A DNA stretch of 64,000 nt from Bacteroidales bacterium (GTDB lineage Bacteria > Bacteroidota > Bacteroidia > Bacteroidales > JAAYJT01), in contig JAAYJT010000029.1 of assembly GCA_012522795.1 (NCBI GenBank), positions 67,525 to 131,524 on the forward strand, read 5' to 3'. Positions within the stretch are counted from its first letter, which is position 1, and the number at the start of each line of letters is the position of its first letter. The notes beneath the pieces were generated by a model that was not told the DNA's origin, ran no database searches, and saw only the letters and a list, made by a program, of their open reading frames with translations. The position numbers and the translations under genes were made by a program. Of this stretch, positions 1-64,000 are shown one piece after another.

Positions 1-689
1 AGATAATAATTGACCACTCATCGTCAATGTATTATCCATTGATTGAAAAACCTGGGCTGGATAATCCTGATAAGATTACCTTCTCAGTTTATGCAGCAGC
101 AGCTTTGCTTTATATGCTTAAAAAACAGCGCGATGCATTTGGTCTGAGTATCTTTTCAGATAAAATCGAAAATCATATTCAGCCCAGGTCAAGTTCAGTT
201 CATCATAAATACCTCATGACCCTGCTTGGCGGGTTGCTGAAAGAAAATGCAGTTAAAGAAAAGCGCACAACATCAGCCGCTGAAATACTGCATCAGCTTG
301 CTGAGAGTATGCATAAACGCTCACTGGTGGTTATTTTTAGCGATATGATGGAGAGCCAGGGCAATCCTGATGTTGTATTTTCAGCTTTACAGCACTTAAA
401 GCACAACAAACACGAAGTCATACTCTTCCACACCGTGGACCGGAGTACTGAAATAGATTTTTCGTTCAGCAATCGTCCTTACCGCTTTGTTGATCTTGAA
501 ACTGGAGACGATATAAAACTTCTTCCAAGCGAAGTAAGAAATGAATATCTGAAAACCATGCAGCAGTTCAGCCATGAGCTTAAAATGCGCTGCGGACAAT
601 ATGGGATTGATTTTGTTGAAGCTGATGTTAAACAGGGCTTCCGCCAGATATTATTGCCCTATCTGCTTAAAAGAGAAAAGATGTTTTAG
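1..689 (+). CDS. DUF58/vWA-fold protein, 5' end cut by the window edge
   Basis: The frame is open from nt 3. It translates as IIIDHSSSM (DxSxS MIDAS-like motif) just before the listed Met at 27. TAG stop at 687-689. Confidence 0.6.
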   Translation, partial: IIIDHSSSMYYPLIEKPGLDNPDKITFSVYAAAALLYMLKKQRDAFGLSIFSDKIENHIQPRSSSVHHKYLMTLLGGLLKENAVKEKRTTSAAEILHQLAESMHKRSLVVIFSDMMESQGNPDVVFSALQHLKHNKHEVILFHTVDRSTEIDFSFSNRPYRFVDLETGDDIKLLPSEVRNEYLKTMQQFSHELKMRCGQYGIDFVEADVKQGFRQILLPYLLKREKMF

Positions 690-860
690 TACATCTTGAA
701 TTCTTACGTCAATATCCTCAAACCTTTGAATCAAGGTTGAACAATAGCAGGTTCAAGCCAATATCTGCTTTAACCATTTATAAAACAGACAAATAAATAT
801 CTGAATTCCAATAGCTAAACATTACTAAATAAAAAACCGCATTACGCAAAATGGCAATGA

Positions 861-2093
861 TTATTCCTCAGCATATATTTTGATGATATTCAGGATTACT
901 TCCACAGCTTTTTGCATGCTTTCAAGTGGCACAAATTCATGTTTGCCATGGAAATTATGACCTCCCGCAAAAATATTCGGGCAGGGCAATCCCATATACG
1001 ATAGTCTAGCTCCATCAGTACCGCCGCGGATAGGCTTGATAACAGGCTCTACACCTGCCATTTCCATCGCTCTACTGGCAATATCAACAATATGCATTAC
1101 AGGCTCAATTTTTTCGCGCATATTGAAATACTGATCTTTCAACTCCACAGTTATTCTGCCTTCCCCATATTTCTGGTTCATAAAAGCAGCTATTGTTTCA
1201 ATAAATTTTTTCCGGTTCTGAAAAACATCCCTATTATGATCTCGAACAATATATTGCAAAGTACAATTTTCAACTCCGCCTTCCATTTTCACAAGATGAT
1301 AAAAACCTTCGTAATCCTGTGTGTACTGAGGTTTTTCAAATTCAGGAAGCAGGCTGTTGAATTCCATAGCCAGCAACATTGCATTTATCATCTTATTTTT
1401 GGCATAACCCGGATGAATATTTCTGCCCTGTACTTTGATCAAAACACCGGCAGCGTTAAAAGTTTCGTACTCGAGTTCACCGATCCCTCCGCCATCCAGG
1501 GTATAAGCATATTCGGCGCCGAATTTTTTCACATCAAAGAAATCCACTCCCTTACCAATCTCTTCATCAGGAGTAAAAGCTACTTTTATTGTACCATGAG
1601 GTATTTCAGGATGGCGCACAAGATAATCCATAGCAGTCATAATCTCAGCTATCCCGGCTTTATCATCCGCTCCGAGCAAAGTAGTACCGTCAGTTGTAAT
1701 AATGGTTTGCCCAATATAATTATTAAGTTCAGGGAATTCTTTAGGAGAAAGTATCATATTATTACTCTTGTTCAAAACTATATCGCCACCCTTGTAATTC
1801 CGGACAATATTTGGCTGAATATTTCCGCCGGGAGTCTCCGGGCTGGTATCCACATGAGCAAGGAAACCAATAACAGGTATTTTTTTGTTAGTACTTGCAG
1901 GTAAAGTACCCATCACATAGGCATGATCATCAATACTGACATCAGTAAGACCCATGGCTTTCAGTTCGTCATGGAGCAGACGTGACAAATTCCATTGTTT
2001 TTCAGTACTCGGGAAAGTAGTGGACGTATCATCGCTTTGGGTATCAATTTTTACATACCTGAGAAAACGCTCCAATAATTCATTATTTTTCAT
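861..2093 (-). CDS. pepT: Peptidase T (M20B tripeptide aminopeptidase)
   Basis: Full-length resemblance to PepT (MKNNELLERFLRYVKIDTQSD..., HVDT, GADDKAG, FTPDEEIG motifs). I place the start at the internal ATG at 2093 (MKNNELL) rather than the ORF-track start at 2156. Confidence 0.9.
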   Translation of the reverse strand: MKNNELLERFLRYVKIDTQSDDTSTTFPSTEKQWNLSRLLHDELKAMGLTDVSIDDHAYVMGTLPASTNKKIPVIGFLAHVDTSPETPGGNIQPNIVRNYKGGDIVLNKSNNMILSPKEFPELNNYIGQTIITTDGTTLLGADDKAGIAEIMTAMDYLVRHPEIPHGTIKVAFTPDEEIGKGVDFFDVKKFGAEYAYTLDGGGIGELEYETFNAAGVLIKVQGRNIHPGYAKNKMINAMLLAMEFNSLLPEFEKPQYTQDYEGFYHLVKMEGGVENCTLQYIVRDHNRDVFQNRKKFIETIAAFMNQKYGEGRITVELKDQYFNMREKIEPVMHIVDIASRAMEMAGVEPVIKPIRGGTDGARLSYMGLPCPNIFAGGHNFHGKHEFVPLESMQKAVEVILNIIKIYAEE

Positions 2094-2229
2094 GATATTA
2101 TATATTTTATTATTGTTAATTTCAGTAATCAGGGTTCTTATAACACCTTTAATCAAAAGGATTTAACACTTACAGAGCTAAACTATGTCAGACATTTTTA
2201 ATTAATACAGCCTGAATGTTATCAAAGGA

Positions 2230-4206
2230 CTATTCTTTTTTGGCTCTCAGCGATTCCCAGATCAGATAGGAACAGATAACAATAAACATCACAAGAGCAA
2301 GTATTTCAGCGCCATTTGATTCAAACCATTCTTTATTAACAAAATTAATTCCAAAAAAGTTAAGAAGCGCACTTATCACTCCCATCAAAGCTCCTCCGGC
2401 AATGAAGCCAGAAGCTATAAGCGTACCTCTTTCTTTTCTTGCACTGTTAAGTTTTTCGTCTTTACTGCGGGTGCTTACAAACCATGCTATTATTCCACCC
2501 ATTAACAATGGAGTATTCAGTTGCAGCGGTATGAACATTCCCAATGCAAAAGCCAGAGCAGGAACACCAATCATAGTGAGTATCAGCGACAAAAATGCTC
2601 CTGAAAGATAAAGCAGCCAGGGTGCGGGTTTACCTGACATCATTGGTTCAATAACGGCTGCCATCGCATTTGCCTGAGGTGCTACAAGTGCATTTTCACC
2701 CACAAATCCGTATGTCTTGTTTAGCAATATAATTACTCCACCCACTGTAAGAGCCGAAACAAAAGTTCCAAGGAATTTCCAGGTTTGCTGTTTGTAAGGT
2801 GATGAGCCAAGCCAGTAACCTATTTTCAGGTCAGTGATAAAACCACCAGCCATAGCCAGAGAAGTACATACAACGCCACCAATTATCAGCGCAGCAACCA
2901 TACCCGCTTCACCTGATAAGCCTACTGAAGCCATGATCAGGGAAGTGATTATCAAAGTCATGAGAGTCATGCCTGAAACAGGATTGGTACCAACAATTGC
3001 TATTGCATTGGCTGCAACGGTTGTAAATAAAAATGCAATAATCATTACAATAGCAAGAGCAATGAGGGCATGTACCAAATTGAAAACAACACCAGCCCAA
3101 AAGAAAATGAATATAATTATAGTTAAAATTATCAGTCCGAAAAGAATAATATTCATAGGAATATCGCGACGGGTTCTCAGTTCAACACTTCCTTCGGTTT
3201 TACGGCTGAAAGTTTCTTTAATAGCCAGCCCAACTGCATTTTTAATGATACCTGATGATTTTAATATCCCGATTATTCCTGCCATTGCTATTCCACCTAT
3301 ACCAATCTGTCTGACATAGGCTGTAAATATTTCTTCAGCTGACATATCACCAATCAACATGGTAATATTGGCGCCAACCGGAAGCGTAATACCTGCGGCA
3401 AAATAATTGATCAAAGGTATCAGTACATACCAGCCTACAAACGAACCGGCACAGATTATAGCAGCATATTTCAAACCTATTATATAACCCAATCCCATTA
3501 CTGCAGCACCCACATTTATCTTGAAAACCACTTTGGCTTTATCGGCTAACATAGCTCCAAAACTGAACACCCTTGTAGTAAAGACTTCATTCCACCAGCC
3601 AAAAGTTGCAATAATGAAATCGTAAATACCGCCTATTAAGCCACTAATCAGCAATAATTTAGCAGAACTCCCACCCTTCTCGCCCGAGATAAGAACTTCA
3701 GTAGTTGCTGTAGCTTCAGGGAACGGGAATTTGCCATGCATATCGCTGACAAAATACTTTCGAAACGGGATCAATAATAAAATGCCAAGGAAGCCACCAA
3801 GCAATGATGAAAGAAATATCTGATAAAAATGAGCTTCAAGGTTCAGAATATAAAGGGCCGGAAGTGTAAAAATAGCACCGGCAACAATAAGTCCTGAACT
3901 TGCACCAATAGATTGAATAATTACATTCTCACCCAGAGCATTCTTGCGTTTTGTTAATGATGATAATCCAACTGCAATAATGGCTATTGGAATAGCAGCT
4001 TCAAAAACCTGACCTATTTTTAATCCAAGATAAGCTGCAGCAGCCGAAAAAATTATAGCCATTAATAAACCCAGAAGTACTGAGCGAAGGTTAACTTCCG
4101 GATAAACTTTAAAAGGCGATAATACCGGAATATATTCCTCTCCTGGCTTTAATTCGCGATAAGCATTCTCTGGAAGTTCTTTCAAGTCTTTGTTTACATC
4201 AGTCAT
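2230..4206 (-). CDS. OPT-family oligopeptide transporter
   Basis: 658-aa polytopic membrane protein. The N-terminus (ELKPGEEYIPVLSP) and the glycine-rich TM pattern are typical of OPT transporters. It sits next to pepT. Confidence 0.8.
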   Translation of the reverse strand: MTDVNKDLKELPENAYRELKPGEEYIPVLSPFKVYPEVNLRSVLLGLLMAIIFSAAAAYLGLKIGQVFEAAIPIAIIAVGLSSLTKRKNALGENVIIQSIGASSGLIVAGAIFTLPALYILNLEAHFYQIFLSSLLGGFLGILLLIPFRKYFVSDMHGKFPFPEATATTEVLISGEKGGSSAKLLLISGLIGGIYDFIIATFGWWNEVFTTRVFSFGAMLADKAKVVFKINVGAAVMGLGYIIGLKYAAIICAGSFVGWYVLIPLINYFAAGITLPVGANITMLIGDMSAEEIFTAYVRQIGIGGIAMAGIIGILKSSGIIKNAVGLAIKETFSRKTEGSVELRTRRDIPMNIILFGLIILTIIIFIFFWAGVVFNLVHALIALAIVMIIAFLFTTVAANAIAIVGTNPVSGMTLMTLIITSLIMASVGLSGEAGMVAALIIGGVVCTSLAMAGGFITDLKIGYWLGSSPYKQQTWKFLGTFVSALTVGGVIILLNKTYGFVGENALVAPQANAMAAVIEPMMSGKPAPWLLYLSGAFLSLILTMIGVPALAFALGMFIPLQLNTPLLMGGIIAWFVSTRSKDEKLNSARKERGTLIASGFIAGGALMGVISALLNFFGINFVNKEWFESNGAEILALVMFIVICSYLIWESLRAKKE

Positions 4207-4346
4207 GGAAGTAAAGGTTTAAAATTTAGCTGCCAAAGATAATAATACAATTGGGATAGATAATAGAAAACTAAAAATGAGTTTTCAGAAAATTCAGTTT
4301 TTCCATACTACAAAACTTTAAAAACATATCCTTTCAGGATTATTCG

Positions 4347-4354
4347 TATTTTTG
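4347..4354 (+). promoter_or_regulatory. Candidate Bacteroidota -7 promoter box (TATTTTTG) for bfr
   Basis: Matches TAnnTTTG, 44 nt upstream of the ATG at 4398. Confidence 0.35.
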
Positions 4355-4397
4355 CAAGTCAGATAATTAACATAAATTAAATAACAAACTAATAATT

Positions 4398-4898
4398 ATG
4401 AAAAATCGTGAAAAAAGCATTGAATTGCTAAACAAGGCTGTAGCCGATGAGTTAACTGCTGTACATCAGTATATGTATTTTCATTTTCATTGCGATGACC
4501 AGGGTTATGACCTGCTTGCCAACCTTTTTAAAAGAACTGCAATTGAAGAAATGGTGCACGTAGAAGATCTTGCTGAACGTATTCTTTTCCTCAAAGGTGA
4601 AGTAGAAATGGTGGTAGGCAGTCCAACAAAAAAGATTCATGATGTAAGGGAAATGCTCAAATTAGCCGGCGAAATGGAAGAAGCCAGTGCAAGAGATTAC
4701 AATGAATGGGCAAATATTTGTGCACAGAACGCCGATTCAGTTTCCAAAAAACTTTTTGAATCTCTGGTGGCTGATGAAGAACGTCATTTTGACCAGTTTG
4801 ATGTAGAAATGGATAATCTGAAGAAATTCGGTGATCATTATCTTGCTCTGCAATCCATTGAACGCAGTAAAATAGTAGGACAAAAATCTGATATATAA
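4398..4898 (+). CDS. bfr: Bacterioferritin / ferritin-like di-iron protein
   Basis: ELTAVHQYMYFHF...EEMVHVEDLAERILFLKG pattern (di-iron ligands and heme-Met context). 166 aa. Confidence 0.8.
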   Translation: MKNREKSIELLNKAVADELTAVHQYMYFHFHCDDQGYDLLANLFKRTAIEEMVHVEDLAERILFLKGEVEMVVGSPTKKIHDVREMLKLAGEMEEASARDYNEWANICAQNADSVSKKLFESLVADEERHFDQFDVEMDNLKKFGDHYLALQSIERSKIVGQKSDI

Positions 4899-4932
4899 CC
4901 AAATCAGACAACTCCTTTTATCGGAACTTATT

Positions 4933-4970
4933 AAAACCCGGGCGATTATATCAACCGGGTTTTATTTTAT
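4933..4970 (+). terminator. Rho-independent terminator after bfr
   Basis: Stem AAAACCCGG (4933-4941) pairs with CCGGGTTTT (4955-4963) and is followed by a T-rich run. Confidence 0.6.
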
Positions 4971-4997
4971 TTTTGCTGTTGGCAATCCATACCGGAT

Positions 4998-6653
4998 ATG
5001 AACAAAAAAAGGAATAAGAAAAAATCAGAAAAGCGCAGTATCATACACATACTGCAATGCATGGTTAAAGACCGTACACTGCAAATACTGATTGCCATTT
5101 TGCTGATCACCGCACTGATCTACGCCCGAAGTTACAATCAAACTTTTTTGTTTGGCTGGGACGATGGTGAGTATATTACTAATCCTGATATCAAAGATCT
5201 TTCGATTACCAATATCGGTAAATATTTCAGTTCGTTTTATCTGGGTATGTATCAGCCCATTCCGGTACTGACTTTTTCACTGAATATTTATTTAGGCGGA
5301 GAAAATCCTGTAGGTTTTCATTTATTCAGTCTTTTAATCCATTTTATAAATATTTTACTGGTTTTCAATCTGGTTAAAAAGCTTAGCGGCAGCAACCCGG
5401 CAGCTATATTAGCAGCCTTGCTGCTAGCAGTACACCCAATGAATGTGGAAAGCATCAGCTGGCTTTCGGCACGTAGCACCGGTTTATTCTCAATGTTTTA
5501 TCTGCTTTCATTAACAGCTTATCTGAAATATATTCGCGAAGGGTTAAAAACCACACAATTACTATTAGTGCTGACGTTTTTCATAACAGCGCTGTTTTGC
5601 AAATCAATGGCAGCTACGTTACCAATGGTGCTGGTAGTTCTTGATTTTTGGGAAAAACGCAAGGTGAATAAAAAAATGATATTTGAGAAAATCCCGTTTT
5701 TTGCATTATCTATAATATTCGGACTTATCTCGATACGAGCTGCAGCAAGTTTTGGTCATATCACCGTACTCGAAGCTGATTACACACTTATTGACAGGCT
5801 GTTCCTGCTCAGTTACGGTGCAGCATTTTACTTAGTAAAGTTTTTTATTCCTGTAAACCTTTCGGCAATATACGCTTACCCTGATAAAACCGCAGGATGG
5901 TTGCCGGCAGAATATTATCTCAGCCTACTGCTAATATTGTTACTGGCTATCGGGGCTTACAGATTGAAACGCTACCGCCGCGAAACATTGCTGGGAGTGC
6001 TTTTCTTTTTGCTAAGTATCTCAATGGTGTTACCATTATTCTGGTCGCGATTGTTCATTGTTGCTGAGCGTTATGTTTACCTGCCCTACGTCGGGCTGTT
6101 TTGTATCGGAGGCATTTGGTTCAACGCATTGCTAAAAAATGAAATTAAAATCAGAACCTCCACCCGGACATGGATTCTGGGTGTGATTTCAGTATGGATA
6201 TTGGTATTTGGTATTTCTTCTTTTGTCAGAACCAGTGTTTGGCGTGATACACGAAGCCTGATGGAAGATGTGATTGACAAAAAGCGCTCTCTAGCCGATC
6301 AGGCTTTTGCATGGTTCTTTATGGGAAATATCAGCGACCGGGAAGGTAATAACCAACAGGCTATAAAGAATTACAGCCTTGCCATAAACATGAATCCCAG
6401 GCATATTCAGGCTCTTAACAACCGTGGTATAATGCTGGGCATTGAAGGCGATTTTCAGGGTAGCCTGAATGATTTTAATGAGGCTATACATTTAAAACCC
6501 GATTTTGCCGAAGCTTTTTACAATCGTGGAATAGTATATTATAGGCTAAACAGACAGGAAGATGCCTGCAAAGACTGGCAACAGGCTGCATACTTAGGGT
6601 TCGGACAAACCAAAGAAGTGCTGAACAATTATTGTAATAAATCCGGACAATAA
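4998..6653 (+). CDS. Polytopic membrane protein with C-terminal TPR repeats (TMTC/PMT-like glycosyltransferase-fold candidate)
   Basis: About 10 hydrophobic helices, then TPR-like repeats (AIKNYSLAINMNPRHIQALNNRG, AEAFYNRGIVYYRL). Confidence 0.6.
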   Translation: MNKKRNKKKSEKRSIIHILQCMVKDRTLQILIAILLITALIYARSYNQTFLFGWDDGEYITNPDIKDLSITNIGKYFSSFYLGMYQPIPVLTFSLNIYLGGENPVGFHLFSLLIHFINILLVFNLVKKLSGSNPAAILAALLLAVHPMNVESISWLSARSTGLFSMFYLLSLTAYLKYIREGLKTTQLLLVLTFFITALFCKSMAATLPMVLVVLDFWEKRKVNKKMIFEKIPFFALSIIFGLISIRAAASFGHITVLEADYTLIDRLFLLSYGAAFYLVKFFIPVNLSAIYAYPDKTAGWLPAEYYLSLLLILLLAIGAYRLKRYRRETLLGVLFFLLSISMVLPLFWSRLFIVAERYVYLPYVGLFCIGGIWFNALLKNEIKIRTSTRTWILGVISVWILVFGISSFVRTSVWRDTRSLMEDVIDKKRSLADQAFAWFFMGNISDREGNNQQAIKNYSLAINMNPRHIQALNNRGIMLGIEGDFQGSLNDFNEAIHLKPDFAEAFYNRGIVYYRLNRQEDACKDWQQAAYLGFGQTKEVLNNYCNKSGQ

Positions 6654-6691
6654 TATCTGTTTGCTTCATTACAACCGCAATTCAGAACATT

Positions 6692-7795
6692 ATGCTACAA
6701 AATATAAAACGTCCCACACTTTTACTCGATCGTGCCAAATGTCTATCAAACATCAGATTAATGGCTGAAAAAGCCAAAAAACACAACCTTATCTTCAGAC
6801 CTCATTTCAAAACCCATCAATCGGCTGCTATCGGCGAATGGTTCAGAAATGAGGGTGTGGAAGCAATTACTGTTTCATCAGTGCAAATGGCTCAATATTT
6901 CGCTTTACACGGCTGGCAGGACATCACAATTTCATTTCCGGTAAATATCCGTGAAATTTCAGAAATTAACCAGCTTGTGGCTCAGATTCATTTGAATCTT
7001 CTGGTAGAGTCGCCTGAAGTTGTTCATTTTCTGAAACACAATCTCACCTCATCAGCAGGTATCTTTATTAAAATTGATACCGGCCTGCATCGCAGTGGCA
7101 TTGATCCGGCTGATCTGATTATGATTGAGAAGATTATTGAAGCAATTCAGCAGTCGGACAAGATGATATTTCGCGGATTTCTGACCCATGCCGGGCATAC
7201 TTATGGTTCAAAAAACAAGAATGATATTCTTATCATACACCGGCAATCTCTTGATCAGATGGCAGGATTAAAGAATGCTTTTTCAGAATTTCAGCCTTTG
7301 ATATCAATTGGCGATACGCCTTCATGCAGTATTGCAGATGATTTTTCAGGTGCGGATGAGATCCGTCCCGGAAATTTTGCCTTTTACGATATGATGCAGG
7401 CTGAAGCAGGAAGCTGTACACCCGGGCAGATTGCTGTTGCACTTATCTGCCCTGTAGTTGCAAGCTATCCAAAGCGCTCGGAACATGTTATTTATGGCGG
7501 AGCTATACATTTGAGCAAGGATTCAATCCGGTATTCCAACGGTTTGGCAAGTTTCGGACGTATAGCCATATTCAACGGAAACCATTGGCAAATCCTTCCC
7601 GAAGGCAATGAGGTGATCTCGGTTTCACAGGAACATGGAATTGTAAAACTACAGCAGGAATTTTATGACAGTTTCATTCCCGGAGGTTTAATGGCTGTAA
7701 TACCCATTCACTCCTGCCTCACAGCGCATCTGATAAAACAGTATCTTACCCTTGACGGTGAATTCATCAGCATGATGTTATCAAACAATAATTGA
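6692..7795 (+). CDS. PLP-dependent D-threonine aldolase / D-serine dehydratase-like enzyme (alanine-racemase N-terminal fold)
   Basis: RPHFKTHQS (PLP-lysine context) and overall length and pattern of the DSD1/D-TA family. TGA stop at 7793-7795. Confidence 0.7.
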   Translation: MLQNIKRPTLLLDRAKCLSNIRLMAEKAKKHNLIFRPHFKTHQSAAIGEWFRNEGVEAITVSSVQMAQYFALHGWQDITISFPVNIREISEINQLVAQIHLNLLVESPEVVHFLKHNLTSSAGIFIKIDTGLHRSGIDPADLIMIEKIIEAIQQSDKMIFRGFLTHAGHTYGSKNKNDILIIHRQSLDQMAGLKNAFSEFQPLISIGDTPSCSIADDFSGADEIRPGNFAFYDMMQAEAGSCTPGQIAVALICPVVASYPKRSEHVIYGGAIHLSKDSIRYSNGLASFGRIAIFNGNHWQILPEGNEVISVSQEHGIVKLQQEFYDSFIPGGLMAVIPIHSCLTAHLIKQYLTLDGEFISMMLSNNN

Positions 7796-8216
7796 ATGAA
7801 ATTCGCAGAGCATTAAAAGTCAAATTTTTCTCATTTTTATTTGTCCTTTCTTGCTCAAACATCCTATCTGACTAATATTCAGGTAGCTTAAAATTATAAC
7901 GATTGTAATTTACAAAACAGTTTGGACTATTTTGTAAATATAAATCGCATAGTAGGTGAGTAACAGAAATCACCCTCACCTATCCAAAAGCATTGAATAA
8001 AGTCTTTTTGATGACTTATAAATAAATTCTTGTATTTTTGTAAAAACATAGAAGCAAGCAAAACCTTGTGTCTATAAACACCTACATGTTGCATAAGCCA
8101 AGGTTTTGTTGGACTATTAGTAAATTAGAGGCAATGGTGAAAATTTTCCAACACTCGAAGCCAAACAAAAAAATGAATTACTTTAAAACTTTAAAAAATT
8201 ACAACAATAAGACAGA

Positions 8217-8769
8217 ATGATATTTTGGAACAACGATACTGAAATACAATTTTTCACAGAGGCATTAAAGAATTTTGTCTCGCCCGAACAACTATTTTAC
8301 AATTTGAAAAGTGGGTATTTTGCCTATGTCCCCAAAGGTTCAGATGCAGAAGGTCAAACTTTGCAAAGTAGAAATTCGCTCATTGGACAATTTACTGAAA
8401 AATGGAGTAAAACGCTTTTTGAGCCCATTGCAAAAGAATTAGGACTATTCGCAGTAAACAGTGTTGTATGTGATGAACTTGGGCTTTCAAGACAGTCAAG
8501 TGCCGACCTTGCATTATGCACAACAAACAATACCGTTCAAAAACCTGAAAACATAAAGCTACTGTTTGAAATCAAAATGAGTGTCGTTTCCAACTACAAA
8601 GTACACATACCCAAACAATGTTGAATATGTTGGAGATTACAAACAACATAAGGGAAATCCAGCTTTATTACGTTCCGACTCAATGCTTAAAGCAATAGGT
8701 AAGTCAATCAATATTCGTGTTTCGGGCATTGCTTCAACAATTCTAAATTCAATAAAACAAGTAGCATAA
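8217..8769 (+). pseudogene. PD-(D/E)XK-like nuclease, apparently frameshifted (8217-8624 continues in the +1 frame as 8581-8769)
   Basis: Two overlapping ORFs in different frames. The second frame opens right after a TGA at 8578-8580. The upstream part carries SADLAL...LLFEIKMS (D ... ExK, about 23 aa apart). Confidence 0.5.
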
Positions 8770-8966
8770 TGGGAACAAAATCTTTTGAAATTAAAATTTA
8801 TTATACAGGATTTTGCACTTATGAAATTGAAGCGCAAGATAAAGCAGAAGCAATTATAAAAGCACGAAATCTTCCTATAATTCAAAATGAAGTTATAAGT
8901 AATTTAGAAAATTGGGGAGATGCTGATACTGCAATAGAAATTAAAAATGAAGAAGACAAAATCTGA
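8769..8966 (+). CDS. Small hypothetical protein (65 aa), translationally coupled
   Basis: TAATG overlap with the preceding ORF and a 20-nt overlap with the next one. No recognisable motif. Confidence 0.4.
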   Translation: MGTKSFEIKIYYTGFCTYEIEAQDKAEAIIKARNLPIIQNEVISNLENWGDADTAIEIKNEEDKI

Positions 8967-9780
8967 ACTACCACTAAATTACATAACTGTAAAGACTACA
9001 AAAAGCCGTATTGATAAAGGCTTATTGGCTATCCCTGTTTCATTAATTGAATTATTTCCCAAAACTGGAAATAAAATATTTTTAGTCAATGAAAAAGGAA
9101 ACACTGAAGTTAAATCTTTTACACCATACAATAGTAGTAGCCGTGAATGTAGAATTGGAGGATTAAGATCATTTTACAATTTCTATAAAATTTCAGATGG
9201 AGATGAATTAGTTATTCAATTGCTTGATGATAAGAAATTTAGAATAATACCTGAGAAATTATTTAAAGATATTCTGAGCATCAATATATTTGAATTTGAA
9301 AATTCGACTGATGATAATGAAACTGACAATCTTTTATCTAAAATTTCTGAGATCACCAATCTATCAAGAAATGACTTTCTAAAAAATGAATATATTTTGC
9401 TTTCAAATAAAGAAATAGAACATAGAAAAAAAATAGAAAAAAGCACAACCTTTGTAAGAGAGAGTGTTCCTATTTCAATTCGTAAGATTTTACTTGAGTT
9501 ATACAAAGGGAAATGTCAAATTACAAACTTTACATTCTTAACAAAAAACGGTAGTCCTTATTTTGAATTGCATCACATTGACCAAGAAAAAGGAAATCAC
9601 TTTAAAAACTTGCTTGTCGTCAGTCCAAATACACACGCTCAATTTACTTATGCAAATCTTGAACAAAATTTTGATAACGAAGGTTGGTTAAGAAAAGTAA
9701 AATTCAACCAAAATGAATATACTGTGTTTCAAATAATTGACAATTTGCCTAAAGAATTTGAAAAAGAAATACATTTTTAG
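8947..9780 (+). CDS. HNH endonuclease with N-terminal AbrB/B3-like barrel DNA-binding domain
   Basis: The C-terminus FELHHIDQEKGNHFKNLLVVSPNTHAQF fits HH..N..N..H. The N-terminus (LAIPVSLIELFP...KIFLVNEKG...FYKISDGDELVI) resembles swapped-hairpin/pseudobarrel domains. TAG stop at 9778-9780. Confidence 0.6.
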   Translation: MKKTKSELPLNYITVKTTKSRIDKGLLAIPVSLIELFPKTGNKIFLVNEKGNTEVKSFTPYNSSSRECRIGGLRSFYNFYKISDGDELVIQLLDDKKFRIIPEKLFKDILSINIFEFENSTDDNETDNLLSKISEITNLSRNDFLKNEYILLSNKEIEHRKKIEKSTTFVRESVPISIRKILLELYKGKCQITNFTFLTKNGSPYFELHHIDQEKGNHFKNLLVVSPNTHAQFTYANLEQNFDNEGWLRKVKFNQNEYTVFQIIDNLPKEFEKEIHF

Positions 9781-9792
9781 TGGGCAGAGAAT

Positions 9793-10527
9793 ATGAAAGA
9801 GTTGCCTGACAATTCTGTTCACTTAATGATTACTTCGCCACCTTACAATGTTTCGAAAGAATATGACGAAGATTTATCACTAAAAGAGCATTTACAACTT
9901 TTAGAAAACTCATTTAAAGAAACATACAGAGTTTTAGTGAACGGTGGACGGGCTTGTATAAATGTAGCCAACCTTTGAAGAAAACCATACATACCAATTT
10001 CTGACTATATTTCCAAAATGATGATAGAAATTGGTTTTAATATGCGTGGAGAAATTATTTGGAATAAGGCAGCAAGTGCAAGTCCATCAACAGCTTGGGG
10101 TAGTTGGCAAAGTGCAGCGAACCCAATTTTAAGAGACATACACGAATATATTTTGGTTTTCTCAAAAGGCGACTATAAAAGGGAAAAAGGAAAAAAAGAA
10201 AATTCCATAACCAAAGAACAGTTTATGGAATGGACAAAATCAATATGGACAATGAACGCAGAAAGTGCAAGAAGAATTGGACACCCTGCACCATTTCCAG
10301 AAGAACTACCTTACAGACTAATTCAACTTTATTCGTTTAAAGGAGACATAATCCTTGACCCTTTTTTGGGAAGCGGAACAACGGCAGTTTCGGCACTTAA
10401 ATCCGAAAGAAAATTTGTAGGATACGACATTTCGCAAGAATATATTGACTTAGCAGAAAGGAGATTAAAACCATTTTTAAAACAGACAAGTCTAAAGTTT
10501 ACGAAAGTTGAAATTGACGAAGAATAA
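9793..10527 (+). pseudogene. Beta-class (SPPY ... FLGSGTT) N4-C/N6-A DNA methyltransferase interrupted by an in-frame TGA at 9976-9978
   Basis: LMITSPPYNV (motif IV) lies N-terminal to ILDPFLGSGTTAV (motif I). ORFs 9793-9978 and 10018-10527 are in the same frame, and codons 9979-10017 (RKPYIPISDYISK) are open. Confidence 0.8.
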
Positions 10528-10878
10528 AACCACTGTCTATAATAATAAGGGCTTAAACTCAATGCATTTTACGGAGTTGCGTTTTAAGTTCCGAAATCTG
10601 TCAGAATTGATCTGAGGCTTCGGCATTGGCAACCAGCAGACAGAATTGCTACCTTCCGTACTGCTATAAGCCCCGACATGTTAGAACAGCACAAAATGTT
10701 TTACGACTTTCATAAAAGAGCTGAACGGCCTTAAGGCCAAATTGATTGCTTTACGAGACCGAAAGTGCAACGCATAATTGAATCGCAGAATTCCCCGCTG
10801 TTTCAATTTTTATTAATCAGCGTTTAAACCAAATTGCTATATTCTGCGTTACATTGTTAAAATTAACATTTATTGATT

Positions 10879-12744
10879 ATGGATCAGAAAACTATTATAG
10901 ATTTTTTAAATAAGATCGAACTTTTTCGTGGACTCGATGATGCTGAATTTGAGATACTTGCAGAAAATTTAGCAGTAAAGGATTTTAATGCCGGTGTAAG
11001 ATTGTTTTCAGAAAACAGTCCCCGTGAATGTATCTTCATGATTTATGATGGTGAAGTTGAGCTTTTAAAAAAAGCTCCCTCAGGTGCTGAGATCATTCTT
11101 TCTTATTTCGGGCGTTTCGACTTTCTGGGCGAAGGCTCTCTTACTGATGATTCACCACATTCAACATCAGCACGTTCAAGAACCAAAACAACAGTGTTGT
11201 GTCTTGAAAAAGTATTCTTTGCAACTCATGGTCCCGTAGCCCTGAAGATCTTCTCAAATATTGCAAGAGTCATCTCCAGACGAATGAGGCAAACCAATGC
11301 CAAAGCAGTAAGTTCATCAGCTCAGTACGAATCGGGTCGTACACGCATAGAACATGATATGCTGGGCGAACGCAATGTTCCATATGAATATTATTATGGG
11401 ATTCAAACCCTGAGAGCGCTTGAAAACTTCAATATCACGGGTGTAACTCTTAACTTTTATCCTGCTCTTGCAGAAGCTCTTGCAATGGTTAAACTTGCTG
11501 CAGCCAAAGCCAATGCCGATCTGGGGCTATTGTCGCGTACTGTTGCCGATGCAATTGGTACAGCATGTAATGAGATCATCAACGGAAAATATATTTATCA
11601 TTTTGTTGTTGATATGATGCAGGGCGGTGCCGGCACATCAACCAACATGAATGCCAATGAAGTGATTGCCAACCGTGCTCTGGAGATTATGGGATATGAA
11701 AAGGGGCAATATGAACACTGCCATCCCAATAATCATGTGAACCTTTCGCAATCACCCAACGACGCTTACCCTACTGCTGTGAAAATAGCTCTTATGAACA
11801 GCAATGAACGTCTGGTTCTTGTTCTAAAGGATCTCGTCAGCGCATTCAGGAAAAAAGCTGAAGAGTTTGCTCATATAATAAAAATGGGACGTACTCAATT
11901 ACAGGATGCCGTTCCAATGACCCTGGGTCAAAGTTTCGAAGCTTATGCCGTAACTCTTGAAGAAGAAGTGGAAAGACTTATTGAGAATTCTCATCTTTTC
12001 CTGGAAGTAAATATGGGAGGAACTGCAATCGGAACCGGTATCAATGCCGAACCGGGTTATAGCGAACGGGTCATACAGCATCTACGCAGGATAACCGGAA
12101 TGAATATGGTACTGGCATCCAATCTGGTGGAGGCTACACAGGACACAGGTGCCTTTGTAATGTATTCTTCGGCTATAAAAAGGCTTGCAGTAAAGCTTTC
12201 AAAAATAAGTAACGACCTTCGTCTGTTATCGTCAGGACCCCGTGCAGGTCTTAATGAAATAAACCTGCCTCCTATGCAACCAGGAAGTACCATTATGCCC
12301 GGCAAAGTCAATCCTGTTATTCCGGAAGTAGTGAACCAGATTGCTTTTAAAGTAATTGGAAATGACCTGACAGTAACCCTGGCCACTGAAGCTGGTCAGT
12401 TGGAACTTAATGTCATGGAGCCGGTTATGGTTTTCAGCCTGTTTGAATCAATTGAAATGCTTAAGAACGGAATGGAAACACTTAACCACCGTTGCATTAC
12501 AGGTATTACTGCCAATGAAAAACGATGCCGCGAAATGGTTGAGCATAGTATCGGGCTGGTAACTGCACTAAATCCATATATAGGTTATGAAGCTTCAAAC
12601 CAGTTAGCTGCCGAGGCTTTACATTCAGGACGCAGTGTTTACGATCTGGTTCTGGAAAAGAAACTGATGTCAAAAAAGGATCTGGATAATGTACTGCTAC
12701 CAGAAAACATGATCAAACCCAGAATGATTATGTCGAAGAAATAA
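10879..12744 (+). CDS. aspA: Cyclic-nucleotide-binding domain fused to aspartate ammonia-lyase
   Basis: The first ~150 aa are Crp-type cNMP-binding (IELFRGLDDAEFEIL...FGRFDFLGEGSL). The rest is aspartase (RIEHDMLGERNVPYEYYYGIQTLRALENF, GSTIMPGKVNPV signature). The ATG at 10879 is preferred over the TTG at 10873. Confidence 0.85.
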   Translation: MDQKTIIDFLNKIELFRGLDDAEFEILAENLAVKDFNAGVRLFSENSPRECIFMIYDGEVELLKKAPSGAEIILSYFGRFDFLGEGSLTDDSPHSTSARSRTKTTVLCLEKVFFATHGPVALKIFSNIARVISRRMRQTNAKAVSSSAQYESGRTRIEHDMLGERNVPYEYYYGIQTLRALENFNITGVTLNFYPALAEALAMVKLAAAKANADLGLLSRTVADAIGTACNEIINGKYIYHFVVDMMQGGAGTSTNMNANEVIANRALEIMGYEKGQYEHCHPNNHVNLSQSPNDAYPTAVKIALMNSNERLVLVLKDLVSAFRKKAEEFAHIIKMGRTQLQDAVPMTLGQSFEAYAVTLEEEVERLIENSHLFLEVNMGGTAIGTGINAEPGYSERVIQHLRRITGMNMVLASNLVEATQDTGAFVMYSSAIKRLAVKLSKISNDLRLLSSGPRAGLNEINLPPMQPGSTIMPGKVNPVIPEVVNQIAFKVIGNDLTVTLATEAGQLELNVMEPVMVFSLFESIEMLKNGMETLNHRCITGITANEKRCREMVEHSIGLVTALNPYIGYEASNQLAAEALHSGRSVYDLVLEKKLMSKKDLDNVLLPENMIKPRMIMSKK

Positions 12745-12764
12745 TCCTATTTTGAATTCTGAAC

Positions 12765-15737
12765 CTATTCGTCAGGCCTGAACACAATACCAACGTGTTT
12801 GCGCCCGTCAATCTTTACCGATAACTCATTTTTGAACCTTATATGGCGTATCAGGTCATTTTCAAATTCTGCTGTCTGACGAGATAAAAAGTCCACATTA
12901 TAAAATCCATCCTGAATGTATGGATTGATAGTGAAATATCCAACCCTGAAGGATGTGAGATTATGAAAGAAATGCGTGCCCTGGCTTGGGTCAACCCTGT
13001 AATTATCAAGACCTGATTCAACAATAACGCGGGCATTTGATATTTGCGACCATTTAACAGGTATTCCAAGCCATGAATCGCTCGAACCCCAGCGCCCGGG
13101 ACCTACAAGAATGTAATACCGTTTCTCAGTTATCATTTTCTGGTTCAACTGCTCTATCATCAAAGCCATTTCCTTGTTCCTTGCTGAATCAAACGCATCG
13201 GGTTTTACGTATATCACATCATAAATTCCATTTATAATTCCATTCCCCATAGCATTATGCGAAAACAGCAAGGTGTCTTCATAAGAAGTATCCTCAAGGC
13301 TGATATCAACTATTTCTTTGTTTTCAACAATAGGACGAATTTGCAGCAGATTGAAGATTTTAGGTTTATTAAGCGGACGATCAAGGTTCACGGCAAATTC
13401 AATCTCCACATGTTTATTCATCGCTTTATGACCCATGTCAAGGACATCGGCAAGTATTTGCGCAAGAGGGAAAACATTGTGACTCAGAATATTGCTGAAA
13501 GTAACAACACGTTTACCTTCATCAAACATGCCATCACGAAGCTGGTTTGAATGAAAATCAAGAGTAGAAGCTACAAACCGCAGGGCATTGTGACTCTCGG
13601 CTTCCGAGATACCGGGTTTAAAAATATTCACCCCGTCATCAGTACTTGGATAAAAGCTCTGAGGGTCGAGGTCAAGGGCATAAAAAATATTCTGGGTTTC
13701 TTTTAAAGCCATTTTTACTGAACTCAACTGCAATACCTTTTTAGGATATTTTGGTGAGAACCTAAGGGTAACCCCTCCGTCAACAATGTATTTTCCCAAA
13801 CCATATGCAATATTGGCAATTCCGTCTTCAGGCTTTTCAGGGTCAATAGGATAGAAATTCACTGACCTGGCTACACCTGAAATAGTTGGATAAAACATTT
13901 CCTTGTATTGCTGCCCGCACACTTCCTGCAATATCACTGCCATTTTTTCTTCATCTATCACATTGGTAGTTGCACTTGTATAAGCCTTGCTGTTCTTATA
14001 AAACACCGAAGCATACACGCTTTTTATCGCAATGGAGATCATATCTATCATCAGTCGCTTGTCGTTTCGCACATTAGGTATCATATAGGTGCTATAAATA
14101 CCTGCAAACGGCTGATAATAGGAATCTTCAAGCAGACTTGACGAGCGGATCGCAATAGGGTTCTTAATTATAGATACAAAAGTTAAAAGTGCCTCATGGA
14201 TTCTCAATGGCAACCGTGCCTTTATAAAAGCCTGAAGTATTTCTTCGTCGGGAATATCGGATAAGGCTATTCTATGAAGCCTGTTTTCTTCCATGAATTC
14301 ATCGAATACGTCAGTACAGAGCACAACAGTTCGCGGAATAGTGATCAGAATATCGGGATAATCGCCAAAAACATGATTCTGCTTTATCAGACTGTCGAGA
14401 AAAGCCAGCCCACGGGCTTTTCCACCTATCGAACCATCGCCGATACGCGTAAAATTCAGATATTCATCAAAGCTTTTACGGTTAAATCTGGCAATAATAC
14501 CACGCGATTTGTTTTGACGATACAATGCAATGGCATCAAAAACAAAGTGCCGGACCTCAGTAAGGTCCTGAAAATCTTCAGGTTTTAGATCTCTGAAAAG
14601 CTCAGCCAGCGAAAACAAGGCTCTGGCTCGCAACCACTTGGAAATATGATTTCTGTATATATGATAAGTCATCGATCTGTCAGGAACTTCAAAAATCTTT
14701 TGTTGCAGGGCTTTAAGATCGGAAGCGCGGGTGATCTCTTCATGAGTATCGGGATCAACAAAAATAAAATCGCCAAAAGCAAGATATTGAATAATAAAGT
14801 TCTTTAACTCCAGTGTAAGTGTTTTTGAAAGCTTATAAATAAAGCCCACTTTCATTTCTCTTGCATACTGCTGATTTTCAATATCTGACGATTGCAGCAA
14901 CATGGGCATGAACGGATCATCAAGTTTAACTTTCTGAAACAGCTTAATGCCTGCCTGATTATCCTGAACTCCATTGCAACTATAGCTTATATCGCTGATT
15001 ATTCCCAGCAGGTTATGTTTGTATTTTTCATACATCCTGATAGCCTCTTCATAACTGGTAGCCAGAAGGATTTTAGGCCTGCCGCGCATACGAAGCATCA
15101 TCTGGTGTTCATTAAGACCTTCGGTCATAAAAGCCTGACTTTGTTTGAAAATGATTTTATATATCAAAGGCAGATAGACCGAATAAAAACGTATGGAATC
15201 TTCAACAAGCAAGATTGCCTGCACTCCTACCTCATTGATATCGTGCTCGGCATTTCGCATGTCTTCAATCAGTTTGATTATAGCCAGCAAAATATCAGAG
15301 TTCCCAAGCCATGAAAATATATAGTCAATACCACTAAGGTCGTCCTGTGCTATTTTTATTGAAACCTCACGCGAAAAAGCTGTAAGCACAACAATAGGAA
15401 TATTCGGATACTCTACTTTGATTTTTTTTGCCATATCAAATATATCCTCTCCTCCTTCGCTCAACATTGAAATAACGAGGTCAATATTTTCTTCTTTAAG
15501 TATTTGAAAAGCCTGATTACTTGAACTGGCAATAAGAAACTGAGGCGGATAACGAAGATTTAGAGATACATATTCATTGAAAATCTGTTCGTCAACTCTT
15601 CCATCACCTTCCAGAATAAATATATCGTATTCGCTTGCTATCAGAAGCACATTATAAATCCTTTTCTTCATCAGCCCGACAAATGCAGTATCTTTAAAAT
15701 GATACCTGGCTGCCATTATCCTTTTGATCTTATCCAT
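12765..15737 (-). CDS. Receiver-domain protein fused to a PEP/pyruvate-binding (PPDK_N ATP-grasp-like) domain
   Basis: Two CheY-like modules: the first has LVISML in place of the acceptor Asp, the second has LLVEDS...GIISDI. These are followed by GGKARGLAFL and a C-terminus with GPGRWGSSD...DPSQGTHFFHNL. Start placed at MDKIKRI (15737). Confidence 0.7.
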   Translation of the reverse strand: MDKIKRIMAARYHFKDTAFVGLMKKRIYNVLLIASEYDIFILEGDGRVDEQIFNEYVSLNLRYPPQFLIASSSNQAFQILKEENIDLVISMLSEGGEDIFDMAKKIKVEYPNIPIVVLTAFSREVSIKIAQDDLSGIDYIFSWLGNSDILLAIIKLIEDMRNAEHDINEVGVQAILLVEDSIRFYSVYLPLIYKIIFKQSQAFMTEGLNEHQMMLRMRGRPKILLATSYEEAIRMYEKYKHNLLGIISDISYSCNGVQDNQAGIKLFQKVKLDDPFMPMLLQSSDIENQQYAREMKVGFIYKLSKTLTLELKNFIIQYLAFGDFIFVDPDTHEEITRASDLKALQQKIFEVPDRSMTYHIYRNHISKWLRARALFSLAELFRDLKPEDFQDLTEVRHFVFDAIALYRQNKSRGIIARFNRKSFDEYLNFTRIGDGSIGGKARGLAFLDSLIKQNHVFGDYPDILITIPRTVVLCTDVFDEFMEENRLHRIALSDIPDEEILQAFIKARLPLRIHEALLTFVSIIKNPIAIRSSSLLEDSYYQPFAGIYSTYMIPNVRNDKRLMIDMISIAIKSVYASVFYKNSKAYTSATTNVIDEEKMAVILQEVCGQQYKEMFYPTISGVARSVNFYPIDPEKPEDGIANIAYGLGKYIVDGGVTLRFSPKYPKKVLQLSSVKMALKETQNIFYALDLDPQSFYPSTDDGVNIFKPGISEAESHNALRFVASTLDFHSNQLRDGMFDEGKRVVTFSNILSHNVFPLAQILADVLDMGHKAMNKHVEIEFAVNLDRPLNKPKIFNLLQIRPIVENKEIVDISLEDTSYEDTLLFSHNAMGNGIINGIYDVIYVKPDAFDSARNKEMALMIEQLNQKMITEKRYYILVGPGRWGSSDSWLGIPVKWSQISNARVIVESGLDNYRVDPSQGTHFFHNLTSFRVGYFTINPYIQDGFYNVDFLSRQTAEFENDLIRHIRFKNELSVKIDGRKHVGIVFRPDE

Positions 15738-15804
15738 ACTTTGAGTTTTAGAATACAAACCTAAGTTAAAAATGCGAAATTGTATCAAAATGGAAAAATT
15801 TTTG

Positions 15805-15812
15805 TAGTTTTG
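15805..15812 (+). promoter_or_regulatory. Candidate -7 box (TAGTTTTG) for ssrA
   Basis: TAnnTTTG match 18 nt upstream of the mature tmRNA 5' end. Confidence 0.3.
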
Positions 15813-15829
15813 CAACACAATATTCATAT

Positions 15830-16201
15830 GGGGCTGACCGGTTTTGACAGCAAGGAAGTGGTATTGTAAGCATGCCGGGTGTTGTGTGTTTACCCGTTAA
15901 CAACAATGCATACGCCAGAATAAATGGCAACAATTACAATTTCTCGTTAGCTGCTTAATCAAGAAGATTAAGTCGCTTTCTGTTTCCCGCAAAACCTCTC
16001 CAAACGGTGTTGTGGATGAAGCATCGAAAAAGTTTGGATAGAAAAAGTTTTGTTCCGGAGCTTTTTTGAAATAACAGGAACTAAGGATGAAGTAGGTTTG
16101 CCTTTCACTGGCTTTCATCCCTACAAAATATGAAAGGCTAAGCATGTAGAAAGCATTATTGCTGCTTGTTTGGACGAGGGTTCGACTCCCTCCAGCTCCA
16201 C
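15830..16201 (+). ncRNA. ssrA: tmRNA (transfer-messenger RNA)
   Basis: The 5' end GGGGCTGACCGGTTTTGACAGC pairs with the 3' end ...GGACGAGGGTTCGACTCCCTCCAGCTCCAC (T-arm plus acceptor). The internal tag frame reads ...GGC AAC AAT TAC AAT TTC TCG TTA GCT GCT TAA (15926-15958), i.e. GNNYNFSLAA-stop. Confidence 0.9.
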
Positions 16202-16238
16202 TAAAAACAATTAACCGGCTAAAAGTCCCTCCTGCGGC

Positions 16239-16745
16239 TTACACATTGTTTTCAATCTTTTCCAAAGCTATTTTAAACCACACAGTATAATTTTCAGGAT
16301 ATTTTTTTACGTCGCTGAACAATTCTTTCATGTCAATCCATTTCCATTCAGCTACCTCTTCAGTGTTGATTACAGGGTCATCATTATGATAACCAAAAAT
16401 AACATGATCGAATTCATGCTCGGTAAGACCATTATCAAATGGAGCTTTATATATGAATGAAAGTTTCCATTCCAGATCGCAATCGAAGCCCATTTCTTCC
16501 ATAAGGCGACGATGCGCAGCTTCAAGGGTGGTTTCTCCCGGACGGGGATGGCTGCAGCAGGTGTTTGTCCACAATCCCGGAGAATGATATTTATGTAAGG
16601 CACGCCTTTGCAACATAAGCTCGCCTTTGTCATTGAATATAAAAACCGAAAAAGCACGGTGAAGCAAAGCCAGTTCATGTGCCTTAAGTTTTTCCTCCAC
16701 CCCGATTGGGGTATCATCTTTATCAACCAGAATAACTCTTTCCAT
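16239..16745 (-). CDS. idi: Isopentenyl-diphosphate delta-isomerase, type 1 (Nudix)
   Basis: LHRAFSVFIFN...LMLQRRALHKYHSPGLWTNTCCSHP...EEMG pattern. Confidence 0.85.
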   Translation of the reverse strand: MERVILVDKDDTPIGVEEKLKAHELALLHRAFSVFIFNDKGELMLQRRALHKYHSPGLWTNTCCSHPRPGETTLEAAHRRLMEEMGFDCDLEWKLSFIYKAPFDNGLTEHEFDHVIFGYHNDDPVINTEEVAEWKWIDMKELFSDVKKYPENYTVWFKIALEKIENNV

Positions 16746-16843
16746 ATATTCTATCTTAATGGTTCCAAAATCTTCTCATCTGAAAGCAGCTAATTTTTCA
16801 TGTTTTTAATAATACTGCTGTCAAAATATCAGCAATTGCTGTT

Positions 16844-17803
16844 TTATTTATTTTTCCTTTTCACCACTCTCAATGCAGCCTCAACAATATCAGGTGTGTC
16901 AAGGTTGAATTTCCGCATTAGTTCTTCAGGAGTGCCACTTTCACCAAATTTATCTTTGACCGCAACCATCTCAAGTGGCTTGGGGTCATAAAGGGCAAGA
17001 GTCTGCGCAATACTGTCGCCAAGTCCTCCATTCATCTCATGCTCTTCAGCGCTTACAGCGCAACCGGTTTTCTTTACTGAGTCAAGAATAGCCTGAACAT
17101 CAAGGGGTTTGATGGTGTGAATATTAATAATCTCGGCAGTTATTCCTTTATCTTTCAGAACTTTACAAGCTTCCAGGGCTTTCCAAACCAGATGTCCGGC
17201 AGCAAAAATACTTACATCGTTCCCGGGCTGAAGCAATATTGCTTTTCCGATTATGAACTTCTGGTTTTCCGGGATAAAATTAGGGACTTTAGGTCGCCCA
17301 AAACGTAGATACACAGGTCCGGAATATTTTGAAGCTGCTATTGTTGCAGCTTTTGTCTGATTATAATCGCAGGGATTGATAACGGTCATATTGGGCAACA
17401 TTTTCATCATCCCAATATCTTCAAGCATCTGATGTGTGGCACCATCTTCGCCAAGGGTTATTCCTGCATGTGAAGCTGCAATTTTCACATTCTTGTTTGA
17501 ATAGGCAATTGACTGCCTTATCTGGTCGTACACCCGCCCTGTTGCAAAATTTGCAAATGTGGTTGCAAAAGGTATTTTACCGCCAATGGCAAGTCCGGCA
17601 GCAATTCCCATCATGTTGGCTTCCGCAATTCCTGTCTGAATAAAGCGTTCGGGAAAAGCCTCGGCAAACTCATTAAGTTTCAGTGAGCCTGTCAGGTCAG
17701 CGCAAAGAGCCACAACATCAGCATTGGTTTTTCCAAGTTCCAGCATAGCAGCTCCAAATCCTGAACGGGTATCCTTATTTCCGGTATTTATATATTGATT
17801 CAT
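16844..17803 (-). CDS. Transketolase, C-terminal (pyrimidine-binding) subunit
   Basis: FIQTGIAEANMMGIAAGLA and EDGATHQ motifs. Paired with the upstream N-terminal subunit gene. Confidence 0.9.
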   Translation of the reverse strand: MNQYINTGNKDTRSGFGAAMLELGKTNADVVALCADLTGSLKLNEFAEAFPERFIQTGIAEANMMGIAAGLAIGGKIPFATTFANFATGRVYDQIRQSIAYSNKNVKIAASHAGITLGEDGATHQMLEDIGMMKMLPNMTVINPCDYNQTKAATIAASKYSGPVYLRFGRPKVPNFIPENQKFIIGKAILLQPGNDVSIFAAGHLVWKALEACKVLKDKGITAEIINIHTIKPLDVQAILDSVKKTGCAVSAEEHEMNGGLGDSIAQTLALYDPKPLEMVAVKDKFGESGTPEELMRKFNLDTPDIVEAALRVVKRKNK

Positions 17804-17868
17804 ATAATCTCTTTTTTATATAAAAATAAAAAAGCATTGTAATCAACTGATTTACAATGCGTTACACT

Positions 17869-18714
17869 TCAGTAATCGCCTATAGTTTCTACAAGCTGTG
17901 AGAGGGCTGACTGCAATTGTGCATCGTTGGGCGGTGAGCCGTGCCATTGATGGCGGTCTTCCATGAAATCTACTCCCTTTCCCATTATTGTATGCATGAG
18001 TACCATTACCGGTTTTCCTTTGCCAGTAAGTGCTTTTGCCTGTTCCATTGCCGCAAGCAGCTCTTTAACATCATTTCCGTCAGTTTCAAGTACCTGCCAG
18101 CCAAAGCTTTCCCATTTATTTTTAAGGTCTCCTAACGGCATAACTTCATGCAAAGGACCATCAATTTGTTTTTTATTGTAGTCAATTACAGCTATCAGGT
18201 TATCCACTTTTTTTGCAGTTGCAAATATAGCTGCTTCCCACACCTGACCTTCCTGTATTTCTCCATCTCCCATAAGTACATATACATGGTAAGGGTCCTT
18301 GTTCAACTTTTTGCTTAAAGAATATCCAATAGCTACTGAAAGCCCTTGTCCCAGCGAGCCTGAAGCAACCCTCACTCCGGGCAACCCGTCGGCAGTGGCA
18401 GGATGCCCCTGCAACCTTGAATTTAGCTTACGGAAGCTTCCAAGTTCAGCTATATCAAAATAGCCGCTTCGTGCAAGAACACTGTACCAGCCCGCTGAAA
18501 GATGTCCGTTCGACAGGAAAAAAACATCTTCTCCCATGCCATCCATTTTAAAACTGGCAGGATCATGTTTTAAAATTCTTAAATAAAGCGCAGCAAAAAA
18601 TTCAGCACAACCCAATGGCGCTCCGGGATGTCCGGATTGTACGGCATGAATCATCCTTAAAACATCCCGCCTTATCTGCGATGCAAGATTACTTATCTCT
18701 TTTTCTGAGTTCAT
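17869..18714 (-). CDS. Transketolase, N-terminal (TPP-binding) subunit
   Basis: SGHPGAPLGCAEFF, GSLGQGLSVAIG and MGDGEIQEGQVWEA motifs. Confidence 0.9.
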   Translation of the reverse strand: MNSEKEISNLASQIRRDVLRMIHAVQSGHPGAPLGCAEFFAALYLRILKHDPASFKMDGMGEDVFFLSNGHLSAGWYSVLARSGYFDIAELGSFRKLNSRLQGHPATADGLPGVRVASGSLGQGLSVAIGYSLSKKLNKDPYHVYVLMGDGEIQEGQVWEAAIFATAKKVDNLIAVIDYNKKQIDGPLHEVMPLGDLKNKWESFGWQVLETDGNDVKELLAAMEQAKALTGKGKPVMVLMHTIMGKGVDFMEDRHQWHGSPPNDAQLQSALSQLVETIGDY

Positions 18715-19006
18715 AAAATTGAATAAATTACTTATAAACCGTAAATATGAGGGTTCAAAAATATATATTTTATCCGGATAGGTTATCTTTTTAAAATTGA
18801 ACTTCTGGTAATTATGCCTAAACTATCTGGATTTTAATATTTTTCTAAATTTTTAAAATCAGAATGACGGAAAGTTTTTGACAATACAAACCTTAAGCCC
18901 AGCAAATAGTTTTTTGCAAATGCTTTGAAATTCATACAAAACAAAGAACTTTGCGAAATCGTTATATTAAACCGTTAAATACCCCAAAACTCAAATTTGC
19001 TCTGTA

Positions 19007-21979
19007 ATGAAACTTATTTTTAGGATATTTCTGCTGATAGCTTTAGTTAATTGTGGTTCAATTAAATTGACTGCCCAAACCAAACATGGATTTATTCATG
19101 AAGAAGAGCAGGAGAAACAATGGGTTGACTCGGTTTATAATTCATTAACCATTGATGAACGCATAGCCCAGCTTATAATGGTGCGTTCGTTTTCGAACCG
19201 CAATCAGAAATATACCGATTCCATCGCCAGAATGCTGGCAAAATATAATATTGGCGGGGTTATATTTTTTAAAGGAACACCAGTCTCACAGGTTCAGATG
19301 ACCAATAGGTTCCAGAATGCAGCTAAAACTCCGTTGTTAATTGCCATGGATGCTGAATGGGGACTGGCAATGCGCCTCGACAGTGTTATCAGTTTCCCCC
19401 GACAACTTGCTCTGGGTGCTATTGAAGACGATATGCTGATCTTTGATATGGGGTTTGAGATTGGAAGGCAGCTTAAACGGCTTGGAGTGCATATAAATTT
19501 TGCTCCTGTGGCAGATGTGAATGTGAATCCTTTGAACCCTGTGATAAACAGTCGTTCGTTTGGTGAAAACAGGATTTTTGTTGCCCATAAAGCTCTTGCC
19601 TATATGAAAGGATTGCAAAACATGGGTGTAATAAGCGTAGCCAAGCACTTTCCGGGACATGGCGATACCGATAAAGATTCGCATTATATTTTACCACAGA
19701 TAAATAAGCCTTTTTACGAAATTGACAGCATACACCTTTTCCCTTTTAAATATCTGATAGAAAATGGAATAGCAGGGGTAATGCCGGCTCATTTATCAGT
19801 TTCTGCCATTGATCCTCGCCCAGGATCAATTTCAAGTCTGTCACCTCTGGTAGTCAATGATCTGTTAAAAGAGAAACTGGGTTTTAAAGGTCTGGTTTTT
19901 ACTGACGGGCTGGAAATGAAAGCAGTGGTTGACTTTGCTTCTGCAGATTCAGTTGAAATCAAAGCCCTGCTTGCCGGAATCGATGTTTTGATCTTACCTC
20001 TGAATGTTCCAAGAGCAATTACAAATATTAAAAAGGCTATTACCACCGGGCTTATACCCGAAAACCTCATTGAAGAAAAATGCAGGAAAGTACTTAGCTG
20101 GAAATATAAAGTAGGACTTGCCAATCATGAAGAAATACCAATTGAAAATCTTTACAACGATCTAAACACACCTGAAACCGAACTTATCTACAGGCGTCTC
20201 GCGGCATCATCGCTGACGCTTCTGAACAATAATGACAATCTGATTCCAATCCGAAGTCTTGATACCCTCAAATTAGCTTCAGTAGAGATCGGATATTCAA
20301 AAAACACAAGCTTTTCTGACAGATTAAAGAATTATGCTCATGCTGATGTGTTTACTATTGAGAAATCGGCTTCAGTAGCCGGTTTTAATGAACTACTGAA
20401 TAAATTAAAAGCTTACAATCTGGTATTTGTATGTGTGCGAAACACGAGACAAAATCCTCCTGAATACGGCATAAACAGCCTTACCCGAAAATTTGTCCGG
20501 AACCTTTCGGAAAAAGTAAAAACAGTGATGATACTGGCAGGCAACCCATACAGTCTTAGGTTATTTGAAAATGCTGAAAATCTTAATGCAATCATGGTTA
20601 CTTATCATGACACCGACCTCAGTGTTGATCTTACTGCTCAGGCGTTGTTTGGAGCCATTCAGGTAAGTGGTGAATTACCGGTTAGTCCTTCGCAAAATTA
20701 TAAAGCCGGTGATGGGGTAAAAACTGAAGAATTGAAAAGGTTGCAATATTCAATTCCTGAAGAGACAGGCATCAGATCGGAATGGCTGCAAAAAGCTGAC
20801 TCCATTGCATTGAAAGGTATTGTTGAGAAAGCCTATCCGGGTTGCAGGGTTCTTGTAGCACTTGAAGGAAGGGTCATTTACGATAAAAGCTTTGGGCACC
20901 ACACTTACGACAGAAAAAGAAGGGTTAGGAATGATGATATTTATGATATTGCTTCAATCACAAAAATTGCAGCTACTACATTGGCTGTCATGAAATTATA
21001 TCAGGATAACAAGCTTGATGTTGATAAAAAACTCTCATATTATCTGCCGGAGTTAAAAAACACGGATAAAAACAATATTGTGATCCGCGATATTATGGCT
21101 CATCAGGCAAGATTACAATCCTGGATACCTTTTTACAAGAAATACCTTAAAAACGGTAACCCTGACCCGGCATTTTTCAGTAATACTAAAAAAGGGGATT
21201 TTGTTGTAGAAGTTGCAAGAAATCTGTACATGGACAAATCGCAGATAGAAAAGATCTATGATAGTATTGCTGCGTCGCCATTTTCAAAACGCAGAGGATA
21301 TCTTTACAGCGACCTTGGGTTTTTCTGGCTGAAGCAATTAGTGGAACGAATTGCAGGAGTTACCATTGACGAATATGTGTATGAGAATTTTTACAAACCT
21401 TTGGGAATGAACAATACAGCTTTTAATCCCCTTAAAAAATTCGATACTGAAAGAATTATTCCTACCGAAGATGACCGTGAATTCAGAAAGCAATTGTTGC
21501 AGGGTTATGTTCATGATCCGGGAGCAGCCTTGCTGGGAGGTGTTGGCGGACATGCCGGATTATTCTCTTCTGCCAATGATCTGGCTGTTTTAATACAAAT
21601 GATGATGAATAAAGGTTATTATGGCGGACAGCAATTTCTTACCCCACAAGTGCTTTCAGAATTCACACGCACTCAGTTTCCGCTCAACGATAATCGGCGT
21701 GGAATGGGATTTGACAAACCTCAACTGGTGAAAGAGGCTAATGGTCCTACCAGCATCTCGGTTTCAGCTTCAAGTTTCGGGCATTCAGGCTTTACAGGAG
21801 TTTATGCCTGGGCTGATCCAAAATACGAGCTTGTTTATATTTTTCTTTCGAACCGGGTTTATCCTTCAGCCAATAATGGCAAAATCAATAAGCTAAATAT
21901 CAGAACCAATATTCATCAGGTTTTTTATGAAGCTCTTGAAAAAAGGGATAATCAGGGATATGACCAGATGATACACTGA
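19007..21979 (+). CDS. GH3 beta-N-acetylhexosaminidase-like domain fused to a serine beta-lactamase/transpeptidase-fold hydrolase
   Basis: The N-terminal half has KHFPGHGDTDKDSH (GH3). The C-terminal half has IASITKIAAT (SxxK) and a class-C-like pattern. Signal peptide present. Confidence 0.8.
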   Translation: MKLIFRIFLLIALVNCGSIKLTAQTKHGFIHEEEQEKQWVDSVYNSLTIDERIAQLIMVRSFSNRNQKYTDSIARMLAKYNIGGVIFFKGTPVSQVQMTNRFQNAAKTPLLIAMDAEWGLAMRLDSVISFPRQLALGAIEDDMLIFDMGFEIGRQLKRLGVHINFAPVADVNVNPLNPVINSRSFGENRIFVAHKALAYMKGLQNMGVISVAKHFPGHGDTDKDSHYILPQINKPFYEIDSIHLFPFKYLIENGIAGVMPAHLSVSAIDPRPGSISSLSPLVVNDLLKEKLGFKGLVFTDGLEMKAVVDFASADSVEIKALLAGIDVLILPLNVPRAITNIKKAITTGLIPENLIEEKCRKVLSWKYKVGLANHEEIPIENLYNDLNTPETELIYRRLAASSLTLLNNNDNLIPIRSLDTLKLASVEIGYSKNTSFSDRLKNYAHADVFTIEKSASVAGFNELLNKLKAYNLVFVCVRNTRQNPPEYGINSLTRKFVRNLSEKVKTVMILAGNPYSLRLFENAENLNAIMVTYHDTDLSVDLTAQALFGAIQVSGELPVSPSQNYKAGDGVKTEELKRLQYSIPEETGIRSEWLQKADSIALKGIVEKAYPGCRVLVALEGRVIYDKSFGHHTYDRKRRVRNDDIYDIASITKIAATTLAVMKLYQDNKLDVDKKLSYYLPELKNTDKNNIVIRDIMAHQARLQSWIPFYKKYLKNGNPDPAFFSNTKKGDFVVEVARNLYMDKSQIEKIYDSIAASPFSKRRGYLYSDLGFFWLKQLVERIAGVTIDEYVYENFYKPLGMNNTAFNPLKKFDTERIIPTEDDREFRKQLLQGYVHDPGAALLGGVGGHAGLFSSANDLAVLIQMMMNKGYYGGQQFLTPQVLSEFTRTQFPLNDNRRGMGFDKPQLVKEANGPTSISVSASSFGHSGFTGVYAWADPKYELVYIFLSNRVYPSANNGKINKLNIRTNIHQVFYEALEKRDNQGYDQMIH

Positions 21980-22032
21980 ATCATATCCCCAAAAATCTTC
22001 TTTAAATCTATAGCCGATAAACCGGAATAAGG

Positions 22033-24093
22033 TTAATTCACCTTGAACAGATCGTCCTTAAGTTTGGAATTAACTTTTACTGACAGCACTTTCATATCAA
22101 AAGACTGAGGACCACTTGTCTGTTTAATTGAAAAGGGGAACTTCACTTTGCTGACCTCTCTATAATCAGCAATTTCAGTTACGCCATTTTCACTGATTAA
22201 CTTGATTCTCAAACCCGTTTCAACATCAAAATACTGAGTTTCAGTCTTTGAGGTAGGATATGTAATCTCAACCTTATAGGCTTCCTTTTCTCCAACAGTT
22301 TCAATTCCCTTCAATTCGCGTTTGATATTATATTTATCATAATACAGTTCAATATTCATAACGGACTGAAACTTTAAATCCTCAAGCAATTCTCCTTCAA
22401 TTGGCTGCTCACCCATAGGAGAGGTAACTGTTCCTTTAGTACCATCAAAAATTTGTTTTGAGAATATTGTTCCGCCACTTCCCATTTCCATCCTGTATTT
22501 ATCCGGAGCTTTCAAATAGGTGTCAATATTCAGCGACATCCCCTGGATTTCAGAAATAGCCGAAATACTGACATCTTTTATCCCTTTAAGGTTTTTCTCA
22601 CCGCCAATTGCATTTATATAAGCTCCAATGACTTCATCGGCATTCATACCTTCCGGAGCAGCTTTAAGTTTTTTAGCCGGATCATATTCATTGCCATCTT
22701 CATCAAAATAAAGGATCTTCCCTGTTGAAGAAAATCTTTTTAAGCCTTCAGCAATTTCTGAAGCATTTCCAACTACAAGAATATTGACATTATTTGGCAT
22801 TAAATATTTATTTGCTGCTTTAAGTATATCATTTTCATTTATGGCAGACAGCCGCTGGAGGTAAGTTGTGTAATAATCGGCAGGCAAATCATAACGGGCA
22901 ATATTCAATGCAAAATTTGCGATGGTCTGAGGATCTTCAAGCGAAAGAGCAAAATTCCCGTTCATTTCATTTTTGAACAGATTTAACTCATTTAATGGAA
23001 CAAGCTCGTTTTGCATACGTCTGATCTCAAAAAGGATTTCATTCACAGCACTATCAGTGGCTATGGTTCTAACGTCAGTATTGGCTACAAACGATCCAAC
23101 AAGTTTACCGCTGCTCAGGCTGGAATATGCTCCATAAGTAAATCCGTGGGTTTCGCGCAGGTTATTAAACAATCGTGAGGTGCCACCGCCCAGAATACTG
23201 TTCATAACTCTTGCGCTGATAATATCTTCAGCACCCGGTTTCAAATCAACAGGATAGCCAACCCTGATAACCGACTGCACAGCGTTTGGACGATCAACAA
23301 CAGCCACACGTACACCTTTTGGCGGCATAGGAGTTGGATAACTATGCTTCGGTACCAGGCCCCGCTCCCATTTGCCAAAATAATTCTCAACTATCTTCTT
23401 TATTTCATCAAACTTAACATCACCTACAACTGCCATATAGGTAATTTCGGGTTTATAGTAAGTATTGTAAAATCTCTCACAGCTTTCAAGAGTAATGTTT
23501 TCAAGACTTTTCTCAGTAATGTTCAAACCATAGGGATGATTGTTGCCATACAACAACACATTGTTAACCCGTGCTGCAACAGATGATGGCTCATTTTTAC
23601 CAGCCATAAGTCCTGACAAAGTCTGGGTTTTTACTCTGTTAAAATGTTCTTCTTCAAAACGGGCATTGATTATAACATCAGCAATAAGCTCAGCCAGTGT
23701 TGAAGTATATTTTGAAAGTCCGGAAGCATATAACCCACCGGCATACACACTCATGGAAGCTCCTATGAAATCAATTTCTTCATCAATCATTTCCTTAGTA
23801 CGGTTTGCTGTAGCTGTTCGCAGTATTCCGCCTGTAATATCTGTCAAACCTGCCATTTCTTTGTCAAACACAGGGTCGTAATCAAATACGAGTGAATAGG
23901 TTACGCGAGGGACTTTGCTATTTTCTACCACAAAAACACGCAAGCCGTTATCCAGGGTAAATGATCTTGCTTCACCAATTTTAATTTGTGGTGCAGGACC
24001 CGGTTCAGGCATTTTTGAACGGTCAATCTGAGCATAAGCTGCTGAAAATATCGAAATTGCCAGTATTGTAAAAAATATCTTTTTCATTGTCAT
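22033..24093 (-). CDS. M16-family peptidase homolog lacking the HxxEH zinc motif (probable non-catalytic partner)
   Basis: Insulinase-like layout with a signal peptide. GLTDITGGIL occupies the position of HxxEH. Confidence 0.7.
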   Translation of the reverse strand: MTMKKIFFTILAISIFSAAYAQIDRSKMPEPGPAPQIKIGEARSFTLDNGLRVFVVENSKVPRVTYSLVFDYDPVFDKEMAGLTDITGGILRTATANRTKEMIDEEIDFIGASMSVYAGGLYASGLSKYTSTLAELIADVIINARFEEEHFNRVKTQTLSGLMAGKNEPSSVAARVNNVLLYGNNHPYGLNITEKSLENITLESCERFYNTYYKPEITYMAVVGDVKFDEIKKIVENYFGKWERGLVPKHSYPTPMPPKGVRVAVVDRPNAVQSVIRVGYPVDLKPGAEDIISARVMNSILGGGTSRLFNNLRETHGFTYGAYSSLSSGKLVGSFVANTDVRTIATDSAVNEILFEIRRMQNELVPLNELNLFKNEMNGNFALSLEDPQTIANFALNIARYDLPADYYTTYLQRLSAINENDILKAANKYLMPNNVNILVVGNASEIAEGLKRFSSTGKILYFDEDGNEYDPAKKLKAAPEGMNADEVIGAYINAIGGEKNLKGIKDVSISAISEIQGMSLNIDTYLKAPDKYRMEMGSGGTIFSKQIFDGTKGTVTSPMGEQPIEGELLEDLKFQSVMNIELYYDKYNIKRELKGIETVGEKEAYKVEITYPTSKTETQYFDVETGLRIKLISENGVTEIADYREVSKVKFPFSIKQTSGPQSFDMKVLSVKVNSKLKDDLFKVN

Positions 24094-24104
24094 ACCTCCT
24101 ATTA

Positions 24105-25427
24105 TTATTGTGATTTAGGTAAATAATGTAAAACCACACGGTTATCTTCTCTCAGATATTGCTTTGCCACGCGGTTTAAATCGTCACGAGTAACTTTCAT
24201 ATAGCGGTCAATTTCGGTATTTATCAGCCCGGCATCGCCATAAAAAATATGATACTCGGCCAGATTATCGGCTATTGACGACATACGAGCATTGGAAGTG
24301 ATAAAACTGGCTTCCTGCATATTTTTTGTTTTCTGAAATTCACGTTCGCTAATTCCTTCATTAATAACGATTTTTATCTGTTCGTCAATTGCCCTTTCAA
24401 GATCACCTGCTTCAACACCCATATTAGCTATTCCAAAGACCAGATAAAGCCCCGGATCGGCAAGGGGGAAAGGGAAAGAAAAAACTGCAAGTCCTTTTTG
24501 TGCATCGTCAACAATGGCTTTGTACATACGCGAACTCTCTCCGCCCGAAAGTATATTTGTGAGCATTTCAAGAGCATAGCTGTCCGGATGGCCTTTTTCA
24601 GGAATACGGTATGCCTGAATAACAGCAGGCAATTGAATATTATCGTAAACAATATCTCTGATCTCACCCTGCAAAGGAGGTTCAACAATCTGAGGACGAT
24701 AAAGCTCAGCCTTGCCTTTTGGGATATCGGCAAAATATTTTTCTATAAGCTTTCTTGTGGCTTTCACGTCAATATCACCTGCAATCACGAGCACTGCATT
24801 ATTCGGAACATAATAAGTTTTATGAAAATCCTGGAACTCCTTAAGCTGAGCCTGATCAATATACTGAACTGAACCTATTGGCAACCAGTTAAATGGGTGT
24901 TTGGTATATGCATGTTTGAACACTTCTTCAATTATCGAACCATAAGGACGGTTATCATAGCTCTGGCTACGTTCTTCCTTTACCACACTGCGCTGGGTTT
25001 CAACACCTACACTGTCAATAACAAGATGCAACATGCGTTCAGATTCCATCCATAAAGCCAGCTCAAGCTGGTTTGAAGGCAAAAGTTCATAATAATGGGT
25101 TTTATCCTGCGAAGTATAGGCATTGACCTGCCCACCCGCATTCTGTACGATTTTAAAATACTCGCCACGAGGAATATTTTCTGAACCTTCGAACATAAGA
25201 TGTTCCATAAAATGAGCAAAACCAGTGCGGTCAGCTCTTTCGTTCTTCGAACCTACATGATAGGTAACAGTTACAGCCACAACCGGAGTAGAATTGTCCT
25301 GATGTAAAATAACATGCAATCCGTTTTTAAGATCGTACTCTTCAAAAGCGATCTTACGCTGTTGTGCTGACAGCATGAATGTAAACAGCAATAATGCCGT
25401 TAAAAACCATAATTGTTTGAATTTCAT
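24105..25427 (-). CDS. M16-family zinc peptidase (pitrilysin-like)
   Basis: HFMEHLMFEG inverted zinc-binding motif, with a signal peptide. Confidence 0.85.
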   Translation of the reverse strand: MKFKQLWFLTALLLFTFMLSAQQRKIAFEEYDLKNGLHVILHQDNSTPVVAVTVTYHVGSKNERADRTGFAHFMEHLMFEGSENIPRGEYFKIVQNAGGQVNAYTSQDKTHYYELLPSNQLELALWMESERMLHLVIDSVGVETQRSVVKEERSQSYDNRPYGSIIEEVFKHAYTKHPFNWLPIGSVQYIDQAQLKEFQDFHKTYYVPNNAVLVIAGDIDVKATRKLIEKYFADIPKGKAELYRPQIVEPPLQGEIRDIVYDNIQLPAVIQAYRIPEKGHPDSYALEMLTNILSGGESSRMYKAIVDDAQKGLAVFSFPFPLADPGLYLVFGIANMGVEAGDLERAIDEQIKIVINEGISEREFQKTKNMQEASFITSNARMSSIADNLAEYHIFYGDAGLINTEIDRYMKVTRDDLNRVAKQYLREDNRVVLHYLPKSQ

Positions 25428-25608
25428 AATAATAAAAGGATTTAAGATAAGATAGAAATAAAGATAAACTGACAGGATTTATTTAGATAGTGCAAAAGTA
25501 TTAAAATACAAAGCATTAAATGCTCCGATAGCTGTTAAAATTTCCTAAACCAGCTAAGCAATCGTAAAAGTCAGTATTGTTCTAAAAAAATGTCTTTTAT
25601 AAAGCAAA

Positions 25609-26124
25609 TTATCGTTTTCTGAAAACAGGATACAGCATATTGTCCTTAATTACCAAAACCAGAGCAATGATATAAAAGCTGTCCATTAACAACAGATATA
25701 AAAATTTCTGAAATTCAGAGCTGTGATATGCAGTGAGAAGTATGAGAAAGATAACCTGAAATAAATAAAATATTCCAAAATTAACAAGCAGTGATTTTAA
25801 AGCTGATTTTCGGTTTAATACAAGAAAAAGAAACAACTGCCACGACAGTACAATAACAAAAGGCTGCAAAATACCGCCAAACGCCTGAGGATAAGAAGCC
25901 TTACGATTGTCAATCAAAGTCCTGACCTTGAACTGATATGTTGTTTCTACTTTTTCAACTTCAACACTTGTATCGTTTTTAATGGTACTTAAAACCACAT
26001 TGGAACCAAAAGTCACCACTCTGGCGTAAAAAACCTCAATTCCGTTTTGCCATCCAAAAAACACAATGATGGTAATGAGGATAAGAGTTATTATTTTATT
26101 GCGTGTTGAAGTCAGTAATGACAT
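25609..26124 (-). CDS. Small polytopic membrane protein, candidate exosortase-F-associated protein
   Basis: 171 aa, about 4 TM helices, immediately downstream of the exosortase-like gene. The assignment rests on context only. Confidence 0.4.
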   Translation of the reverse strand: MSLLTSTRNKIITLILITIIVFFGWQNGIEVFYARVVTFGSNVVLSTIKNDTSVEVEKVETTYQFKVRTLIDNRKASYPQAFGGILQPFVIVLSWQLFLFLVLNRKSALKSLLVNFGIFYLFQVIFLILLTAYHSSEFQKFLYLLLMDSFYIIALVLVIKDNMLYPVFRKR

Positions 26125-26217
26125 TATTATTGAAATTTAGAATTATTGTTCACATCCATATATCCACTGTTTCGAATCCGGAAGCTTATTCATAACATTG
26201 TGTTTCAGGATATTAAT

Positions 26218-26775
26218 TTAAATTTTAATCGATCTGTAACGCCACATCCATATCAGGAAAACAAGAAAGCCAAAAAGAATATTCCAGACATAATCATGTA
26301 CCTGATGAAAGATGTCAACATAATACTTTCCAATAAATCCCATAGTGTAAAACCTGAAATTATTGACAATAAAGACTGATAACATAAACACTATCAGTGT
26401 TATAAGTCTTTGATACCACTTTACTGGCGAAAGAATACTAAGATAAAAAACGAAAATATAAAAAGTATATGCTGTACATTCCATTATTACTTCCATAGTG
26501 TAGCCAGCTACCGTAATTTTTGGAAAAGCTGGACTTTCTACAGGTATAAATAACAACTTCCCGAATTTCACGGCTGATTCTAATGTAAACTTCACAAAAA
26601 AGTCTTCCACCGCCGGACGAATTGATGGTAGATGCAAAACTGCATTGGTTATCAGCCATAGCAGAACAGCGAACAACAACGGTAGGAAATGTTTTAGGAA
26701 ACTGCGATAAGCTTCCTTTTTGCTTTGCTTATCGCTATATTTTTTTCTTCTCTCTTTCTTACTTTTTGATGACAT
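26218..26775 (-). CDS. xrtF: Exosortase-family protein (XrtF-like)
   Basis: 185-aa membrane protein with the ordered exosortase triad contexts: Cys (VIMECTAY), Arg (IVNNFRF), His (DIFHQVH). Confidence 0.55.
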   Translation of the reverse strand: MSSKSKKERRKKYSDKQSKKEAYRSFLKHFLPLLFAVLLWLITNAVLHLPSIRPAVEDFFVKFTLESAVKFGKLLFIPVESPAFPKITVAGYTMEVIMECTAYTFYIFVFYLSILSPVKWYQRLITLIVFMLSVFIVNNFRFYTMGFIGKYYVDIFHQVHDYVWNILFGFLVFLIWMWRYRSIKI

Positions 26776-27066
26776 TAAAATTCCTTGTTAAAATTATAAT
26801 TAAACTGCCTGCGAACTTCAAAATTAAAAACTTTTCATCTATCACTGATTATTTTAGCAGAGAATTTAACATTAAACTAGCCAAAAGGTTTTATGCATGC
26901 AATATATTCCATTAATAATAGAAACTATGATCAACTATTGATTTCTAAATAAAAGTTCATCCTAATAAAATTAAAACGCAGAATTTAGGCTTAACATCTC
27001 TGTTGAACAAATTAAGCTGAACAACATATTTAATAATTGTATTTTTGCCGAAAATTATTTTTTACA

Positions 27067-29943
27067 ATGCTCAGGACTCTTTTTAAAACTATCTCTTTAC
27101 TAAACTTACTTTTGATCTTTTCATTTTATTCCAATGCCCAGTACTATTCAGCAGGTCAGGATCCCGCTTCGCAAAGATGGCGGCAAATCAATACCAGTTC
27201 GTTTAAGCTGATATATCCTGAAACATGGGAAAATAAAGCACATAAGCTGGCCGGCTTTCTTGAAACCATTAAGGAGCCTATAAGTAATTCACTGGATTCC
27301 AAACCATCAAAAATCCCTGTAATCCTTCATAATCAATCAGTTCTCAGCAATGGGTTTGCAATGTGGGCACCAAAAAGAATAGAAATGATAACTACAATCC
27401 CCGATGATAACATTGCAACTGACTGGATGAAACATCTTGCCATACACGAATATCGTCATATTGCACAAATAGAAGGCTTAAACAAGTTAACCACAGGGTT
27501 TCTATCAAAATTGTTTGGACAGCATATACTGGGTGCAGTAGCCGGATTGCACTTGCCGCTCTGGTTCCTTGAAGGAGATGCAGTACTTGTTGAAACTGCT
27601 ATGACTAACAGCGGGCGCGGGCATATCCCTGAATTTATTTATCCACTTACTGCTCAATTATTTGAAAAAGGTGAATACAGCTATGATAAAGCTATCATGG
27701 GTTCATACCGTGATATGACTCCTGATTATTACACCCTTGGTTATCACATGGTTGCAATGACGCATAATCAGTTTGGGTTCGAACCTTTTTTGAAATCCAT
27801 GAAAAATATTGCGCGACTCCCGATTATTCCCGGTTCATTTTCGCGGGGACTTAAACAAACAACAGGAATGAATTCAGCGGGTTTATACCGGCATACAATA
27901 AGCAGCCTTAAAAGACAGTGGAAAGAACAAAACAAAAACTTTGATATTTCTGAATTCAAAAGAATAAAAGACAAAAGCGGCTTTGATTACGCTGAATATA
28001 TAAACCCTCACTATGTTGATGACAGCACCTACATAGCTTTCCGGACTGCTCCGGGAGATATCCCCCGCTTGGTCTTGATTGACAGACATGGGTCGGAGAA
28101 AATCATTTTTACACCCGGTTTTGGATTTTATGACTTTCTGTGCTTTGCTGAAGATATTGCCGTATGGGCAGAGATCACCATAGATCCTCGTTGGGAATAC
28201 CGTAACTGGAGTAATATCAGGATTTTTGATATCACAACTGGCGAAAGCCGCATGATAACCCAAAAAGCACGTCTGCAGTCGCCTGTACTTTCGCCAGACG
28301 CATCGAAAATTGCTGCTATCGAAGTTGATGAGCAAAACGAATGGGCGCTTACAATTTTTGATACAAAAACCGGGGAAGAAATACAAAGAATAAACGATCC
28401 TGAAATTGATTTTCTGCTTGAGCCTGAATGGAGCCATTGTAGTGAATGTATCATCGCTGTTGCCTTTAATGAGGGTTCAGGGAAAACTATAGTTAAAACA
28501 AACATTTATCAACCCCGTTTCGAAGATTTGTTTCATGCCGGATTCACTGAGATCAGCAAACCGGCTTTTGCTGACGACTCTCTTATCTATTTCACCGGCA
28601 CATGGAGCGGACGCGATGAGATTTACGCATGGAACACTGAAGAAAAACAGCTTTATCATATTCTTGCAGCAGAATACGGAGCCACTAATATTGTTTTATC
28701 TGATGACGAAACAAGGTTTTTGTTCTCAGAATTTACTGCCGAAGGATATAAAATTGCTGAATGTACCAACATTAAAAAAACACCGGTTGAAATAAAAGAT
28801 ATCAGAAACAACCTTTTGCCATTGTACAGCTCTGCAGCCCGATCATTTCAAATGATTACCGATACCATTGCTGCAACTGATACTTTGTTCAGATCAATGC
28901 CTTTTATCAAAAGACAGAACAGCATGAATTTCCATAGCTGGCTTCCGGCATTTCTGGATGTGGAAGATATGACCCTAAAACCCGGAGCTTCTGCATTCTC
29001 ACAAAACTACCTGGGAACTGTCATTTCTGCCATACGATATGAATATGACCCAAAAGTTAAAAGGCATGAGGTTTCGTATGATTTATCACTACAATCATGG
29101 TACCCTGTTTTTGATCTTGGATTTGGTATTGGCAGCGAGAATCCGGCTGCAAAAGTGGATTCAAAGTCAAATTATGCTTTTGTGAACATTTCAGCAAGCC
29201 TGCCTCTTGCTTTTAATCACAATGCTACCATCTACGGAATTCTCCCTCAGATAAGCAATCAAAACACATTCCTGTTATCTCACGAATATCTTGCAAGGCT
29301 GAGTCCTGTATCATACTCATTGTCGTTATACGCACATAAAAGAATGGCAATGCGCGATTTATATCCGCAATTTGGGATCTCCACTGTGGCAGGTTTCAGC
29401 CATACCCCATTCAATCACACAAAATATTTCACTGATATAGATGCAGGGGATATCGCATATGGAGCTGCCATTGTATTTTTACCCGGTTTGTTGAAACACC
29501 ATAGTTTGAGGTTATATGCAGGGATACAGAAAAAAACGAACATACATGCCTATTTTAACGATAAAATCCGTTTTGCCCGTGGTTATGACGATGTCCCACT
29601 AAATAATGAAATGCTTACTTTATCGGCAAGTTATTCTTTTCCATTTGCGTATCCTGATCTTGCCCTTGGTTCAGTTATTTATGTAAAACGACTTAGAGGC
29701 AATATGTTTACCGATCACAGTAGGACTATCTTTGATTTACCAGAACATTCAACTGTTTCAGCAGGTTTTGATATAATTGCTGATGCACATCTACTGCGCC
29801 TGCCAATGCCTTTTGAATTTGGCTTACGAACAGTATATTTGCATGATCTGAATAAGGTCGCTTTTCAGTTTTTATATGGAGTTGATTTTTATGCTGTTGG
29901 AAATGCGTTTAGAAAAGGAAGAGTATTGCCGCCAAAATACTAA
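27067..29943 (+). CDS. Large secreted protein with HEYRH motif, central beta-propeller-like region and aromatic-rich C-terminal region
   Basis: Signal peptide MLRTLFKTISLLNLLLIFSFYSNAQ, HLAIHEYRHIAQ, and TolB-like repeats (SPVLSPDASKIAA, LSDDETRFLF). Function unknown. Confidence 0.4.
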   Translation: MLRTLFKTISLLNLLLIFSFYSNAQYYSAGQDPASQRWRQINTSSFKLIYPETWENKAHKLAGFLETIKEPISNSLDSKPSKIPVILHNQSVLSNGFAMWAPKRIEMITTIPDDNIATDWMKHLAIHEYRHIAQIEGLNKLTTGFLSKLFGQHILGAVAGLHLPLWFLEGDAVLVETAMTNSGRGHIPEFIYPLTAQLFEKGEYSYDKAIMGSYRDMTPDYYTLGYHMVAMTHNQFGFEPFLKSMKNIARLPIIPGSFSRGLKQTTGMNSAGLYRHTISSLKRQWKEQNKNFDISEFKRIKDKSGFDYAEYINPHYVDDSTYIAFRTAPGDIPRLVLIDRHGSEKIIFTPGFGFYDFLCFAEDIAVWAEITIDPRWEYRNWSNIRIFDITTGESRMITQKARLQSPVLSPDASKIAAIEVDEQNEWALTIFDTKTGEEIQRINDPEIDFLLEPEWSHCSECIIAVAFNEGSGKTIVKTNIYQPRFEDLFHAGFTEISKPAFADDSLIYFTGTWSGRDEIYAWNTEEKQLYHILAAEYGATNIVLSDDETRFLFSEFTAEGYKIAECTNIKKTPVEIKDIRNNLLPLYSSAARSFQMITDTIAATDTLFRSMPFIKRQNSMNFHSWLPAFLDVEDMTLKPGASAFSQNYLGTVISAIRYEYDPKVKRHEVSYDLSLQSWYPVFDLGFGIGSENPAAKVDSKSNYAFVNISASLPLAFNHNATIYGILPQISNQNTFLLSHEYLARLSPVSYSLSLYAHKRMAMRDLYPQFGISTVAGFSHTPFNHTKYFTDIDAGDIAYGAAIVFLPGLLKHHSLRLYAGIQKKTNIHAYFNDKIRFARGYDDVPLNNEMLTLSASYSFPFAYPDLALGSVIYVKRLRGNMFTDHSRTIFDLPEHSTVSAGFDIIADAHLLRLPMPFEFGLRTVYLHDLNKVAFQFLYGVDFYAVGNAFRKGRVLPPKY

Positions 29944-30038
29944 TATGGCTTATTGCTGATAATCAGTAAAATCAGTTTGTGCTTGCTGAAATTCATTTTC
30001 TTCAGAACCGAAAAGCTCAAGCCACATTACAAATGACT

Positions 30039-30701
30039 CTACTCTTCTGATTTATCGGGCAGCATCGGAACAAATCTGAATGCTCCATGTTTTTCAGTTG
30101 TAAATTCCCCATCAGCAGTTTTGTGTACTACTGTCATAATCTGAACATCATCGGCGCCCATGGGTAATACCATCAGTCCGCCGGGTTTCAGTTGTTCTGC
30201 CAGAATTTTAGGAACATGAGAAACTGCTGCGGTAATGAGTATTTTATCAAAAGGTGCAAAAGTAGGAAGACCGGCAAATCCATCGCCATAAAACACTTTA
30301 ATGCTTCCATATCCTATTTTGGGAAGAAATTCTTTTACCTTTTTAAACAATGATTTATGTCTTTCAATGGTAAAGACCCTGGCACCCATCTGAGCCAGAA
30401 TACAAGCCTGATATCCTGAACCTGTTCCTATTTCAAGGATCCTATCTCCTTTCTCAACCTTCAGCAACTGGGTTTGAAAAGCTACAGTAAAAGGCTGTGA
30501 GATAGTTTGTCCTGCGCCAATAGGAAAAGGTTTATCGTCGTATGCAAATTCAAGAAAAGTAGATTCAAAGAAAAAATGCCTTGGCACGGCATCAATGGCT
30601 GCAAGTACCTCTTTTGATGTAATTCCTTTGCTTCTGATAATTTCTACTAACTTTCTGCGCATTCCTTTATGCCGGTAATTATCTTCGAGGGTAATAGCCA
30701 T
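30039..30701 (-). CDS. pcm: Protein-L-isoaspartate O-methyltransferase
   Basis: GQTISQPFTVA and ILEIGTGSGYQA motifs. Confidence 0.9.
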   Translation of the reverse strand: MAITLEDNYRHKGMRRKLVEIIRSKGITSKEVLAAIDAVPRHFFFESTFLEFAYDDKPFPIGAGQTISQPFTVAFQTQLLKVEKGDRILEIGTGSGYQACILAQMGARVFTIERHKSLFKKVKEFLPKIGYGSIKVFYGDGFAGLPTFAPFDKILITAAVSHVPKILAEQLKPGGLMVLPMGADDVQIMTVVHKTADGEFTTEKHGAFRFVPMLPDKSEE

Positions 30702-30797
30702 AACAAAGTAAAAAGCAGATCAATTAAACAAAATTTTGAGATTTTGCAAATGTAAGCATTCAATCTATTAAAATTGATAGCTTTGCAAAAAAAAGCA

Positions 30798-31787
30798 ATG
30801 TTGAAGATCGGTGTTCTTGGAGCCGGGCACTTAGGAAAAATACATTTAAAGTGCATTAAGCAAATTAATGATTATCAATTAGTTGGGTTTTATGATCCAA
30901 ATGAAGAAATTGCAAAACAAGTAGAAATTGATAAAAATGTAAAACGTTTTACCGATATTGAGAAACTGATTGACGAAGTAGATGTTGTAGACATTGTTAC
31001 GCCTACTGTTTCGCATTTTGATTGTGCTCAAAGGTCTTTAAAGAAATTCCGTCATGTTTTTATTGAAAAACCCATAGTTGCAACTCCTGATGAGGCATTA
31101 AGGCTCATTGACCTTGCTACTGAGGCAGATGTAAAAGTTCAGGTAGGACATGTTGAGAGGTTCAATCCTGCTTTTTTGGCTGCCCAGCCCTACCTCAGTA
31201 ATCCTATGTTCATTGAGGCTCACCGTCTTTCGCAATTCAACCCTCGCGGCACTGATGTACCAGTTGTTCTTGATCTTATGATACATGATATTGACATAGT
31301 TTTGAATGTAGTTCAATCAAATGTTAAAAAGATAAATGCCAGCGGTGTTTCAATTGTGAGCGATACCCCTGACATTGCCAATGCACGTATTGAATTTGAA
31401 AACGGCTGTGTAGCAAATCTTACTGCCAGTCGTATTTCAATGAAGAATATGAGAAAATCACGTTTTTTTCAGCGCGATAGCTATATTTCAGTAGATTTCC
31501 TGGATAAAGAACTTGAGATCATACGTTTACAAGACCTTCCATCAGAAACTAACAATCCGTTTGCGTTGGTATTAAAAATGGGCTCAGGAAAACCTGATAA
31601 ACAACTGTTATTTGAAAAGCCGGTAGTTCCTGATGTTAACGCCATTGTTGAAGAATTAAAAAGTTTTCATCATGCCATAATGAACAATAAAACTCCTCCG
31701 GTTACTATTTTTGATGGGTATGCAGCTCTTGAAGTTGCCCACCAGATAATCAACAAAATAAATCAGTTGCCAGCAAATCTAGTTTAA
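30798..31787 (+). CDS. Gfo/Idh/MocA-family NAD(P)-dependent oxidoreductase
   Basis: MLKIGVLGAGHLGKIH Rossmann N-terminus and an EKP motif. The ATG at 30798 is preferred to the TTG at 30774. Confidence 0.8.
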   Translation: MLKIGVLGAGHLGKIHLKCIKQINDYQLVGFYDPNEEIAKQVEIDKNVKRFTDIEKLIDEVDVVDIVTPTVSHFDCAQRSLKKFRHVFIEKPIVATPDEALRLIDLATEADVKVQVGHVERFNPAFLAAQPYLSNPMFIEAHRLSQFNPRGTDVPVVLDLMIHDIDIVLNVVQSNVKKINASGVSIVSDTPDIANARIEFENGCVANLTASRISMKNMRKSRFFQRDSYISVDFLDKELEIIRLQDLPSETNNPFALVLKMGSGKPDKQLLFEKPVVPDVNAIVEELKSFHHAIMNNKTPPVTIFDGYAALEVAHQIINKINQLPANLV

Positions 31788-31857
31788 GCAATATACCACA
31801 CTCGTAAACGTTCATAATCCATTGAATATCCCTCTTTTTTCAGCTACAGGTTTGAAC

Positions 31858-32739
31858 ATGATCAATTATAGACTTATCTATCCTATCCTGCTCATTTTCA
31901 TAATATTACTGTTCAATTCATGCAATCCTGATAATGACAAGGGTATTCCTTCCTATATTCACATTGAAAAAATTGATCTTATTACAACGCCTCTTCAGGG
32001 AACTGCTTCACATAAAATCGTTGATGCCTGGGTTTACATTGACGACAAGCTAATAGGTGCTTTTGAGTTGCCAACAACATTTCCCGTGCTTAGATCAGGA
32101 AATACTGAAATAAAGATCTATGCAGGCATCAAAATAAATGGGATTGCGGCAGTACGCTCTCCCTATCCCTTTTATAAACCAATTTTTGTTTCTGCTGATC
32201 TGATACCCGAAAGGATTGACACACTGCGTAACCTGACAACAACATATGAGCAAAGCACCACATTTGAATGGCTTGAGGATTTTGATTCAGGCGCTCTTAG
32301 CATTGACACTACTAAGCTAAGCGCAACCAAACTTCACCGTATTTCAGATCCCTCTCTGATTTTCAAATATAAAAACGAGAGAAATGATTACTCGGCAATG
32401 GCAACGCTTAGTGGCGATTCAACACTTTTTGAATGTGCCTCCATTGAATATTTTGAATTACCAAAAACCGGAACTCCGGTTTTTCTTGAAATGAATTACA
32501 AAAACGATTTCAATTTAACTGTCGGGTTGTTTTATATCACATCAACACATGAAGTTCATCAACATTCAGTTCTTATTCTGAATCCTACTGAAGAATGGAA
32601 CAAAGTGTATATTAATTTTACACCTACCATATCCATTCTTCCTTTCGCGCAAAAATTTAAAGTATTTATTGGTATGATGAAAAACGATCCATCAGTGACT
32701 GCAACAATTTATCTGGATAATCTTAAACTGGTTTATTAA
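31858..32739 (+). CDS. Hypothetical lipoprotein
   Basis: MINYRLIYPILLIFIILLFNSC lipobox-like signal. No other motif. Confidence 0.5.
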   Translation: MINYRLIYPILLIFIILLFNSCNPDNDKGIPSYIHIEKIDLITTPLQGTASHKIVDAWVYIDDKLIGAFELPTTFPVLRSGNTEIKIYAGIKINGIAAVRSPYPFYKPIFVSADLIPERIDTLRNLTTTYEQSTTFEWLEDFDSGALSIDTTKLSATKLHRISDPSLIFKYKNERNDYSAMATLSGDSTLFECASIEYFELPKTGTPVFLEMNYKNDFNLTVGLFYITSTHEVHQHSVLILNPTEEWNKVYINFTPTISILPFAQKFKVFIGMMKNDPSVTATIYLDNLKLVY

Positions 32740-32821
32740 AATAATCAAAAAAAACACTAAAACTGATCAAAAAAAACTAATTTTACCAGCCCGAAAACCG
32801 CCATCATTAAGCCATTTAAGT

Positions 32822-34237
32822 ATGAATAAAAAGAAACAAGTTGCTAAATACGTAATAGCCGATCTGCTTTCAGCAGCGCTAGCCTGGAGTTTGTTCTTTC
32901 TGTACCGGAAATCAGTATATGATCCTGAAATACAGGTTAATCTGGGCAAAGTATATGCTGATGCAAATTATTACGTTGGGGTTATTATTATTCCTTTATT
33001 CTGGCTGGCACTTTACGCCATGGCAGGCACATACAGGCGTATTTACCGAAAATCGAGGCTGAAAGAACTTGGTCAAACCCTTATAATCACAATTATCGGC
33101 ATTGTTACTATTTTCTTTGCACTCATCCTTGACGATATAATAATTTCGTATAAAACTTATTATCACTCACTTATAGTTCTTTTTGTATTGCATTTCGGCT
33201 TTACCTATACTTTACGACTGATCATCACTTCTCATACCGCATATAAAATTCATCATAAAATAATAGGCTTCAACACCCTGATAATCGGCAGCAATGAAAA
33301 TGCAGTAAAAGTATATACTGATATTGAGAACCAGGAAAAACATTCAGGTAATAAGTTCATTGGTTTTATTAATGTAGAACCATATAAAGACTATAAGATA
33401 GAGGAATTTCTCCCGCATCTCGGAAGTCTGTCCGATTTGAAAAGCATAGTACAGGAATATGAGGTTGAAGAGGTTATTATTGCCATTGAAAGATCGGAAC
33501 ACAAAACTATAGAGATGATAATCACACAGTTACAAGAACTGAATGTGATAATAAAAATAATCCCTGATATGCAGGATTTTCTGCTGGGCACTGTGAAAGT
33601 ACAATCTATTTTCCACACACCTTTAATCCAGATATCTCCTGATCTGATGCCGCCCTGGCAGCAAAGCATCAAACGAGCGATGGATGTTATACTTTCATTG
33701 ATAGCAATGATAGTATTGATCCCTTTCTATGTTTTCACAGCAATAGGAGTAAAGCTCAGCTCAAAAGGACCAATTATTTATTCACAGGAAAGAATAGGTT
33801 TGCACGGGAAACCTTTCAGGATGCATAAATTCCGTTCAATGTATTCCGATGCTGAAAAGGGAGTACCAATGTTATCGTCAAAAGCTGATCCCCGAATTAC
33901 AACTTTCGGCAGATTTATGCGTAAAGTCCGTCTGGATGAGATTCCACAATTTTACAGTGTACTTATCGGCGACATGTCGCTGGTAGGTCCACGCCCTGAG
34001 CGTCAGTATTATATTGACCAGATCGTACAAAGGGCACCCCAGTACATGCTACTGCAAAAAGTAAAACCGGGTATTACTTCATGGGGACAGGTAAAATTCG
34101 GGTATGCCGAAAATGTGGATGAGATGATTGAAAGGCTTAAATACGACATTCTCTATATCGAGAATATGTCAATAGCTATGGATATTAAGATAATGATATA
34201 TACTGTACTCATAGTAGTTACCGGCAGGGGGAAATAA
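32822..34237 (+). CDS. Polyprenyl-phosphate sugar phosphotransferase (WbaP/exopolysaccharide initiating enzyme family)
   Basis: C-terminal bacterial sugar transferase pattern (KRAMDVILS, FRMHKFRSM, DEIPQF, GDMSLVGPRP) after TM helices. Confidence 0.85.
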   Translation: MNKKKQVAKYVIADLLSAALAWSLFFLYRKSVYDPEIQVNLGKVYADANYYVGVIIIPLFWLALYAMAGTYRRIYRKSRLKELGQTLIITIIGIVTIFFALILDDIIISYKTYYHSLIVLFVLHFGFTYTLRLIITSHTAYKIHHKIIGFNTLIIGSNENAVKVYTDIENQEKHSGNKFIGFINVEPYKDYKIEEFLPHLGSLSDLKSIVQEYEVEEVIIAIERSEHKTIEMIITQLQELNVIIKIIPDMQDFLLGTVKVQSIFHTPLIQISPDLMPPWQQSIKRAMDVILSLIAMIVLIPFYVFTAIGVKLSSKGPIIYSQERIGLHGKPFRMHKFRSMYSDAEKGVPMLSSKADPRITTFGRFMRKVRLDEIPQFYSVLIGDMSLVGPRPERQYYIDQIVQRAPQYMLLQKVKPGITSWGQVKFGYAENVDEMIERLKYDILYIENMSIAMDIKIMIYTVLIVVTGRGK

Positions 34238-34241
34238 AAGA

Positions 34242-34829
34242 TCAAATTGAGCCTGTTTCTATCATCCTCACGATCAGTTCTATATCTTTATCTTCTCCAT
34301 CAGGATCATATTTGATTTTCAGGTCAAATCCAAAAATACTGGCAAAAGTCTGCCAGAAAAACACCCTGATCTTTCCACGGAATTCTTTTACAATATCGTA
34401 TGTTGAATATCCTGTTTCGCGATCAATGAGCTTTAATAATATCCAGCCCTGAGTAAAAGTAAGTTTCTTCAGGTCATCCTCAAATTCCAGACGTATCTTA
34501 TCTTCAGCCTTTTTCATCAGCTCTCGTTTTTCATATTCAGAACTAAGGTTTAAAAGCTGATTTTCATATTCCATCATCCTGATACTGGCTAAACGTGCAT
34601 AGGGGTATGTTTTTTTTACATTCCGAACCAAACGGTTGAAGCGAAATTCCTGAACAGCATTTTTAAATACGGGAGGGGCATATTTAACATATTCAGGCAA
34701 AGTAATGACAGCCAGAGTATCTCCATTAACATCAATTATGGCTTGCGTAACCACAGGCCATGAGCTCTGGGAGCGTGCTCCGAAAGTCAGCAAAACAAGA
34801 AAAACAAAAACAGATGAAATCCTTTTCAT
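34242..34829 (-). CDS. Conserved hypothetical secreted protein
   Basis: Signal peptide MKRISSVFVFLVLLTFGARSQ. No catalytic motif recognised. Confidence 0.5.
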   Translation of the reverse strand: MKRISSVFVFLVLLTFGARSQSSWPVVTQAIIDVNGDTLAVITLPEYVKYAPPVFKNAVQEFRFNRLVRNVKKTYPYARLASIRMMEYENQLLNLSSEYEKRELMKKAEDKIRLEFEDDLKKLTFTQGWILLKLIDRETGYSTYDIVKEFRGKIRVFFWQTFASIFGFDLKIKYDPDGEDKDIELIVRMIETGSI

Positions 34830-34891
34830 AACTCTACCTGAATCTGGTATTAAAAACGTAAACAGACCGTCAATAATTATACCAAACTGAA

Positions 34892-36136
34892 TCAGGCAAC
34901 TTTTAAACGGGAAATCCCTGAGCGCTCAAGTTTGCTTTTGACATATTCCAGAGTAACATGTAACTCCTGAGCCTGAGTACTTTCTGATGGCATTTCAAAC
35001 ATTGCATCAGTCATTATGGCTTCAAGGATTGAGCGCAGGCCACGGGCGCCAAGTTTAAACTCAATGGCTTTATCCACAATAAAATCAAACACTGATGGAT
35101 CAAATGTAAGTGTTATGTTGTCCATCTCAAAAAGACGCTTGTATTGTTTTACAAGTGAGTTTTTAGGTTCTGTAAGTATCCTTTTTAAAACATCCTTTTC
35201 CAGCGGGTTCAGGAAAGTAACAATTGGCATACGCCCAACGAGTTCAGGTATCAGACCATAGCGTCTCAAATCCTGAGGAGCCACATACTGCAACAAATTA
35301 CCCTTGTTGATTTCAATTCGTTCCTGTTCTTTTTTAAAACCTATAACATTGGTTTGCAGGCGCGAGGCAATTATTTTCTCAATGCCGTCAAAAGCACCAC
35401 CAGTTATAAAAAGAATATTCTGGGTGTTTATCTGTATCATTTTTTGTTCGGGATGCTTGCGCCCTCCCTGAGGAGGCACATTTACTATAGTGCCTTCAAG
35501 CATTTTCAGCAAAGCCTGTTGAACCCCCTCACCTGATACATCACGGGTTATGGAAGGGTTATCGCTTTTACGTGCTATTTTATCAATTTCATCAATGAAG
35601 ACTATACCACGTTCGGCAGCTTTTACGTCATAATCAGCCACCTGCAACAACCTTGTAAGTATGTTCTCAACATCTTCACCAACATAACCTGCTTCAGTAA
35701 GCACGGTAGCATCGGCAATACAGAACGGGACTTTGAGCAAACGGGCAATGGTACGGGCTAATAGGGTTTTACCCGTGCCAGTCTCTCCCGTTATTATTAT
35801 ATTTGATTTTTCTATTTCAATATCTTCAGGTTTATCCTTACCCTTAGGCTGAAGAATACGCTTATAATGATTGTACACAGCAACGGCTATTACTTTTTTA
35901 GCTTCATCCTGTCCTATTACATACTGATCGAGATATTTTTTTATTTCAACCGGCTTAACAAGCTCCAGACGTGAAGGATATTTTTTACTTTTTGAACCTG
36001 TAGATTCATAATTAATGATCTCGTTTGCTTCCATCACACAATAATCACAGATATGAGCACTGATACCAGTGATCATAATGTTTACATCGCGCTTGTCTCG
36101 GCCGCAAAACGAACATTTATCCGTACTCTTTGCCAT
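34892..36136 (-). CDS. clpX: ATP-dependent Clp protease ATP-binding subunit ClpX
   Basis: N-terminal zinc ribbon CSFCGR...CDYC, Walker [18 protein letters not shown]. Confidence 0.95.
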
Positions 36137-36268
36137 GGCTTATGGTTATAAATTTACAGACTGATGATTTAAGGGTTTAACAAAATTAACAATTTATTGT
36201 GAGACATGATCTGTTTTTCAGTATCCCGTTTCAGATATGCAGTGTTTAATTGTTCCCAAGACTGTAAT

Positions 36269-36946
36269 TTATTCTTTATTATGTTTAACAAGAACTTCAT
36301 CAATCATTCCGTATTCTTTGGCCTCTCCGGCTGTCATCCAATAATCGCGGTCAGAATCCTTTTCAATTTTTTCAAAGGGTTGCCCTGTGTGATCAGCTAT
36401 TATCTGGTAAAGTTCTCCGCGAAGTTTAAGGATCTCTCTGGCAGTTATTTCAATATCCGAAGCCTGTCCCTGTGCTCCTCCCATAGGCTGATGTATCAAT
36501 ATACGACTGTGTTTCAATGCTGTACGCTTTTTAGGAGTGCCGGCACACAGCAATACAGCTCCCATTGATGCGGCTATACCGGTACATATTGTAGCAACAT
36601 CGGGTCTGATATACTGCATGGTATCATAAATGCCCATACCAGCGTAAACCGAACCACCAGGAGTATTTAGATAAATCTGTATATCTTTTTTAGCATCTGC
36701 CGATTCAAGAAAAAGCAACTGTGCCTGAATGATATTGGCAACGTAATCGTCAATCGGAACACCAAGAAAAATGATCCTGTCCATCATAAGGCGAGAAAAA
36801 ACGTCCATAGTAGCAATGTTAAGCTGACGTTCCTCAATAATGGTAGGAGAAATATAATTTGTTACCGCCGATGTGTAACGATTTAAAGTCAAACTGTTAA
36901 TACCACGGTGTCTGACTGCATATTTATAAAATTCGTTCTGATTCAT
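36269..36946 (-). CDS. clpP: ATP-dependent Clp protease proteolytic subunit
   Basis: [11 protein letters not shown] (active-site Ser) and ILIHQPMGG (His) contexts. Confidence 0.95.
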
Positions 36947-36979
36947 ATATCCTGATTTTATTTTTTGATAATCATTTTA

Positions 36980-38377
36980 TTAAACATCTGTTTCATGAGT
37001 TTGTTCTTCATGTTCATGATCATGAGCTGATGGACTTCCGGTCAGCACATGGAATTCATCATGGGTTACTTCCTTTATTTGCAATCCCAGATTGCTCTTC
37101 ATCACAGAAATTAATTTGCCGTAATATAACTGATCTTCAATTCTTTCACTCTCTTCCTGGTTGTTCAAAACTTTATCAATTGTACTTTCAACCAATTCTT
37201 TGTGCTCATCAATCTGACCTCCAAACTGGTTTTTAAAATAACTTCTTACCACATTCCTTATATCTTCTTCATAAACTATAATATCAAATTTATCATAGAT
37301 CTTTTTCTTGATCATATCCCATTTCATACTTTTAACAAGCTCCGGAAATTCAGTATCAATTTCTTCCTTCGTAAGAGAGGCTTCATTTCTGTCCAGCAAA
37401 AGTTTCTTCAGGAACTCTTCCGGAAGTCTGAAATCATGGAGTTCCATCAATTTTTCCCTCACATCATCATAGAGTTTACTGTCCGATTCAGGTTCATAAC
37501 TAAAGGTTATACTTTCACTGATCAATTCGCGAAACCTTTCCTCGTCAATATTCTCTTCGTTGGGAAACAATTTTTTAAATAGATCCTCATTTATTTCAGC
37601 AGGTATCATACGGGATATCTTGCTAACAGTGAACCTGAATGTTCCATCAACCGCAGAAGCTTCTTCGGTTTTCAGTTTGAATATCCTCTCAATTTCTATG
37701 CTGCTATCAAATACTTCCCTGATATTGAAACTTACCTGATCTCCTTCTTTTAATCCTATGAAAATAGCTTTTTTCTCTTCGTTCTGAATAGAGTTGATAT
37801 TAACATAACTTTCAGCATTCAAGCCACCGGTAAGTGGTTCTCCATCTTCGCCCAACTGTTCATACTTACCATCAATCCAATCTCCTGCTTCCGATTTTTC
37901 AGGATTAACCACCTCACTGTAATTTCTGGCGATCATTGCAATTTCGTCCTCGATCTCCTTCTCGGTTCCAACTATTTTATAATAGTCCGGTTTTATCTCA
38001 TCAGAAAATTTGAGTTCAAAATCGGGTCTGAACCCCATTTCATAATAAAGCTCAAAATTCTGCTGGCTGCCAAAATCAATATCTTTGACTTTCTCATTAT
38101 CAGGAATTGGATAACCAATTATCTCCAGTTTATTATCGCTGATATATGTAGTAATCTCCCTGGCAACCAGATGATTTACCTCATCAAGTACGGTGGCAGC
38201 CCAATACATTTTCTTAATAAGACCAAAAGGAACTTTTCCCGGACGAAACCCCGGCATATTTGCTTTACGCTGGTATTCCTTCAGTTTTTTGTTAACGCTT
38301 TCAATATAATCTGATTCGCTGACTTCAATTTTCAAAGTAGCAGTTAATTCACCGGTAGATTCTTGAGTAATATTCAT
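36980..38377 (-). CDS. tig: Trigger factor
   Basis: N-terminal MPGFRPGKVP ribosome-binding signature. Standard tig-clpP-clpX order. Confidence 0.9.
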   Translation of the reverse strand: MNITQESTGELTATLKIEVSESDYIESVNKKLKEYQRKANMPGFRPGKVPFGLIKKMYWAATVLDEVNHLVAREITTYISDNKLEIIGYPIPDNEKVKDIDFGSQQNFELYYEMGFRPDFELKFSDEIKPDYYKIVGTEKEIEDEIAMIARNYSEVVNPEKSEAGDWIDGKYEQLGEDGEPLTGGLNAESYVNINSIQNEEKKAIFIGLKEGDQVSFNIREVFDSSIEIERIFKLKTEEASAVDGTFRFTVSKISRMIPAEINEDLFKKLFPNEENIDEERFRELISESITFSYEPESDSKLYDDVREKLMELHDFRLPEEFLKKLLLDRNEASLTKEEIDTEFPELVKSMKWDMIKKKIYDKFDIIVYEEDIRNVVRSYFKNQFGGQIDEHKELVESTIDKVLNNQEESERIEDQLYYGKLISVMKSNLGLQIKEVTHDEFHVLTGSPSAHDHEHEEQTHETDV

Positions 38378-38485
38378 ATTAATACTGTGTTGAGATATTC
38401 AAAAAATTAAATTGATGTGAATTTTAAAAGCAATAATGCCCGGAATTAAAAAAAATTGAGATGTTGTTTGCTTTTGGTTTGTTTG

Positions 38486-38567
38486 TGCGGACGAAGGGAC
38501 TCGAACCCCCACGCCTTTCGGCACCAGATCCTAAGTCTGGCGCGGCTACCAATTACGCCACGTCCGC
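38486..38567 (-). tRNA. tRNA-Leu (anticodon TAG)
   Basis: The reverse complement reads GCGGACG...CCAGA-CTTAGGA-TCTGG...long variable arm...GGTTCGAGTCC...CGTCCGCA. The cloverleaf folds by eye and CCA is not encoded. Confidence 0.9.
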
Positions 38568-38674
38568 AGTCTTATTTAGCAGGCAAAGGTACAAAGTTTT
38601 TGTAATTCAAAATATCAGAATTCATAAACATAAAACCGAATATTTTTTGAGGTCTGCATAAAACCATGTAAACC

Positions 38675-39625
38675 TCACCTTTTCAGGCGTATGAAATTAT
38701 TGAACTCTCCGAGAGTAGGCATATTTAATATTCTGTATTTAATAAAACTAAAAACTCTGTTTTTAAGTTTCTCATGCTTATTTGGTTTGCGCATACTATT
38801 TGGTTTACCACTGTATTGAAGCTCATCCTGCCAGTTGAATTTACTTATCCATTCATTCATCACAGCCGGATGAGTTCCTCTGAAAACGTTTAAAAGATCC
38901 AACGGTCCGTAATCAAATTCAAAATAACGCTGTTTCTCAAGCTCCTTCACTTTCATTTCGCCCTGCTGTATAGTTTCAAACACTCTTGTTTTCTTTTTCA
39001 TCATTTGTGGCGGTCTTACCCATCCATAATGATAAATAAAGGCATCGAGTTCTATAACTTTCAGTTTCCGGGTATTATGCTCTCTCCGGTAATTAAAACC
39101 ATCAAAATCAGGTATATACCTGAAAGACTGTGCGTCCCTCCACGAATGAATTTCAGGATCATTGCGTATAATCCGAATTTCAAACGGATACCATCCATGC
39201 GACCGGTGATGATGATCGTAATCGCCCCAGAAATGATAGTATTTAAAAAGAAAGCCTTCTACCTCTTTGTCGTTCAGATATTTCCCACACGCTTCACGTA
39301 TAAGCGGAAGGTCTTTTTCATGTATCACCTCATCAGCCTGAATATAAAACAGCCAGTCGCCGCTGCAGTATGATTTTGCAATATCAGTCTGATGAGCATA
39401 CTCCATACCGTGAGGATAACGCTCAATATCCCATACTGTTTCTATGATCTTAATTTTAGGATCTCCGATACTTTCAATCAGTTCACGGGTTTTATCACCT
39501 TCAGAACCTTCACCGAGAGCTATTACGAATTCATCAACAAGAGGCAGTAACGACTGTATTGATTCCTTTACAGGGTAATAAAGTGAGTCAGCATTCTTTG
39601 CTATTGTAAAACCACTGATCTTCAT
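38675..39625 (-). CDS. Glycosyltransferase family 2-like protein
   Basis: The N-terminal pattern ISGFTIAKNA...ESIQSLLPLVDEFVI...DWLFYIQADE resembles GT-A fold enzymes. Confidence 0.55.
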   Translation of the reverse strand: MKISGFTIAKNADSLYYPVKESIQSLLPLVDEFVIALGEGSEGDKTRELIESIGDPKIKIIETVWDIERYPHGMEYAHQTDIAKSYCSGDWLFYIQADEVIHEKDLPLIREACGKYLNDKEVEGFLFKYYHFWGDYDHHHRSHGWYPFEIRIIRNDPEIHSWRDAQSFRYIPDFDGFNYRREHNTRKLKVIELDAFIYHYGWVRPPQMMKKKTRVFETIQQGEMKVKELEKQRYFEFDYGPLDLLNVFRGTHPAVMNEWISKFNWQDELQYSGKPNSMRKPNKHEKLKNRVFSFIKYRILNMPTLGEFNNFIRLKR

Positions 39626-39679
39626 TCAAGATATTTATTTGTAATCTGCTAATTTTCAATCAACTGCAATGAAGGAACA

Positions 39680-41527
39680 TTAACTGAACATCTGCATATT
39701 GTGCAAACGGGTATAAATGCCGTTTTTATGCATTAATTCCTGATGAGTGCCTTGCTCCACTATTCTTCCTTCGTGCATAACGCATATCATATCAGCGTTC
39801 ACCACCGTTGAAAGACGATGAGCTATAATAACTGATGTCCGGTTCTTCATTAAATTTGTAATAGCTTCCTGCACCAGGCGCTCCGATTCAGTGTCGAGTG
39901 ACGAGGTAGCTTCATCAAGGATCATGACTGGAGGGTTTTTCAGTACAGCTCTGGCTATGCTGATACGCTGACGCTGCCCTCCAGACAATTTATTTCCCCG
40001 GTCGCCGATATTGGTTTCATACCCCTCAGGAGTGTTGATAATAAAATCGTGAGCATTGGCTACTTCGGCTGCCATGATTATCTGCTCTTTAGTTGCATTG
40101 TCAGAACCAAAAGCAATGTTATTTGAAAAACTGTCGTTGAACAAAATAGCTTCCTGACTCACCACACCCATTAAATTGCGCAAATCCCTTATTTTACAAT
40201 CCTTTACTGACACTCCGTCAACCAGCACCTCCCCCTCAACAGTATCATAAAACCTTGGGATCAGATCAACTAATGTTGATTTCCCAGCTCCCGACTGCCC
40301 TACTATTGCTACTGTTTTTCCTTTCTCAATTTTAAGGTTGATATCTTTCAGAACCCAATCGTCTTCGTATCTGAATCCCACATTTTTGAACTCTATGCTT
40401 TCATTAAAACCTGTTACCGACAAGGCATCAGGCTTTTCAACCACAGTATTTTCGGCTTCCAGTATCTCATCAATCCTTTCGGCTGAAGCCATACCCTTCT
40501 GAACATTATACCATGCTGTTGAAAATGATTTTGCAGGATTTATTATCTGCGAAAAAACGACCAGATAGCCTATGAAATTCTCGGGCGACAAGGTAGTTTG
40601 TTCTCCCAGTACTAGAGTTCCGCCATACCACATTATAAAAACCACCACAACAGTACCCAGAAACTCACTTAAAGGTGTTGCCAGATATTGCCTGCGGTAA
40701 ATTTTTATCATAATACGGGTATAAATATTATTAAGGTCAAAAAATCGTTTTTTTAGTCTTTCCTCACTGTTGAAAGCTTTGATCACCCGTAAACCTCCAA
40801 GGGTTTCATCCATCATTGAAAGGATCTCACCCATTCTCTTCTGCCCTCTTGCAGCCGAAGTTTTCAGGCTTTTTCCTATCCTCCCTATAATAAAGGCACT
40901 TACAGGTAAAAGAATAAATACAAACAAAGTAAGATGAGGACTTATGACTACCAATCCTATCATATAAACAATGATCGTAATCGGATCGCTGAGTATCATT
41001 TCAAGCGAACTCATTATGCTCCATTCCACTACCATGACATCGTTTGTCATACGGCTGATAATATCCCCTTTGCGTTCGTTTGAATAATATGCTAATGGGA
41101 GGTCAACTGATTTGTTGTAAAGCGCATTGCGTATATCCCTAACCACTCCATTACGGATCGTAGCCATATTATGCAAAGCCAGATATTTAAAACCGGTTTT
41201 AAACAATGAAGTTACAACAACAAGACCACTAACAAAAATCAGGGCATAGATACTGCCCTTGTTATCAATAAGTTGTGTGATGTAATAAAAAAAATTGTTT
41301 TTCAGAATTGTGAGTAATCCCAAACCCTCTTGCCTCATGAATTCAAAACTCAATGGCAGCGATTGATACACCTTTTCCTGAGTATTGAACAAAATTCCCA
41401 GAAAAGGGATCACCATAGTAAGGCTGAATAATGAGAACACAACACTAAGAAAGCTAAAAACAGTATGCAGTACCGCCTGTAGCCAGTATGGAACAATATA
41501 TCGGAGCAGATAAACAAATCGTTTCAT
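39680..41527 (-). CDS. ABC transporter permease/ATP-binding fusion (MsbA-like exporter)
   Basis: Six-TM domain followed by GQSGAGKST (Walker A), LSGGQRQR (signature) and ILDEATS (Walker B). Confidence 0.9.
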   Translation of the reverse strand: MKRFVYLLRYIVPYWLQAVLHTVFSFLSVVFSLFSLTMVIPFLGILFNTQEKVYQSLPLSFEFMRQEGLGLLTILKNNFFYYITQLIDNKGSIYALIFVSGLVVVTSLFKTGFKYLALHNMATIRNGVVRDIRNALYNKSVDLPLAYYSNERKGDIISRMTNDVMVVEWSIMSSLEMILSDPITIIVYMIGLVVISPHLTLFVFILLPVSAFIIGRIGKSLKTSAARGQKRMGEILSMMDETLGGLRVIKAFNSEERLKKRFFDLNNIYTRIMIKIYRRQYLATPLSEFLGTVVVVFIMWYGGTLVLGEQTTLSPENFIGYLVVFSQIINPAKSFSTAWYNVQKGMASAERIDEILEAENTVVEKPDALSVTGFNESIEFKNVGFRYEDDWVLKDINLKIEKGKTVAIVGQSGAGKSTLVDLIPRFYDTVEGEVLVDGVSVKDCKIRDLRNLMGVVSQEAILFNDSFSNNIAFGSDNATKEQIIMAAEVANAHDFIINTPEGYETNIGDRGNKLSGGQRQRISIARAVLKNPPVMILDEATSSLDTESERLVQEAITNLMKNRTSVIIAHRLSTVVNADMICVMHEGRIVEQGTHQELMHKNGIYTRLHNMQMFS

Positions 41528-41674
41528 CGCAGTTGAAATAAATTCCTCAGTACATGAAGAAAGTGCAAAAGTAAATTTAATTGTCTAACGCCAGAAGTTT
41601 TATTTATTTTGCACAAAGTGTTGATTCAATCACATATTTAAATTCCTGTATCTTTGCACCTAAACTATTTTTTC

Positions 41675-42247
41675 ATGAATATATCATCCATTATACGTGA
41701 ATCGCTGAAACTCAAACAAGAGCTACTCAACAATGAATCAATGTTAAAACGTCTTGAGGAAGTTGTTGTTGTAACATCCGCCTGTTATAAAAATGGCGGA
41801 AAAACCATGTTCTGCGGAAATGGTGGCAGCGCAGCTGATGCCCAGCATCTGGCAGCCGAATTGTCGGGGCGTTTTTATTTCGACCGCAAACCTCTTGATG
41901 CAGAAGCACTTCATGCAAACACATCTTATCTTACTGCTGTTGCCAACGATTACTCCTACAATGAAATATATTCCCGCCTTGTTGAAGCCAAAGGCAAAAA
42001 AGGTGATATCCTTTTTGCTTTTTCCACTTCAGGGAATAGCCCCAATGTTGTTAAAGCACTGGAACAGGCGAAACTTCAGGAACTCATAACTATTGGCTTC
42101 ACAGGTATGAAACCATGCAAAATGGACAGCCTCTGCGATTTTATCTTTAAGATACCTTCCGCTGATACACCAAGGATTCAGGAAATGCATATACTACTTG
42201 GTCATATTATATGTCAGGGCGTTGAAGAAACACTTTTTGAAACCTGA
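41675..42247 (+). CDS. gmhA: D-sedoheptulose-7-phosphate isomerase (SIS domain)
   Basis: CGNGGSAADAQHLAAEL and FSTSGNSPNV motifs. The ATG at 41675 is preferred to the TTG at 41654, and a TATCTTTG box lies at 41649-41656. Confidence 0.85.
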   Translation: MNISSIIRESLKLKQELLNNESMLKRLEEVVVVTSACYKNGGKTMFCGNGGSAADAQHLAAELSGRFYFDRKPLDAEALHANTSYLTAVANDYSYNEIYSRLVEAKGKKGDILFAFSTSGNSPNVVKALEQAKLQELITIGFTGMKPCKMDSLCDFIFKIPSADTPRIQEMHILLGHIICQGVEETLFET

Positions 42248-42303
42248 GCAGCAGAGTAAAAAGTAAATAAGCCATTGAAACCTTTAAATCAAAATCAATA
42301 AAA

Positions 42304-43008
42304 ATGCATGAAGCAGTAATATTAGCTGGTGGTTTTGGAACAAGGCTGCAAACTGTGGTCAAAGATATTCCCAAATCAATGGCACCTGTCAATGGACGAC
42401 CTTTTCTTGAATACCTGCTTGACTATCTCATCTCAAACAACTATAAAAAAATCGTGCTTTCGGTAGGTTATAAAAGCGAAAGCATAATTTCTCATTTTGG
42501 TTCTTCATACAAAGAACTGGAAATTATTTATGCTATTGAAAATGAGCCTTTAGGAACCGGTGGAGGAATAAGGATGGCATTGACAAAATGCGATGAGAAA
42601 AATGTGCTTGTTCTCAATGGCGATACTTTATTCCTTGTTGATTTACATGACTTTAACAAACTGCATCATAAAAAAAATGCCGTAATAAGTATTGCTTTGC
42701 GCAAAGTAGCTGATTTATCGAGATACGGAGAAATTAAAGTTAACAGGGATGGGTATATTACATCGTTCGGTGAGAAAACCTCCGCTAATTTCCCGGGTTT
42801 GATCAATGGAGGAATTTATATTATTCAGCGTGAGTTCTTTCTTGAAAACACAAACCCTTCGGCATTCTCGGTAGAAAGGGATATTTTTGAAAAATGGACA
42901 ATAAACCACCAGCTTGCAGGCTTTACATACGACGCTTATTTCCTTGATATTGGCATTCCTGCCGATTTTTTAAAAGCACAACATGAGTTTCAGAAACTTA
43001 AATATTGA
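42304..43008 (+). CDS. Sugar-1-phosphate nucleotidyltransferase (heptose-1-phosphate guanylyltransferase HddC-like)
   Basis: AVILAGGFGTRL N-terminal NTP-transferase motif. Located between gmhA and gmhB. Confidence 0.65.
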   Translation: MHEAVILAGGFGTRLQTVVKDIPKSMAPVNGRPFLEYLLDYLISNNYKKIVLSVGYKSESIISHFGSSYKELEIIYAIENEPLGTGGGIRMALTKCDEKNVLVLNGDTLFLVDLHDFNKLHHKKNAVISIALRKVADLSRYGEIKVNRDGYITSFGEKTSANFPGLINGGIYIIQREFFLENTNPSAFSVERDIFEKWTINHQLAGFTYDAYFLDIGIPADFLKAQHEFQKLKY

Positions 43009-43558
43009 TAAAAGCTGGACTCTGTTTCTTGATCGTGACGGGGTCATAAACCGCAGATTACCCGGTGATTATGTAAAGAATCACAAAGAATTTGAATTAC
43101 TTGGCGGAGTTACTGAAGCAATAAAAATATTTAATGAATATTTCGGAAGGGTGATAGTTGTCAGCAACCAGCAGGGTGTTGGAAAAGGGCTGATGAGCAG
43201 TGGCGATCTTGAAAAAATTGATCTTCATATGCATAACCTTATCCAAGAAGCCGGAGGCAGGCTGGACAAAGCTTTTTATGCTCCTATGCTGCACACAGAG
43301 AAGAATATCATGAGAAAACCAGGCGCGGGAATGGCTTTGGCAGCACGAAAAACATTCCCTGAAATAAATTTCAAACGATGTTTTATGGCTGGTGACACAC
43401 TTAGCGATATGCAATTTGGCAAAAATCTGAAAATGAAAACAGTGCTTATTAACGAAACTAACAGAATAGCAATAAAATATCCTTTTCTGGTTGATTATCA
43501 TTTCACTGATCTTTATACGTTTGCAAAACAAATAGCAGAAACCTCACTAAAAAAATAG
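42983..43558 (+). CDS. gmhB: D,D-heptose 1,7-bisphosphate phosphatase (HAD-IIIA)
   Basis: FLDRDGVIN (DxDGT/V motif), VSNQQGV and AGDTLSD motifs. Overlaps the upstream gene by 26 nt. Confidence 0.75.
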   Translation: MSFRNLNIDKSWTLFLDRDGVINRRLPGDYVKNHKEFELLGGVTEAIKIFNEYFGRVIVVSNQQGVGKGLMSSGDLEKIDLHMHNLIQEAGGRLDKAFYAPMLHTEKNIMRKPGAGMALAARKTFPEINFKRCFMAGDTLSDMQFGKNLKMKTVLINETNRIAIKYPFLVDYHFTDLYTFAKQIAETSLKK

Positions 43559-43626
43559 ATATCCGAATGTGTTCGCAAAAAATGCAAACTCTTCAAAGCC
43601 ACTGACTACCTGAACTTTTTCAAACT

Positions 43627-45111
43627 ATGAATCCAACAACGACCCTCATAATTTTTCTGGCTTACACTGCTATTCTTTTCAGCATTGCTTTTATTACTTC
43701 CAGAAAATCAACCAACGAAACCTATTTTGTCGGAAATCGTGCATCGCCCTGGTATGTAGTGGCTTATGGAATGATCGGAGCTTCGCTTTCGGGGGTCACA
43801 TTTATATCTATTCCCGGCGATGTAGGAAATTCATATTTTTCATATATGATGCTGGTTTTCGGCTATTTGCTTGGCTATGCAGTAATTGCACAAGTATTGC
43901 TGCCGCTTTATTATAACCTTAATCTTACCTCAATTTACACCTATCTCGAAAAACGTTTTGGGCTTTCATCATACAAAACAGGAGCATCCTTTTTCCTGCT
44001 ATCCCGTAGTATTGGAGCCTCATTCCGGGTTTATCTTGTTGTAAATGTATTGCATGTGTTTGTATTCGATGCTTGGAATGTTCCGTTCATTGGTACGGTC
44101 ATGCTTTTTATGGGGCTTATAATCCTTTATTCATTCCGGGGAGGAATTAAAACTATAGTCTGGACTGATACCCTGCAGACTACATTTATGATCCTGGCTG
44201 TTCTTTTCACCATCCATCTGATTGGTAATGAAATGAATCTGTCACTCGGCGGATTGATAAAAGCTGCTTCCGAAAGTAAATATTCTCAAATGATTTTTAC
44301 TGACTGGAACCATCGTCATCATTTTCTCAAACAATTTTTTTCCGGTGCATTTATAGCAATTGTAATGACGGGTCTGGATCAGGATATGATGCAAAAAAAC
44401 CTTAGCTGCCGCAATCTGCGTGAGGCACAAAAAAATGTTTATCTGATGAGCTGGTCGCTGGTACTGGTTAATCTTATTTTTCTGTTTCTTGGCATTGTTC
44501 TCTACTTATATGCTGAATCACAGCAAATTGATATCCCTCAGATAACCGATAATCTTTTTCCTCTTATTGCAATTGAGCATCTGGGAGCAAAAGCCGGCAT
44601 ACTCTTTTTCATTGGGCTTATTGCTGCTGCCTTTTCGAGCGCCGATGGTTCTCTTGCTTCTTTAACAACCTCCTTTTATTTCGATATTCTTGGAATTGAT
44701 AAGAACCATAAATTAACTGAGAAACAAAAAACCCGCATCAGAAAAACAACACACATGTCGATTTCGGTAGTATTGATTCTGATGATAATAGTATTCAGGG
44801 CAATCAGCGACCAGTCAGTCATACAGAAACTCTTTACCATAGCCGGTTATACCTACGGACCATTGCTTGGACTATATTCTTTCGGTTTGCTCACAAAATA
44901 TTCAGTAAAGGATAAATGGATACCCCTGATTGCGGTACTTTCTCCGGTTTTATGCTATATAATTAGCTTTAACTCAATGGAGTGGTTCAATGGCTATAAA
45001 TTTGGGTTTGAACTGCTCATACTAAACGGATTATTTACTTTTGCCGGGTTGCTCATAATAAGGAACAAACAAGTAAATAAAGATAGTAAAATTTCAAAAG
45101 AGAAGCACTGA
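43627..45111 (+). CDS. Sodium:solute symporter family transporter
   Basis: 494-aa protein with ~13 TM helices and an SSS-like N-terminus (YFVGNRASPWYVVAYGMIGASLSGVTFISIPG). Confidence 0.8.
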   Translation: MNPTTTLIIFLAYTAILFSIAFITSRKSTNETYFVGNRASPWYVVAYGMIGASLSGVTFISIPGDVGNSYFSYMMLVFGYLLGYAVIAQVLLPLYYNLNLTSIYTYLEKRFGLSSYKTGASFFLLSRSIGASFRVYLVVNVLHVFVFDAWNVPFIGTVMLFMGLIILYSFRGGIKTIVWTDTLQTTFMILAVLFTIHLIGNEMNLSLGGLIKAASESKYSQMIFTDWNHRHHFLKQFFSGAFIAIVMTGLDQDMMQKNLSCRNLREAQKNVYLMSWSLVLVNLIFLFLGIVLYLYAESQQIDIPQITDNLFPLIAIEHLGAKAGILFFIGLIAAAFSSADGSLASLTTSFYFDILGIDKNHKLTEKQKTRIRKTTHMSISVVLILMIIVFRAISDQSVIQKLFTIAGYTYGPLLGLYSFGLLTKYSVKDKWIPLIAVLSPVLCYIISFNSMEWFNGYKFGFELLILNGLFTFAGLLIIRNKQVNKDSKISKEKH

Positions 45112-45240
45112 TGACAGCTTAAAAAAAAGTGGAAATAATAATTTGAGATTTATAAACCAATATTAACTAATAATAACAGAGGAATACTTACATTTGCTTC
45201 CTAAAAAAACAATTATCAGAACTACAAAAATTTCACAATC

Positions 45241-46230
45241 ATGGTAAGTTTACAAACAAATTACATGGGGTTAAAACTCAGGAATCCAATCATTATTGGT
45301 AGTTCGAGCTTAACAAGTGCAGTAGAAAAAGTAAAAGAATTAGAAAAACAGAATGCCGGTGCTGTAGTACTTAAATCCTTGTTTGAAGAGCAAATAAGAT
45401 TTGAGATACATCAGTCAATGCATCAGACTAATTTAAGCGACAGCTATTACCCTGAAGCACATGACTATATAAGCAATTACTCACGCACCCATCATATTGA
45501 TAATTATTTAAAATTAATAAGTGATTGTAAGAAAGCGGTTTCAATGCCTGTAATTGCCAGTATTAATTGTGTAACAGCCGATGAATGGACTGCTTTTGCA
45601 AAACGTATTGAAGATGCAGGCGCTGATGCTCTGGAACTTAATATTTTTATCCTGCCTGCTGATCCAAATATTTCAGGCGAGGAAAATGAAAAAATGTATT
45701 TTGATATCCTCGATCTGGTAAAAAAACAGCTGGATATTCCGGTTGCAATGAAAATCAGTTACCATTTCTCAGGATTAGCCAAAACTGCATTAAAATTTTC
45801 GTGGGCTGGCGCTAATGGAATGGTGTTGTTCAATCGCTTTTATTCGCCAGATATTAATGTGGATAATATGAAAGTTATTCCTGCTCATGTATTCAGCACT
45901 CCTGATGAGATCAGCGTTAGCCTGCGCTGGGTAGCCATGCTTAGCGACCATCTCCATTGCGATATTGCAGCATCAACAGGTATACATGACGGGAAAAGCG
46001 TGGTAAAACAATTACTTGCTGGAGCTAAAGCAGTTCAGATCGCTTCCACCCTCTATATTAACGGACTTGGTCGTATTGACGAAATGCTGAAATATCTGGA
46101 AGAATGGATGGTTAAACATGGCTATAAATCCACTGATGAATTCATTGGTAAACTTAGCCTTAAAAAAACCGAAAATCCTGCTGCCTGGGAAAGAGTACAA
46201 TTTATGAAGCATTTCGCCGGAATAGAATAA
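45241..46230 (+). CDS. Dihydroorotate dehydrogenase-like TIM-barrel flavoprotein
   Basis: MGLKLRNPIIIGSS N-terminus and ALELNI resemble class-1 DHOD/DPD-B-like proteins, with a C-terminal extension. Confidence 0.7.
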   Translation: MVSLQTNYMGLKLRNPIIIGSSSLTSAVEKVKELEKQNAGAVVLKSLFEEQIRFEIHQSMHQTNLSDSYYPEAHDYISNYSRTHHIDNYLKLISDCKKAVSMPVIASINCVTADEWTAFAKRIEDAGADALELNIFILPADPNISGEENEKMYFDILDLVKKQLDIPVAMKISYHFSGLAKTALKFSWAGANGMVLFNRFYSPDINVDNMKVIPAHVFSTPDEISVSLRWVAMLSDHLHCDIAASTGIHDGKSVVKQLLAGAKAVQIASTLYINGLGRIDEMLKYLEEWMVKHGYKSTDEFIGKLSLKKTENPAAWERVQFMKHFAGIE

Positions 46231-46379
46231 TACCGGACCCGGTTTTAAGTAGAATTTCTGTTACAAAAAACTGTATATCTTCAAAACTCTGTTCCTTTTC
46301 TGATTATTCTGCTTGTTATAGCCTCTCTGTTCGGATATATCTTTTTCGGAAAGTGCTGTAACTCAATAAATTTCCTGAC

Positions 46380-47945
46380 CTATACGTCATCAGAAGATCG
46401 CATGAGTCTGACGCTCAGATCAGGATCAGCCATATCCTTGTCAAACGGGAACATCGGGTGTTTAATACGCTTATATTCAAGTCGTTCCAAATCCTGATCA
46501 ACGCCACCGGGAGTAAGAGCCATAATCCAGTCAGCACGCATATCAAAAAGTTCCGGCACCAGATAACCGATTTTTACAACCACTATATCTGTTTCCCTGG
46601 GATTCAGGCCCAAATGGGTAAAATCTTTTTCATAATGATAAGGTTTACGCTTTTTTGTAATTATAACATTAATACTTCCCGTTTGAACCACAACCTCGGT
46701 TTCTGCAGCAAGGTCGCCATGTTCAATTGCTTTTACGACCCCTGACAATTTAATAGGCGGCGAATAACGATCATCTATGACTGCACCTGCCATACCCTCA
46801 ACCTTATTACCTACACCGGCTTCAATGGCTTTTTGAACCAGGTCAGGTCCCGGCAGCGATGCATAGATAAGCGAAGGTCCGTTTTCGTTCTTAAACTCCT
46901 TACGCTTAAGTATTTCAGCAAGGGTCCAGGTTACATCCCCTGCGCCTCCGGCAGTCGGATTATCGCCCATATCGCTGATTATAAAAGGTTGTGCTGTACC
47001 CAAAACAGCTTTATCAAGACATTCGTGCAAAGGTGCAACCGGAGCAACGAATTCAAACTCGTTTCTAACCTTCCAGAATGATGTTGCAAGTTCTTCTGAC
47101 GCACCCGAAACGGCATCCCTGTCATCGCCGGTAACAACTACTGCTCCATGGTTACGTGGCTCGTCAGCCCATGCATAGCCTATCCATATACCGGCATCAA
47201 TAATACCCTTGCGCCTGGTTATAGGCTCAACCTTAGCATACAGGCTCTTTGCCGGTTCAATTCGTGTACTGGTTTTCTCGCCCGGCAACAGAATTGGTAC
47301 AGGAATCCAGGCTTTAAAGGCAGGTTTACCTTTTCCGCTTTCCAATCTGTCAAGCAAATTTTCAAGCGCCCGCTGTTTTGATTCCAAGGCATCATCATGG
47401 GGAGCAAGACGATAACAGGTTATAAGATCAGTATTCTCAACCAGTCTTTCACTAACATTTCCGTGTAAGTCCATAGAAGTTGATATGATTGGTTCTTTTC
47501 CAACCACTTCGCGGATACGGATTATAAAATCTCCTTCAGGGTCATCCAGCCCCACCACACTCATAGCCCCATGAATATCAAAGAAAATACCATCGAAAGG
47601 CATATTTTCCTTTAAAAGCTCAAGAGTTTCATTAACCAGCTTCTCGTAAGCTTCACGAACTACAATACCTCCCGGAATAGCATGACCACGCAGCAGAGGG
47701 AACCAGTGAGCCCTGCCCCTGTCCGCTGAATCGGGCGACATAAAAGGATAATACGTAAAAACATCTTCGCCGCGTCGAACACGGAAAGATTCTTCGTTTG
47801 ACTGAGCCGGTGAGAATGTACTTGATTCTATTGCCAGCCCGCAAATTGCAACACGCGGAAGTTCTTTCGGCTTTTTACCTGACGGCGAACAGGACATTAA
47901 TACTGACAATGTTAGAGCAAGAACTGCAATAGATATTTTTTTCAT
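46380..47945 (-). CDS. M81-family (MlrC-like) metallopeptidase, lipoprotein
   Basis: Lipobox LSVLMSC and an MlrC-like layout (FDGIFFDIHGAM, LAPHDD). Divergent from the first toxin module. Confidence 0.65.
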   Translation of the reverse strand: MKKISIAVLALTLSVLMSCSPSGKKPKELPRVAICGLAIESSTFSPAQSNEESFRVRRGEDVFTYYPFMSPDSADRGRAHWFPLLRGHAIPGGIVVREAYEKLVNETLELLKENMPFDGIFFDIHGAMSVVGLDDPEGDFIIRIREVVGKEPIISTSMDLHGNVSERLVENTDLITCYRLAPHDDALESKQRALENLLDRLESGKGKPAFKAWIPVPILLPGEKTSTRIEPAKSLYAKVEPITRRKGIIDAGIWIGYAWADEPRNHGAVVVTGDDRDAVSGASEELATSFWKVRNEFEFVAPVAPLHECLDKAVLGTAQPFIISDMGDNPTAGGAGDVTWTLAEILKRKEFKNENGPSLIYASLPGPDLVQKAIEAGVGNKVEGMAGAVIDDRYSPPIKLSGVVKAIEHGDLAAETEVVVQTGSINVIITKKRKPYHYEKDFTHLGLNPRETDIVVVKIGYLVPELFDMRADWIMALTPGGVDQDLERLEYKRIKHPMFPFDKDMADPDLSVRLMRSSDDV

Positions 47946-48265
47946 TTTTCTGTGAATTAAAATCTGTATTATCGTTTTTGAATTATCTTCAAGCCTATAA
48001 AATTACTTAATAAACATCTTTAAAACCGGATTTCAGGTAGGATTAGCATCAGCCATTTTAGAAACATCCGTACTGTTCAGCAATTTTCAGCAAAAATAAA
48101 AATATTCCAACAAACCTGAATATGCAGTAAAAGCTAAAAAGTATCTGCAAATGTGCTGAGCTGAAAGCAGAATTGAGAATTGCATACTAAGAAATACATT
48201 CTGAGATCAGACTAAATGTTTGAACAAAAAAACAACTACTAAGCAATACTCAATCCAAAAAAATC

Positions 48266-48273
48266 TATCTTTA
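48266..48273 (+). promoter_or_regulatory. Candidate -7 box (TATCTTTA) of module 1
   Basis: Lies in the conserved leader, 34 nt before the ATG at 48307. One mismatch to TAnnTTTG. Confidence 0.3.
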
Positions 48274-48306
48274 CACAATTAAATCAGGTACTGCCATAGC
48301 GAACCA

Positions 48307-49485
48307 ATGAGCCGGTTGTATTCATATACACGAACTGCTGACTATCTTAGGGTAGAAGACACATATGTGAGTCTGTATAGCTGGGATGATCGCGGCTTTA
48401 CCGGCCATGAGCATTTGTACGCCTTCAACCTGATAAACATGAACGGCCGTAATGGAGCTTATCCCGAATGGCTCTGCTATTTCGGGAATCCCGTGGTTTC
48501 GCGTATGCTCTCACCCGATAATTACATACAAGCACCCGATTTCTCACAGAGTTTTAACAGGTATAGCTATGCATGGAATAATCCGCTAGTGTTTACTGAC
48601 CCGGATGGGGAGTTTATTTTTACAGTACTTGCTGCTATCTTCTGCCCCCCATTATTACCTGTTGCAATTGGAGCAGATATTGGATGGATTTCAGGAGGCA
48701 TCAGAGGAGAAAATACACCCGACATGACTTTTTGGGATGGAGCATGGAGAGGCGGCCTTGTAGGGGCAGTTGGAGGTGGTTTATCCATGATTGGAGGTGC
48801 CGGAATGCCCTTTATAGCCAACCTTGCAATTGGTACCGGCTCAGGAGCTCTTACTGGTGGTCTGGATGCAGCTTTATGGGGTAATGATATTGGAAAAGGC
48901 ATGTTGTGGGGTGCAGCTGCAGGGGCTGTTTTTACAACTATTTTCTCGGAGAATTTTAGTAATATGTTGAAAAGGGAAGGTTTCTATACCAATGAGAATG
49001 TTTTTAATAATATGATTGAGCGAGGAATGGATAAACAGACAATACTTGATTATTTTGGTTTTGAAGGCACATACACAGGTACAACTAAAGGGCCTAGCTA
49101 CGTTGATGGTGGTGGGGAAGGCGCAAGTTTTTTTGGTAGTACGAATTCTCAAACAGGTAATATCAGATATGGAGACCTTGCATTTGATTCCTATGATAAA
49201 TTAAAAATGACCTATAATAAAGAAATGTATCATAGTTTACGCGTTAAAAATGGCATACCATTAGAAACACAAGGAACAGAATTTGGTAAACATTTAAAAT
49301 ATTACCCAGAAGAAAGGTTGGGATTTATCCATGCGTATAAAAACCAAGGCTTGTATCCATCAGCAGGTAAAGGTTTAATGTCAAATATTAGTTTTTATCA
49401 AATGCAGTCTTTTAACCTTAATCCATCGCAGTATTATAGTGCTAAATGGTGGCATTTTATGTATAAAACTCCAAGAAGATGGTAA
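48307..49485 (+). CDS. Mini-Rhs module 1: RHS-associated core tip (to DPDGEF) plus glycine-zipper region plus unknown C-terminal toxin domain
   Basis: GFTGHEHLYAFNLINMNGR...SRMLSPDNYIQAPDFSQSFNRYSYAWNNPLVFTDPDGEF, followed by an unrelated C-terminus. Confidence 0.8.
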   Translation: MSRLYSYTRTADYLRVEDTYVSLYSWDDRGFTGHEHLYAFNLINMNGRNGAYPEWLCYFGNPVVSRMLSPDNYIQAPDFSQSFNRYSYAWNNPLVFTDPDGEFIFTVLAAIFCPPLLPVAIGADIGWISGGIRGENTPDMTFWDGAWRGGLVGAVGGGLSMIGGAGMPFIANLAIGTGSGALTGGLDAALWGNDIGKGMLWGAAAGAVFTTIFSENFSNMLKREGFYTNENVFNNMIERGMDKQTILDYFGFEGTYTGTTKGPSYVDGGGEGASFFGSTNSQTGNIRYGDLAFDSYDKLKMTYNKEMYHSLRVKNGIPLETQGTEFGKHLKYYPEERLGFIHAYKNQGLYPSAGKGLMSNISFYQMQSFNLNPSQYYSAKWWHFMYKTPRRW

Positions 49486-49874
49486 AAATTGTTGCATTGT
49501 TTTGTGTTTTATCTACTAATTTCCTTACTAATGCTCAAGTAGATACTATAAAATGTGAGGAGTCATTTACTTATTTTGATACTTTATTAGGAAAAAATCT
49601 AATTGTTATATGGGAAACTCCTCCCTCATTGAAAGAGTGTTCTCAAAAGTATGTAGATAAGCTTGAGAAATTTGCTAGAAAGCAGATAAACTACGAGTAC
49701 ATCTTAATTGATATGATAATTGATTCTGAAGGTGTTCCAATCTGTTTTAGGTTTAAGCAAGAAATCGAGCAAGTGATTAGGGTTAAGCTTACTGATAAGT
49801 TGAAATTGTTACGTTTTAAACCTGCGTTAATACATGATAAAAGGGTAGAGTCAATTTACACAATAAAAATCTGA
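49479..49874 (+). CDS. Putative immunity/accessory protein 1 (secreted; C-terminus faintly TonB-C-like)
   Basis: ATGGTAA overlap with the toxin stop, signal peptide MVKIVALFCVLSTNFLTNAQ, and C-terminal LRFKPALIHDKRVESIYTIKI. Confidence 0.5.
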   Translation: MVKIVALFCVLSTNFLTNAQVDTIKCEESFTYFDTLLGKNLIVIWETPPSLKECSQKYVDKLEKFARKQINYEYILIDMIIDSEGVPICFRFKQEIEQVIRVKLTDKLKLLRFKPALIHDKRVESIYTIKI

Positions 49875-49876
49875 CA

Positions 49877-49905
49877 AAAGCCGGAGCAATCCGGCTTTTG
49901 TTTTA
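49877..49905 (+). terminator. Rho-independent terminator after module 1
   Basis: AAAAGCCGGA / TCCGGCTTTT stem with a short loop, then TTTT. Confidence 0.7.
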
Positions 49906-50070
49906 TAATGTAGCCACGTTTTCCTGAAAGAATTCCTTAAACATTTTATGACAACATGCGGTGAACTACATCTTGCTCATCAAAGTAAAGACACGAAAAT
50001 TGTTGGCAAAAACTTTAATGAAACGTAAATAAAAGATACTATTTCCAAAATTATCTGAAATACTATTCCT

Positions 50071-50460
50071 CCAAAATCTGAGTTTGTAAAACTTAAAAAA
50101 TTACTCCTAAACAACACACAACCCAAAAAATCATATCTTTGCCTAATTAAATTAGGCAATGCCGTAGAAACAACATATGAGCCGGTTGTATACATATAAA
50201 ATAACTGCTAACTATCTTGAAGCTGCCTCTGTGAGTCTAAATAGCAGGGATGTTAGCGGCTTTACCGGTCACGAGCACTTATACGCTTTCAACCTGATAA
50301 ACATGAACGGCCGCATGTACGATCCCATAATAGGCCGCATGCTCTCGCCCGATAATTACATACAGGCGCCCGATTTTTCGCAGAGTTTTAATAGGTATAG
50401 CTATGCATGGAATAATCCTTTGGTGATGACGGATCCGGATGGGGAGTTTATTCAATACAT
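50071..50460 (+). repeat. Module homology block, copy B1 (leader plus core-tip coding)
   Basis: 50071-50267 differs from 52226-52422 at a single position by eye. Similarity continues with scattered mismatches up to the DPDGEF codons. Confidence 0.85.
50134..50141 (+). promoter_or_regulatory. Candidate -7 box (TATCTTTG) of module 2
   Basis: Perfect TAnnTTTG, 36 nt upstream of the ATG at 50177, inside the conserved non-coding leader. Confidence 0.4.
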
Positions 50461-51376
50461 TTTTGGAGCTATAATTGGCGGATTTAACGGTTATATGATG
50501 GCTGATAATTTAGGTTATAAAGGCTGGAATAAATTCTGGTACACAATAGGAGGAGCGGTTATTGGTTCTGCAACTACAGGAGTGGGGACAGCGGTTACAA
50601 GCTCTACAGGCATTGTTATCGGTGGTGTAGTTGGCGGTGCAGTTAGTGGTACTGGTTTTGGTACTTTGGGGGGATATGCTGCTGGTTTAAGAGGTGGTGA
50701 TTTGTTTAATGCAGGATTTAAAGGAATGTATAGAGGAGCTGTAACCGGAGGAATTGGAAGTATGATTGGTGGTGCCATAGGTGGTGGATGGGGTGCTTTA
50801 GCAGGAGGTGCTACTTCAAATCTAACCGGACAATTGATTTCTAATGATTTTTCATTTAAAGATGTAAACTGGTCATCCGTTGGTGTTAGCGGAGTTACTT
50901 CTTTAGGTGTGTACCATGTTTCATCATATGCTAATTGGAGAAGCAATGTTAAAAACCAGGATTTTTATGGAAGAATTATAAAGTTCAATCAATACCTTAA
51001 AATGCAAGCATCTTACACACGTGGAAAATTTTGGGGGTCTGAACGTGCTGGTGGTGGATTTTGGTTGACAAAAAACGGCATTTCAAAACAAGGTGTTAGC
51101 TATGACTCAAAGCATGGAAATGTTGTAAAATTTGATTTTTCACAAAAGCCAAAGGATGCATGGGCAACTTTTCATCCTCATCCATATAATGAAAATAAAG
51201 TTGTTGGAGGTAATTTATGGCATAGTGATACAGACCTTCAAAATGTTAACACAACACACTTTTCTTCTTTTGTTTTAAATAAACATGGAGCTGAATTAGT
51301 GACACCTATTTCTACACATAGAATTAATTTTTGGAACTATGGCAAGCCATATTATATATATCCATGGACTTGGTAG
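50177..51376 (+). CDS. Mini-Rhs module 2: core tip plus long glycine-zipper region plus C-terminal domain with a JAB-like HPHP...HSDTD motif
   Basis: MSRLYTYK...GFTGHEHL...GRMYDPIIGRMLSPD...NRYSYAWNNPLVMTDPDGEF, then a divergent C-terminus. Confidence 0.8.
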   Translation: MSRLYTYKITANYLEAASVSLNSRDVSGFTGHEHLYAFNLINMNGRMYDPIIGRMLSPDNYIQAPDFSQSFNRYSYAWNNPLVMTDPDGEFIQYIFGAIIGGFNGYMMADNLGYKGWNKFWYTIGGAVIGSATTGVGTAVTSSTGIVIGGVVGGAVSGTGFGTLGGYAAGLRGGDLFNAGFKGMYRGAVTGGIGSMIGGAIGGGWGALAGGATSNLTGQLISNDFSFKDVNWSSVGVSGVTSLGVYHVSSYANWRSNVKNQDFYGRIIKFNQYLKMQASYTRGKFWGSERAGGGFWLTKNGISKQGVSYDSKHGNVVKFDFSQKPKDAWATFHPHPYNENKVVGGNLWHSDTDLQNVNTTHFSSFVLNKHGAELVTPISTHRINFWNYGKPYYIYPWTW

Positions 51377-51398
51377 TTGTCATTCTTGAAAAATTTTT

Positions 51399-52085
51399 AT
51401 GGCGATGCGTATGAAGACAAAACTTGCTATACTAATCTGGAGTAATTTATTAATTATCTGTTTTTCATTGAAAGCACAGGAGAAGCATTGTATGGATAAT
51501 AATAAATTATTTTTTCAAGATAAATATTTTCTTGATACTATAAACCCTCAAGTTGATGGTATAAATAGCGGAAATGAGTTTAATGATAGACGAAAACAGA
51601 TTGCTACTTTTTTAAATTCAAGGTACTCTGAGCAGTTGTTGAGTTTGAGAGAACCTAAGCTATGTCAGGAATACCCTCATGAGGTTTATCGTTTTATATG
51701 GTTCGGATATATATCACAAAAACATAATCCATTTTCTTTAAGAGTAGAGTTTGTTAATGATACCGCTTTTTTATATGTTAAATACATTAATACTAAGAAT
51801 AAGCAGCACCAGAAAGAATTAATAACAGATACGGTTATTTTAAATAAAAAAGATTGGGATATATTTAAAAATAATATAGACAACATAAATTTTTGGAGTA
51901 TCTCCCCAATTGAAAAAACGGAAACGGTTATTATGGATGGCTCTGTTTGGATTCTAGAAGGCAAGAATAATATGTCATATCATATGGTGCATCGAAATTG
52001 TGGCAAACATAAAGAAATAGGGGAACTTTGTTTATATCTACTCGAAAAAAGCAATATCAAAGTAAAAAAGAAGAATCTATATTGA
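51399..52085 (+). CDS. Putative immunity protein 2 (secreted)
   Basis: 22 nt after the toxin stop, with signal peptide MKTKLAILIWSNLLIICFSLKAQ. No known motif. Confidence 0.5.
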   Translation: MAMRMKTKLAILIWSNLLIICFSLKAQEKHCMDNNKLFFQDKYFLDTINPQVDGINSGNEFNDRRKQIATFLNSRYSEQLLSLREPKLCQEYPHEVYRFIWFGYISQKHNPFSLRVEFVNDTAFLYVKYINTKNKQHQKELITDTVILNKKDWDIFKNNIDNINFWSISPIEKTETVIMDGSVWILEGKNNMSYHMVHRNCGKHKEIGELCLYLLEKSNIKVKKKNLY

Positions 52086-52225
52086 GTCCCCTCCGAAAAG
52101 TCGTAAGCCACCGGCCAACTACATCTTGTCCAATTGAGCAAATCTACGGAATTTGCGGTCAAAAACTTTAAAGACACGACAGGATAAAAAAATCTATCAC
52201 CAAAATTGCCTAAAGTACAATTCCC

Positions 52226-52615
52226 CCAAAATCTGAGTTTGTAAAACTTAAAAAATTACTCCTAAACAACACACAACCCAAAAAATCATATCTTTGCCTA
52301 ATTAAATCAGGCAATGCCGTAGAAACAACATATGAGCCGGTTGTATACATATAAAATAACTGCTAACTATCTTGAAGCTGCCTCTGTGAGTCTAAATAGC
52401 AGGGATGTTAGCGGCTTTACCGGCCACGAGCATTTGTACGCCTTCAACCTGATAAACATGAACGGCAGGATGTATGATCCCGTGGTTTCGCGTATGCTCT
52501 CACCGGATAATTACATGCAGGCGCCCGATTTTTCACAGAGTTTTAACAGGTATAGCTATGCATGGAATAATCCGTTAGTGTATACTGACCCGGATGGAGA
52601 GTTTATCTTTACGAC
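52226..52615 (+). repeat. Module homology block, copy B2
   Basis: Direct repeat of 50071-50460 at an offset of 2155 nt. Confidence 0.85.
52289..52296 (+). promoter_or_regulatory. Candidate -7 box (TATCTTTG) of module 3
   Basis: Same position in the repeat as 50134-50141. Confidence 0.4.
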
Positions 52616-53501
52616 ACTTGCTATTATAACTGGTCAATGGTGGGCTTTGCCTATGACAATTGGCGCTGATATTGGAATGTGGCAAGGTGGTTTACTTGCA
52701 AACGGAACAATGAATCCCTTTAAGTGGGATTACAGTTCTGGTAAGACTTGGGGCTATATGGCGAGCGGTATGGTTGTCGGTGCAGCAAGCGGATATTTTG
52801 GCGGAGCAGTTGCCGCATCGGGTATGCCAATGGCTAATACTGCGGGGATTGCAAGTGCTTCGTTTGTAAATAGTGTGGGTACGCACATTTACACAGGCGG
52901 GCAAACGGATGTGAGCATTAGTTTTGGTGTAGCTTCATACAATTTTGACCAAAACGAATGGGGATATTTAGGTAAGAAAGGAAACCCCACACTTGAAAAT
53001 ATTGGATATAGTTTTGGTGCTTTGGCGAACTTAGGAGATTTTGTTTCTTTATTTAGTGGTGGCGGGCAAAATGTTAAAGTCAATTCTGCGAGTACAAAAG
53101 ATGGAAACGAATGGTGGGGACACAGTTCTATAACTGACGAAAATGGCCACTCATTAGTTTCAGTCGGTCCAGACGGTCAAGTTCAAAAATCCGCAAGTTT
53201 ATCAGAAACTTGGCAAAACTCTATTAAAGTTGCAGATACGGATTGGAGTACATACTTAGGAAAAAAAGGAACTTGGTCAGTAGAGATGAATAACGTCAGC
53301 GCAACAGCCATAAGTAAATATGCGTCAGGTGTAAGTCGGTGGGATTTGCTTCTTAACAGTTGTGTGGGGCATACTTCAAGGGCTTTATGGACAGCGGGAA
53401 TCCCAAATGTATATGCGTTTCATCCACACATGTTAAATCTTCAATTAGCAATCAGGCAAATAGGGATTTATTCAAGTCCGTATCTTTATCAAATGCGATA
53501 A
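52332..53501 (+). CDS. Mini-Rhs module 3: core tip plus glycine-rich hydrophobic region plus C-terminal domain with His...Cys (WWGHSS ... NSCVGHTS) motifs
   Basis: The N-terminal ~95 aa are near-identical to module 2, the motif reads PLVYTDPDGEF, and the C-terminus is unrelated. Confidence 0.8.
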   Translation: MSRLYTYKITANYLEAASVSLNSRDVSGFTGHEHLYAFNLINMNGRMYDPVVSRMLSPDNYMQAPDFSQSFNRYSYAWNNPLVYTDPDGEFIFTTLAIITGQWWALPMTIGADIGMWQGGLLANGTMNPFKWDYSSGKTWGYMASGMVVGAASGYFGGAVAASGMPMANTAGIASASFVNSVGTHIYTGGQTDVSISFGVASYNFDQNEWGYLGKKGNPTLENIGYSFGALANLGDFVSLFSGGGQNVKVNSASTKDGNEWWGHSSITDENGHSLVSVGPDGQVQKSASLSETWQNSIKVADTDWSTYLGKKGTWSVEMNNVSATAISKYASGVSRWDLLLNSCVGHTSRALWTAGIPNVYAFHPHMLNLQLAIRQIGIYSSPYLYQMR

Positions 53502-53512
53502 ATAACGAGATT

Positions 53513-53956
53513 ATGAAACACTTAGTAATAACAATTATGTTACTTTCAACAATGGGTTCATTCGGACAAATACGAAATTTCAACGACATTCCGAATGATA
53601 TTTTGGAGCAGTTAGGCAAAATGGGAGTTGATGCTTCGTCTTTATTGAATAATTACGAAGCTGCGTACTTAAATGTCATTTTCAAAGACAGTTTAAAAGG
53701 ATTTGATTTGACAGGAAAAAAAGTAGGGTTTATTTATAGCGGTGCAAAGAGCGATAAACAAGAATACTTTAACCAAGTCAAAGATAGATACCATAGTAAT
53801 AGTACGCCTGTTGGTGGTAGTGGTTTGTATATTTTCGATGCTGCTCAAAAAGCGGAAAGTGGCGGATATGATGCTGCCATTGTCTATTGGAGTAAATTTG
53901 TAATACCCATTGATAAAGTAGTCAAAAAATTAAAAACACAGATGAGCAAAAAATGA
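53513..53956 (+). CDS. Putative immunity protein 3 (secreted)
   Basis: The ATG lies 11 nt after the toxin stop, with signal peptide MKHLVITIMLLSTMGSFGQ. The ORF-track start at 53360 overlaps the toxin and is rejected. Confidence 0.5.
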   Translation: MKHLVITIMLLSTMGSFGQIRNFNDIPNDILEQLGKMGVDASSLLNNYEAAYLNVIFKDSLKGFDLTGKKVGFIYSGAKSDKQEYFNQVKDRYHSNSTPVGGSGLYIFDAAQKAESGGYDAAIVYWSKFVIPIDKVVKKLKTQMSKK

Positions 53957-53984
53957 GTGGCGAAGCCACCCCATTTGAATTTTA

Positions 53985-54010
53985 AAAAGCGGCTTTGCCG
54001 CTTTTTTTGT
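53985..54010 (+). terminator. Rho-independent terminator after module 3
   Basis: AAAAAGCGGC-TTT-GCCGCTTTTT followed by TTT. Confidence 0.7.
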
Positions 54011-54401
54011 TCCGTTTTCAAGGCTTCCAAAGGTCGTTTTCAGAAAAGTTATTAACAATAGCCAAGAATCGGCTGTAAGCCTTGTTTCCTTCTGACTTAT
54101 CCATCTCTTAAAAGCTATTTCTTTATATGTAAGCAAGCGGTGAACTACATCTTTTTCAAAAAAAAAGCTCATTATTTGTAACTCACCATCTATCAACATC
54201 ATACCTAGCAAAGCAAAAGCTATGGAATTAGCGGACAAAAATCCCTTACACACTTTTCTGAACATTCCTATATTTAAAATCAGAAATCTAAAATTAAATC
54301 TGAGTTTGCTAAACTTTATAAAATTCAGAACATGAATCATTCAATATTTATTTTATTAGCCTAAAAAATTACTACTAAGCAACTCTCAACCCAAAAAATC
54401 C

Positions 54402-54409
54402 TATCTTTA
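54402..54409 (+). promoter_or_regulatory. Candidate -7 box (TATCTTTA) of module 4
   Basis: Same leader subtype as module 1 (ACTACTAAGCAA...CCAAAAAATC-TATCTTTAC). Confidence 0.3.
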
Positions 54410-54444
54410 CCCTATTAAATCAGGCTATGCAAGAGCGAAAACAA

Positions 54445-54864
54445 ATGAGCCGGTTGTATACATATAAAATAACTGCTAACTATCTTGAAGCTGCCTCTGT
54501 GAGTCTAAATAGCAGGGATGTTAGCGGCTTTACCGGTCACGAGCCTTTGTACGCCTTCAACCTGATAAATATGAACGGTCGTAATGGAGTTAATCCCGAA
54601 TGGCTCTGCTATTTCGGGAACCCCATGGTTTCGCGCATGCTCTCACCGGATAATTACATACAGGCACCGGATTTCTCCCAATCATTCAACCGATATCCCT
54701 ATTGTATGAACAACCCTATTAACCTGGTTGACAAAAGCGGGTATTACTGGTTGGATTATGATTATGATTGGAATGAATTTTATGAAAATTATCTTTATGA
54801 ATATCATAGAGGTGATGAATATCCCGCAGTACCAAGAGCAAAATACTTTTATTTACGATTATAG
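54445..54864 (+). CDS. Mini-Rhs module 4: core tip with variant end motif (NNPINLVDKSGYY) and only a ~40-aa Tyr/Asp-rich tail; possibly degenerate
   Basis: 54445-54543 is identical to 50177-50275, followed by the long-insert variant seen in module 1. An alternative upstream ATG lies at 54427. Confidence 0.6.
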   Translation: MSRLYTYKITANYLEAASVSLNSRDVSGFTGHEPLYAFNLINMNGRNGVNPEWLCYFGNPMVSRMLSPDNYIQAPDFSQSFNRYPYCMNNPINLVDKSGYYWLDYDYDWNEFYENYLYEYHRGDEYPAVPRAKYFYLRL

Positions 54865-55087
54865 AATAAATAATTTGGAATAAAAAAATTAATACTTATT
54901 TTTCTAAAACTAACCAAAACCTTAAATCTATGAAGAATCATATTTTAAACTTATCTGCAGCAACATTTATTGAAAGCAATGCTGATGACGATGTTTCAAC
55001 ATCTTATTATGTCATTAAGCATATTCCACAAATTACTTATAGGAAACGTATGTTAGAATGTACCGAACCCTTTATTATACCTGAAAG

Positions 55088-56569
55088 ATGAAAAAAATAA
55101 TTTTCTTACTAATTCTTTTTTTTCAATTAGTAAATTGCCTGAAAGCACAAGTTAATACTTTTAGCTTTTTGTATAAATCGCGCCTAAACAAAGTAAGCCT
55201 TATACCAGTTGAAGATAGTGACAATAATTACATTGTGCCGATGATATTATTTACCGGAAAACCCTGGGCACCAAGCGATATGGATAGAGCTTTTCTGATG
55301 AAATTAACTCCAAAGGGTGATACAAGCTGCTATTACTATACAATACCCGATAGTGCTTTCAGTTTTCAAAATATTATAAAAACTTCTGATGATGGTTATC
55401 TGGTTGCCGGAGCATCAAAAGCTATTATTACCAGAGATTCAGTAAATTTGCTGCTGATTAAGTTGAACAATAAGTTTGAGATTGAATGGAAAAAGCATTA
55501 TTATCTTTACGGGAATTGGGAGATGGGTATCACAAAAATATTTCCATTAGATGACAATGACTTTATTCTTGCCGGAATGGTAACTAAGTTTCCAAGTATT
55601 TTTATTTATCCGTACCTGGTACGTATTGACCAATATGGGAATATTACCCGTGAAACAATTTATAATTCTTATTGCGGCTCTAGATATGAATATCTATTAA
55701 ATTCATCTAAAACCAGAATACTGATGTTTGCTAATGGTTTGCCGCCACATAGTAATGGTTTATCAGTTACAATATTTGATACTACTTTTACTTATTTAAG
55801 CAGCCATGTTTTACCTGTTTTAGGCATAGGAGTAGGTGGCAACCCATTTCATGCAAAATGGCTGAATGACACTAATTTCATTTTCTCCTATCAGAAAAGA
55901 TTAGTAGGTTCACCATTCGATGATAAAGAGTTTACAATTCAAATCCATGACACATTGTTCAATTTACTGCAATTTGATCAATTTGGCTTACCCGACTCAT
56001 ACGATTGTCCGGCATGGGTCAAAGGTTTTGATTTTAGACATCCCGATACTATTTTTTATGCTGCTAATATTGGTCTTGCCTTTGGCCCACCTCCTTCAGG
56101 TTATACAAACTGGTTTATGATAAGGCAAACTGATGGACAACTAAATGAAAGATACAGGCATTTTTATGGTGGCGACTCATTCTATTTTGTAGACCATATC
56201 ATTGCAACATCTGATGGAGGGTGCTTTGTTGGTAGTAGAAAATTCGACTTTGGTACCGGTAATTTCGAATTATTGTTTCTAAAACTCAACAGCGATGGTA
56301 TGCTTGTAGGCACAAACGATCCCGATATACAACAGCGAATGTCGCTGTTATACCCTAACCCTGCCTACCAAGAAGTTGTACTGGAAACCTATCTTGATGA
56401 ATCCACCATTAAGATATTTGATGTTAACGGCAGGACAGTTGGACAATACAGTGGGGTTAAGGGTAAGAACGCCATCAACCTGAACGGGCTTCCGGCAGGT
56501 GTATATGTATTATCGCTTTATGCGAAAGAAAAATTTATTGAAAACTATAAGTTTATTAAAAAACCATAA
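55088..56569 (+). CDS. Secreted protein with T9SS type-A C-terminal sorting domain
   Basis: Signal peptide, and a C-terminus LLYPNPAYQEVVLE...IKIFDVNGRTV...LPAGVYVLSL typical of Por_Secre_tail. The body has DGGY/LVAG-type propeller-like repeats. Confidence 0.75.
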   Translation: MKKIIFLLILFFQLVNCLKAQVNTFSFLYKSRLNKVSLIPVEDSDNNYIVPMILFTGKPWAPSDMDRAFLMKLTPKGDTSCYYYTIPDSAFSFQNIIKTSDDGYLVAGASKAIITRDSVNLLLIKLNNKFEIEWKKHYYLYGNWEMGITKIFPLDDNDFILAGMVTKFPSIFIYPYLVRIDQYGNITRETIYNSYCGSRYEYLLNSSKTRILMFANGLPPHSNGLSVTIFDTTFTYLSSHVLPVLGIGVGGNPFHAKWLNDTNFIFSYQKRLVGSPFDDKEFTIQIHDTLFNLLQFDQFGLPDSYDCPAWVKGFDFRHPDTIFYAANIGLAFGPPPSGYTNWFMIRQTDGQLNERYRHFYGGDSFYFVDHIIATSDGGCFVGSRKFDFGTGNFELLFLKLNSDGMLVGTNDPDIQQRMSLLYPNPAYQEVVLETYLDESTIKIFDVNGRTVGQYSGVKGKNAINLNGLPAGVYVLSLYAKEKFIENYKFIKKP

Positions 56570-56581
56570 AACTTTACGATT

Positions 56582-57772
56582 ATGAAAATCAAATTTATTC
56601 TTTTTTGTAGTATAACTTTAATGATATTAGGCACAACACAGCATTTACCCGCACAGGAAATTTGCTCCACTTGCCCGGGAAATGAAGTAAGCGGCATTCA
56701 ATCTTCTGCATTCGGACTTAGTAATATTGTCGGTGCAAATTATTCTTTTGTTGCGGGTCGCGAATCAGTTATTAATCAAGGAAGTCATCATGGCAACATA
56801 ATTGGTAGTAATTCTACAATAGATGGCGGCTTTCATTCTATTGTTATTGGAAGCTCTTCATCAGCTACAAATGATTGTTCCTTTGTTTTTGGGCCTTATT
56901 CAAAAGCCAGCGGTTATTTTTCATTTGCATTAGGTGCATATGTTGAAGCACGGTTTCGTGGCTCATTTATTATAGGAAACAGTGCTGACACAACAAGATT
57001 TATCAACAACATACCCAACAGCCTAATGATAGGATTTGGAAGCACATTGCCAACGCTTTTTGTTGAAAAGGCACCTTTTTCATTAGATCACAACCGAACA
57101 GGTCGTATCGGTATAGGCAATGTCACCGCCCCGCAGGCAAAGCTACATATCAGAGCAGATCAGTATGAGGATGCAAGTATCCTGCTTGAGGCAACCGGTA
57201 GCAATAAAAGAAGTAGTATTTTAATGGCAGGCGGTCAAGCTGTTATTGGCACTGTTTCACAAAATCATTCTTTATCGTTTGTAACCGGCACAAGCAACAC
57301 ACGTATGTTTATCAATGCTGAAAGCGGGAATATTGGTGTGGGTAATGAAGAGCCTGTTGCCAAACTTCAGGTTAAGGATGGCGATATTTTTATTGAAGAC
57401 ATCAACAGAGGTATTATCATGAAATCGCCTGATGGCCGTTGCTGGCGTGGTATGATGAATAATTTTGGTCAGCTTGAGTTTACAGAAATACCGGATTGTA
57501 TCATTTCTTCTACAAATGCTCAGACGCTTCAGCCGGGTTTAGGTGTTACTATTAGTCCTAATCCGGTAAGCGATCGTTTGGAAGTTGAGTGCCGCTTGAT
57601 TGGTACCGAAGCTCGTTTGATTAACCTTTCTGGCACTGAGATTTCTTCGCATCCGCTACAGCAGGGAGCCTCTTTTATTCCGGTACATGATTTAAAACCG
57701 GGCATGTATCTGTTAAACATTGTAATGAAAGGTAAAGGAGTGGTTGAAACACATAAATTTGTGAAGCAATAA
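56582..57772 (+). CDS. Secreted tail-fibre/beta-helix-like protein with T9SS C-terminal sorting domain
   Basis: Repetitive Ser/Gly/Ala-rich strands (SAFGLSNIVGANYSFVAGRES...) and GIGNVTAPQAKLHI / GVGNEEPVAKLQV motifs. C-terminus ISPNPVSDRLEVE...LKPGMYLLNI. Confidence 0.7.
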   Translation: MKIKFILFCSITLMILGTTQHLPAQEICSTCPGNEVSGIQSSAFGLSNIVGANYSFVAGRESVINQGSHHGNIIGSNSTIDGGFHSIVIGSSSSATNDCSFVFGPYSKASGYFSFALGAYVEARFRGSFIIGNSADTTRFINNIPNSLMIGFGSTLPTLFVEKAPFSLDHNRTGRIGIGNVTAPQAKLHIRADQYEDASILLEATGSNKRSSILMAGGQAVIGTVSQNHSLSFVTGTSNTRMFINAESGNIGVGNEEPVAKLQVKDGDIFIEDINRGIIMKSPDGRCWRGMMNNFGQLEFTEIPDCIISSTNAQTLQPGLGVTISPNPVSDRLEVECRLIGTEARLINLSGTEISSHPLQQGASFIPVHDLKPGMYLLNIVMKGKGVVETHKFVKQ

Positions 57773-57984
57773 ATAAAAAACATATAGAGTTTTTAGCTTC
57801 TATCGTAAAATTCATCGCCCAATAAAACACTATCTGAGACCTTGGTAAAGCAACAATCCCAATACTCTTATTATCAATGCATTAAATGGTAAATTTTCAA
57901 CCGGATACAAGTATCAATTCATAAAAGTTGCTCAAAACAATTTGCGCCTGAATCCAACTCATTATGCAACAATTCATTAGGCAA

Positions 57985-60363
57985 TTAATCAACCGTAGCT
58001 CTTATCCTGATATCCTGTTCTTTTAGCGTAAGCGGTATATTACCATGATTCCATACATATATCTTAAGCAATCCCGGCTTATGCCGGGATCGTGAAATTC
58101 GTGTCTGAATATGCGCATACATAATTTTTTCAGTATTTCCGGTGCTTAATTCCTGAGCCTGCCAGAAATCAGCACCTGAATCTTCAAGTGAAACGACCAG
58201 ACTGGCTTTGGTACGGGAATTAAAATAAGACAGATCAGATTCTATTGAAACATACGTATAACAACTGTCTAAAGCAGCAAACAATGAATTGGTATTGCAA
58301 ATCCATGTAAATGAAAACCCGCCGCCTTCTGTAATCGCATTATTATTTCCGGCATGACTGATAAAATCAGGAAGCTGGTCATTAATTCCGTCAATATTTT
58401 TGTCGTCAAAACTATGATGAAGCGAAACAATTAACGAATCAGAACTGGAGTCAGTCTTTCCAAACAATCTCCAGGGATTTGAAATATCATTCTTCTCATC
58501 AGGTTTAACACCTGTAGTTTCAAACTGATATTGGAATTGTTGTTTGTAATATGCTGACCTGCCATTTCTCAGCCTGATAGCAGTAACAGCAGGTTCAATC
58601 TTATTGCTTTCGGGAAACTGCACGAAAGGATGTATCCATATCCCATCTTCGGCATTTTCAGGAATAAAGCGATATGTAAGCACTTTCCCATCCTCAAAGT
58701 TGTAATCAATAAAACAGGGAGCCGATTTATAAATAAAATCCATGATCTTTCCACGGATTGTATGTCTTATCCTTACTTTAACCCGTACAATATCAGAATT
58801 AGATTCCGGCATCTGAATCCATTTATCCCAACCGGATACCAACAATTCGCCCGTCATCGTTTCTTTGAGGTTATTCGTGGGATTTTTCTTAAAAAGCATA
58901 AAATCATTGGTTTTCAAAGACAACGAGTAATGATTGAAGACATTCATGATAGTCAGAGGATTATCATTCAGCAAATATCTCCCGTCAATAGAACCAAAGC
59001 CTCCGTTCCATCTGTCCTTAACAAAATGAAGCAGTAAAAATTCCGGAGCTTCGCTGCGGCTGAAGTCTGCTGCACCCAAACTGTCGAGCCAACGGGCAAA
59101 GCTTCCGCCCTGCAAGGTTTTACGCGGTTTCCAGTTCAGAGCATTAGCAGGAATATATGAAAGTTCCCAGGGATATACATCTATTTCAGATTTTCCTATG
59201 ATCTTCAGCACATCCTTATCCAGCCTGCTTTTTTCAAGTTCCTTGTTTGATTTTTCAGAACTTTGAGATATGAATTCTTTATATTTTAAAACTGTGTGGT
59301 CAAAATGTCGTAAACCTTTCAAATCAGCCTGTATGGGCTGGTAAGCAGGTATGGTTACATTTTTCATATTACCTAATAACAAAGCAATATTAATACATGC
59401 AATAGCAAACACCCTCCATTTATTATTTTCTGAAAATGCAATCAGGAATACCCAGAAAAAGATAAAAAAATATATCATCATTGAATAATGGTATATATCC
59501 TGACGGGTGATTCCGTATTTCCACATTGCAAATGAAGGTAGCAGCAATAACATTATCATAGTACCTGATCTTTTCCCGCTGTTCAAAAAAGGGATAATAA
59601 AAAGCGTAAGTAAAAATCCCGACATCAGCCACCAGTTATTGTTGGGAAACAAAGCCAGCGCTCCCGAGTAACCGAATGTTAACCTTATGCTTTGCAGGAT
59701 GAATCTGAATCCCGGACTTATGCCTCCCATAATAAAAGAAGCGGAAATCAAAACAAGTACTAACGAAATTAAAACCTGCTGTATTAATCGTTTATGGTTC
59801 CCGTATCTGAAATAATCAAGTATTAACGCCATAGCAAGCATCGGGAAAGCAAGCACTCCTATCGAAGCTTTAATGAATGACCCTGTAACTGCTATCAAAG
59901 AAACGGGGATCATGTGCATCAGGTTCCTGCTTTCGATCATCGCAAAGGCATGAATAACAATAATTCCGGTGATCAGCAATTCGAGAGGTAAAAACAAACA
60001 CACAACAAAAGCCAATAATGCTGACATAATTTTGTATTTTAAGCCTTTTGAAGAATAGTGAAGGAAAGCGACAATAAACCATAATTTCAGAACAGAATAA
60101 AAAATAAGCGCAATCAGGAAATTAGAACCTTCGGCAACCGGAAATTTCAGAAATCCCAATACTCCAAGTGGATATACCAATTGCCGAAGCATTACAGTAT
60201 CGTTGTGAAACAAGTGATTTAAAGCCCATATATAGGAATTGTCAAGCCCTGTGCCGGTGTAAGGAGTGAATTCAGGAAAACTGAATAAAAATATGAGAAT
60301 GGTGAAGAAAGCCAGTTTATAAACCGGACTGTATTTTTTAAGCAAGGATCTGAATATCAACAT
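57985..60363 (-). CDS. Large polytopic membrane protein of unknown function
   Basis: After the start at MLIFRSLLKK (60363) there are about 10 or more hydrophobic helices, then a ~430-aa soluble C-terminal part. No motif recognised. Confidence 0.5.
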   Translation of the reverse strand: MLIFRSLLKKYSPVYKLAFFTILIFLFSFPEFTPYTGTGLDNSYIWALNHLFHNDTVMLRQLVYPLGVLGFLKFPVAEGSNFLIALIFYSVLKLWFIVAFLHYSSKGLKYKIMSALLAFVVCLFLPLELLITGIIVIHAFAMIESRNLMHMIPVSLIAVTGSFIKASIGVLAFPMLAMALILDYFRYGNHKRLIQQVLISLVLVLISASFIMGGISPGFRFILQSIRLTFGYSGALALFPNNNWWLMSGFLLTLFIIPFLNSGKRSGTMIMLLLLPSFAMWKYGITRQDIYHYSMMIYFFIFFWVFLIAFSENNKWRVFAIACINIALLLGNMKNVTIPAYQPIQADLKGLRHFDHTVLKYKEFISQSSEKSNKELEKSRLDKDVLKIIGKSEIDVYPWELSYIPANALNWKPRKTLQGGSFARWLDSLGAADFSRSEAPEFLLLHFVKDRWNGGFGSIDGRYLLNDNPLTIMNVFNHYSLSLKTNDFMLFKKNPTNNLKETMTGELLVSGWDKWIQMPESNSDIVRVKVRIRHTIRGKIMDFIYKSAPCFIDYNFEDGKVLTYRFIPENAEDGIWIHPFVQFPESNKIEPAVTAIRLRNGRSAYYKQQFQYQFETTGVKPDEKNDISNPWRLFGKTDSSSDSLIVSLHHSFDDKNIDGINDQLPDFISHAGNNNAITEGGGFSFTWICNTNSLFAALDSCYTYVSIESDLSYFNSRTKASLVVSLEDSGADFWQAQELSTGNTEKIMYAHIQTRISRSRHKPGLLKIYVWNHGNIPLTLKEQDIRIRATVD

Positions 60364-60699
60364 GTTTACATTAATTAAAACTCCTTTGCAGTAAAGTGCT
60401 TTGTGTTTTATCTTATTTATTCCCTGATTTTTGTTCCACACCTTATCATATTGCAAATGTATGCATTATGCTCAGGTAATTTATATTTTCTGATACCGGA
60501 TTTCATATCCGCAATTTTTATCAATCAAAACAAATATACAGCAAATCGCCTTTTTTGAGCTTCCGTTCCCTTATTTAGACTATTTATAAATTTTACAGGA
60601 TTTTAGCCATACTTGATTTTAACAATATTTTTGTTTTATTTTTGTCAGAAAAACAATATCTATCAAATAACAACTTTTTTGAAAAAAACATTAAATAAA

Positions 60700-61284
60700 A
60701 TGAAGATTATCAGGAAATTATCTCCCCCGCCATCCTGGAGGCTGCCAGTTATCCTTGTGTTGGGCATCTTTTTTGGGCTCGGTTTTCTTACGATACATAT
60801 TTCAAGAGCACCCTCATATCTTTCAGATAAACCCGAAACCTGTATCAACTGTCATGTCATGTATCCGCAATATTCCACCTGGATGCACAGCAGCCACCGT
60901 GAAAGAGCTACATGCAGCGATTGCCATGTGCCACATGATAATTTTTTCAGAACTTATTATTTCAAAGCTGCTGATGGTGCCCGACATGCTACTATTTTCA
61001 CTGCACGTATGGAACCTCATGTAATACGGATAAAAAGTGCCGGGAAAACAGCAGTTCAGGAAAATTGCATACGCTGTCATATTGACTTTGTAAGCATGAC
61101 CAAGCTGGTGGAAGTAACGGCTGGCTCAGCAGCTAAAGGTGAGGGAAAGGTTTGCTGGGATTGTCATCGCGAAGTACCACACGGAACTGTTAACAGTCTT
61201 GCAGCAGCACCACATTCACTGATTCCGCGTTTACCTTCAGTATTACCGGATTGGCTTAACAAATATTTGAAAAATAAAAAATAA
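60700..61284 (+). CDS. nrfH: Cytochrome c nitrite reductase small subunit NrfH (tetraheme, membrane-anchored)
   Basis: One TM helix plus four CxxCH motifs (CINCH, CSDCH, CIRCH, CWDCH). Two TATTTTTG boxes lie at 60626-60633 and 60637-60644. Confidence 0.9.
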   Translation: MKIIRKLSPPPSWRLPVILVLGIFFGLGFLTIHISRAPSYLSDKPETCINCHVMYPQYSTWMHSSHRERATCSDCHVPHDNFFRTYYFKAADGARHATIFTARMEPHVIRIKSAGKTAVQENCIRCHIDFVSMTKLVEVTAGSAAKGEGKVCWDCHREVPHGTVNSLAAAPHSLIPRLPSVLPDWLNKYLKNKK

Positions 61285-61307
61285 CAAACAGTTTTAAAAC
61301 TATCATT

Positions 61308-62786
61308 ATGACAAGTATTAAAGAACTAACAGCAAAAAAACCCTGGCTGAACTGGGTTATCTTTCTAACTACCATCGCAGTAGTATTCCTGCTCGGTCTT
61401 CTTGCTTCATCAATTGTTGAACGCCGCAGCGAAACAAAGCTATATTTCCAGATGATGCATGAGATCCCTGACTGGGAGCCCCGCAATGAAGTATGGGGTC
61501 AAAATTTCCCGCGCGAATACCAGACATATATGAATACCGCCGACACTTCATTTCAAAGTAAATATTGCGGTTCGAAAATGATTGATTACCTCGACAAATA
61601 TCCTGAGCTTGTTGTAATGTGGGCTGGATATGCTTTTTCGCGTGAGTATAATCAGGGAAGAGGGCATTATTATGCAATTACAGATATAAATAATACTTTA
61701 AGGACTGAAATGCCTCAGCCGGGAACCTGCTGGACATGCAAAAGCACTGATGTTCCAAGAGTTATGAATCAAATTGGGGTAGCTGAATTCTATAAAACAA
61801 CATGGTTTGATATGGGAGCAGAGATTTCGAACCATATAGGATGTCAGGATTGCCATGACCCTAAAACTATGAACCTGCGTATTACACGCCCGGGATTGGT
61901 TGAAGCTTTTGCCCGCCGTGGAAAGAATATTGAAGATGCCACCCATCAGGAAATGCGTACACTGGTTTGTGCCCAATGCCATGTAGAATATTATTTCAAA
62001 GGCGAAGGAAAATATCTCACATTTCCATGGGATAACGGCTTTAGTGCCGAAGAAATGGAAGCATATTATGATAGTTTTGAGTTTAGCGACTGGACTCATG
62101 CCTTGAGCCGCGCACCTATGATAAAAGCTCAGCATCCTGATTACGAAATTTACATGACCGGTGTTCATGCCGACCGCGGAGTTGCCTGTGCCGATTGTCA
62201 TATGCCCTATAAACGTGACGGTGGCTTAAAATTCACTGACCATCATATTGCAAGTCCGCTCCAGAATGTAGCAGGTTCATGTGTTGTTTGTCATCGTGAA
62301 AGTGAAGAAAAATTGATCCAAAATGTTTACGACCGTCAGGATAAAGTACACGACCTCAGACGTATTGCCGAAGCTAACCTTGCAAAAGTACATCTCGAAG
62401 CCAAAGTTGCCTGGGATAATGACGCAACAGAACAGGAAATGAAACCTGTACTCACTTTGATACGTCATGCTCAATGGCGCTGGGATTGGGTGGCTGCTGC
62501 AAATGGTCATGGCATTCATTCCACTGCCGAGTGTTTACGCGTATTGGGAACCTCAATCCAAAAATCAAATGAAGCACGTATCCTGCTCACCGAAATATTT
62601 ATGCGCCATGGAGTTGAAGTACCTGTTAAACTTCCTGACATAAGTACAAAGGAAAAAGCACAGCAGGTAATAGGGCTGCCTATGGATCAGATAAGAGCAA
62701 ACAAAAAAGAATTTTTAAAGACTACCTTGCCCGAATGGATTAAGATTGCCGCCGAAAGGGAAGAAAAAATGGGAACTGCTCTTTAA
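61308..62786 (+). CDS. nrfA: Ammonia-forming cytochrome c nitrite reductase NrfA (pentaheme)
   Basis: CWTCK active-site heme motif plus CQDCH, CAQCH, CADCH and CVVCH. Confidence 0.95.
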   Translation: MTSIKELTAKKPWLNWVIFLTTIAVVFLLGLLASSIVERRSETKLYFQMMHEIPDWEPRNEVWGQNFPREYQTYMNTADTSFQSKYCGSKMIDYLDKYPELVVMWAGYAFSREYNQGRGHYYAITDINNTLRTEMPQPGTCWTCKSTDVPRVMNQIGVAEFYKTTWFDMGAEISNHIGCQDCHDPKTMNLRITRPGLVEAFARRGKNIEDATHQEMRTLVCAQCHVEYYFKGEGKYLTFPWDNGFSAEEMEAYYDSFEFSDWTHALSRAPMIKAQHPDYEIYMTGVHADRGVACADCHMPYKRDGGLKFTDHHIASPLQNVAGSCVVCHRESEEKLIQNVYDRQDKVHDLRRIAEANLAKVHLEAKVAWDNDATEQEMKPVLTLIRHAQWRWDWVAAANGHGIHSTAECLRVLGTSIQKSNEARILLTEIFMRHGVEVPVKLPDISTKEKAQQVIGLPMDQIRANKKEFLKTTLPEWIKIAAEREEKMGTAL

Positions 62787-62807
62787 AAAACACTCAGATA
62801 TTTTGTT

Positions 62808-62842
62808 AAAGGCTATTTTTGCAGCCGCAAAAATAGCCTTTT
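62808..62842 (+). terminator. Terminator hairpin after nrfA
   Basis: A 15-bp perfect stem, AAAGGCTATTTTTGC / GCAAAAATAGCCTTT, with a 4-nt loop. It ends 1 nt before the lplA ATG. Confidence 0.65.
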
Positions 62843-63823
62843 ATGATTTGTATAAGACGTACCGAAACAGACCCTTATTTTAATATCGCAGCCGAAGAAT
62901 ATGTATTGCACGAATTCACTGACGACTGCTTTATGCTTTGGCGTAACGAACCGTCAGTAATTGTTGGCAAACATCAGAATACGCTGGCAGAGATAAATTA
63001 TGATTTTGTCGCTCAAAACAAGATCAAAGTTGTAAGACGTATCAGCGGGGGTGGCGCTGTTTTTCACGACCTCGGAAATATTAACTTTACATTCATAATG
63101 AATGGACAACCCGGACAACTGGTTGATTTCAGAAAGTTCACACAGCCGATTATTGATGTACTTGCAACACTGGATATCGAAGCAAAATTCGAAGGCAGGA
63201 ACGACCTTACAATTGATGGAAAGAAATTCTCGGGCAATGCTGAGCATGTATTTAAAAACCGCGTCCTCCATCATGGAACTCTGCTTTACAGATCAACTAT
63301 TAACAATCTTGCCGGCGCACTAAATGTTGATCCTGATAAATTCAGGGACAAAGCAATAAAATCAGTTCGCAGCAGAGTTACGAATATAAGCGAACATCTG
63401 AAGGAAGAACTTGAGATCGAGGACTTTATTTCTCTTGTAATGAACCATATCCTTGAAATGTATCCAAATGCGGAATTATATCAATTCAGCGATCAGGATC
63501 GTAAGATTATCCAGGAACTGGTTCAGACCAAATATGGCACATGGGATTGGAATTATGGTTATTCACCAAAATATAATTTCAAAAAATCAATACGTACAAA
63601 CGGCGGAAAAGTTGAATTTAATTTTGATGTAAAGGATGGGATCATTGAGAAAGCAAATATTTACGGCGACTTTTTCAGCCGGGCTAACATTCATGATCTT
63701 GAACAAGCCCTTATTGGCATCCCGCACCGCGAAAAAGAGGTTCTGAAAGTTCTTGGCAGCTTTGAAATCGGGACATATTTTAAAAACATAACTCTGGAAG
63801 AACTGATCCCGGCTTTGTTTTAA
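62843..63823 (+). CDS. lplA: Lipoate-protein ligase A
   Basis: DPYFNIAAEEY, VVRRISGGGAVFHDLGN and KFSGNA motifs. Confidence 0.9.
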   Translation: MICIRRTETDPYFNIAAEEYVLHEFTDDCFMLWRNEPSVIVGKHQNTLAEINYDFVAQNKIKVVRRISGGGAVFHDLGNINFTFIMNGQPGQLVDFRKFTQPIIDVLATLDIEAKFEGRNDLTIDGKKFSGNAEHVFKNRVLHHGTLLYRSTINNLAGALNVDPDKFRDKAIKSVRSRVTNISEHLKEELEIEDFISLVMNHILEMYPNAELYQFSDQDRKIIQELVQTKYGTWDWNYGYSPKYNFKKSIRTNGGKVEFNFDVKDGIIEKANIYGDFFSRANIHDLEQALIGIPHREKEVLKVLGSFEIGTYFKNITLEELIPALF

Positions 63824-63951
63824 CATACGATCTGCCCATTTTCGTAGGTTCGAACCATTATTAAAACCCTTAGCCTGTATTTAGTTAGCATTTGTTATGA
63901 ACATTCGCGCGCTGATACCGTTATACGGTATCAAATAAAAATTTTAATGCT

Positions 63952-64000
63952 ATGAAAGAAGCCCAAAAAATATTCGACCGCCTCTGGAGCGATTATATCA
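63952..64000 (+). CDS. Start of an unidentified ORF running off the window (MKEAQKIFDRLWSDYI...)
   Basis: ATG at 63952 with an open frame to the window edge. Too short to assign. Confidence 0.3.
   Translation, partial: MKEAQKIFDRLWSDYI

Follow-up and report, generated by a model that had tools for sequence, protein, structure and literature searches.

An intact B3–HNH nuclease gene inserted at the junction of a decayed type II restriction–modification operon

A composite locus with a broken R–M pair

The window, the 64,000-nucleotide stretch of Bacteroidales DNA analysed here, contains four tightly packed open reading frames on one strand, which the original prediction described as a nuclease/methylase operon with a broken methylase, a broken PD-(D/E)XK nuclease and an intact HNH nuclease gene. 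This factual core is correct. The frames were recovered at 8217–8624 continued by a +1 shift into 8581–8769 (gene 1), at 8769–8966 (gene 2), at 8947–9780 (gene 3) and at 9793–10527 (gene 4), as were the TAATG junction at 8767–8771, the 20-nt overlap at 8947–8966 and the 12-nt gap at 9781–9792. However, their description as a single four-gene architecture without a named counterpart was misleading. The locus is a composite, in which genes 1 and 4 are the endonuclease (R) and methylase (M) components of a two-gene type II restriction–modification (R–M) system that is very common, and genes 2 and 3 form a separable insert of ~1.1 kb at the R/M junction. The features are listed below.

8164–10535, no strand: R–M pair with its insert, spread horizontally as a unit; richer in AT than the host flanks
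8217–8769, + strand: gene 1, pseudogene of restriction endonuclease R (286 aa when intact); 88–89% identity to intact 286-aa R proteins
8505–8507 and 8568–8576, + strand: R motif, PD-(D/E)XK-like D97...E118-x-K120; residues invariant in the R family
8601, + strand: additional G causing a +1 shift of the R frame; AAA-TAC in seven relatives versus AAAGTAC in the window
8733–8737, + strand: TTCAA microhomology junction of an in-frame deletion of ~108 R codons (roughly 176–283); alignment to loci L013, L019, L017 and L016
8769–8966, + strand: gene 2, first gene of the insert, encoding a conserved 65-aa acidic protein (pI 4.4); from sequence
8947–9780, + strand: gene 3, intact B3–HNH nuclease gene (277 aa); homologues, structural model and dN/dS
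8947–9252, + strand: B3-fold DNA-binding domain of the EcoRII-N/BfiI-C/LlaJI.R1-N type, gene 3 residues 1–102; Foldseek
9514–9636, + strand: HNH core of gene 3, CQIT ... ELHHID ... KNLLVV-SPNTH; catalytic H/N/H kept
9745–9777, + strand: gene 3 C-terminal tail, LPKEFEKEIHF; DNA resembles codons ~46–58 of the full-length methylase
9793–10527, + strand: gene 4, pseudogene of beta-class N4/N6 DNA methyltransferase M; PF01555, E = 5e-48
9835–9846, + strand: M motif SPPY; from sequence
9976–9978, + strand: nonsense TGA in M, from GGA (Gly); GGN in 14 of 14 relatives
10357–10383, + strand: M motif DPFLGSGTT; from sequence

The unit has a GC content of 31.5%, compared with 38.4% for the remaining window, which places it in the lowest 1% of same-size windows and bears out an AT-richness first seen by eye. 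DNA homology with R–M loci of other phyla runs from ~50 nt upstream of the R start to a few nucleotides past the M stop. An Rfam scan of the island returned no match, promoter and terminator scans of it gave nothing above chance, and the sole repeat in its flanks, a 17-nt direct repeat of 82% identity (8202–8218 and 10630–10646), is probably a chance occurrence.

In two-gene loci, intact 286-aa R proteins, which belong to a family with more than 2,500 homologues, always lie directly upstream of the methylase. The D...ExK arrangement predicted for gene 1 corresponds to D97, E118 and K120 of this family, and the frame change expected between 8581 and 8621 was traced to the single extra G at 8601, a point at which all relatives have SNYK|YTYP. 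The in-frame deletion of ~108 codons had been missed in the earlier reading; downstream of it, the R frame still terminates at the TAATG overlap with gene 2. R gave no match in Pfam, NCBIfam, PADLOC or the PDB, including when a profile was used as the query, and its AlphaFold model (pLDDT 50, from a shallow alignment) was too poor for a structure search.

Gene 4 covers positions 1–220 of the 221 in the PF01555 (N6_N4_Mtase) model, carries motif IV and AdoMet motif I, and is 93–95% identical to the 306-aa methylases of two-gene loci, members of a family with at least 7,977 homologues. The long form is matched over its full length by the PADLOC profile MTase_II PDLC03350 (E = 5e-128). The SPPY motif suggests N4-cytosine methylation. 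As predicted, this methyltransferase is stopped by TGA at 9976–9978, a position that is also Gly in PDB 2zie. Relative to the usual 306-aa form, the window M is also missing ~62 N-terminal codons, a truncation that had gone unnoticed. R and M of the window are thus both broken. The lesions in both genes are recent, and comparison of the window R and M with their relatives gives dN/dS of ~0.03–0.06. As a gauge of truncated-methylase function, dN/dS is uninformative, because insert-bearing methylases are polyphyletic and their divergence accrued mostly in the two-gene state.

It could be argued that the lesions are artefacts, or that recoding circumvents them (Gly or Trp inserted at TGA, and a programmed +1 frameshift), such that the R–M system is in fact intact. 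We regard this as extremely improbable. The TGA does occupy a Gly position, and otherwise the idea is an a priori possibility alone. However, the island recurs with 100% identity in eight further contigs, which come from several samples, assemblies and assemblers, with a single mismatch in one locus, and assembly error is ruled out because these independent assemblies agree. An alternative genetic code or recoding is likewise ruled out: the TGA is unique to the window lineage, long ORFs in the neighbourhood translate normally under table 11, and the ~108 missing R codons include many invariant residues that frameshifting cannot restore.

A separable insert carrying a B3–HNH gene

The insert is present in many unrelated variants of the two-gene R–M system, where it replaces ~170 nt, comprising the final few codons of R and the first ~45–62 of M. 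In the two-gene loci L016–L021, L070–L071 and L074–L075, M (295–313 aa) comes immediately after R (286 aa). When the intact four-gene locus L072 is compared with the two-gene locus L074, homology breaks at R codon ~281 and at M codon ~44–50. The right edge of the insert is fuzzy because the DNA of the gene 3 tail resembles methylase codons ~46–58, and blastn alignments of two-gene methylases extend into it. The tail is conserved in every gene 3 copy, solitary copies included. The resemblance of the last ~40 nt of gene 3 to methylase DNA is suggestive at best, and homology of the gene 3 tail or N-terminus to the methylase N-terminal extension is unsupported at the profile level (hhalign E = 0.6).

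On the R–M backbone, the insert is polyphyletic and mosaic. The methylase of P0332 differs by 2% from two-gene methylases and by 4.7% from the nearest other short one; the corresponding values for L011 are 3.5% and 7.1%. Between L033 and L072, dS is 0.03 for gene 2 and 1.67 for gene 3, with a near-identical tract of ~420 nt. The insert resembles a free-standing homing gene in its fixed insertion site, in the existence of insert-free alleles and in having flanks whose phylogeny is incongruent with its own.

No family match was found for gene 2. In a search with a gene 2 profile, it accompanied every R remnant and was missing from solitary gene 3 loci, an absence that rules it out as an obligate antitoxin or immunity partner of gene 3. 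The obligate linkage of genes 2 and 3 that would define a toxin–antitoxin or nuclease–immunity pair is not seen.

The original prediction of an uninterrupted gene 3 with a barrel and an HH..N..H signature holds. Nearly all of its 545 homologues are 276–281 aa long, and its AlphaFold model (pLDDT 93) comprises a B3-fold domain, a helical linker and an HNH domain. A Foldseek search of the PDB with the B3 domain returned LlaJI.R1 N-terminal, plant B3 and BfiI C-terminal domains (probability 1.0, E down to 2.7e-4), with target TM-scores of 0.5–0.69 to 6c5d, 7et6, 5os9 and 1yel. The top matches were all B3, and none of the modified-base reader folds SRA, PUA, EVE and YTH appeared among the Foldseek matches of gene 3. 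The match to Pfam B3 (E = 1.8e-4) falls under the curated cut-off. In the C-terminal domain, H209, H210, N221, N228 and H230 are invariant in 43 sequences, and the model places strands at 196–198 and 207–210 and a helix at 227–235, consistent with a predicted beta-beta-alpha HNH fold with the conserved His ... Asn ... His. Three of the four zinc-ligand cysteines are lost in the window subfamily. In the PDB, the best match at the sequence level is the HNH domain of EcoKMcrA (E = 0.04), and the PADLOC match is mREase_IV (E = 0.009). The window protein has no match to Pfam HNH at E ≤ 1, and full-length relatives with 30–45% identity score above the gathering threshold of PF01844.

Persistence of gene 3 and erosion of its neighbours

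The gene 3 family comprises 505 clusters at 50% identity from more than ten phyla and one archaeon, and no description of it was found in the literature searched. No relatives were found in phage, plasmid and IMG/VR collections, and Foldseek against viral models gave nothing significant. A census of intactness was taken across 45 species-level genomes from more than ten phyla. Gene 3 is intact in 38 of the 45, and R and M are both intact in two. Among the 38 species with an intact gene 3, the adjacent R–M pair is not intact in 36, and a complete M lies beside gene 3 in three, with a fourth M interrupted by a contig end; beside 13 intact gene 3 copies, no remnant of R, gene 2 or M could be detected. 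Coexistence with intact R and M is seen in L013/L030, L028 and L072. For this widespread family, an intact nuclease gene next to a dead methylase is the norm rather than a local accident. Two complete chromosomes, OY763426.1 and OY729416.1, carry a solitary gene 3, and in OY729423.1 an intact gene 3 adjoins a truncated M.

As judged from substitution rates, gene 3 is under purifying selection regardless of whether R, M or gene 2 survives. Its dN/dS is 0.13–0.33, with a value of ~0.15 among syntenic solitary copies from three Cloacimonadota species (dS up to 0.33). Alignment of the loci shows that R and M beside gene 3 erode through nested deletions anchored at the insert ends, leaving gene 3 alone. 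Relative to the gene 3 stop codon, all 21 truncated M remnants begin between −35 and +41 nt. On the R side, at 10 of the 15 truncated-R loci, the fragment can be read without interruption from its start, and its stop lies between −16 and +8 nt relative to the gene 2 ATG; because R fragments are usually open up to the gene 2 start codon, they act as a translated leader. In L009 and L011, M has lost its start codon through an ATG>ATA change. The frameshift, deletion and nonsense mutation in the window are typical of the pseudogenization of an acquired AT-rich island and in this respect resemble ordinary type II R–M decay, from which the locus differs in the repeated pattern of nested deletions anchored on a preserved internal insert. 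These deletions, with frames kept up to the next start, provide a clean natural series of operon dismantling around a selected gene, and the series bears on the annotation of orphan nucleases and R–M pseudogenes in metagenomes.

Metagenomes were scanned for B3–HNH genes with an eight-sequence alignment as the query. In 80 metagenome loci, genes of a second B3–HNH subfamily, 30–45% identical, lie next to methylase fragments and nuclease genes of the Eco29kI family; none of these loci contains an intact methylase. Its HNH domain keeps CxxC...CxxC. Anchored deletions are also found in this subfamily, irrespective of the orientation of the flanking genes. On these comparisons, a nuclease gene that outlasts its R–M neighbours is a general pattern, and the gene 3 family arises within type II R–M operons and survives their loss.

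Candidate roles of gene 3

Four explanations had been offered for an intact nuclease beside a dead methylase. Assembly error and recoding fall, protection from elsewhere in the genome is unlikely as a general answer, and a nuclease that is not a classical partner of the methylase stands. Gene 3 does not show the obligate co-occurrence with an intact cognate methylase that defines a classical partner. We infer that it encodes an autonomous nuclease, in which the B3 barrel would select the DNA target and the McrA-like HNH domain would cut. This nuclease is probably harmless to host DNA with or without methylation by M, and would therefore not be a methylation-sensitive restriction enzyme protected by M.

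Our preferred reading, held tentatively and at somewhat less than an even chance, is that gene 3 is a stand-alone type IV-like defence nuclease directed against a feature of foreign DNA that is absent from the host, such as a modified base. The gene would travel inside the R–M operon, be transcribed from the R promoter and stay useful once the short-lived R–M system has decayed, and the window would represent an intermediate stage of this decay. Like a type IV enzyme, gene 3 combines a reader domain and a nuclease in a single polypeptide that is maintained without a cognate methylase, although the reader is not of a known modified-base-binding fold. ScoMcrA, TagI and VcaM4I are, like EcoKMcrA, reader-plus-HNH modification-dependent restriction enzymes. 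In enzymes of the EcoKMcrA type (PDB 6ghc), as in gene 3, an N-terminal DNA reader is followed by a linker and a C-terminal McrA-type HNH domain (PY.E.HH ... N ... H), all encoded by a single, patchily distributed gene that needs no cognate methylase. By contrast, the reader of gene 3 is a B3 pseudobarrel instead of SRA, PUA, EVE or McrA-N, three of the four structural zinc ligands are lost, modification dependence is putative, and the gene arose in, and is still mostly found within, a type II R–M operon. If the type IV-like reading is true, B3 would be a new reader fold in modification-dependent restriction, and the locus would be a natural case of type II and type IV defence in one operon. 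Several observations count against it. The B3-like domains known from restriction enzymes (EcoRII-N, BfiI-C and LlaJI.R1-N) read unmodified sites, and no modified-base reader fold was found among the Foldseek matches. Simple compatibility of gene 3 with M would predict more M-intact loci than the 3 of 38 and 0 of 80 observed in the two subfamilies. The anchoring of M deletions at the gene 3 stop codon is left unexplained, and a polyphyletic, mosaic insert would also fit a selfish mobile cassette. The lack of a Pfam HNH match for the window protein and the loss of three of four zinc ligands in its subfamily also weigh against the type IV-like reading.

The main rival, which we consider rather unlikely, treats genes 2 and 3 as a homing-type selfish cassette, a free-standing homing-endonuclease-like element specialized on the R–M operon junction. 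The B3–HNH protein would cut or nick insert-free R–M alleles or conserved methylase-gene DNA, repair from the insert-bearing copy would spread the cassette via the flanking R and M homology, and residual nicking at half-sites beside the insert would give rise to outward nested deletions. Free-standing HNH and GIY-YIG homing genes are found in T-even phages. The location of the insert at one defined site, flanked by two highly conserved genes and polymorphic for its presence, is consistent with such an element, as are the scatter of insert-bearing methylases among insert-free ones (P0332 and L011), the recombination mosaics (L033 versus L072), the independent occurrence in many lineages, and in the second subfamily, of deletions anchored at both insert ends, and the pairing of a different B3–HNH subfamily with a different R–M type. 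A precedent is the ShiLan domain, a homing element of the HNH type that resides within the DNA methylase gene of a phage (PMC11855218). Gene 3 resembles these phage genes in being an HNH gene inserted at a constant position within or adjacent to a methylase gene, in its disjoint occurrence among close relatives and in its apparent spread via flanking homology. However, gene 3 is chromosomal, has a B3 domain and truncates the methylase rather than sparing it, and the ~170-nt replacement would leave the host exposed to the surviving restriction enzyme. Moreover, a purely selfish homing gene is expected to decay once fixed or targetless, whereas 38 of 45 copies are intact and the solitary, vertically inherited, targetless copies of Cloacimonadota are under purifying selection (dN/dS ~0.15). 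The lack of relatives in the phage, plasmid and IMG/VR collections also speaks against homing. If the cassette is nevertheless of this type, it would parasitize R–M systems and might serve as a tool whose specificity is long or unusual. DpnI and DpnII offer a different parallel, in which a cassette of a methylase-independent nuclease and a small gene alternates with a classical R–M system at one locus by homologous recombination. By analogy, the B3–HNH protein would cut M-methylated DNA and be unable to coexist with active M, such that its arrival would lead to the loss of M and hence of R, a scenario that we consider improbable. The gene 3 cassette likewise consists of a nuclease gene and a small gene that share a locus with a classical R–M system; unlike at the Dpn locus, the homology arms are R and M themselves, the insert lies inside the operon, and the methyl dependence of gene 3 is putative. 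Such a conflict would agree with the rarity of an intact M beside an intact gene 3 (3 of 38, and 0 of 80 in the second subfamily), with the removal of the M N-terminus by the insert and of the M start by deletions and ATG>ATA changes, with the covariation of B3–HNH subfamily and R–M type, with the McrA-like HNH domain and with the alternative methyl-dependent and methyl-sensitive cassettes at one locus of Streptococcus pneumoniae (PMC3812788). It is difficult to reconcile with the joint occurrence of a complete R, gene 3 and a 244–251-aa M in three phyla and in abundant metagenome populations: an active M would defeat the model, and an inactive one would make the intact R lethal. For such a nuclease gene, entering a fully methylated genome would also be self-destructive, and no B3 domain is known to read a methylated base.

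Gene 3 might also be a conventional type IIS-like methylation-sensitive enzyme, with B3 recognition and HNH cleavage, with its sites protected by another methylase, of matching specificity, encoded elsewhere in the genome. BfiI combines a B3-like recognition domain with a nuclease domain, and gene 3 parallels this modular build. The methylase family is extremely widespread, such that second copies are conceivable. By Foldseek, the B3-like domains EcoRII-N, BfiI-C (3zi5 and 2c1l) and LlaJI.R1-N (6c5d) of restriction enzymes share the fold of the gene 3 B3 domain. In those enzymes, however, the domain is joined to PD-(D/E)XK, phospholipase-D or McrB-type modules instead of HNH, and the enzymes depend on cognate methylases, whereas gene 3 persists without one. 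In 36 of the 38 species with an intact gene 3 at least one of R and M is not intact, no R–M remnant was detected beside 13 of the intact copies, a trans-protecting copy would be needed in each such lineage, and the 64-kb window contains no other (D/N/S)PP(Y/F/W) methylase. We consider this explanation very improbable. A wider proposal, to which we give limited credence, is that B3–HNH genes are hyperparasites that home into the R/M junctions of selfish type II operons of at least two unrelated R–M families, that outward deletions provoked by the nuclease break the operon, and that the genes are then retained or domesticated as solitary copies. If true, this would extend the conflict among mobile defence genes by a new layer, and the cassettes would represent a novel class of mobile element that targets operons site-specifically.

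Methylase deletion endpoints cluster at codons 144–150. Shared ancestry is ruled out as the source of this cluster, because the loci fall in different gene 3 clades, and a microhomology, AATATG, shared by the methylase start and codon 143 is the likelier cause.

The window locus and its lesions

The original prediction described four same-strand ORFs with tight junctions and two lesions, and all of these features were recovered where it had placed them:

8217–8624, continuing to 8769 in the +1 frame; same strand as genes 2–4; gene 1 (R), restriction endonuclease pseudogene
8769–8966; same strand as genes 1, 3 and 4; gene 2, 65-aa small protein
8947–9780; same strand as genes 1, 2 and 4; gene 3, 277-aa B3–HNH nuclease
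9793–10527; same strand as genes 1–3; gene 4 (M), beta-class SPPY methyltransferase pseudogene with TGA at 9976–9978

The AT-richness that had been judged by eye was also confirmed, the GC content of the unit being 31.5% against 38.4% in the rest of the window, which places it within the lowest 1% of same-size windows. A 3,078-nt island spanning the locus is 100% identical in eight other contigs (one mismatch in one locus), drawn from ENA, NCBI, JGI and Logan assemblies of several samples, and its host is a Bacteroidales MAG lineage from anaerobic digesters. The lesions are therefore a property of the organism itself, and the assembly errors that had been proposed as one alternative are ruled out.

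In R, the predicted frameshift is present as an extra G at 8601, but an in-frame deletion of approximately 108 codons, with TTCAA microhomology at 8733–8737, had been overlooked; it removes many invariant residues. The M lesion is a GGA-to-TGA change at a codon that specifies Gly (GGN) in 14/14 relatives. Moreover, M of the window uses an internal Met as its start and lacks ~62 codons from the 5′ end of the usual form; truncated methylases of this kind are 244–251 aa long. Recoding, which had been suggested as a bypass, was rejected because the deleted part of R cannot be restored in this way and the TGA is unique to the window lineage. Compared with their relatives, R and M of the window show dN/dS of ~0.03–0.06, and the inactivating events are thus recent. 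The R–M part of the window is an ordinary decaying acquired island. An imperfect 17-nt direct repeat (14/17; 8202–8218 and 10630–10646) flanks the four genes; it may have arisen by chance or as a target duplication when the island inserted. A tmRNA gene (tag peptide GNNYNFSLAA; 15830–16203) lies ~5 kb downstream of the island and a tRNA-Leu gene is found at 38485–38567; neither adjoins the island.

Genes 2 and 3 as an insert in a two-gene system

Intact relatives of gene 1 are 286 aa long, and their family numbers more than 2,500 proteins. In Thermospira aquatica and many metagenome contigs, R is followed directly by a 295–313-aa PF01555 methyltransferase, with stop and start codons abutting. 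The M family has at least 7,977 members, with 306-aa forms in, for example, Thermospira aquatica, Raineya orbicola and Hydrotalea sandarakina, and matches PADLOC's model for type II methylases along its entire length (E=5e-128). Genes 1 and 4 thus probably represent the R and M genes of a two-gene type II system that is very common. The earlier reading of gene 1 as a putative PD-(D/E)XK nuclease is compatible with the invariance of D97...E118-x-K120; R has no match in Pfam, NCBIfam, PADLOC or PDB, and its AlphaFold model is poor.

The locus is composite. The intact four-gene locus L072 (R, 315 aa; gene 2, 65 aa; gene 3, 277 aa; M, 251 aa) was compared with the two-gene locus L074, the M of which is 98% identical. 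Homology ends at R codon ~281 and M codon ~44–50, and ~1.1 kb in L072 replaces ~170 nt of the two-gene form. The insert-free junction falls within L074 ~1880–2080, and the two flank junctions of the insert in the window fall within 8740–8790 and 9760–9830. Thus, the order and junctions of the predicted four-gene unit hold, but the unit is not a single system, because genes 2 and 3 are an insert in a two-gene R–M locus. A third arrangement is found at L069 (2690–3004), in which a 104-aa ORF of unknown family separates an intact R (286 aa) from a full-length M (306 aa); the junction therefore takes other inserts too.

Insert-bearing methylases are interspersed among insert-free ones. M of the window differs from two-gene methylases by 5.5% and from the nearest other insert-bearing methylase by 8.3%; the corresponding values are 3.5% and 7.1% for locus L011, and 2% and 4.7% for the related sequence P0332. 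The cassettes themselves are mosaic. Loci L033 and L072 share a ~420-nt tract (L072 ~1700–2118) that runs from the R tail through gene 2 into gene 3 (its first ~90 nt) and is 92–100% identical, whereas the remainder of gene 3 is 45–75% identical and the range across this remainder, R and M is 45–85%; dS is 0.03 for gene 2 versus 1.67 for gene 3. The scatter of insert-bearing methylases and the mosaics show that the insert moves among R–M backbones, exchanged by recombination within the conserved R and M sequences on either side.

Between the R tail and gene 2, some cassettes (L072 1763–1833, minus strand; L009; L011; L033) carry a G+C-rich element of ~80–100 nt that is absent from the window. 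It is translated through as a C-terminal extension of R and has a sub-threshold Rfam match to Flavo-1 RNA (RF01705; 25.9 bits versus a gathering score of 42, E=0.019). Defence genes were observed beside cassettes, namely GmrSD_N-domain proteins (L013 1751–2752 and L097 5732–6853) and a complete EcoO109I-type R–M system with an HTH gene (L009 6875–8453); these three neighbourhoods are defence-island settings.

Retention of gene 3 and erosion of its neighbours

A scan of one genome per species yielded 45 loci with clear gene 3 relatives, which span more than 10 phyla as well as one Thermoplasmata MAG; there were also two weak partial matches. Of the 45 copies of gene 3, 38 are complete, 4 are disrupted and 3 run off a contig end. 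Beside the 38 complete copies, three R genes and three M genes are complete (one further M runs off its contig), and only two loci have both; in 13 of the 38, no remnant of R, gene 2 or M was detectable. Solitary gene 3 copies also occur on the complete chromosomes OY763426.1 and OY729416.1, and OY729423.1 has an intact gene 3 next to a truncated M. In this family it is therefore normal for the HNH gene to be intact and the neighbouring methylase dead, which bears out the proposal that the HNH protein is not a classical partner. Gene 3 is under purifying selection independently of M: its dN/dS is 0.13–0.33, including pairs in which R and M are both broken and three Cloacimonadota species in which gene 3 stands alone at one shared genomic position. 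In the Cloacimonadota loci L034, L038 and L040, solitary gene 3 is followed by what appear to be the last ~20 codons of M (FEISEEYIKIAENRI versus GYDISQEYIDLAERRL). The shared position and the M tail imply vertical inheritance after complete loss of the R–M system.

Some loci (L013/L030, L028 and L072) combine gene 3 with R and M genes that are both complete. Because it persists both with and without a complete R–M system, its product would be harmless to host DNA whether or not M methylation is present, and it is most probably not the restriction partner of M. Gene 2 is present only where R remnants persist and so was rejected as an obligate partner of gene 3. One intact gene 3 with a methylase remnant (L041 68–901) lies on the contig assigned to the Thermoplasmata archaeon MAG.

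The flanking genes erode in a directional manner. Truncated M genes keep their 3′ end in 21/21 loci, the remnant starting −35 to +41 nt from the gene 3 stop and the first retained residue ranging from 65 to 263; truncated R genes keep their 5′ end and have lost the gene-2-proximal part. These deletion states are dispersed over the gene 3 tree and so arose independently. In 10/15 loci with a damaged R, the fragment can be read without interruption from the R start codon to a stop −16 to +8 nt from the gene 2 ATG. The large R deletion in the window likewise keeps the TAATG overlap; with the frameshift, the N-terminal frame now ends 147 nt before the gene 2 ATG. The pattern fits putative selection to preserve translational coupling of genes 2 and 3 with the promoter and leader of R. 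In many M remnants there are no internal stops and a start codon lies close to the end of gene 3; anchoring on this side is explained only partly, and chance and recent origin could give open remnants. In independent lineages (L033, L025, L042, L032 and L055), the M remnants begin at codons 144–150, and AATATG occurs at both the M start and codon ~143, which suggests slippage between short repeats. In the related cassettes L009 and L011, the M start codon just past the gene 3 stop is ATA instead of ATG, probably another route to M silencing.

A distant B3–HNH subfamily was found at 80 loci (L076–L155) in soil and peat metagenomes. Its members are 30–45% identical to the window subfamily, retain the zinc ligands and are full-length in almost every locus. 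They adjoin Eco29kI-family (GIY-YIG) restriction genes (PF09517, E=1.7e-63) and N6_N4 methylase fragments, as at L081 (4306–4911, 5001–5867 and 6264–6758). An ORF with both methylase motifs was found in 0 of the 80 loci, and the Eco29kI-family remnants lack the B3–HNH-proximal part in either orientation. Type II systems of at least two unrelated kinds thus harbour B3–HNH genes at their junctions, and these genes outlast both.

The gene 3 protein and its possible role

The AlphaFold model of gene 3 is confident (pLDDT 93). Residues 1–102 are predicted to adopt a B3 fold, with the LlaJI.R1 N-terminal domain, plant B3 domains and the BfiI C-terminal domain as top PDB matches, followed by three linker helices, a beta-beta-alpha HNH core and a small C-terminal sheet. 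H209, H210, N221, N228 and H230 are invariant. The nearest solved sequence is the EcoKMcrA HNH (E=0.04), the PADLOC match is to type IV (weak, E=0.009) and relatives at 30–45% identity exceed the Pfam HNH cut-off. Where distant relatives and McrA have CxxC...CxxCH, the window subfamily has CQIT (9514–9525)...SPNTH (9622–9636); three of the four structural zinc-ligand cysteines are lost, whereas the catalytic residues are invariant. The family comprises 505 clusters at 50% identity (E≤1e-3).

We infer that gene 3 encodes an autonomous, host-sparing nuclease in which the B3 barrel would choose the target and the HNH domain would cleave it. Our tentative preference, held at slightly less than even confidence, is a stand-alone defence nuclease with type IV-like logic, which would ride inside the R–M operon and stay useful once the R–M system has decayed. 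The McrA-type HNH, the reader–linker–HNH build and the selection on solitary, vertically inherited copies point in this direction, as does the finding that phage, plasmid and viral collections yielded no relatives. The main rival, a homing-type cassette aimed at R–M junctions, better accounts for the constant insertion site, the polyphyletic distribution, the mosaic cassettes and the deletions anchored on two sides, and an HNH homing element within a phage methylase gene provides a precedent (PMC11855218); however, it leaves long-term selection on solitary copies unaccounted for, and we regard it as rather unlikely. Equally doubtful is the more radical reading of the B3–HNH cassette as a parasite of R–M systems.

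A conflict resembling that of DpnI and DpnII, in which the nuclease attacks M's own methylation, would explain the near-absence of intact M but is at odds with the intact four-gene loci, making it improbable. That gene 3 is a conventional restriction enzyme protected in trans is very unlikely, and artefact or recoding has next to no chance in view of the eight identical contigs, the unrecoverable R deletion and the lineage-unique TGA. Unlike the R–M part, the insert is not ordinary: it defines a widespread family of R–M-embedded nucleases, the B3–HNH fusion having no description in the literature searched, around which operon erosion is reproducible and directional.

Follow-up and report, generated by a model that had tools for sequence, protein, structure and literature searches.

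A conserved promoter-like leader and start codon precede each short Rhs module in a Bacteroidales array

What purpose is served by short Rhs modules that stand apart from a full-length rhs gene? We considered this question for an array of four modules in a 64-kb window, which is the whole stretch of Bacteroidales DNA that was analyzed. A sequence-only reading of the window had proposed that the modules are independently acting short toxins or, alternatively, a promoter-equipped archive for recombination.

Four short modules in a strain-variable island

The four ORFs are all on the forward strand, open with MSRLY(S/T)Y, and carry GFTGHE(H/P)LYAFNLINMNGR...SRMLSPDNY(I/M)QAPDFSQSFNRY (Table 1). 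The part that they share closes at TDPDGEF in modules 1 to 3 and reads VDKSGYY at that place in module 4. It corresponds to the last ~65 aa of an Rhs core, after which the C-termini diverge; the tip of module 3 belongs to a family with invariant Asp, His, and Cys residues. Module 4, for which we took the conserved ATG at 54445 as the start (the longest ORF opens at 54427), has DKSGY instead of DPDGE, is not accompanied by an immunity gene, and is identical to P0002. At the nucleotide level, a block that includes ~80 nt of non-coding leader is repeated four times with 73 to 93% identity over 300 to 400 nt. Upstream, the array is separated from a divergent M81 peptidase gene by an AT-rich spacer of 361 nt (30.5% GC), in line with the ~360 nt described earlier. 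Because the junction between this gene and module 1 was seen in at least five independent assemblies and the downstream end of the array sits within a 205-kb contig, the array is not an assembly artifact.

Table 1. Coordinates of the array and its neighbors in the 64-kb window
Feature	Position	Strand	Remarks
M81/MlrC-type peptidase gene	46380..47945	-	Conserved left flank, outside the system; PF07364 + PF07171
Strain-variable island	48216..54955	+	Holds the whole cassette array; from blastn of L038 against the window
Leader 1	48227..48306	+	TATCTTTA box 48266-48273, 41 nt before ATG
Module 1	48307..49485	+	392 aa; ~27 module-specific codons, core block 48387-48615 (insertion variant), Gly-rich hydrophobic region, unique tip
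Putative immunity gene 1	49479..49874	+	131 aa; start overlaps module 1 stop; role assigned from position
Intrinsic-terminator-like hairpin with T tract	49875..49906	+	Directly 3' of immunity gene 1
Leader 2 (distal and proximal parts)	49944..50176	+	TATCTTTG box 50134-50141, 43 nt before ATG
Module 2	50177..51376	+	399 aa; core block 50256-50449; TIGR03696 52.2 bits
Putative immunity gene 2	51399..52085	+	228 aa; signal-peptide-like N-terminus
Leader 3	52100..52331	+	TATCTTTG box 52289-52296
Module 3	52332..53501	+	389 aa; core block 52411-52604; TIGR03696 49.8 bits
Putative immunity gene 3	53510..53956	+	147-148 aa; signal-peptide-like N-terminus; precomputed annotation DUF8192
Intrinsic-terminator-like hairpin with T tract	53985..54009	+	3' of immunity gene 3
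Leader 4	54296..54444	+	TATCTTTA box 54402-54409
Module 4	54445..54864	+	Degenerate copy; 139 aa, insertion-variant core, short tip
T9SS-CTD protein	55088..56569	+	493 aa; PF18962
YadA-head-like protein with own T9SS CTD	56582..57772	+	396 aa; short form

Searches with the Rhs core model TIGR03696 matched all four modules, which confirmed that the MSRLY ORFs join an Rhs core to polymorphic tips. Modules 2 and 3 passed the cut-off of 32.5 bits; modules 1 and 4 missed it (26.8 and 30.2 bits) because NGxxPEWLCYFGNP takes the place of MYDP. A Pfam search of the modules gave no match, including no RHS_repeat, T9SS CTD, or secretion domain, and the modules also lack a signal peptide, as the sequence-only reading had stated. 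Its claim that the 64 kb contain no YD-repeat shell was borne out as well: tblastn with three full-length Rhs proteins matched only the four cores, and no RHS repeats were found by Pfam in the 10 longest ORFs. The absence of a full-length rhs gene is a statement about the 64-kb window only.

Protein homology to full-length Rhs begins at about codon 28 of the modules and occurs nowhere else in the window. At the DNA level, homology to full-length rhs genes is limited to ~195 nt (50256-50449 and its equivalents in the other modules), and this core block is the only stretch common to the cassettes and full-length genes. Most modules carry an insertion variant of the core that was absent from the ~110 full-length Rhs cores compared, and these modules may have ceased to be usable donors.

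Three modules are followed by genes for proteins that we read as putative immunity proteins. Each of these proteins begins with what looks like a signal peptide, with Gln at +1 (in the first, MVKIVALFCVLSTNFLTNA followed by Q), and the second had no family match. The sister strain L038 has a Tlde1-like tip and, in the second of the two genes downstream of it, a weak match to Tai4. On sequence grounds, the toxin target likely lies in the cell envelope.

Full-length rhs genes and cassette turnover

In L038, positions 1-3911 match window positions 44305-48215 (96.0%; blastn) and positions 6174-8392 match 54956-57174 (96.4%; blastn). The position of the island is taken by 2.26 kb with three other small genes. 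The same L038 locus carries a 2116-aa SpvB/FG-GAP/RHS gene, the core of which is 95.9% identical to that of module 2; this RHS gene follows the T9SS genes, and behind it come two small genes and then a leader whose ORF opens with MSWLY. Full-length partners in relatives combine a signal peptide with SpvB, an FG-GAP propeller, TcdB_toxin_midN, and RHS repeats. The T9SS genes downstream of the array, which had been described as cargo genes that follow directly, matter in a different way. In relatives, full-length RHS genes are preceded by a conserved gene set, the first member of which is a homolog of the 55088..56569 protein. T9SS gene synteny was seen in L038, L013, L018, L001, and L017, and these genes are a conserved component of the clade's full-length RHS locus. 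Compared with the 561-aa form in L038, the YadA-head-like protein has 69% amino acid identity over the first 255 aa of that form; its gene has 85 to 86% nucleotide identity to the short form in L001 and L017.

Related tips recur outside the array. The tip of the full-length rhs gene in L013 is related to the L015 and L011 modules, the L016 tip to module 3, and the P0131 tip to the L018 module. The tip of module 3 is homologous over its full length to that of a long Rhs ORF in MAG Bact_23, which is cut at its 5' end and spans at least 855 aa. Amino acid identity to rhs16 residues 469-852 was 58.6%, and the nucleotide comparison gave 87% identity over 651 nt. Cassettes are gained and lost via recombination between repeated blocks; natural variant L020 is missing precisely cassette 2, and its crossover falls within the repeated block. 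Together with the full-length gene at the L038 locus, the shared tips and this loss fit well with the earlier idea of a promoter-equipped recombination archive. About a third of roughly 20 known modules are truncated or disrupted, and about 13 have intact ORFs of 286 to 416 aa. Specifically, L001/L002 and L014 share a module cut to 120 aa together with an intact gene for a 146-aa lipoprotein, the same truncated allele is present in L036, and in L017 a leader and a 33-codon stub lie directly before a 212-aa signal-peptide gene.

The conserved 5' unit

The new feature of the array is a conserved 5' unit that provides every cassette with a separate promoter-like leader and start codon. In this unit, a ~85-nt leader that holds an invariant TATCTTT box is followed by an ATG, also invariant, and by ~27 module-specific codons, and the unit meets the 195-nt core block at a single sharp junction in every copy. 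The TATCTTT(A/G) box begins 41 to 43 nt before each ATG in the window. Its 3' end is 33 to 35 nt upstream, which corrects the 34 to 36 nt given by the sequence-only reading; the conserved box and separate ATG noted there were both found. None of the 20 distinct copies analyzed departs from the ATG, and in metagenomes it lies 40 to 43 nt from the start of the box in 13 of 13 true leader matches. Indels in the leader are 1 to 3 nt long, compared to 6 or 30 nt in the coding part, which indicates that the leader is non-coding. A TAnnTTT(G/A) box 30 to 60 nt upstream of the start was found for 13 of 41 other genes in the window, whereas about 2 would be expected by chance. The 5' unit does not resemble shell-coding DNA (z scores of about 0), and the start region is no more structured than shuffled sequence. 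We infer, from sequence alone, that the 5' unit would supply a promoter and a start codon.

It is probable that the orphan cassettes are recombination substrates that are also self-transcribed, mainly for expression of the immunity genes. A less likely explanation, to which we give little weight, is that the cassettes are an unexpressed archive, with leader, ATG, and 27 codons as a functionless spacer homogenized by gene conversion. Under this explanation, the spacer may serve as a 3' homology arm for cassette exchange, since the next leader follows every cassette, including the one behind the L038 full-length gene. Silence would be consistent with the 28 N-terminal codons, which have a pN/pS of 0.73 (0.21 in the core) and show no third-position excess and no coding signature, a pattern that fits a peptide of which only the start matters and equally one that is not translated. 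The box is no better conserved than neighboring leader positions, so that its invariance could reflect hitch-hiking in a gene-conversion-homogenized repeat. The leaders also have no -33 TTTG element at the expected spacing, decayed modules are numerous, and the L020 deletion indicates that the blocks do recombine. However, a functionless spacer does not readily explain why the 5' unit has one identical junction in at least 20 copies from at least five MAGs or assemblies with non-alignable flanks, or why it is less variable than synonymous sites of the adjacent core (pS of 0.14 versus 0.38). The ATG is invariant, frame-preserving indels start exactly there, and the distance of the box is typical of promoters in this genome. 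Moreover, the terminators between cassettes would leave intact immunity genes without expression.

Probable expression and use of the cassettes

If the cassettes are self-transcribed recombination substrates, the array would represent strain-variable standalone toxin-immunity cassettes of a TcdB/TcaC-type polymorphic toxin system, with a full-length partner of about 2100 aa (signal peptide, SpvB, FG-GAP propeller, and RHS cage). Each cassette opens with a conserved ~400-nt block, made up of the 5' unit and the 195-nt core block ending in DPDGEF. The 5' unit, with a Bacteroidetes-type -7 box, would supply a separate transcription start ~27 to 31 nt upstream of the ATG as well as a separate translation start. 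Given the terminators after cassettes 1 and 3, this would keep the cassette, and above all the exported immunity protein, expressed without the main gene. Translation of the toxin ORF would keep the transcript translated as far as the immunity gene, and it should do no harm, since the toxin lacks an export signal and likely has its target in the cell envelope. The tip would become a weapon only once recombination through the core block joins it to a full-length RHS cage. The array in the window precedes the T9SS genes, so fusing it to a downstream rhs gene by simple deletion would remove the shell instead of re-arming it, and gene conversion or duplication would be needed. Truncated modules before intact downstream genes (L001/L002, L014, and L017) suggest that immunity expression is the retained function.

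There are precedents for recombination of orphan modules with the main rhs gene (PMC3967940), for expression of orphan immunity genes (PMC3150448), and for internal promoters within rhs genes (PMC7043789). The orphan rhs-CT/rhsI and cdiA-CT/cdiI modules of Enterobacteria (Poole et al. 2011, PMC3150448; Koskiniemi et al. 2014, PMC3967940) are likewise tandem, same-strand units of core stretch, tip, and immunity gene with turnover via homologous recombination. The block of homology to the full-length gene is 195 nt (96%, sister-strain rhs) here and 522 bp (95%) in Salmonella. In contrast to this array, the enterobacterial orphans are reached by read-through from the main gene. In place of the shell stub, the cassettes here have a conserved non-coding leader with a promoter-like box, an invariant ATG, and ~27 unrelated codons; terminators lie between cassettes, and the array of this strain is not downstream of a full-length gene.

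We think it improbable that the toxin is made inside the producer and neutralized there by the immunity protein, as a toxin-antitoxin-like or selfish pair that stabilizes the cassette or modulates growth. This has been described for Salmonella Typhimurium as a "type II TA-like" Rhs-CT/RhsI system (Starsta et al. 2020, PMC7043789), in which promoters lie 89 nt upstream of the core motif and toxic Rhs-CT is translated from main and orphan genes. In both cases a start of transcription and translation is proposed just 5' of the core motif, yielding a short Rhs-CT and an immunity protein without a shell; a dedicated promoter-like box and ATG precede the core in the array, and toxin and immunity genes overlap or are tightly linked. 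However, in Salmonella the promoter is embedded in the coding region of rhs, translation begins at a weak CTG, and the toxin encounters its immunity protein in the cytoplasm, whereas the signals here are in a separate non-coding leader with an ATG. With signal-peptide-like N-termini on all three, the presumed immunity proteins would be exported and thus kept apart from a cytoplasmic toxin. At related loci, lipoprotein-type immunity genes and Tlde1/Tai4-like domains point to a periplasmic target. Furthermore, toxins are often truncated while the downstream gene is kept in at least two cases, and addiction predicts the opposite.

The modules are probably not free-standing toxins. The proposal of independently acting short toxins sits poorly with the near-neutral N-terminal 28 codons, the truncation of about a third of the modules, and the fact that only the presumed immunity proteins appear to be exported. 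Of the explanations considered, this is the least probable; the shell-less modules would be exported and act alone, or an RHS cage would be loaded with them in trans, and the core stub would be a plug/cleavage module. Although intact ORFs are common, the core autoprotease motif region (SPD...DPDGE) retains its two aspartates, modules of relatives lie directly behind T9SS gene pairs (the position of full-length RHS genes in other loci), and TcB and TcC form a cage from two polypeptides (PMC11067744), the modules carry no secretion signal or domain, their N-terminal peptide is without protein-level constraint and thus an unlikely targeting signal, most cores have the insertion unseen in full-length proteins, and the ~65-aa stub is exactly, and only, the recombination block that the modules have in common with full-length genes.

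Among other systems, the full-length partners resemble TcdB/TcaC-type RHS toxins with standalone cassettes (Zhang et al. 2012, PMC3482391) and Tc toxin BC cocoons. The toxin-then-immunity order and the cassette arrays are also shared with the TcdB/TcaC-type systems. In contrast to these, the window holds cassettes only, without a cage gene. The RHS locus of this clade is tied to T9SS-CTD genes. Meanwhile, rAID-1 arrays (Ross et al. 2019, bioRxiv 10.1101/471110) are defined by a 5' XerD-like recombinase and immunity genes, whereas no recombinase flanks the array described here and its units keep a toxin ORF and an Rhs core block. Both are Bacteroidales arrays with repetitive intergenic sequences, and in both the likely benefit is expression of orphan immunity genes.

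Modules of the array and their place in the window

Four plus-strand ORFs in the window begin with MSRLY(S/T)Y, and all four contain GFTGHE(H/P)LYAFNLINMNGR followed by SRMLSPDNY(I/M)QAPDFSQSFNRY, as the sequence-only reading had described. The shared part of modules 1 to 3 stops at TDPDGEF, beyond which the C termini diverge. That reading took the shared part for an RHS repeat-associated core, and the corresponding NCBIfam model (Rhs_assc_core, TIGR03696; curated cutoff, 32.5 bits) matched every module, two of them above cutoff. Module 2 (52.2 bits) and module 3 (49.8 bits) matched profile positions 14 to 75 of 76, and module 1 (26.8 bits) and module 4 (30.2 bits) matched positions 38 to 75 only. 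The latter two score below the cutoff because an insertion, NGxxPEWLCYFGNP, takes the place of MYDP. By sequence, modules 1 to 3 carry the DPxG cleavage motif together with the upstream (S)PD aspartate (SPDNY...TDPDGEF); module 4 has a degenerate VDKSGYY at the position of the cleavage motif.

The core is followed by a Gly-rich hydrophobic stretch, an unrelated tip, and a small gene. Judged by eye, the small-gene products of the window have signal-peptide-like N termini ending in A|Q or G|Q, and some small genes of related loci have lipoprotein-type N termini instead. From position and signal peptides, we infer that these are immunity genes. The array therefore has the orphan rhs-CT/rhsI pattern of a core-homology fragment, a variable tip, and a downstream putative immunity gene.

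Features of the cassette array (window coordinates)
Feature	Coordinates	Strand	Basis
Module 1	48307-49485	+	ORF starting MSRLY(S/T)Y
Module 2	50177-51376	+	ORF starting MSRLY(S/T)Y
Module 3	52332-53501	+	ORF starting MSRLY(S/T)Y
Module 4	54445-54864	+	ORF starting MSRLY(S/T)Y
Rhs core block, module 1	48387-48615	+	DNA homology to full-length rhs
Rhs core block, module 2	50256-50449	+	DNA homology to full-length rhs
Rhs core block, module 3	52411-52604	+	DNA homology to full-length rhs
Rhs core block, module 4	54524-54680	+	DNA homology to full-length rhs
Strong intrinsic terminator after cassette 1 small gene	49875-49906		
Strong intrinsic terminator after cassette 3 small gene	53985-54009		

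The array lies between an M81 peptidase gene and T9SS genes, with no full-length rhs gene adjacent to it. The earlier statement that no cage (the YD/RHS-repeat body of a full-length Rhs protein) is encoded within the window held up: tblastn with three full-length Rhs proteins returned the four module cores only, the matched part being the last 70 to 100 aa. A Pfam search of the modules gave zero matches, with no RHS_repeat, SpvB, FG-GAP, or PF18962 T9SS sorting domain, and the window's ten longest ORFs had Pfam domains unrelated to RHS or none. The upstream neighbor is indeed an M81/MlrC peptidase gene (46380-47945, minus strand), separated from the array by a 361-nt spacer of 30.5% GC. We rejected a misassembly concealing an upstream rhs gene, since the junction between the M81 gene and module 1 is identical in five independent assemblies, one of them a 134-kb contig. 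The array's downstream end is also found on a 205-kb contig. Considered as T9SS cargo, the modules had no PF18962 match and their N termini are hydrophilic; two genes after the array do carry this C-terminal domain (CTD).

A 136-aa antisense ORF (53930-54340, minus strand) runs between cassettes 3 and 4, across the terminator and distal leader there. As a candidate divergent regulator it was rejected, having no Pfam match and encoding a protein unconserved outside this strain, and it is probably spurious rather than a gene.

The core variant NG(V/A)(Y/N)PEWLCYFGNP occupies 48451-48492 and 54589-54630 in the window. It was present in 13 of 20 distinct modules and in none of about 110 full-length Rhs cores inspected. 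Cassettes with this variant may have lost the ability to work in a cage.

None of the three window tips matched Pfam, even at an E value of ≤1. When the modules were compared with the PDB by sequence, the only matches, and thus the nearest solved structures, were the Rhs/Tc-like mosquito salivary proteins SGS1 and SGS4, over the core and Gly-rich region (residues ~29 to 167). The module 3 tip (52899-53498), whose family has no Pfam model, gave an AlphaFold model with a pLDDT of 87.5 and a pTM of 0.80, for which Foldseek found no match in the PDB at an E value of ≤0.001. This family is widespread in Bacteroidota, including Porphyromonas gingivalis, as short "hypothetical proteins," with Asp47, His75, and Cys155 invariant. 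The modeled tip may represent an uncharacterized Cys/His hydrolase toxin fold. Short-query protein searches returned only matches below about 1.8 times the query length and are uninformative on how often such tips occur in full-length proteins. Many orphan fragments with a module 3-type tip from other Bacteroidota (P0255, P0259, P0260, P0263, P0291, P0304, P0321, and P0323) have their annotated start at a conserved Met within the core motif INMNGR, giving MNGRxYDP..., so apparently "self-starting" Rhs-core ORFs are common in gene calls.

Full-length relatives and variation at the locus

MSRLY modules occur together with long or full-length rhs genes, and have the core block in common with them, in the related MAGs Bacteroidales bin 114, Bact_23, and one from Lentimicrobiaceae. 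The full-length proteins (~2,100 aa) combine a signal peptide, SpvB, FG-GAP/VCBS, TcdB_toxin_midN, and RHS repeats. They belong to the TcdB/TcaC-type polymorphic toxins, described as a class by Zhang et al. (2012, PMC3482391). The only DNA stretch of the cassettes that is homologous to full-length rhs genes is the 195-nt core block (84 to 96% identity; 84 to 92% against the rhs genes of related MAGs). Related tips were found in both contexts. The rhs tip at locus L013 resembles modules at L015 and L011, the tip at L016 resembles that of module 3 (87% nucleotide identity over 651 nt, to the protein end), and the tip of P0131, the full-length RHS protein on contig L038, resembles a module at L018.

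Contig L038 matches the window on both sides of the array (1-3911 to 44305-48215 and 6174-8392 to 54956-57174). With flanks 96% identical, it represents the same chromosomal locus in a sister strain. There, the M81 gene is followed by three small genes, the 493-aa T9SS gene also present in the window, a 561-aa YadA-head-like gene, a 143-aa T9SS-CTD gene, and an RHS gene of 2,116 aa with a Tlde1-like tip, whose partner is weakly Tai4-like. The core of this rhs gene is 95.9% identical to that of module 2 over 194 nt. Two small genes follow, and then a leader-bearing module starting with MSWLY, which thus sits downstream of a full-length rhs gene in the classical orphan position. Since the shell is present at the same locus in L038, its absence from the window is a structural difference between strains and does not characterize the module family.

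A second related contig, L020 (ENA ERZ27280797 k141_618878), compared with window positions 50452-52116, lacks exactly cassette 2 (tip and immunity gene, 2.15 kb). Its breakpoint falls within the repeated leader/5' block, which shows that these blocks recombine in nature. Nearly identical strains thereby present one locus in three states (cage gene present, cage gene absent, and one cassette fewer), a natural experiment. A single recombination block is common to the cassettes and the cage genes of relatives; cassettes come and go through it, and their tips are related to cage-gene tips. Very probably, the array consists of orphan cassettes of a TcdB/TcaC-type RHS system.

Two smaller features were seen at the edges of these alignments. 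In L038 (17744-17895), the module is cut after codon 10 by an insert in which a transposase-like ORF begins (MNLINFMDQFPDEESCKLKFKAM); the contig stops at this point. In the window, a 53-aa ORF before the T9SS gene (54930-55091) resembles a deletion remnant of the sister strain's 353-aa gene (L038 5248-6309); window 54834-54952 matches L038 5153-5270, and homology picks up again at L038 6174.

The conserved 5' unit

The four window copies share a block of 300 to 400 nt (73 to 93% DNA identity) that includes about 80 nt of noncoding leader. In a comparison set of 20 to 21 distinct copies from related assemblies, conservation extends from about 85 nt before the ATG through the DPDG codons, roughly 400 nt in total. 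This block has two parts, a module-specific 5' unit (leader, ATG, and ~27 codons) and the Rhs core block. The junction between them is identical in all copies, which points to one ancestral fusion that later spread while many tips were gained.

It had been proposed that each module has its own start signals. The ATG is kept in all 13 true metagenome matches and in 20 of 20 analyzed copies, and a promoter-like box stands upstream of it; the start codon and the box were thus borne out as conserved elements, and the role of the box as a promoter is what we infer from them. The box (TATCTTT) is invariant in the leaders, and its first base stands 40 to 43 nt ahead of the ATG in all true copies; the boxes of the window read TATCTTTN. 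It fits TAnnTTTG, reportedly the Bacteroidetes -7 consensus of Bayley et al. in 2000. Such a box lies 30 to 60 nt upstream of the start in 13 of the 41 other window genes, against a chance expectation of about 2. Matches from a sigma-70 promoter scan, which is ill-suited to this phylum, did not exceed their frequency in shuffled sequence.

Leader indels measure 1, 2, or 3 nt, with in-frame stops 4 to 32 codons upstream of the ATG, and those from the ATG onward measure 6 or 30 nt; frame conservation therefore begins at the ATG. Diversity at the three codon positions is 0.144/0.109/0.081 in the ~27 N-terminal codons (pN/pS, 0.73), as expected of a barely constrained peptide, and 0.094/0.079/0.234 in the adjacent core (pN/pS, 0.21). 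The 5' unit is less variable than the synonymous sites of the neighboring core (pS of 0.14 versus 0.38). Taken together, the leader is a putative promoter and the ATG a likely functional start.

Other origins and functions for the 5' unit were rejected. Local alignment of the unit with the 330-nt stretches that precede the core in three full-length rhs genes scored the same as shuffled controls, which speaks against a decayed shell-coding remnant. Nor could a likeness between MSRLY...SLYSRD and a YD repeat, noticed by eye, be confirmed. There was no excess of RNA structure in the leader and start region (minimum free energy z-scores of -0.7 to +1.3 in 21 copies), and Rfam had no match in the leaders; its two subthreshold chance matches both lie outside them.

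Proposed expression of the cassettes

We hypothesize that the array is a set of orphan cassettes expressed from their leaders, with each tip armed only on a cage. Taken as a whole, we regard this reading as reasonably probable. Within it, expression from the leader, chiefly for the sake of immunity, is a proposal that stands slightly better than even. The box and ATG would give every cassette its own start of transcription and translation. Because terminators isolate the cassettes, intact immunity genes need a local promoter. Decayed cassettes appear able to lose the toxin yet keep the leader and the downstream gene, which supports a promoter role: a 120-aa stub precedes an intact 146-aa lipoprotein gene at L001/L002 and L014 (the same stub allele occurs at L036), and at L017 the leader and a 33-codon stub stand directly before a 212-aa signal-peptide gene. 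With the N-terminal peptide near neutral, it can be argued that initiation matters and not the peptide. The immunity gene overlaps or closely trails the toxin ORF, and ribosomes translating that ORF would accompany the transcript as far as the immunity gene, so that polarity is avoided. No harm is expected from such translation, since an export signal is absent from the toxin whereas its immunity partner is exported. Export of the partner implies that the target lies in the cell envelope; the sister strain's tip is Tlde1-like, with a weakly Tai4-like partner. Recombination through the core block would have to move a tip onto a cage before it could serve as a weapon, a transfer demonstrated experimentally for Salmonella orphans (PMC3967940).

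Alternatively, the cassettes could be unexpressed and serve only as a silent archive. The near-neutral N-terminal codons are compatible with this, as is a degree of box conservation that is unexceptional. However, the 5' unit persists across several species-level MAGs with less variation than neighboring synonymous sites, its ATG is invariant, its box stands at a spacing typical of this genome's promoters, and terminators lie between cassettes. We consider a purely silent archive unlikely. Selfish expression as a toxin-antitoxin (TA)-like module, attractive by analogy with Salmonella (PMC7043789), clashes with the exported immunity proteins and the frequent loss of toxins, and is quite improbable. 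The sequence-only reading had favored autonomous toxins without a shell. This idea, in which mini-Rhs toxins act alone or are loaded in trans, fared worst, being at most as probable: the modules have no export signal, their N terminus is unconstrained, about a third are truncated or disrupted, and most cores carry an insertion unseen in the ~110 full-length cores inspected. We give similarly little credence to the 5' unit as a portable expression cassette for a functional mini-Rhs. Such a protein might be loaded into, or processed by, an RHS cage encoded elsewhere, as a split Rhs analogous to TcB/TcC, or might cooperate with the adjacent T9SS-secreted propeller and YadA-like proteins; at some loci modules follow the genes for these proteins, in the place taken at others by full-length RHS.

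Orphan toxin-immunity cassettes are usually regarded as promoterless, start-less spare parts. In contrast, the cassettes described here have a dedicated leader, a promoter-like box, an invariant ATG, and a short neutral ORF start instead of a shell-coding stub; this 5' unit is a family trait of at least 20 copies. Furthermore, terminators separate the cassettes, and in this strain no cage gene lies beside the array. Arrays of this kind are known (PMC3150448, PMC3967940, PMC3482391), and the parent system belongs to a known class; what is new is the conserved unit of leader, box, and ATG. Salmonella Rhs with an internal promoter is alike in logic and unlike in sequence, location, and immunity topology. 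In the Salmonella TA-like module, toxin and immunity protein are both cytoplasmic, whereas the downstream proteins here look, by eye, signal-peptide bearing. The array resembles rAID-1 arrays in its likely benefit but lacks their defining recombinase: none was present among the L019 genes called within 10 kb on either side, where the flanks are the M81 peptidase and T9SS-CTD proteins.

Across several Bacteroidales from anaerobic digesters, the members of a single cassette lineage, no fewer than 20 copies, share the same leader, promoter-like box, start codon, and core junction. If the leader is active, it would offer a simple answer to how orphan immunity genes are expressed, and every cassette would be a self-sufficient immunity operon whose tip could still pass to a cage gene.

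In addition, the locus connects T9SS genes with the TcdB/TcaC-type RHS toxins found in Bacteroidota. Clade-wide, full-length SpvB-FG-GAP-RHS genes are preceded by a set comprising a T9SS-CTD protein of ~490 to 540 aa, a YadA-head-like protein, and a 143- to 150-aa protein in which a signal peptide and a single YD-repeat-like motif (FEYDxxGNR) are combined with a T9SS CTD (window 55088-57772; L038 6306-16351; L013, L018, L001, and L017). Where the YadA-like protein is of the short type that has a CTD itself, as it is in the window, MSRLY modules or nothing come next, and not an RHS gene. The T9SS may be linked to export or display of the clade's RHS toxins.
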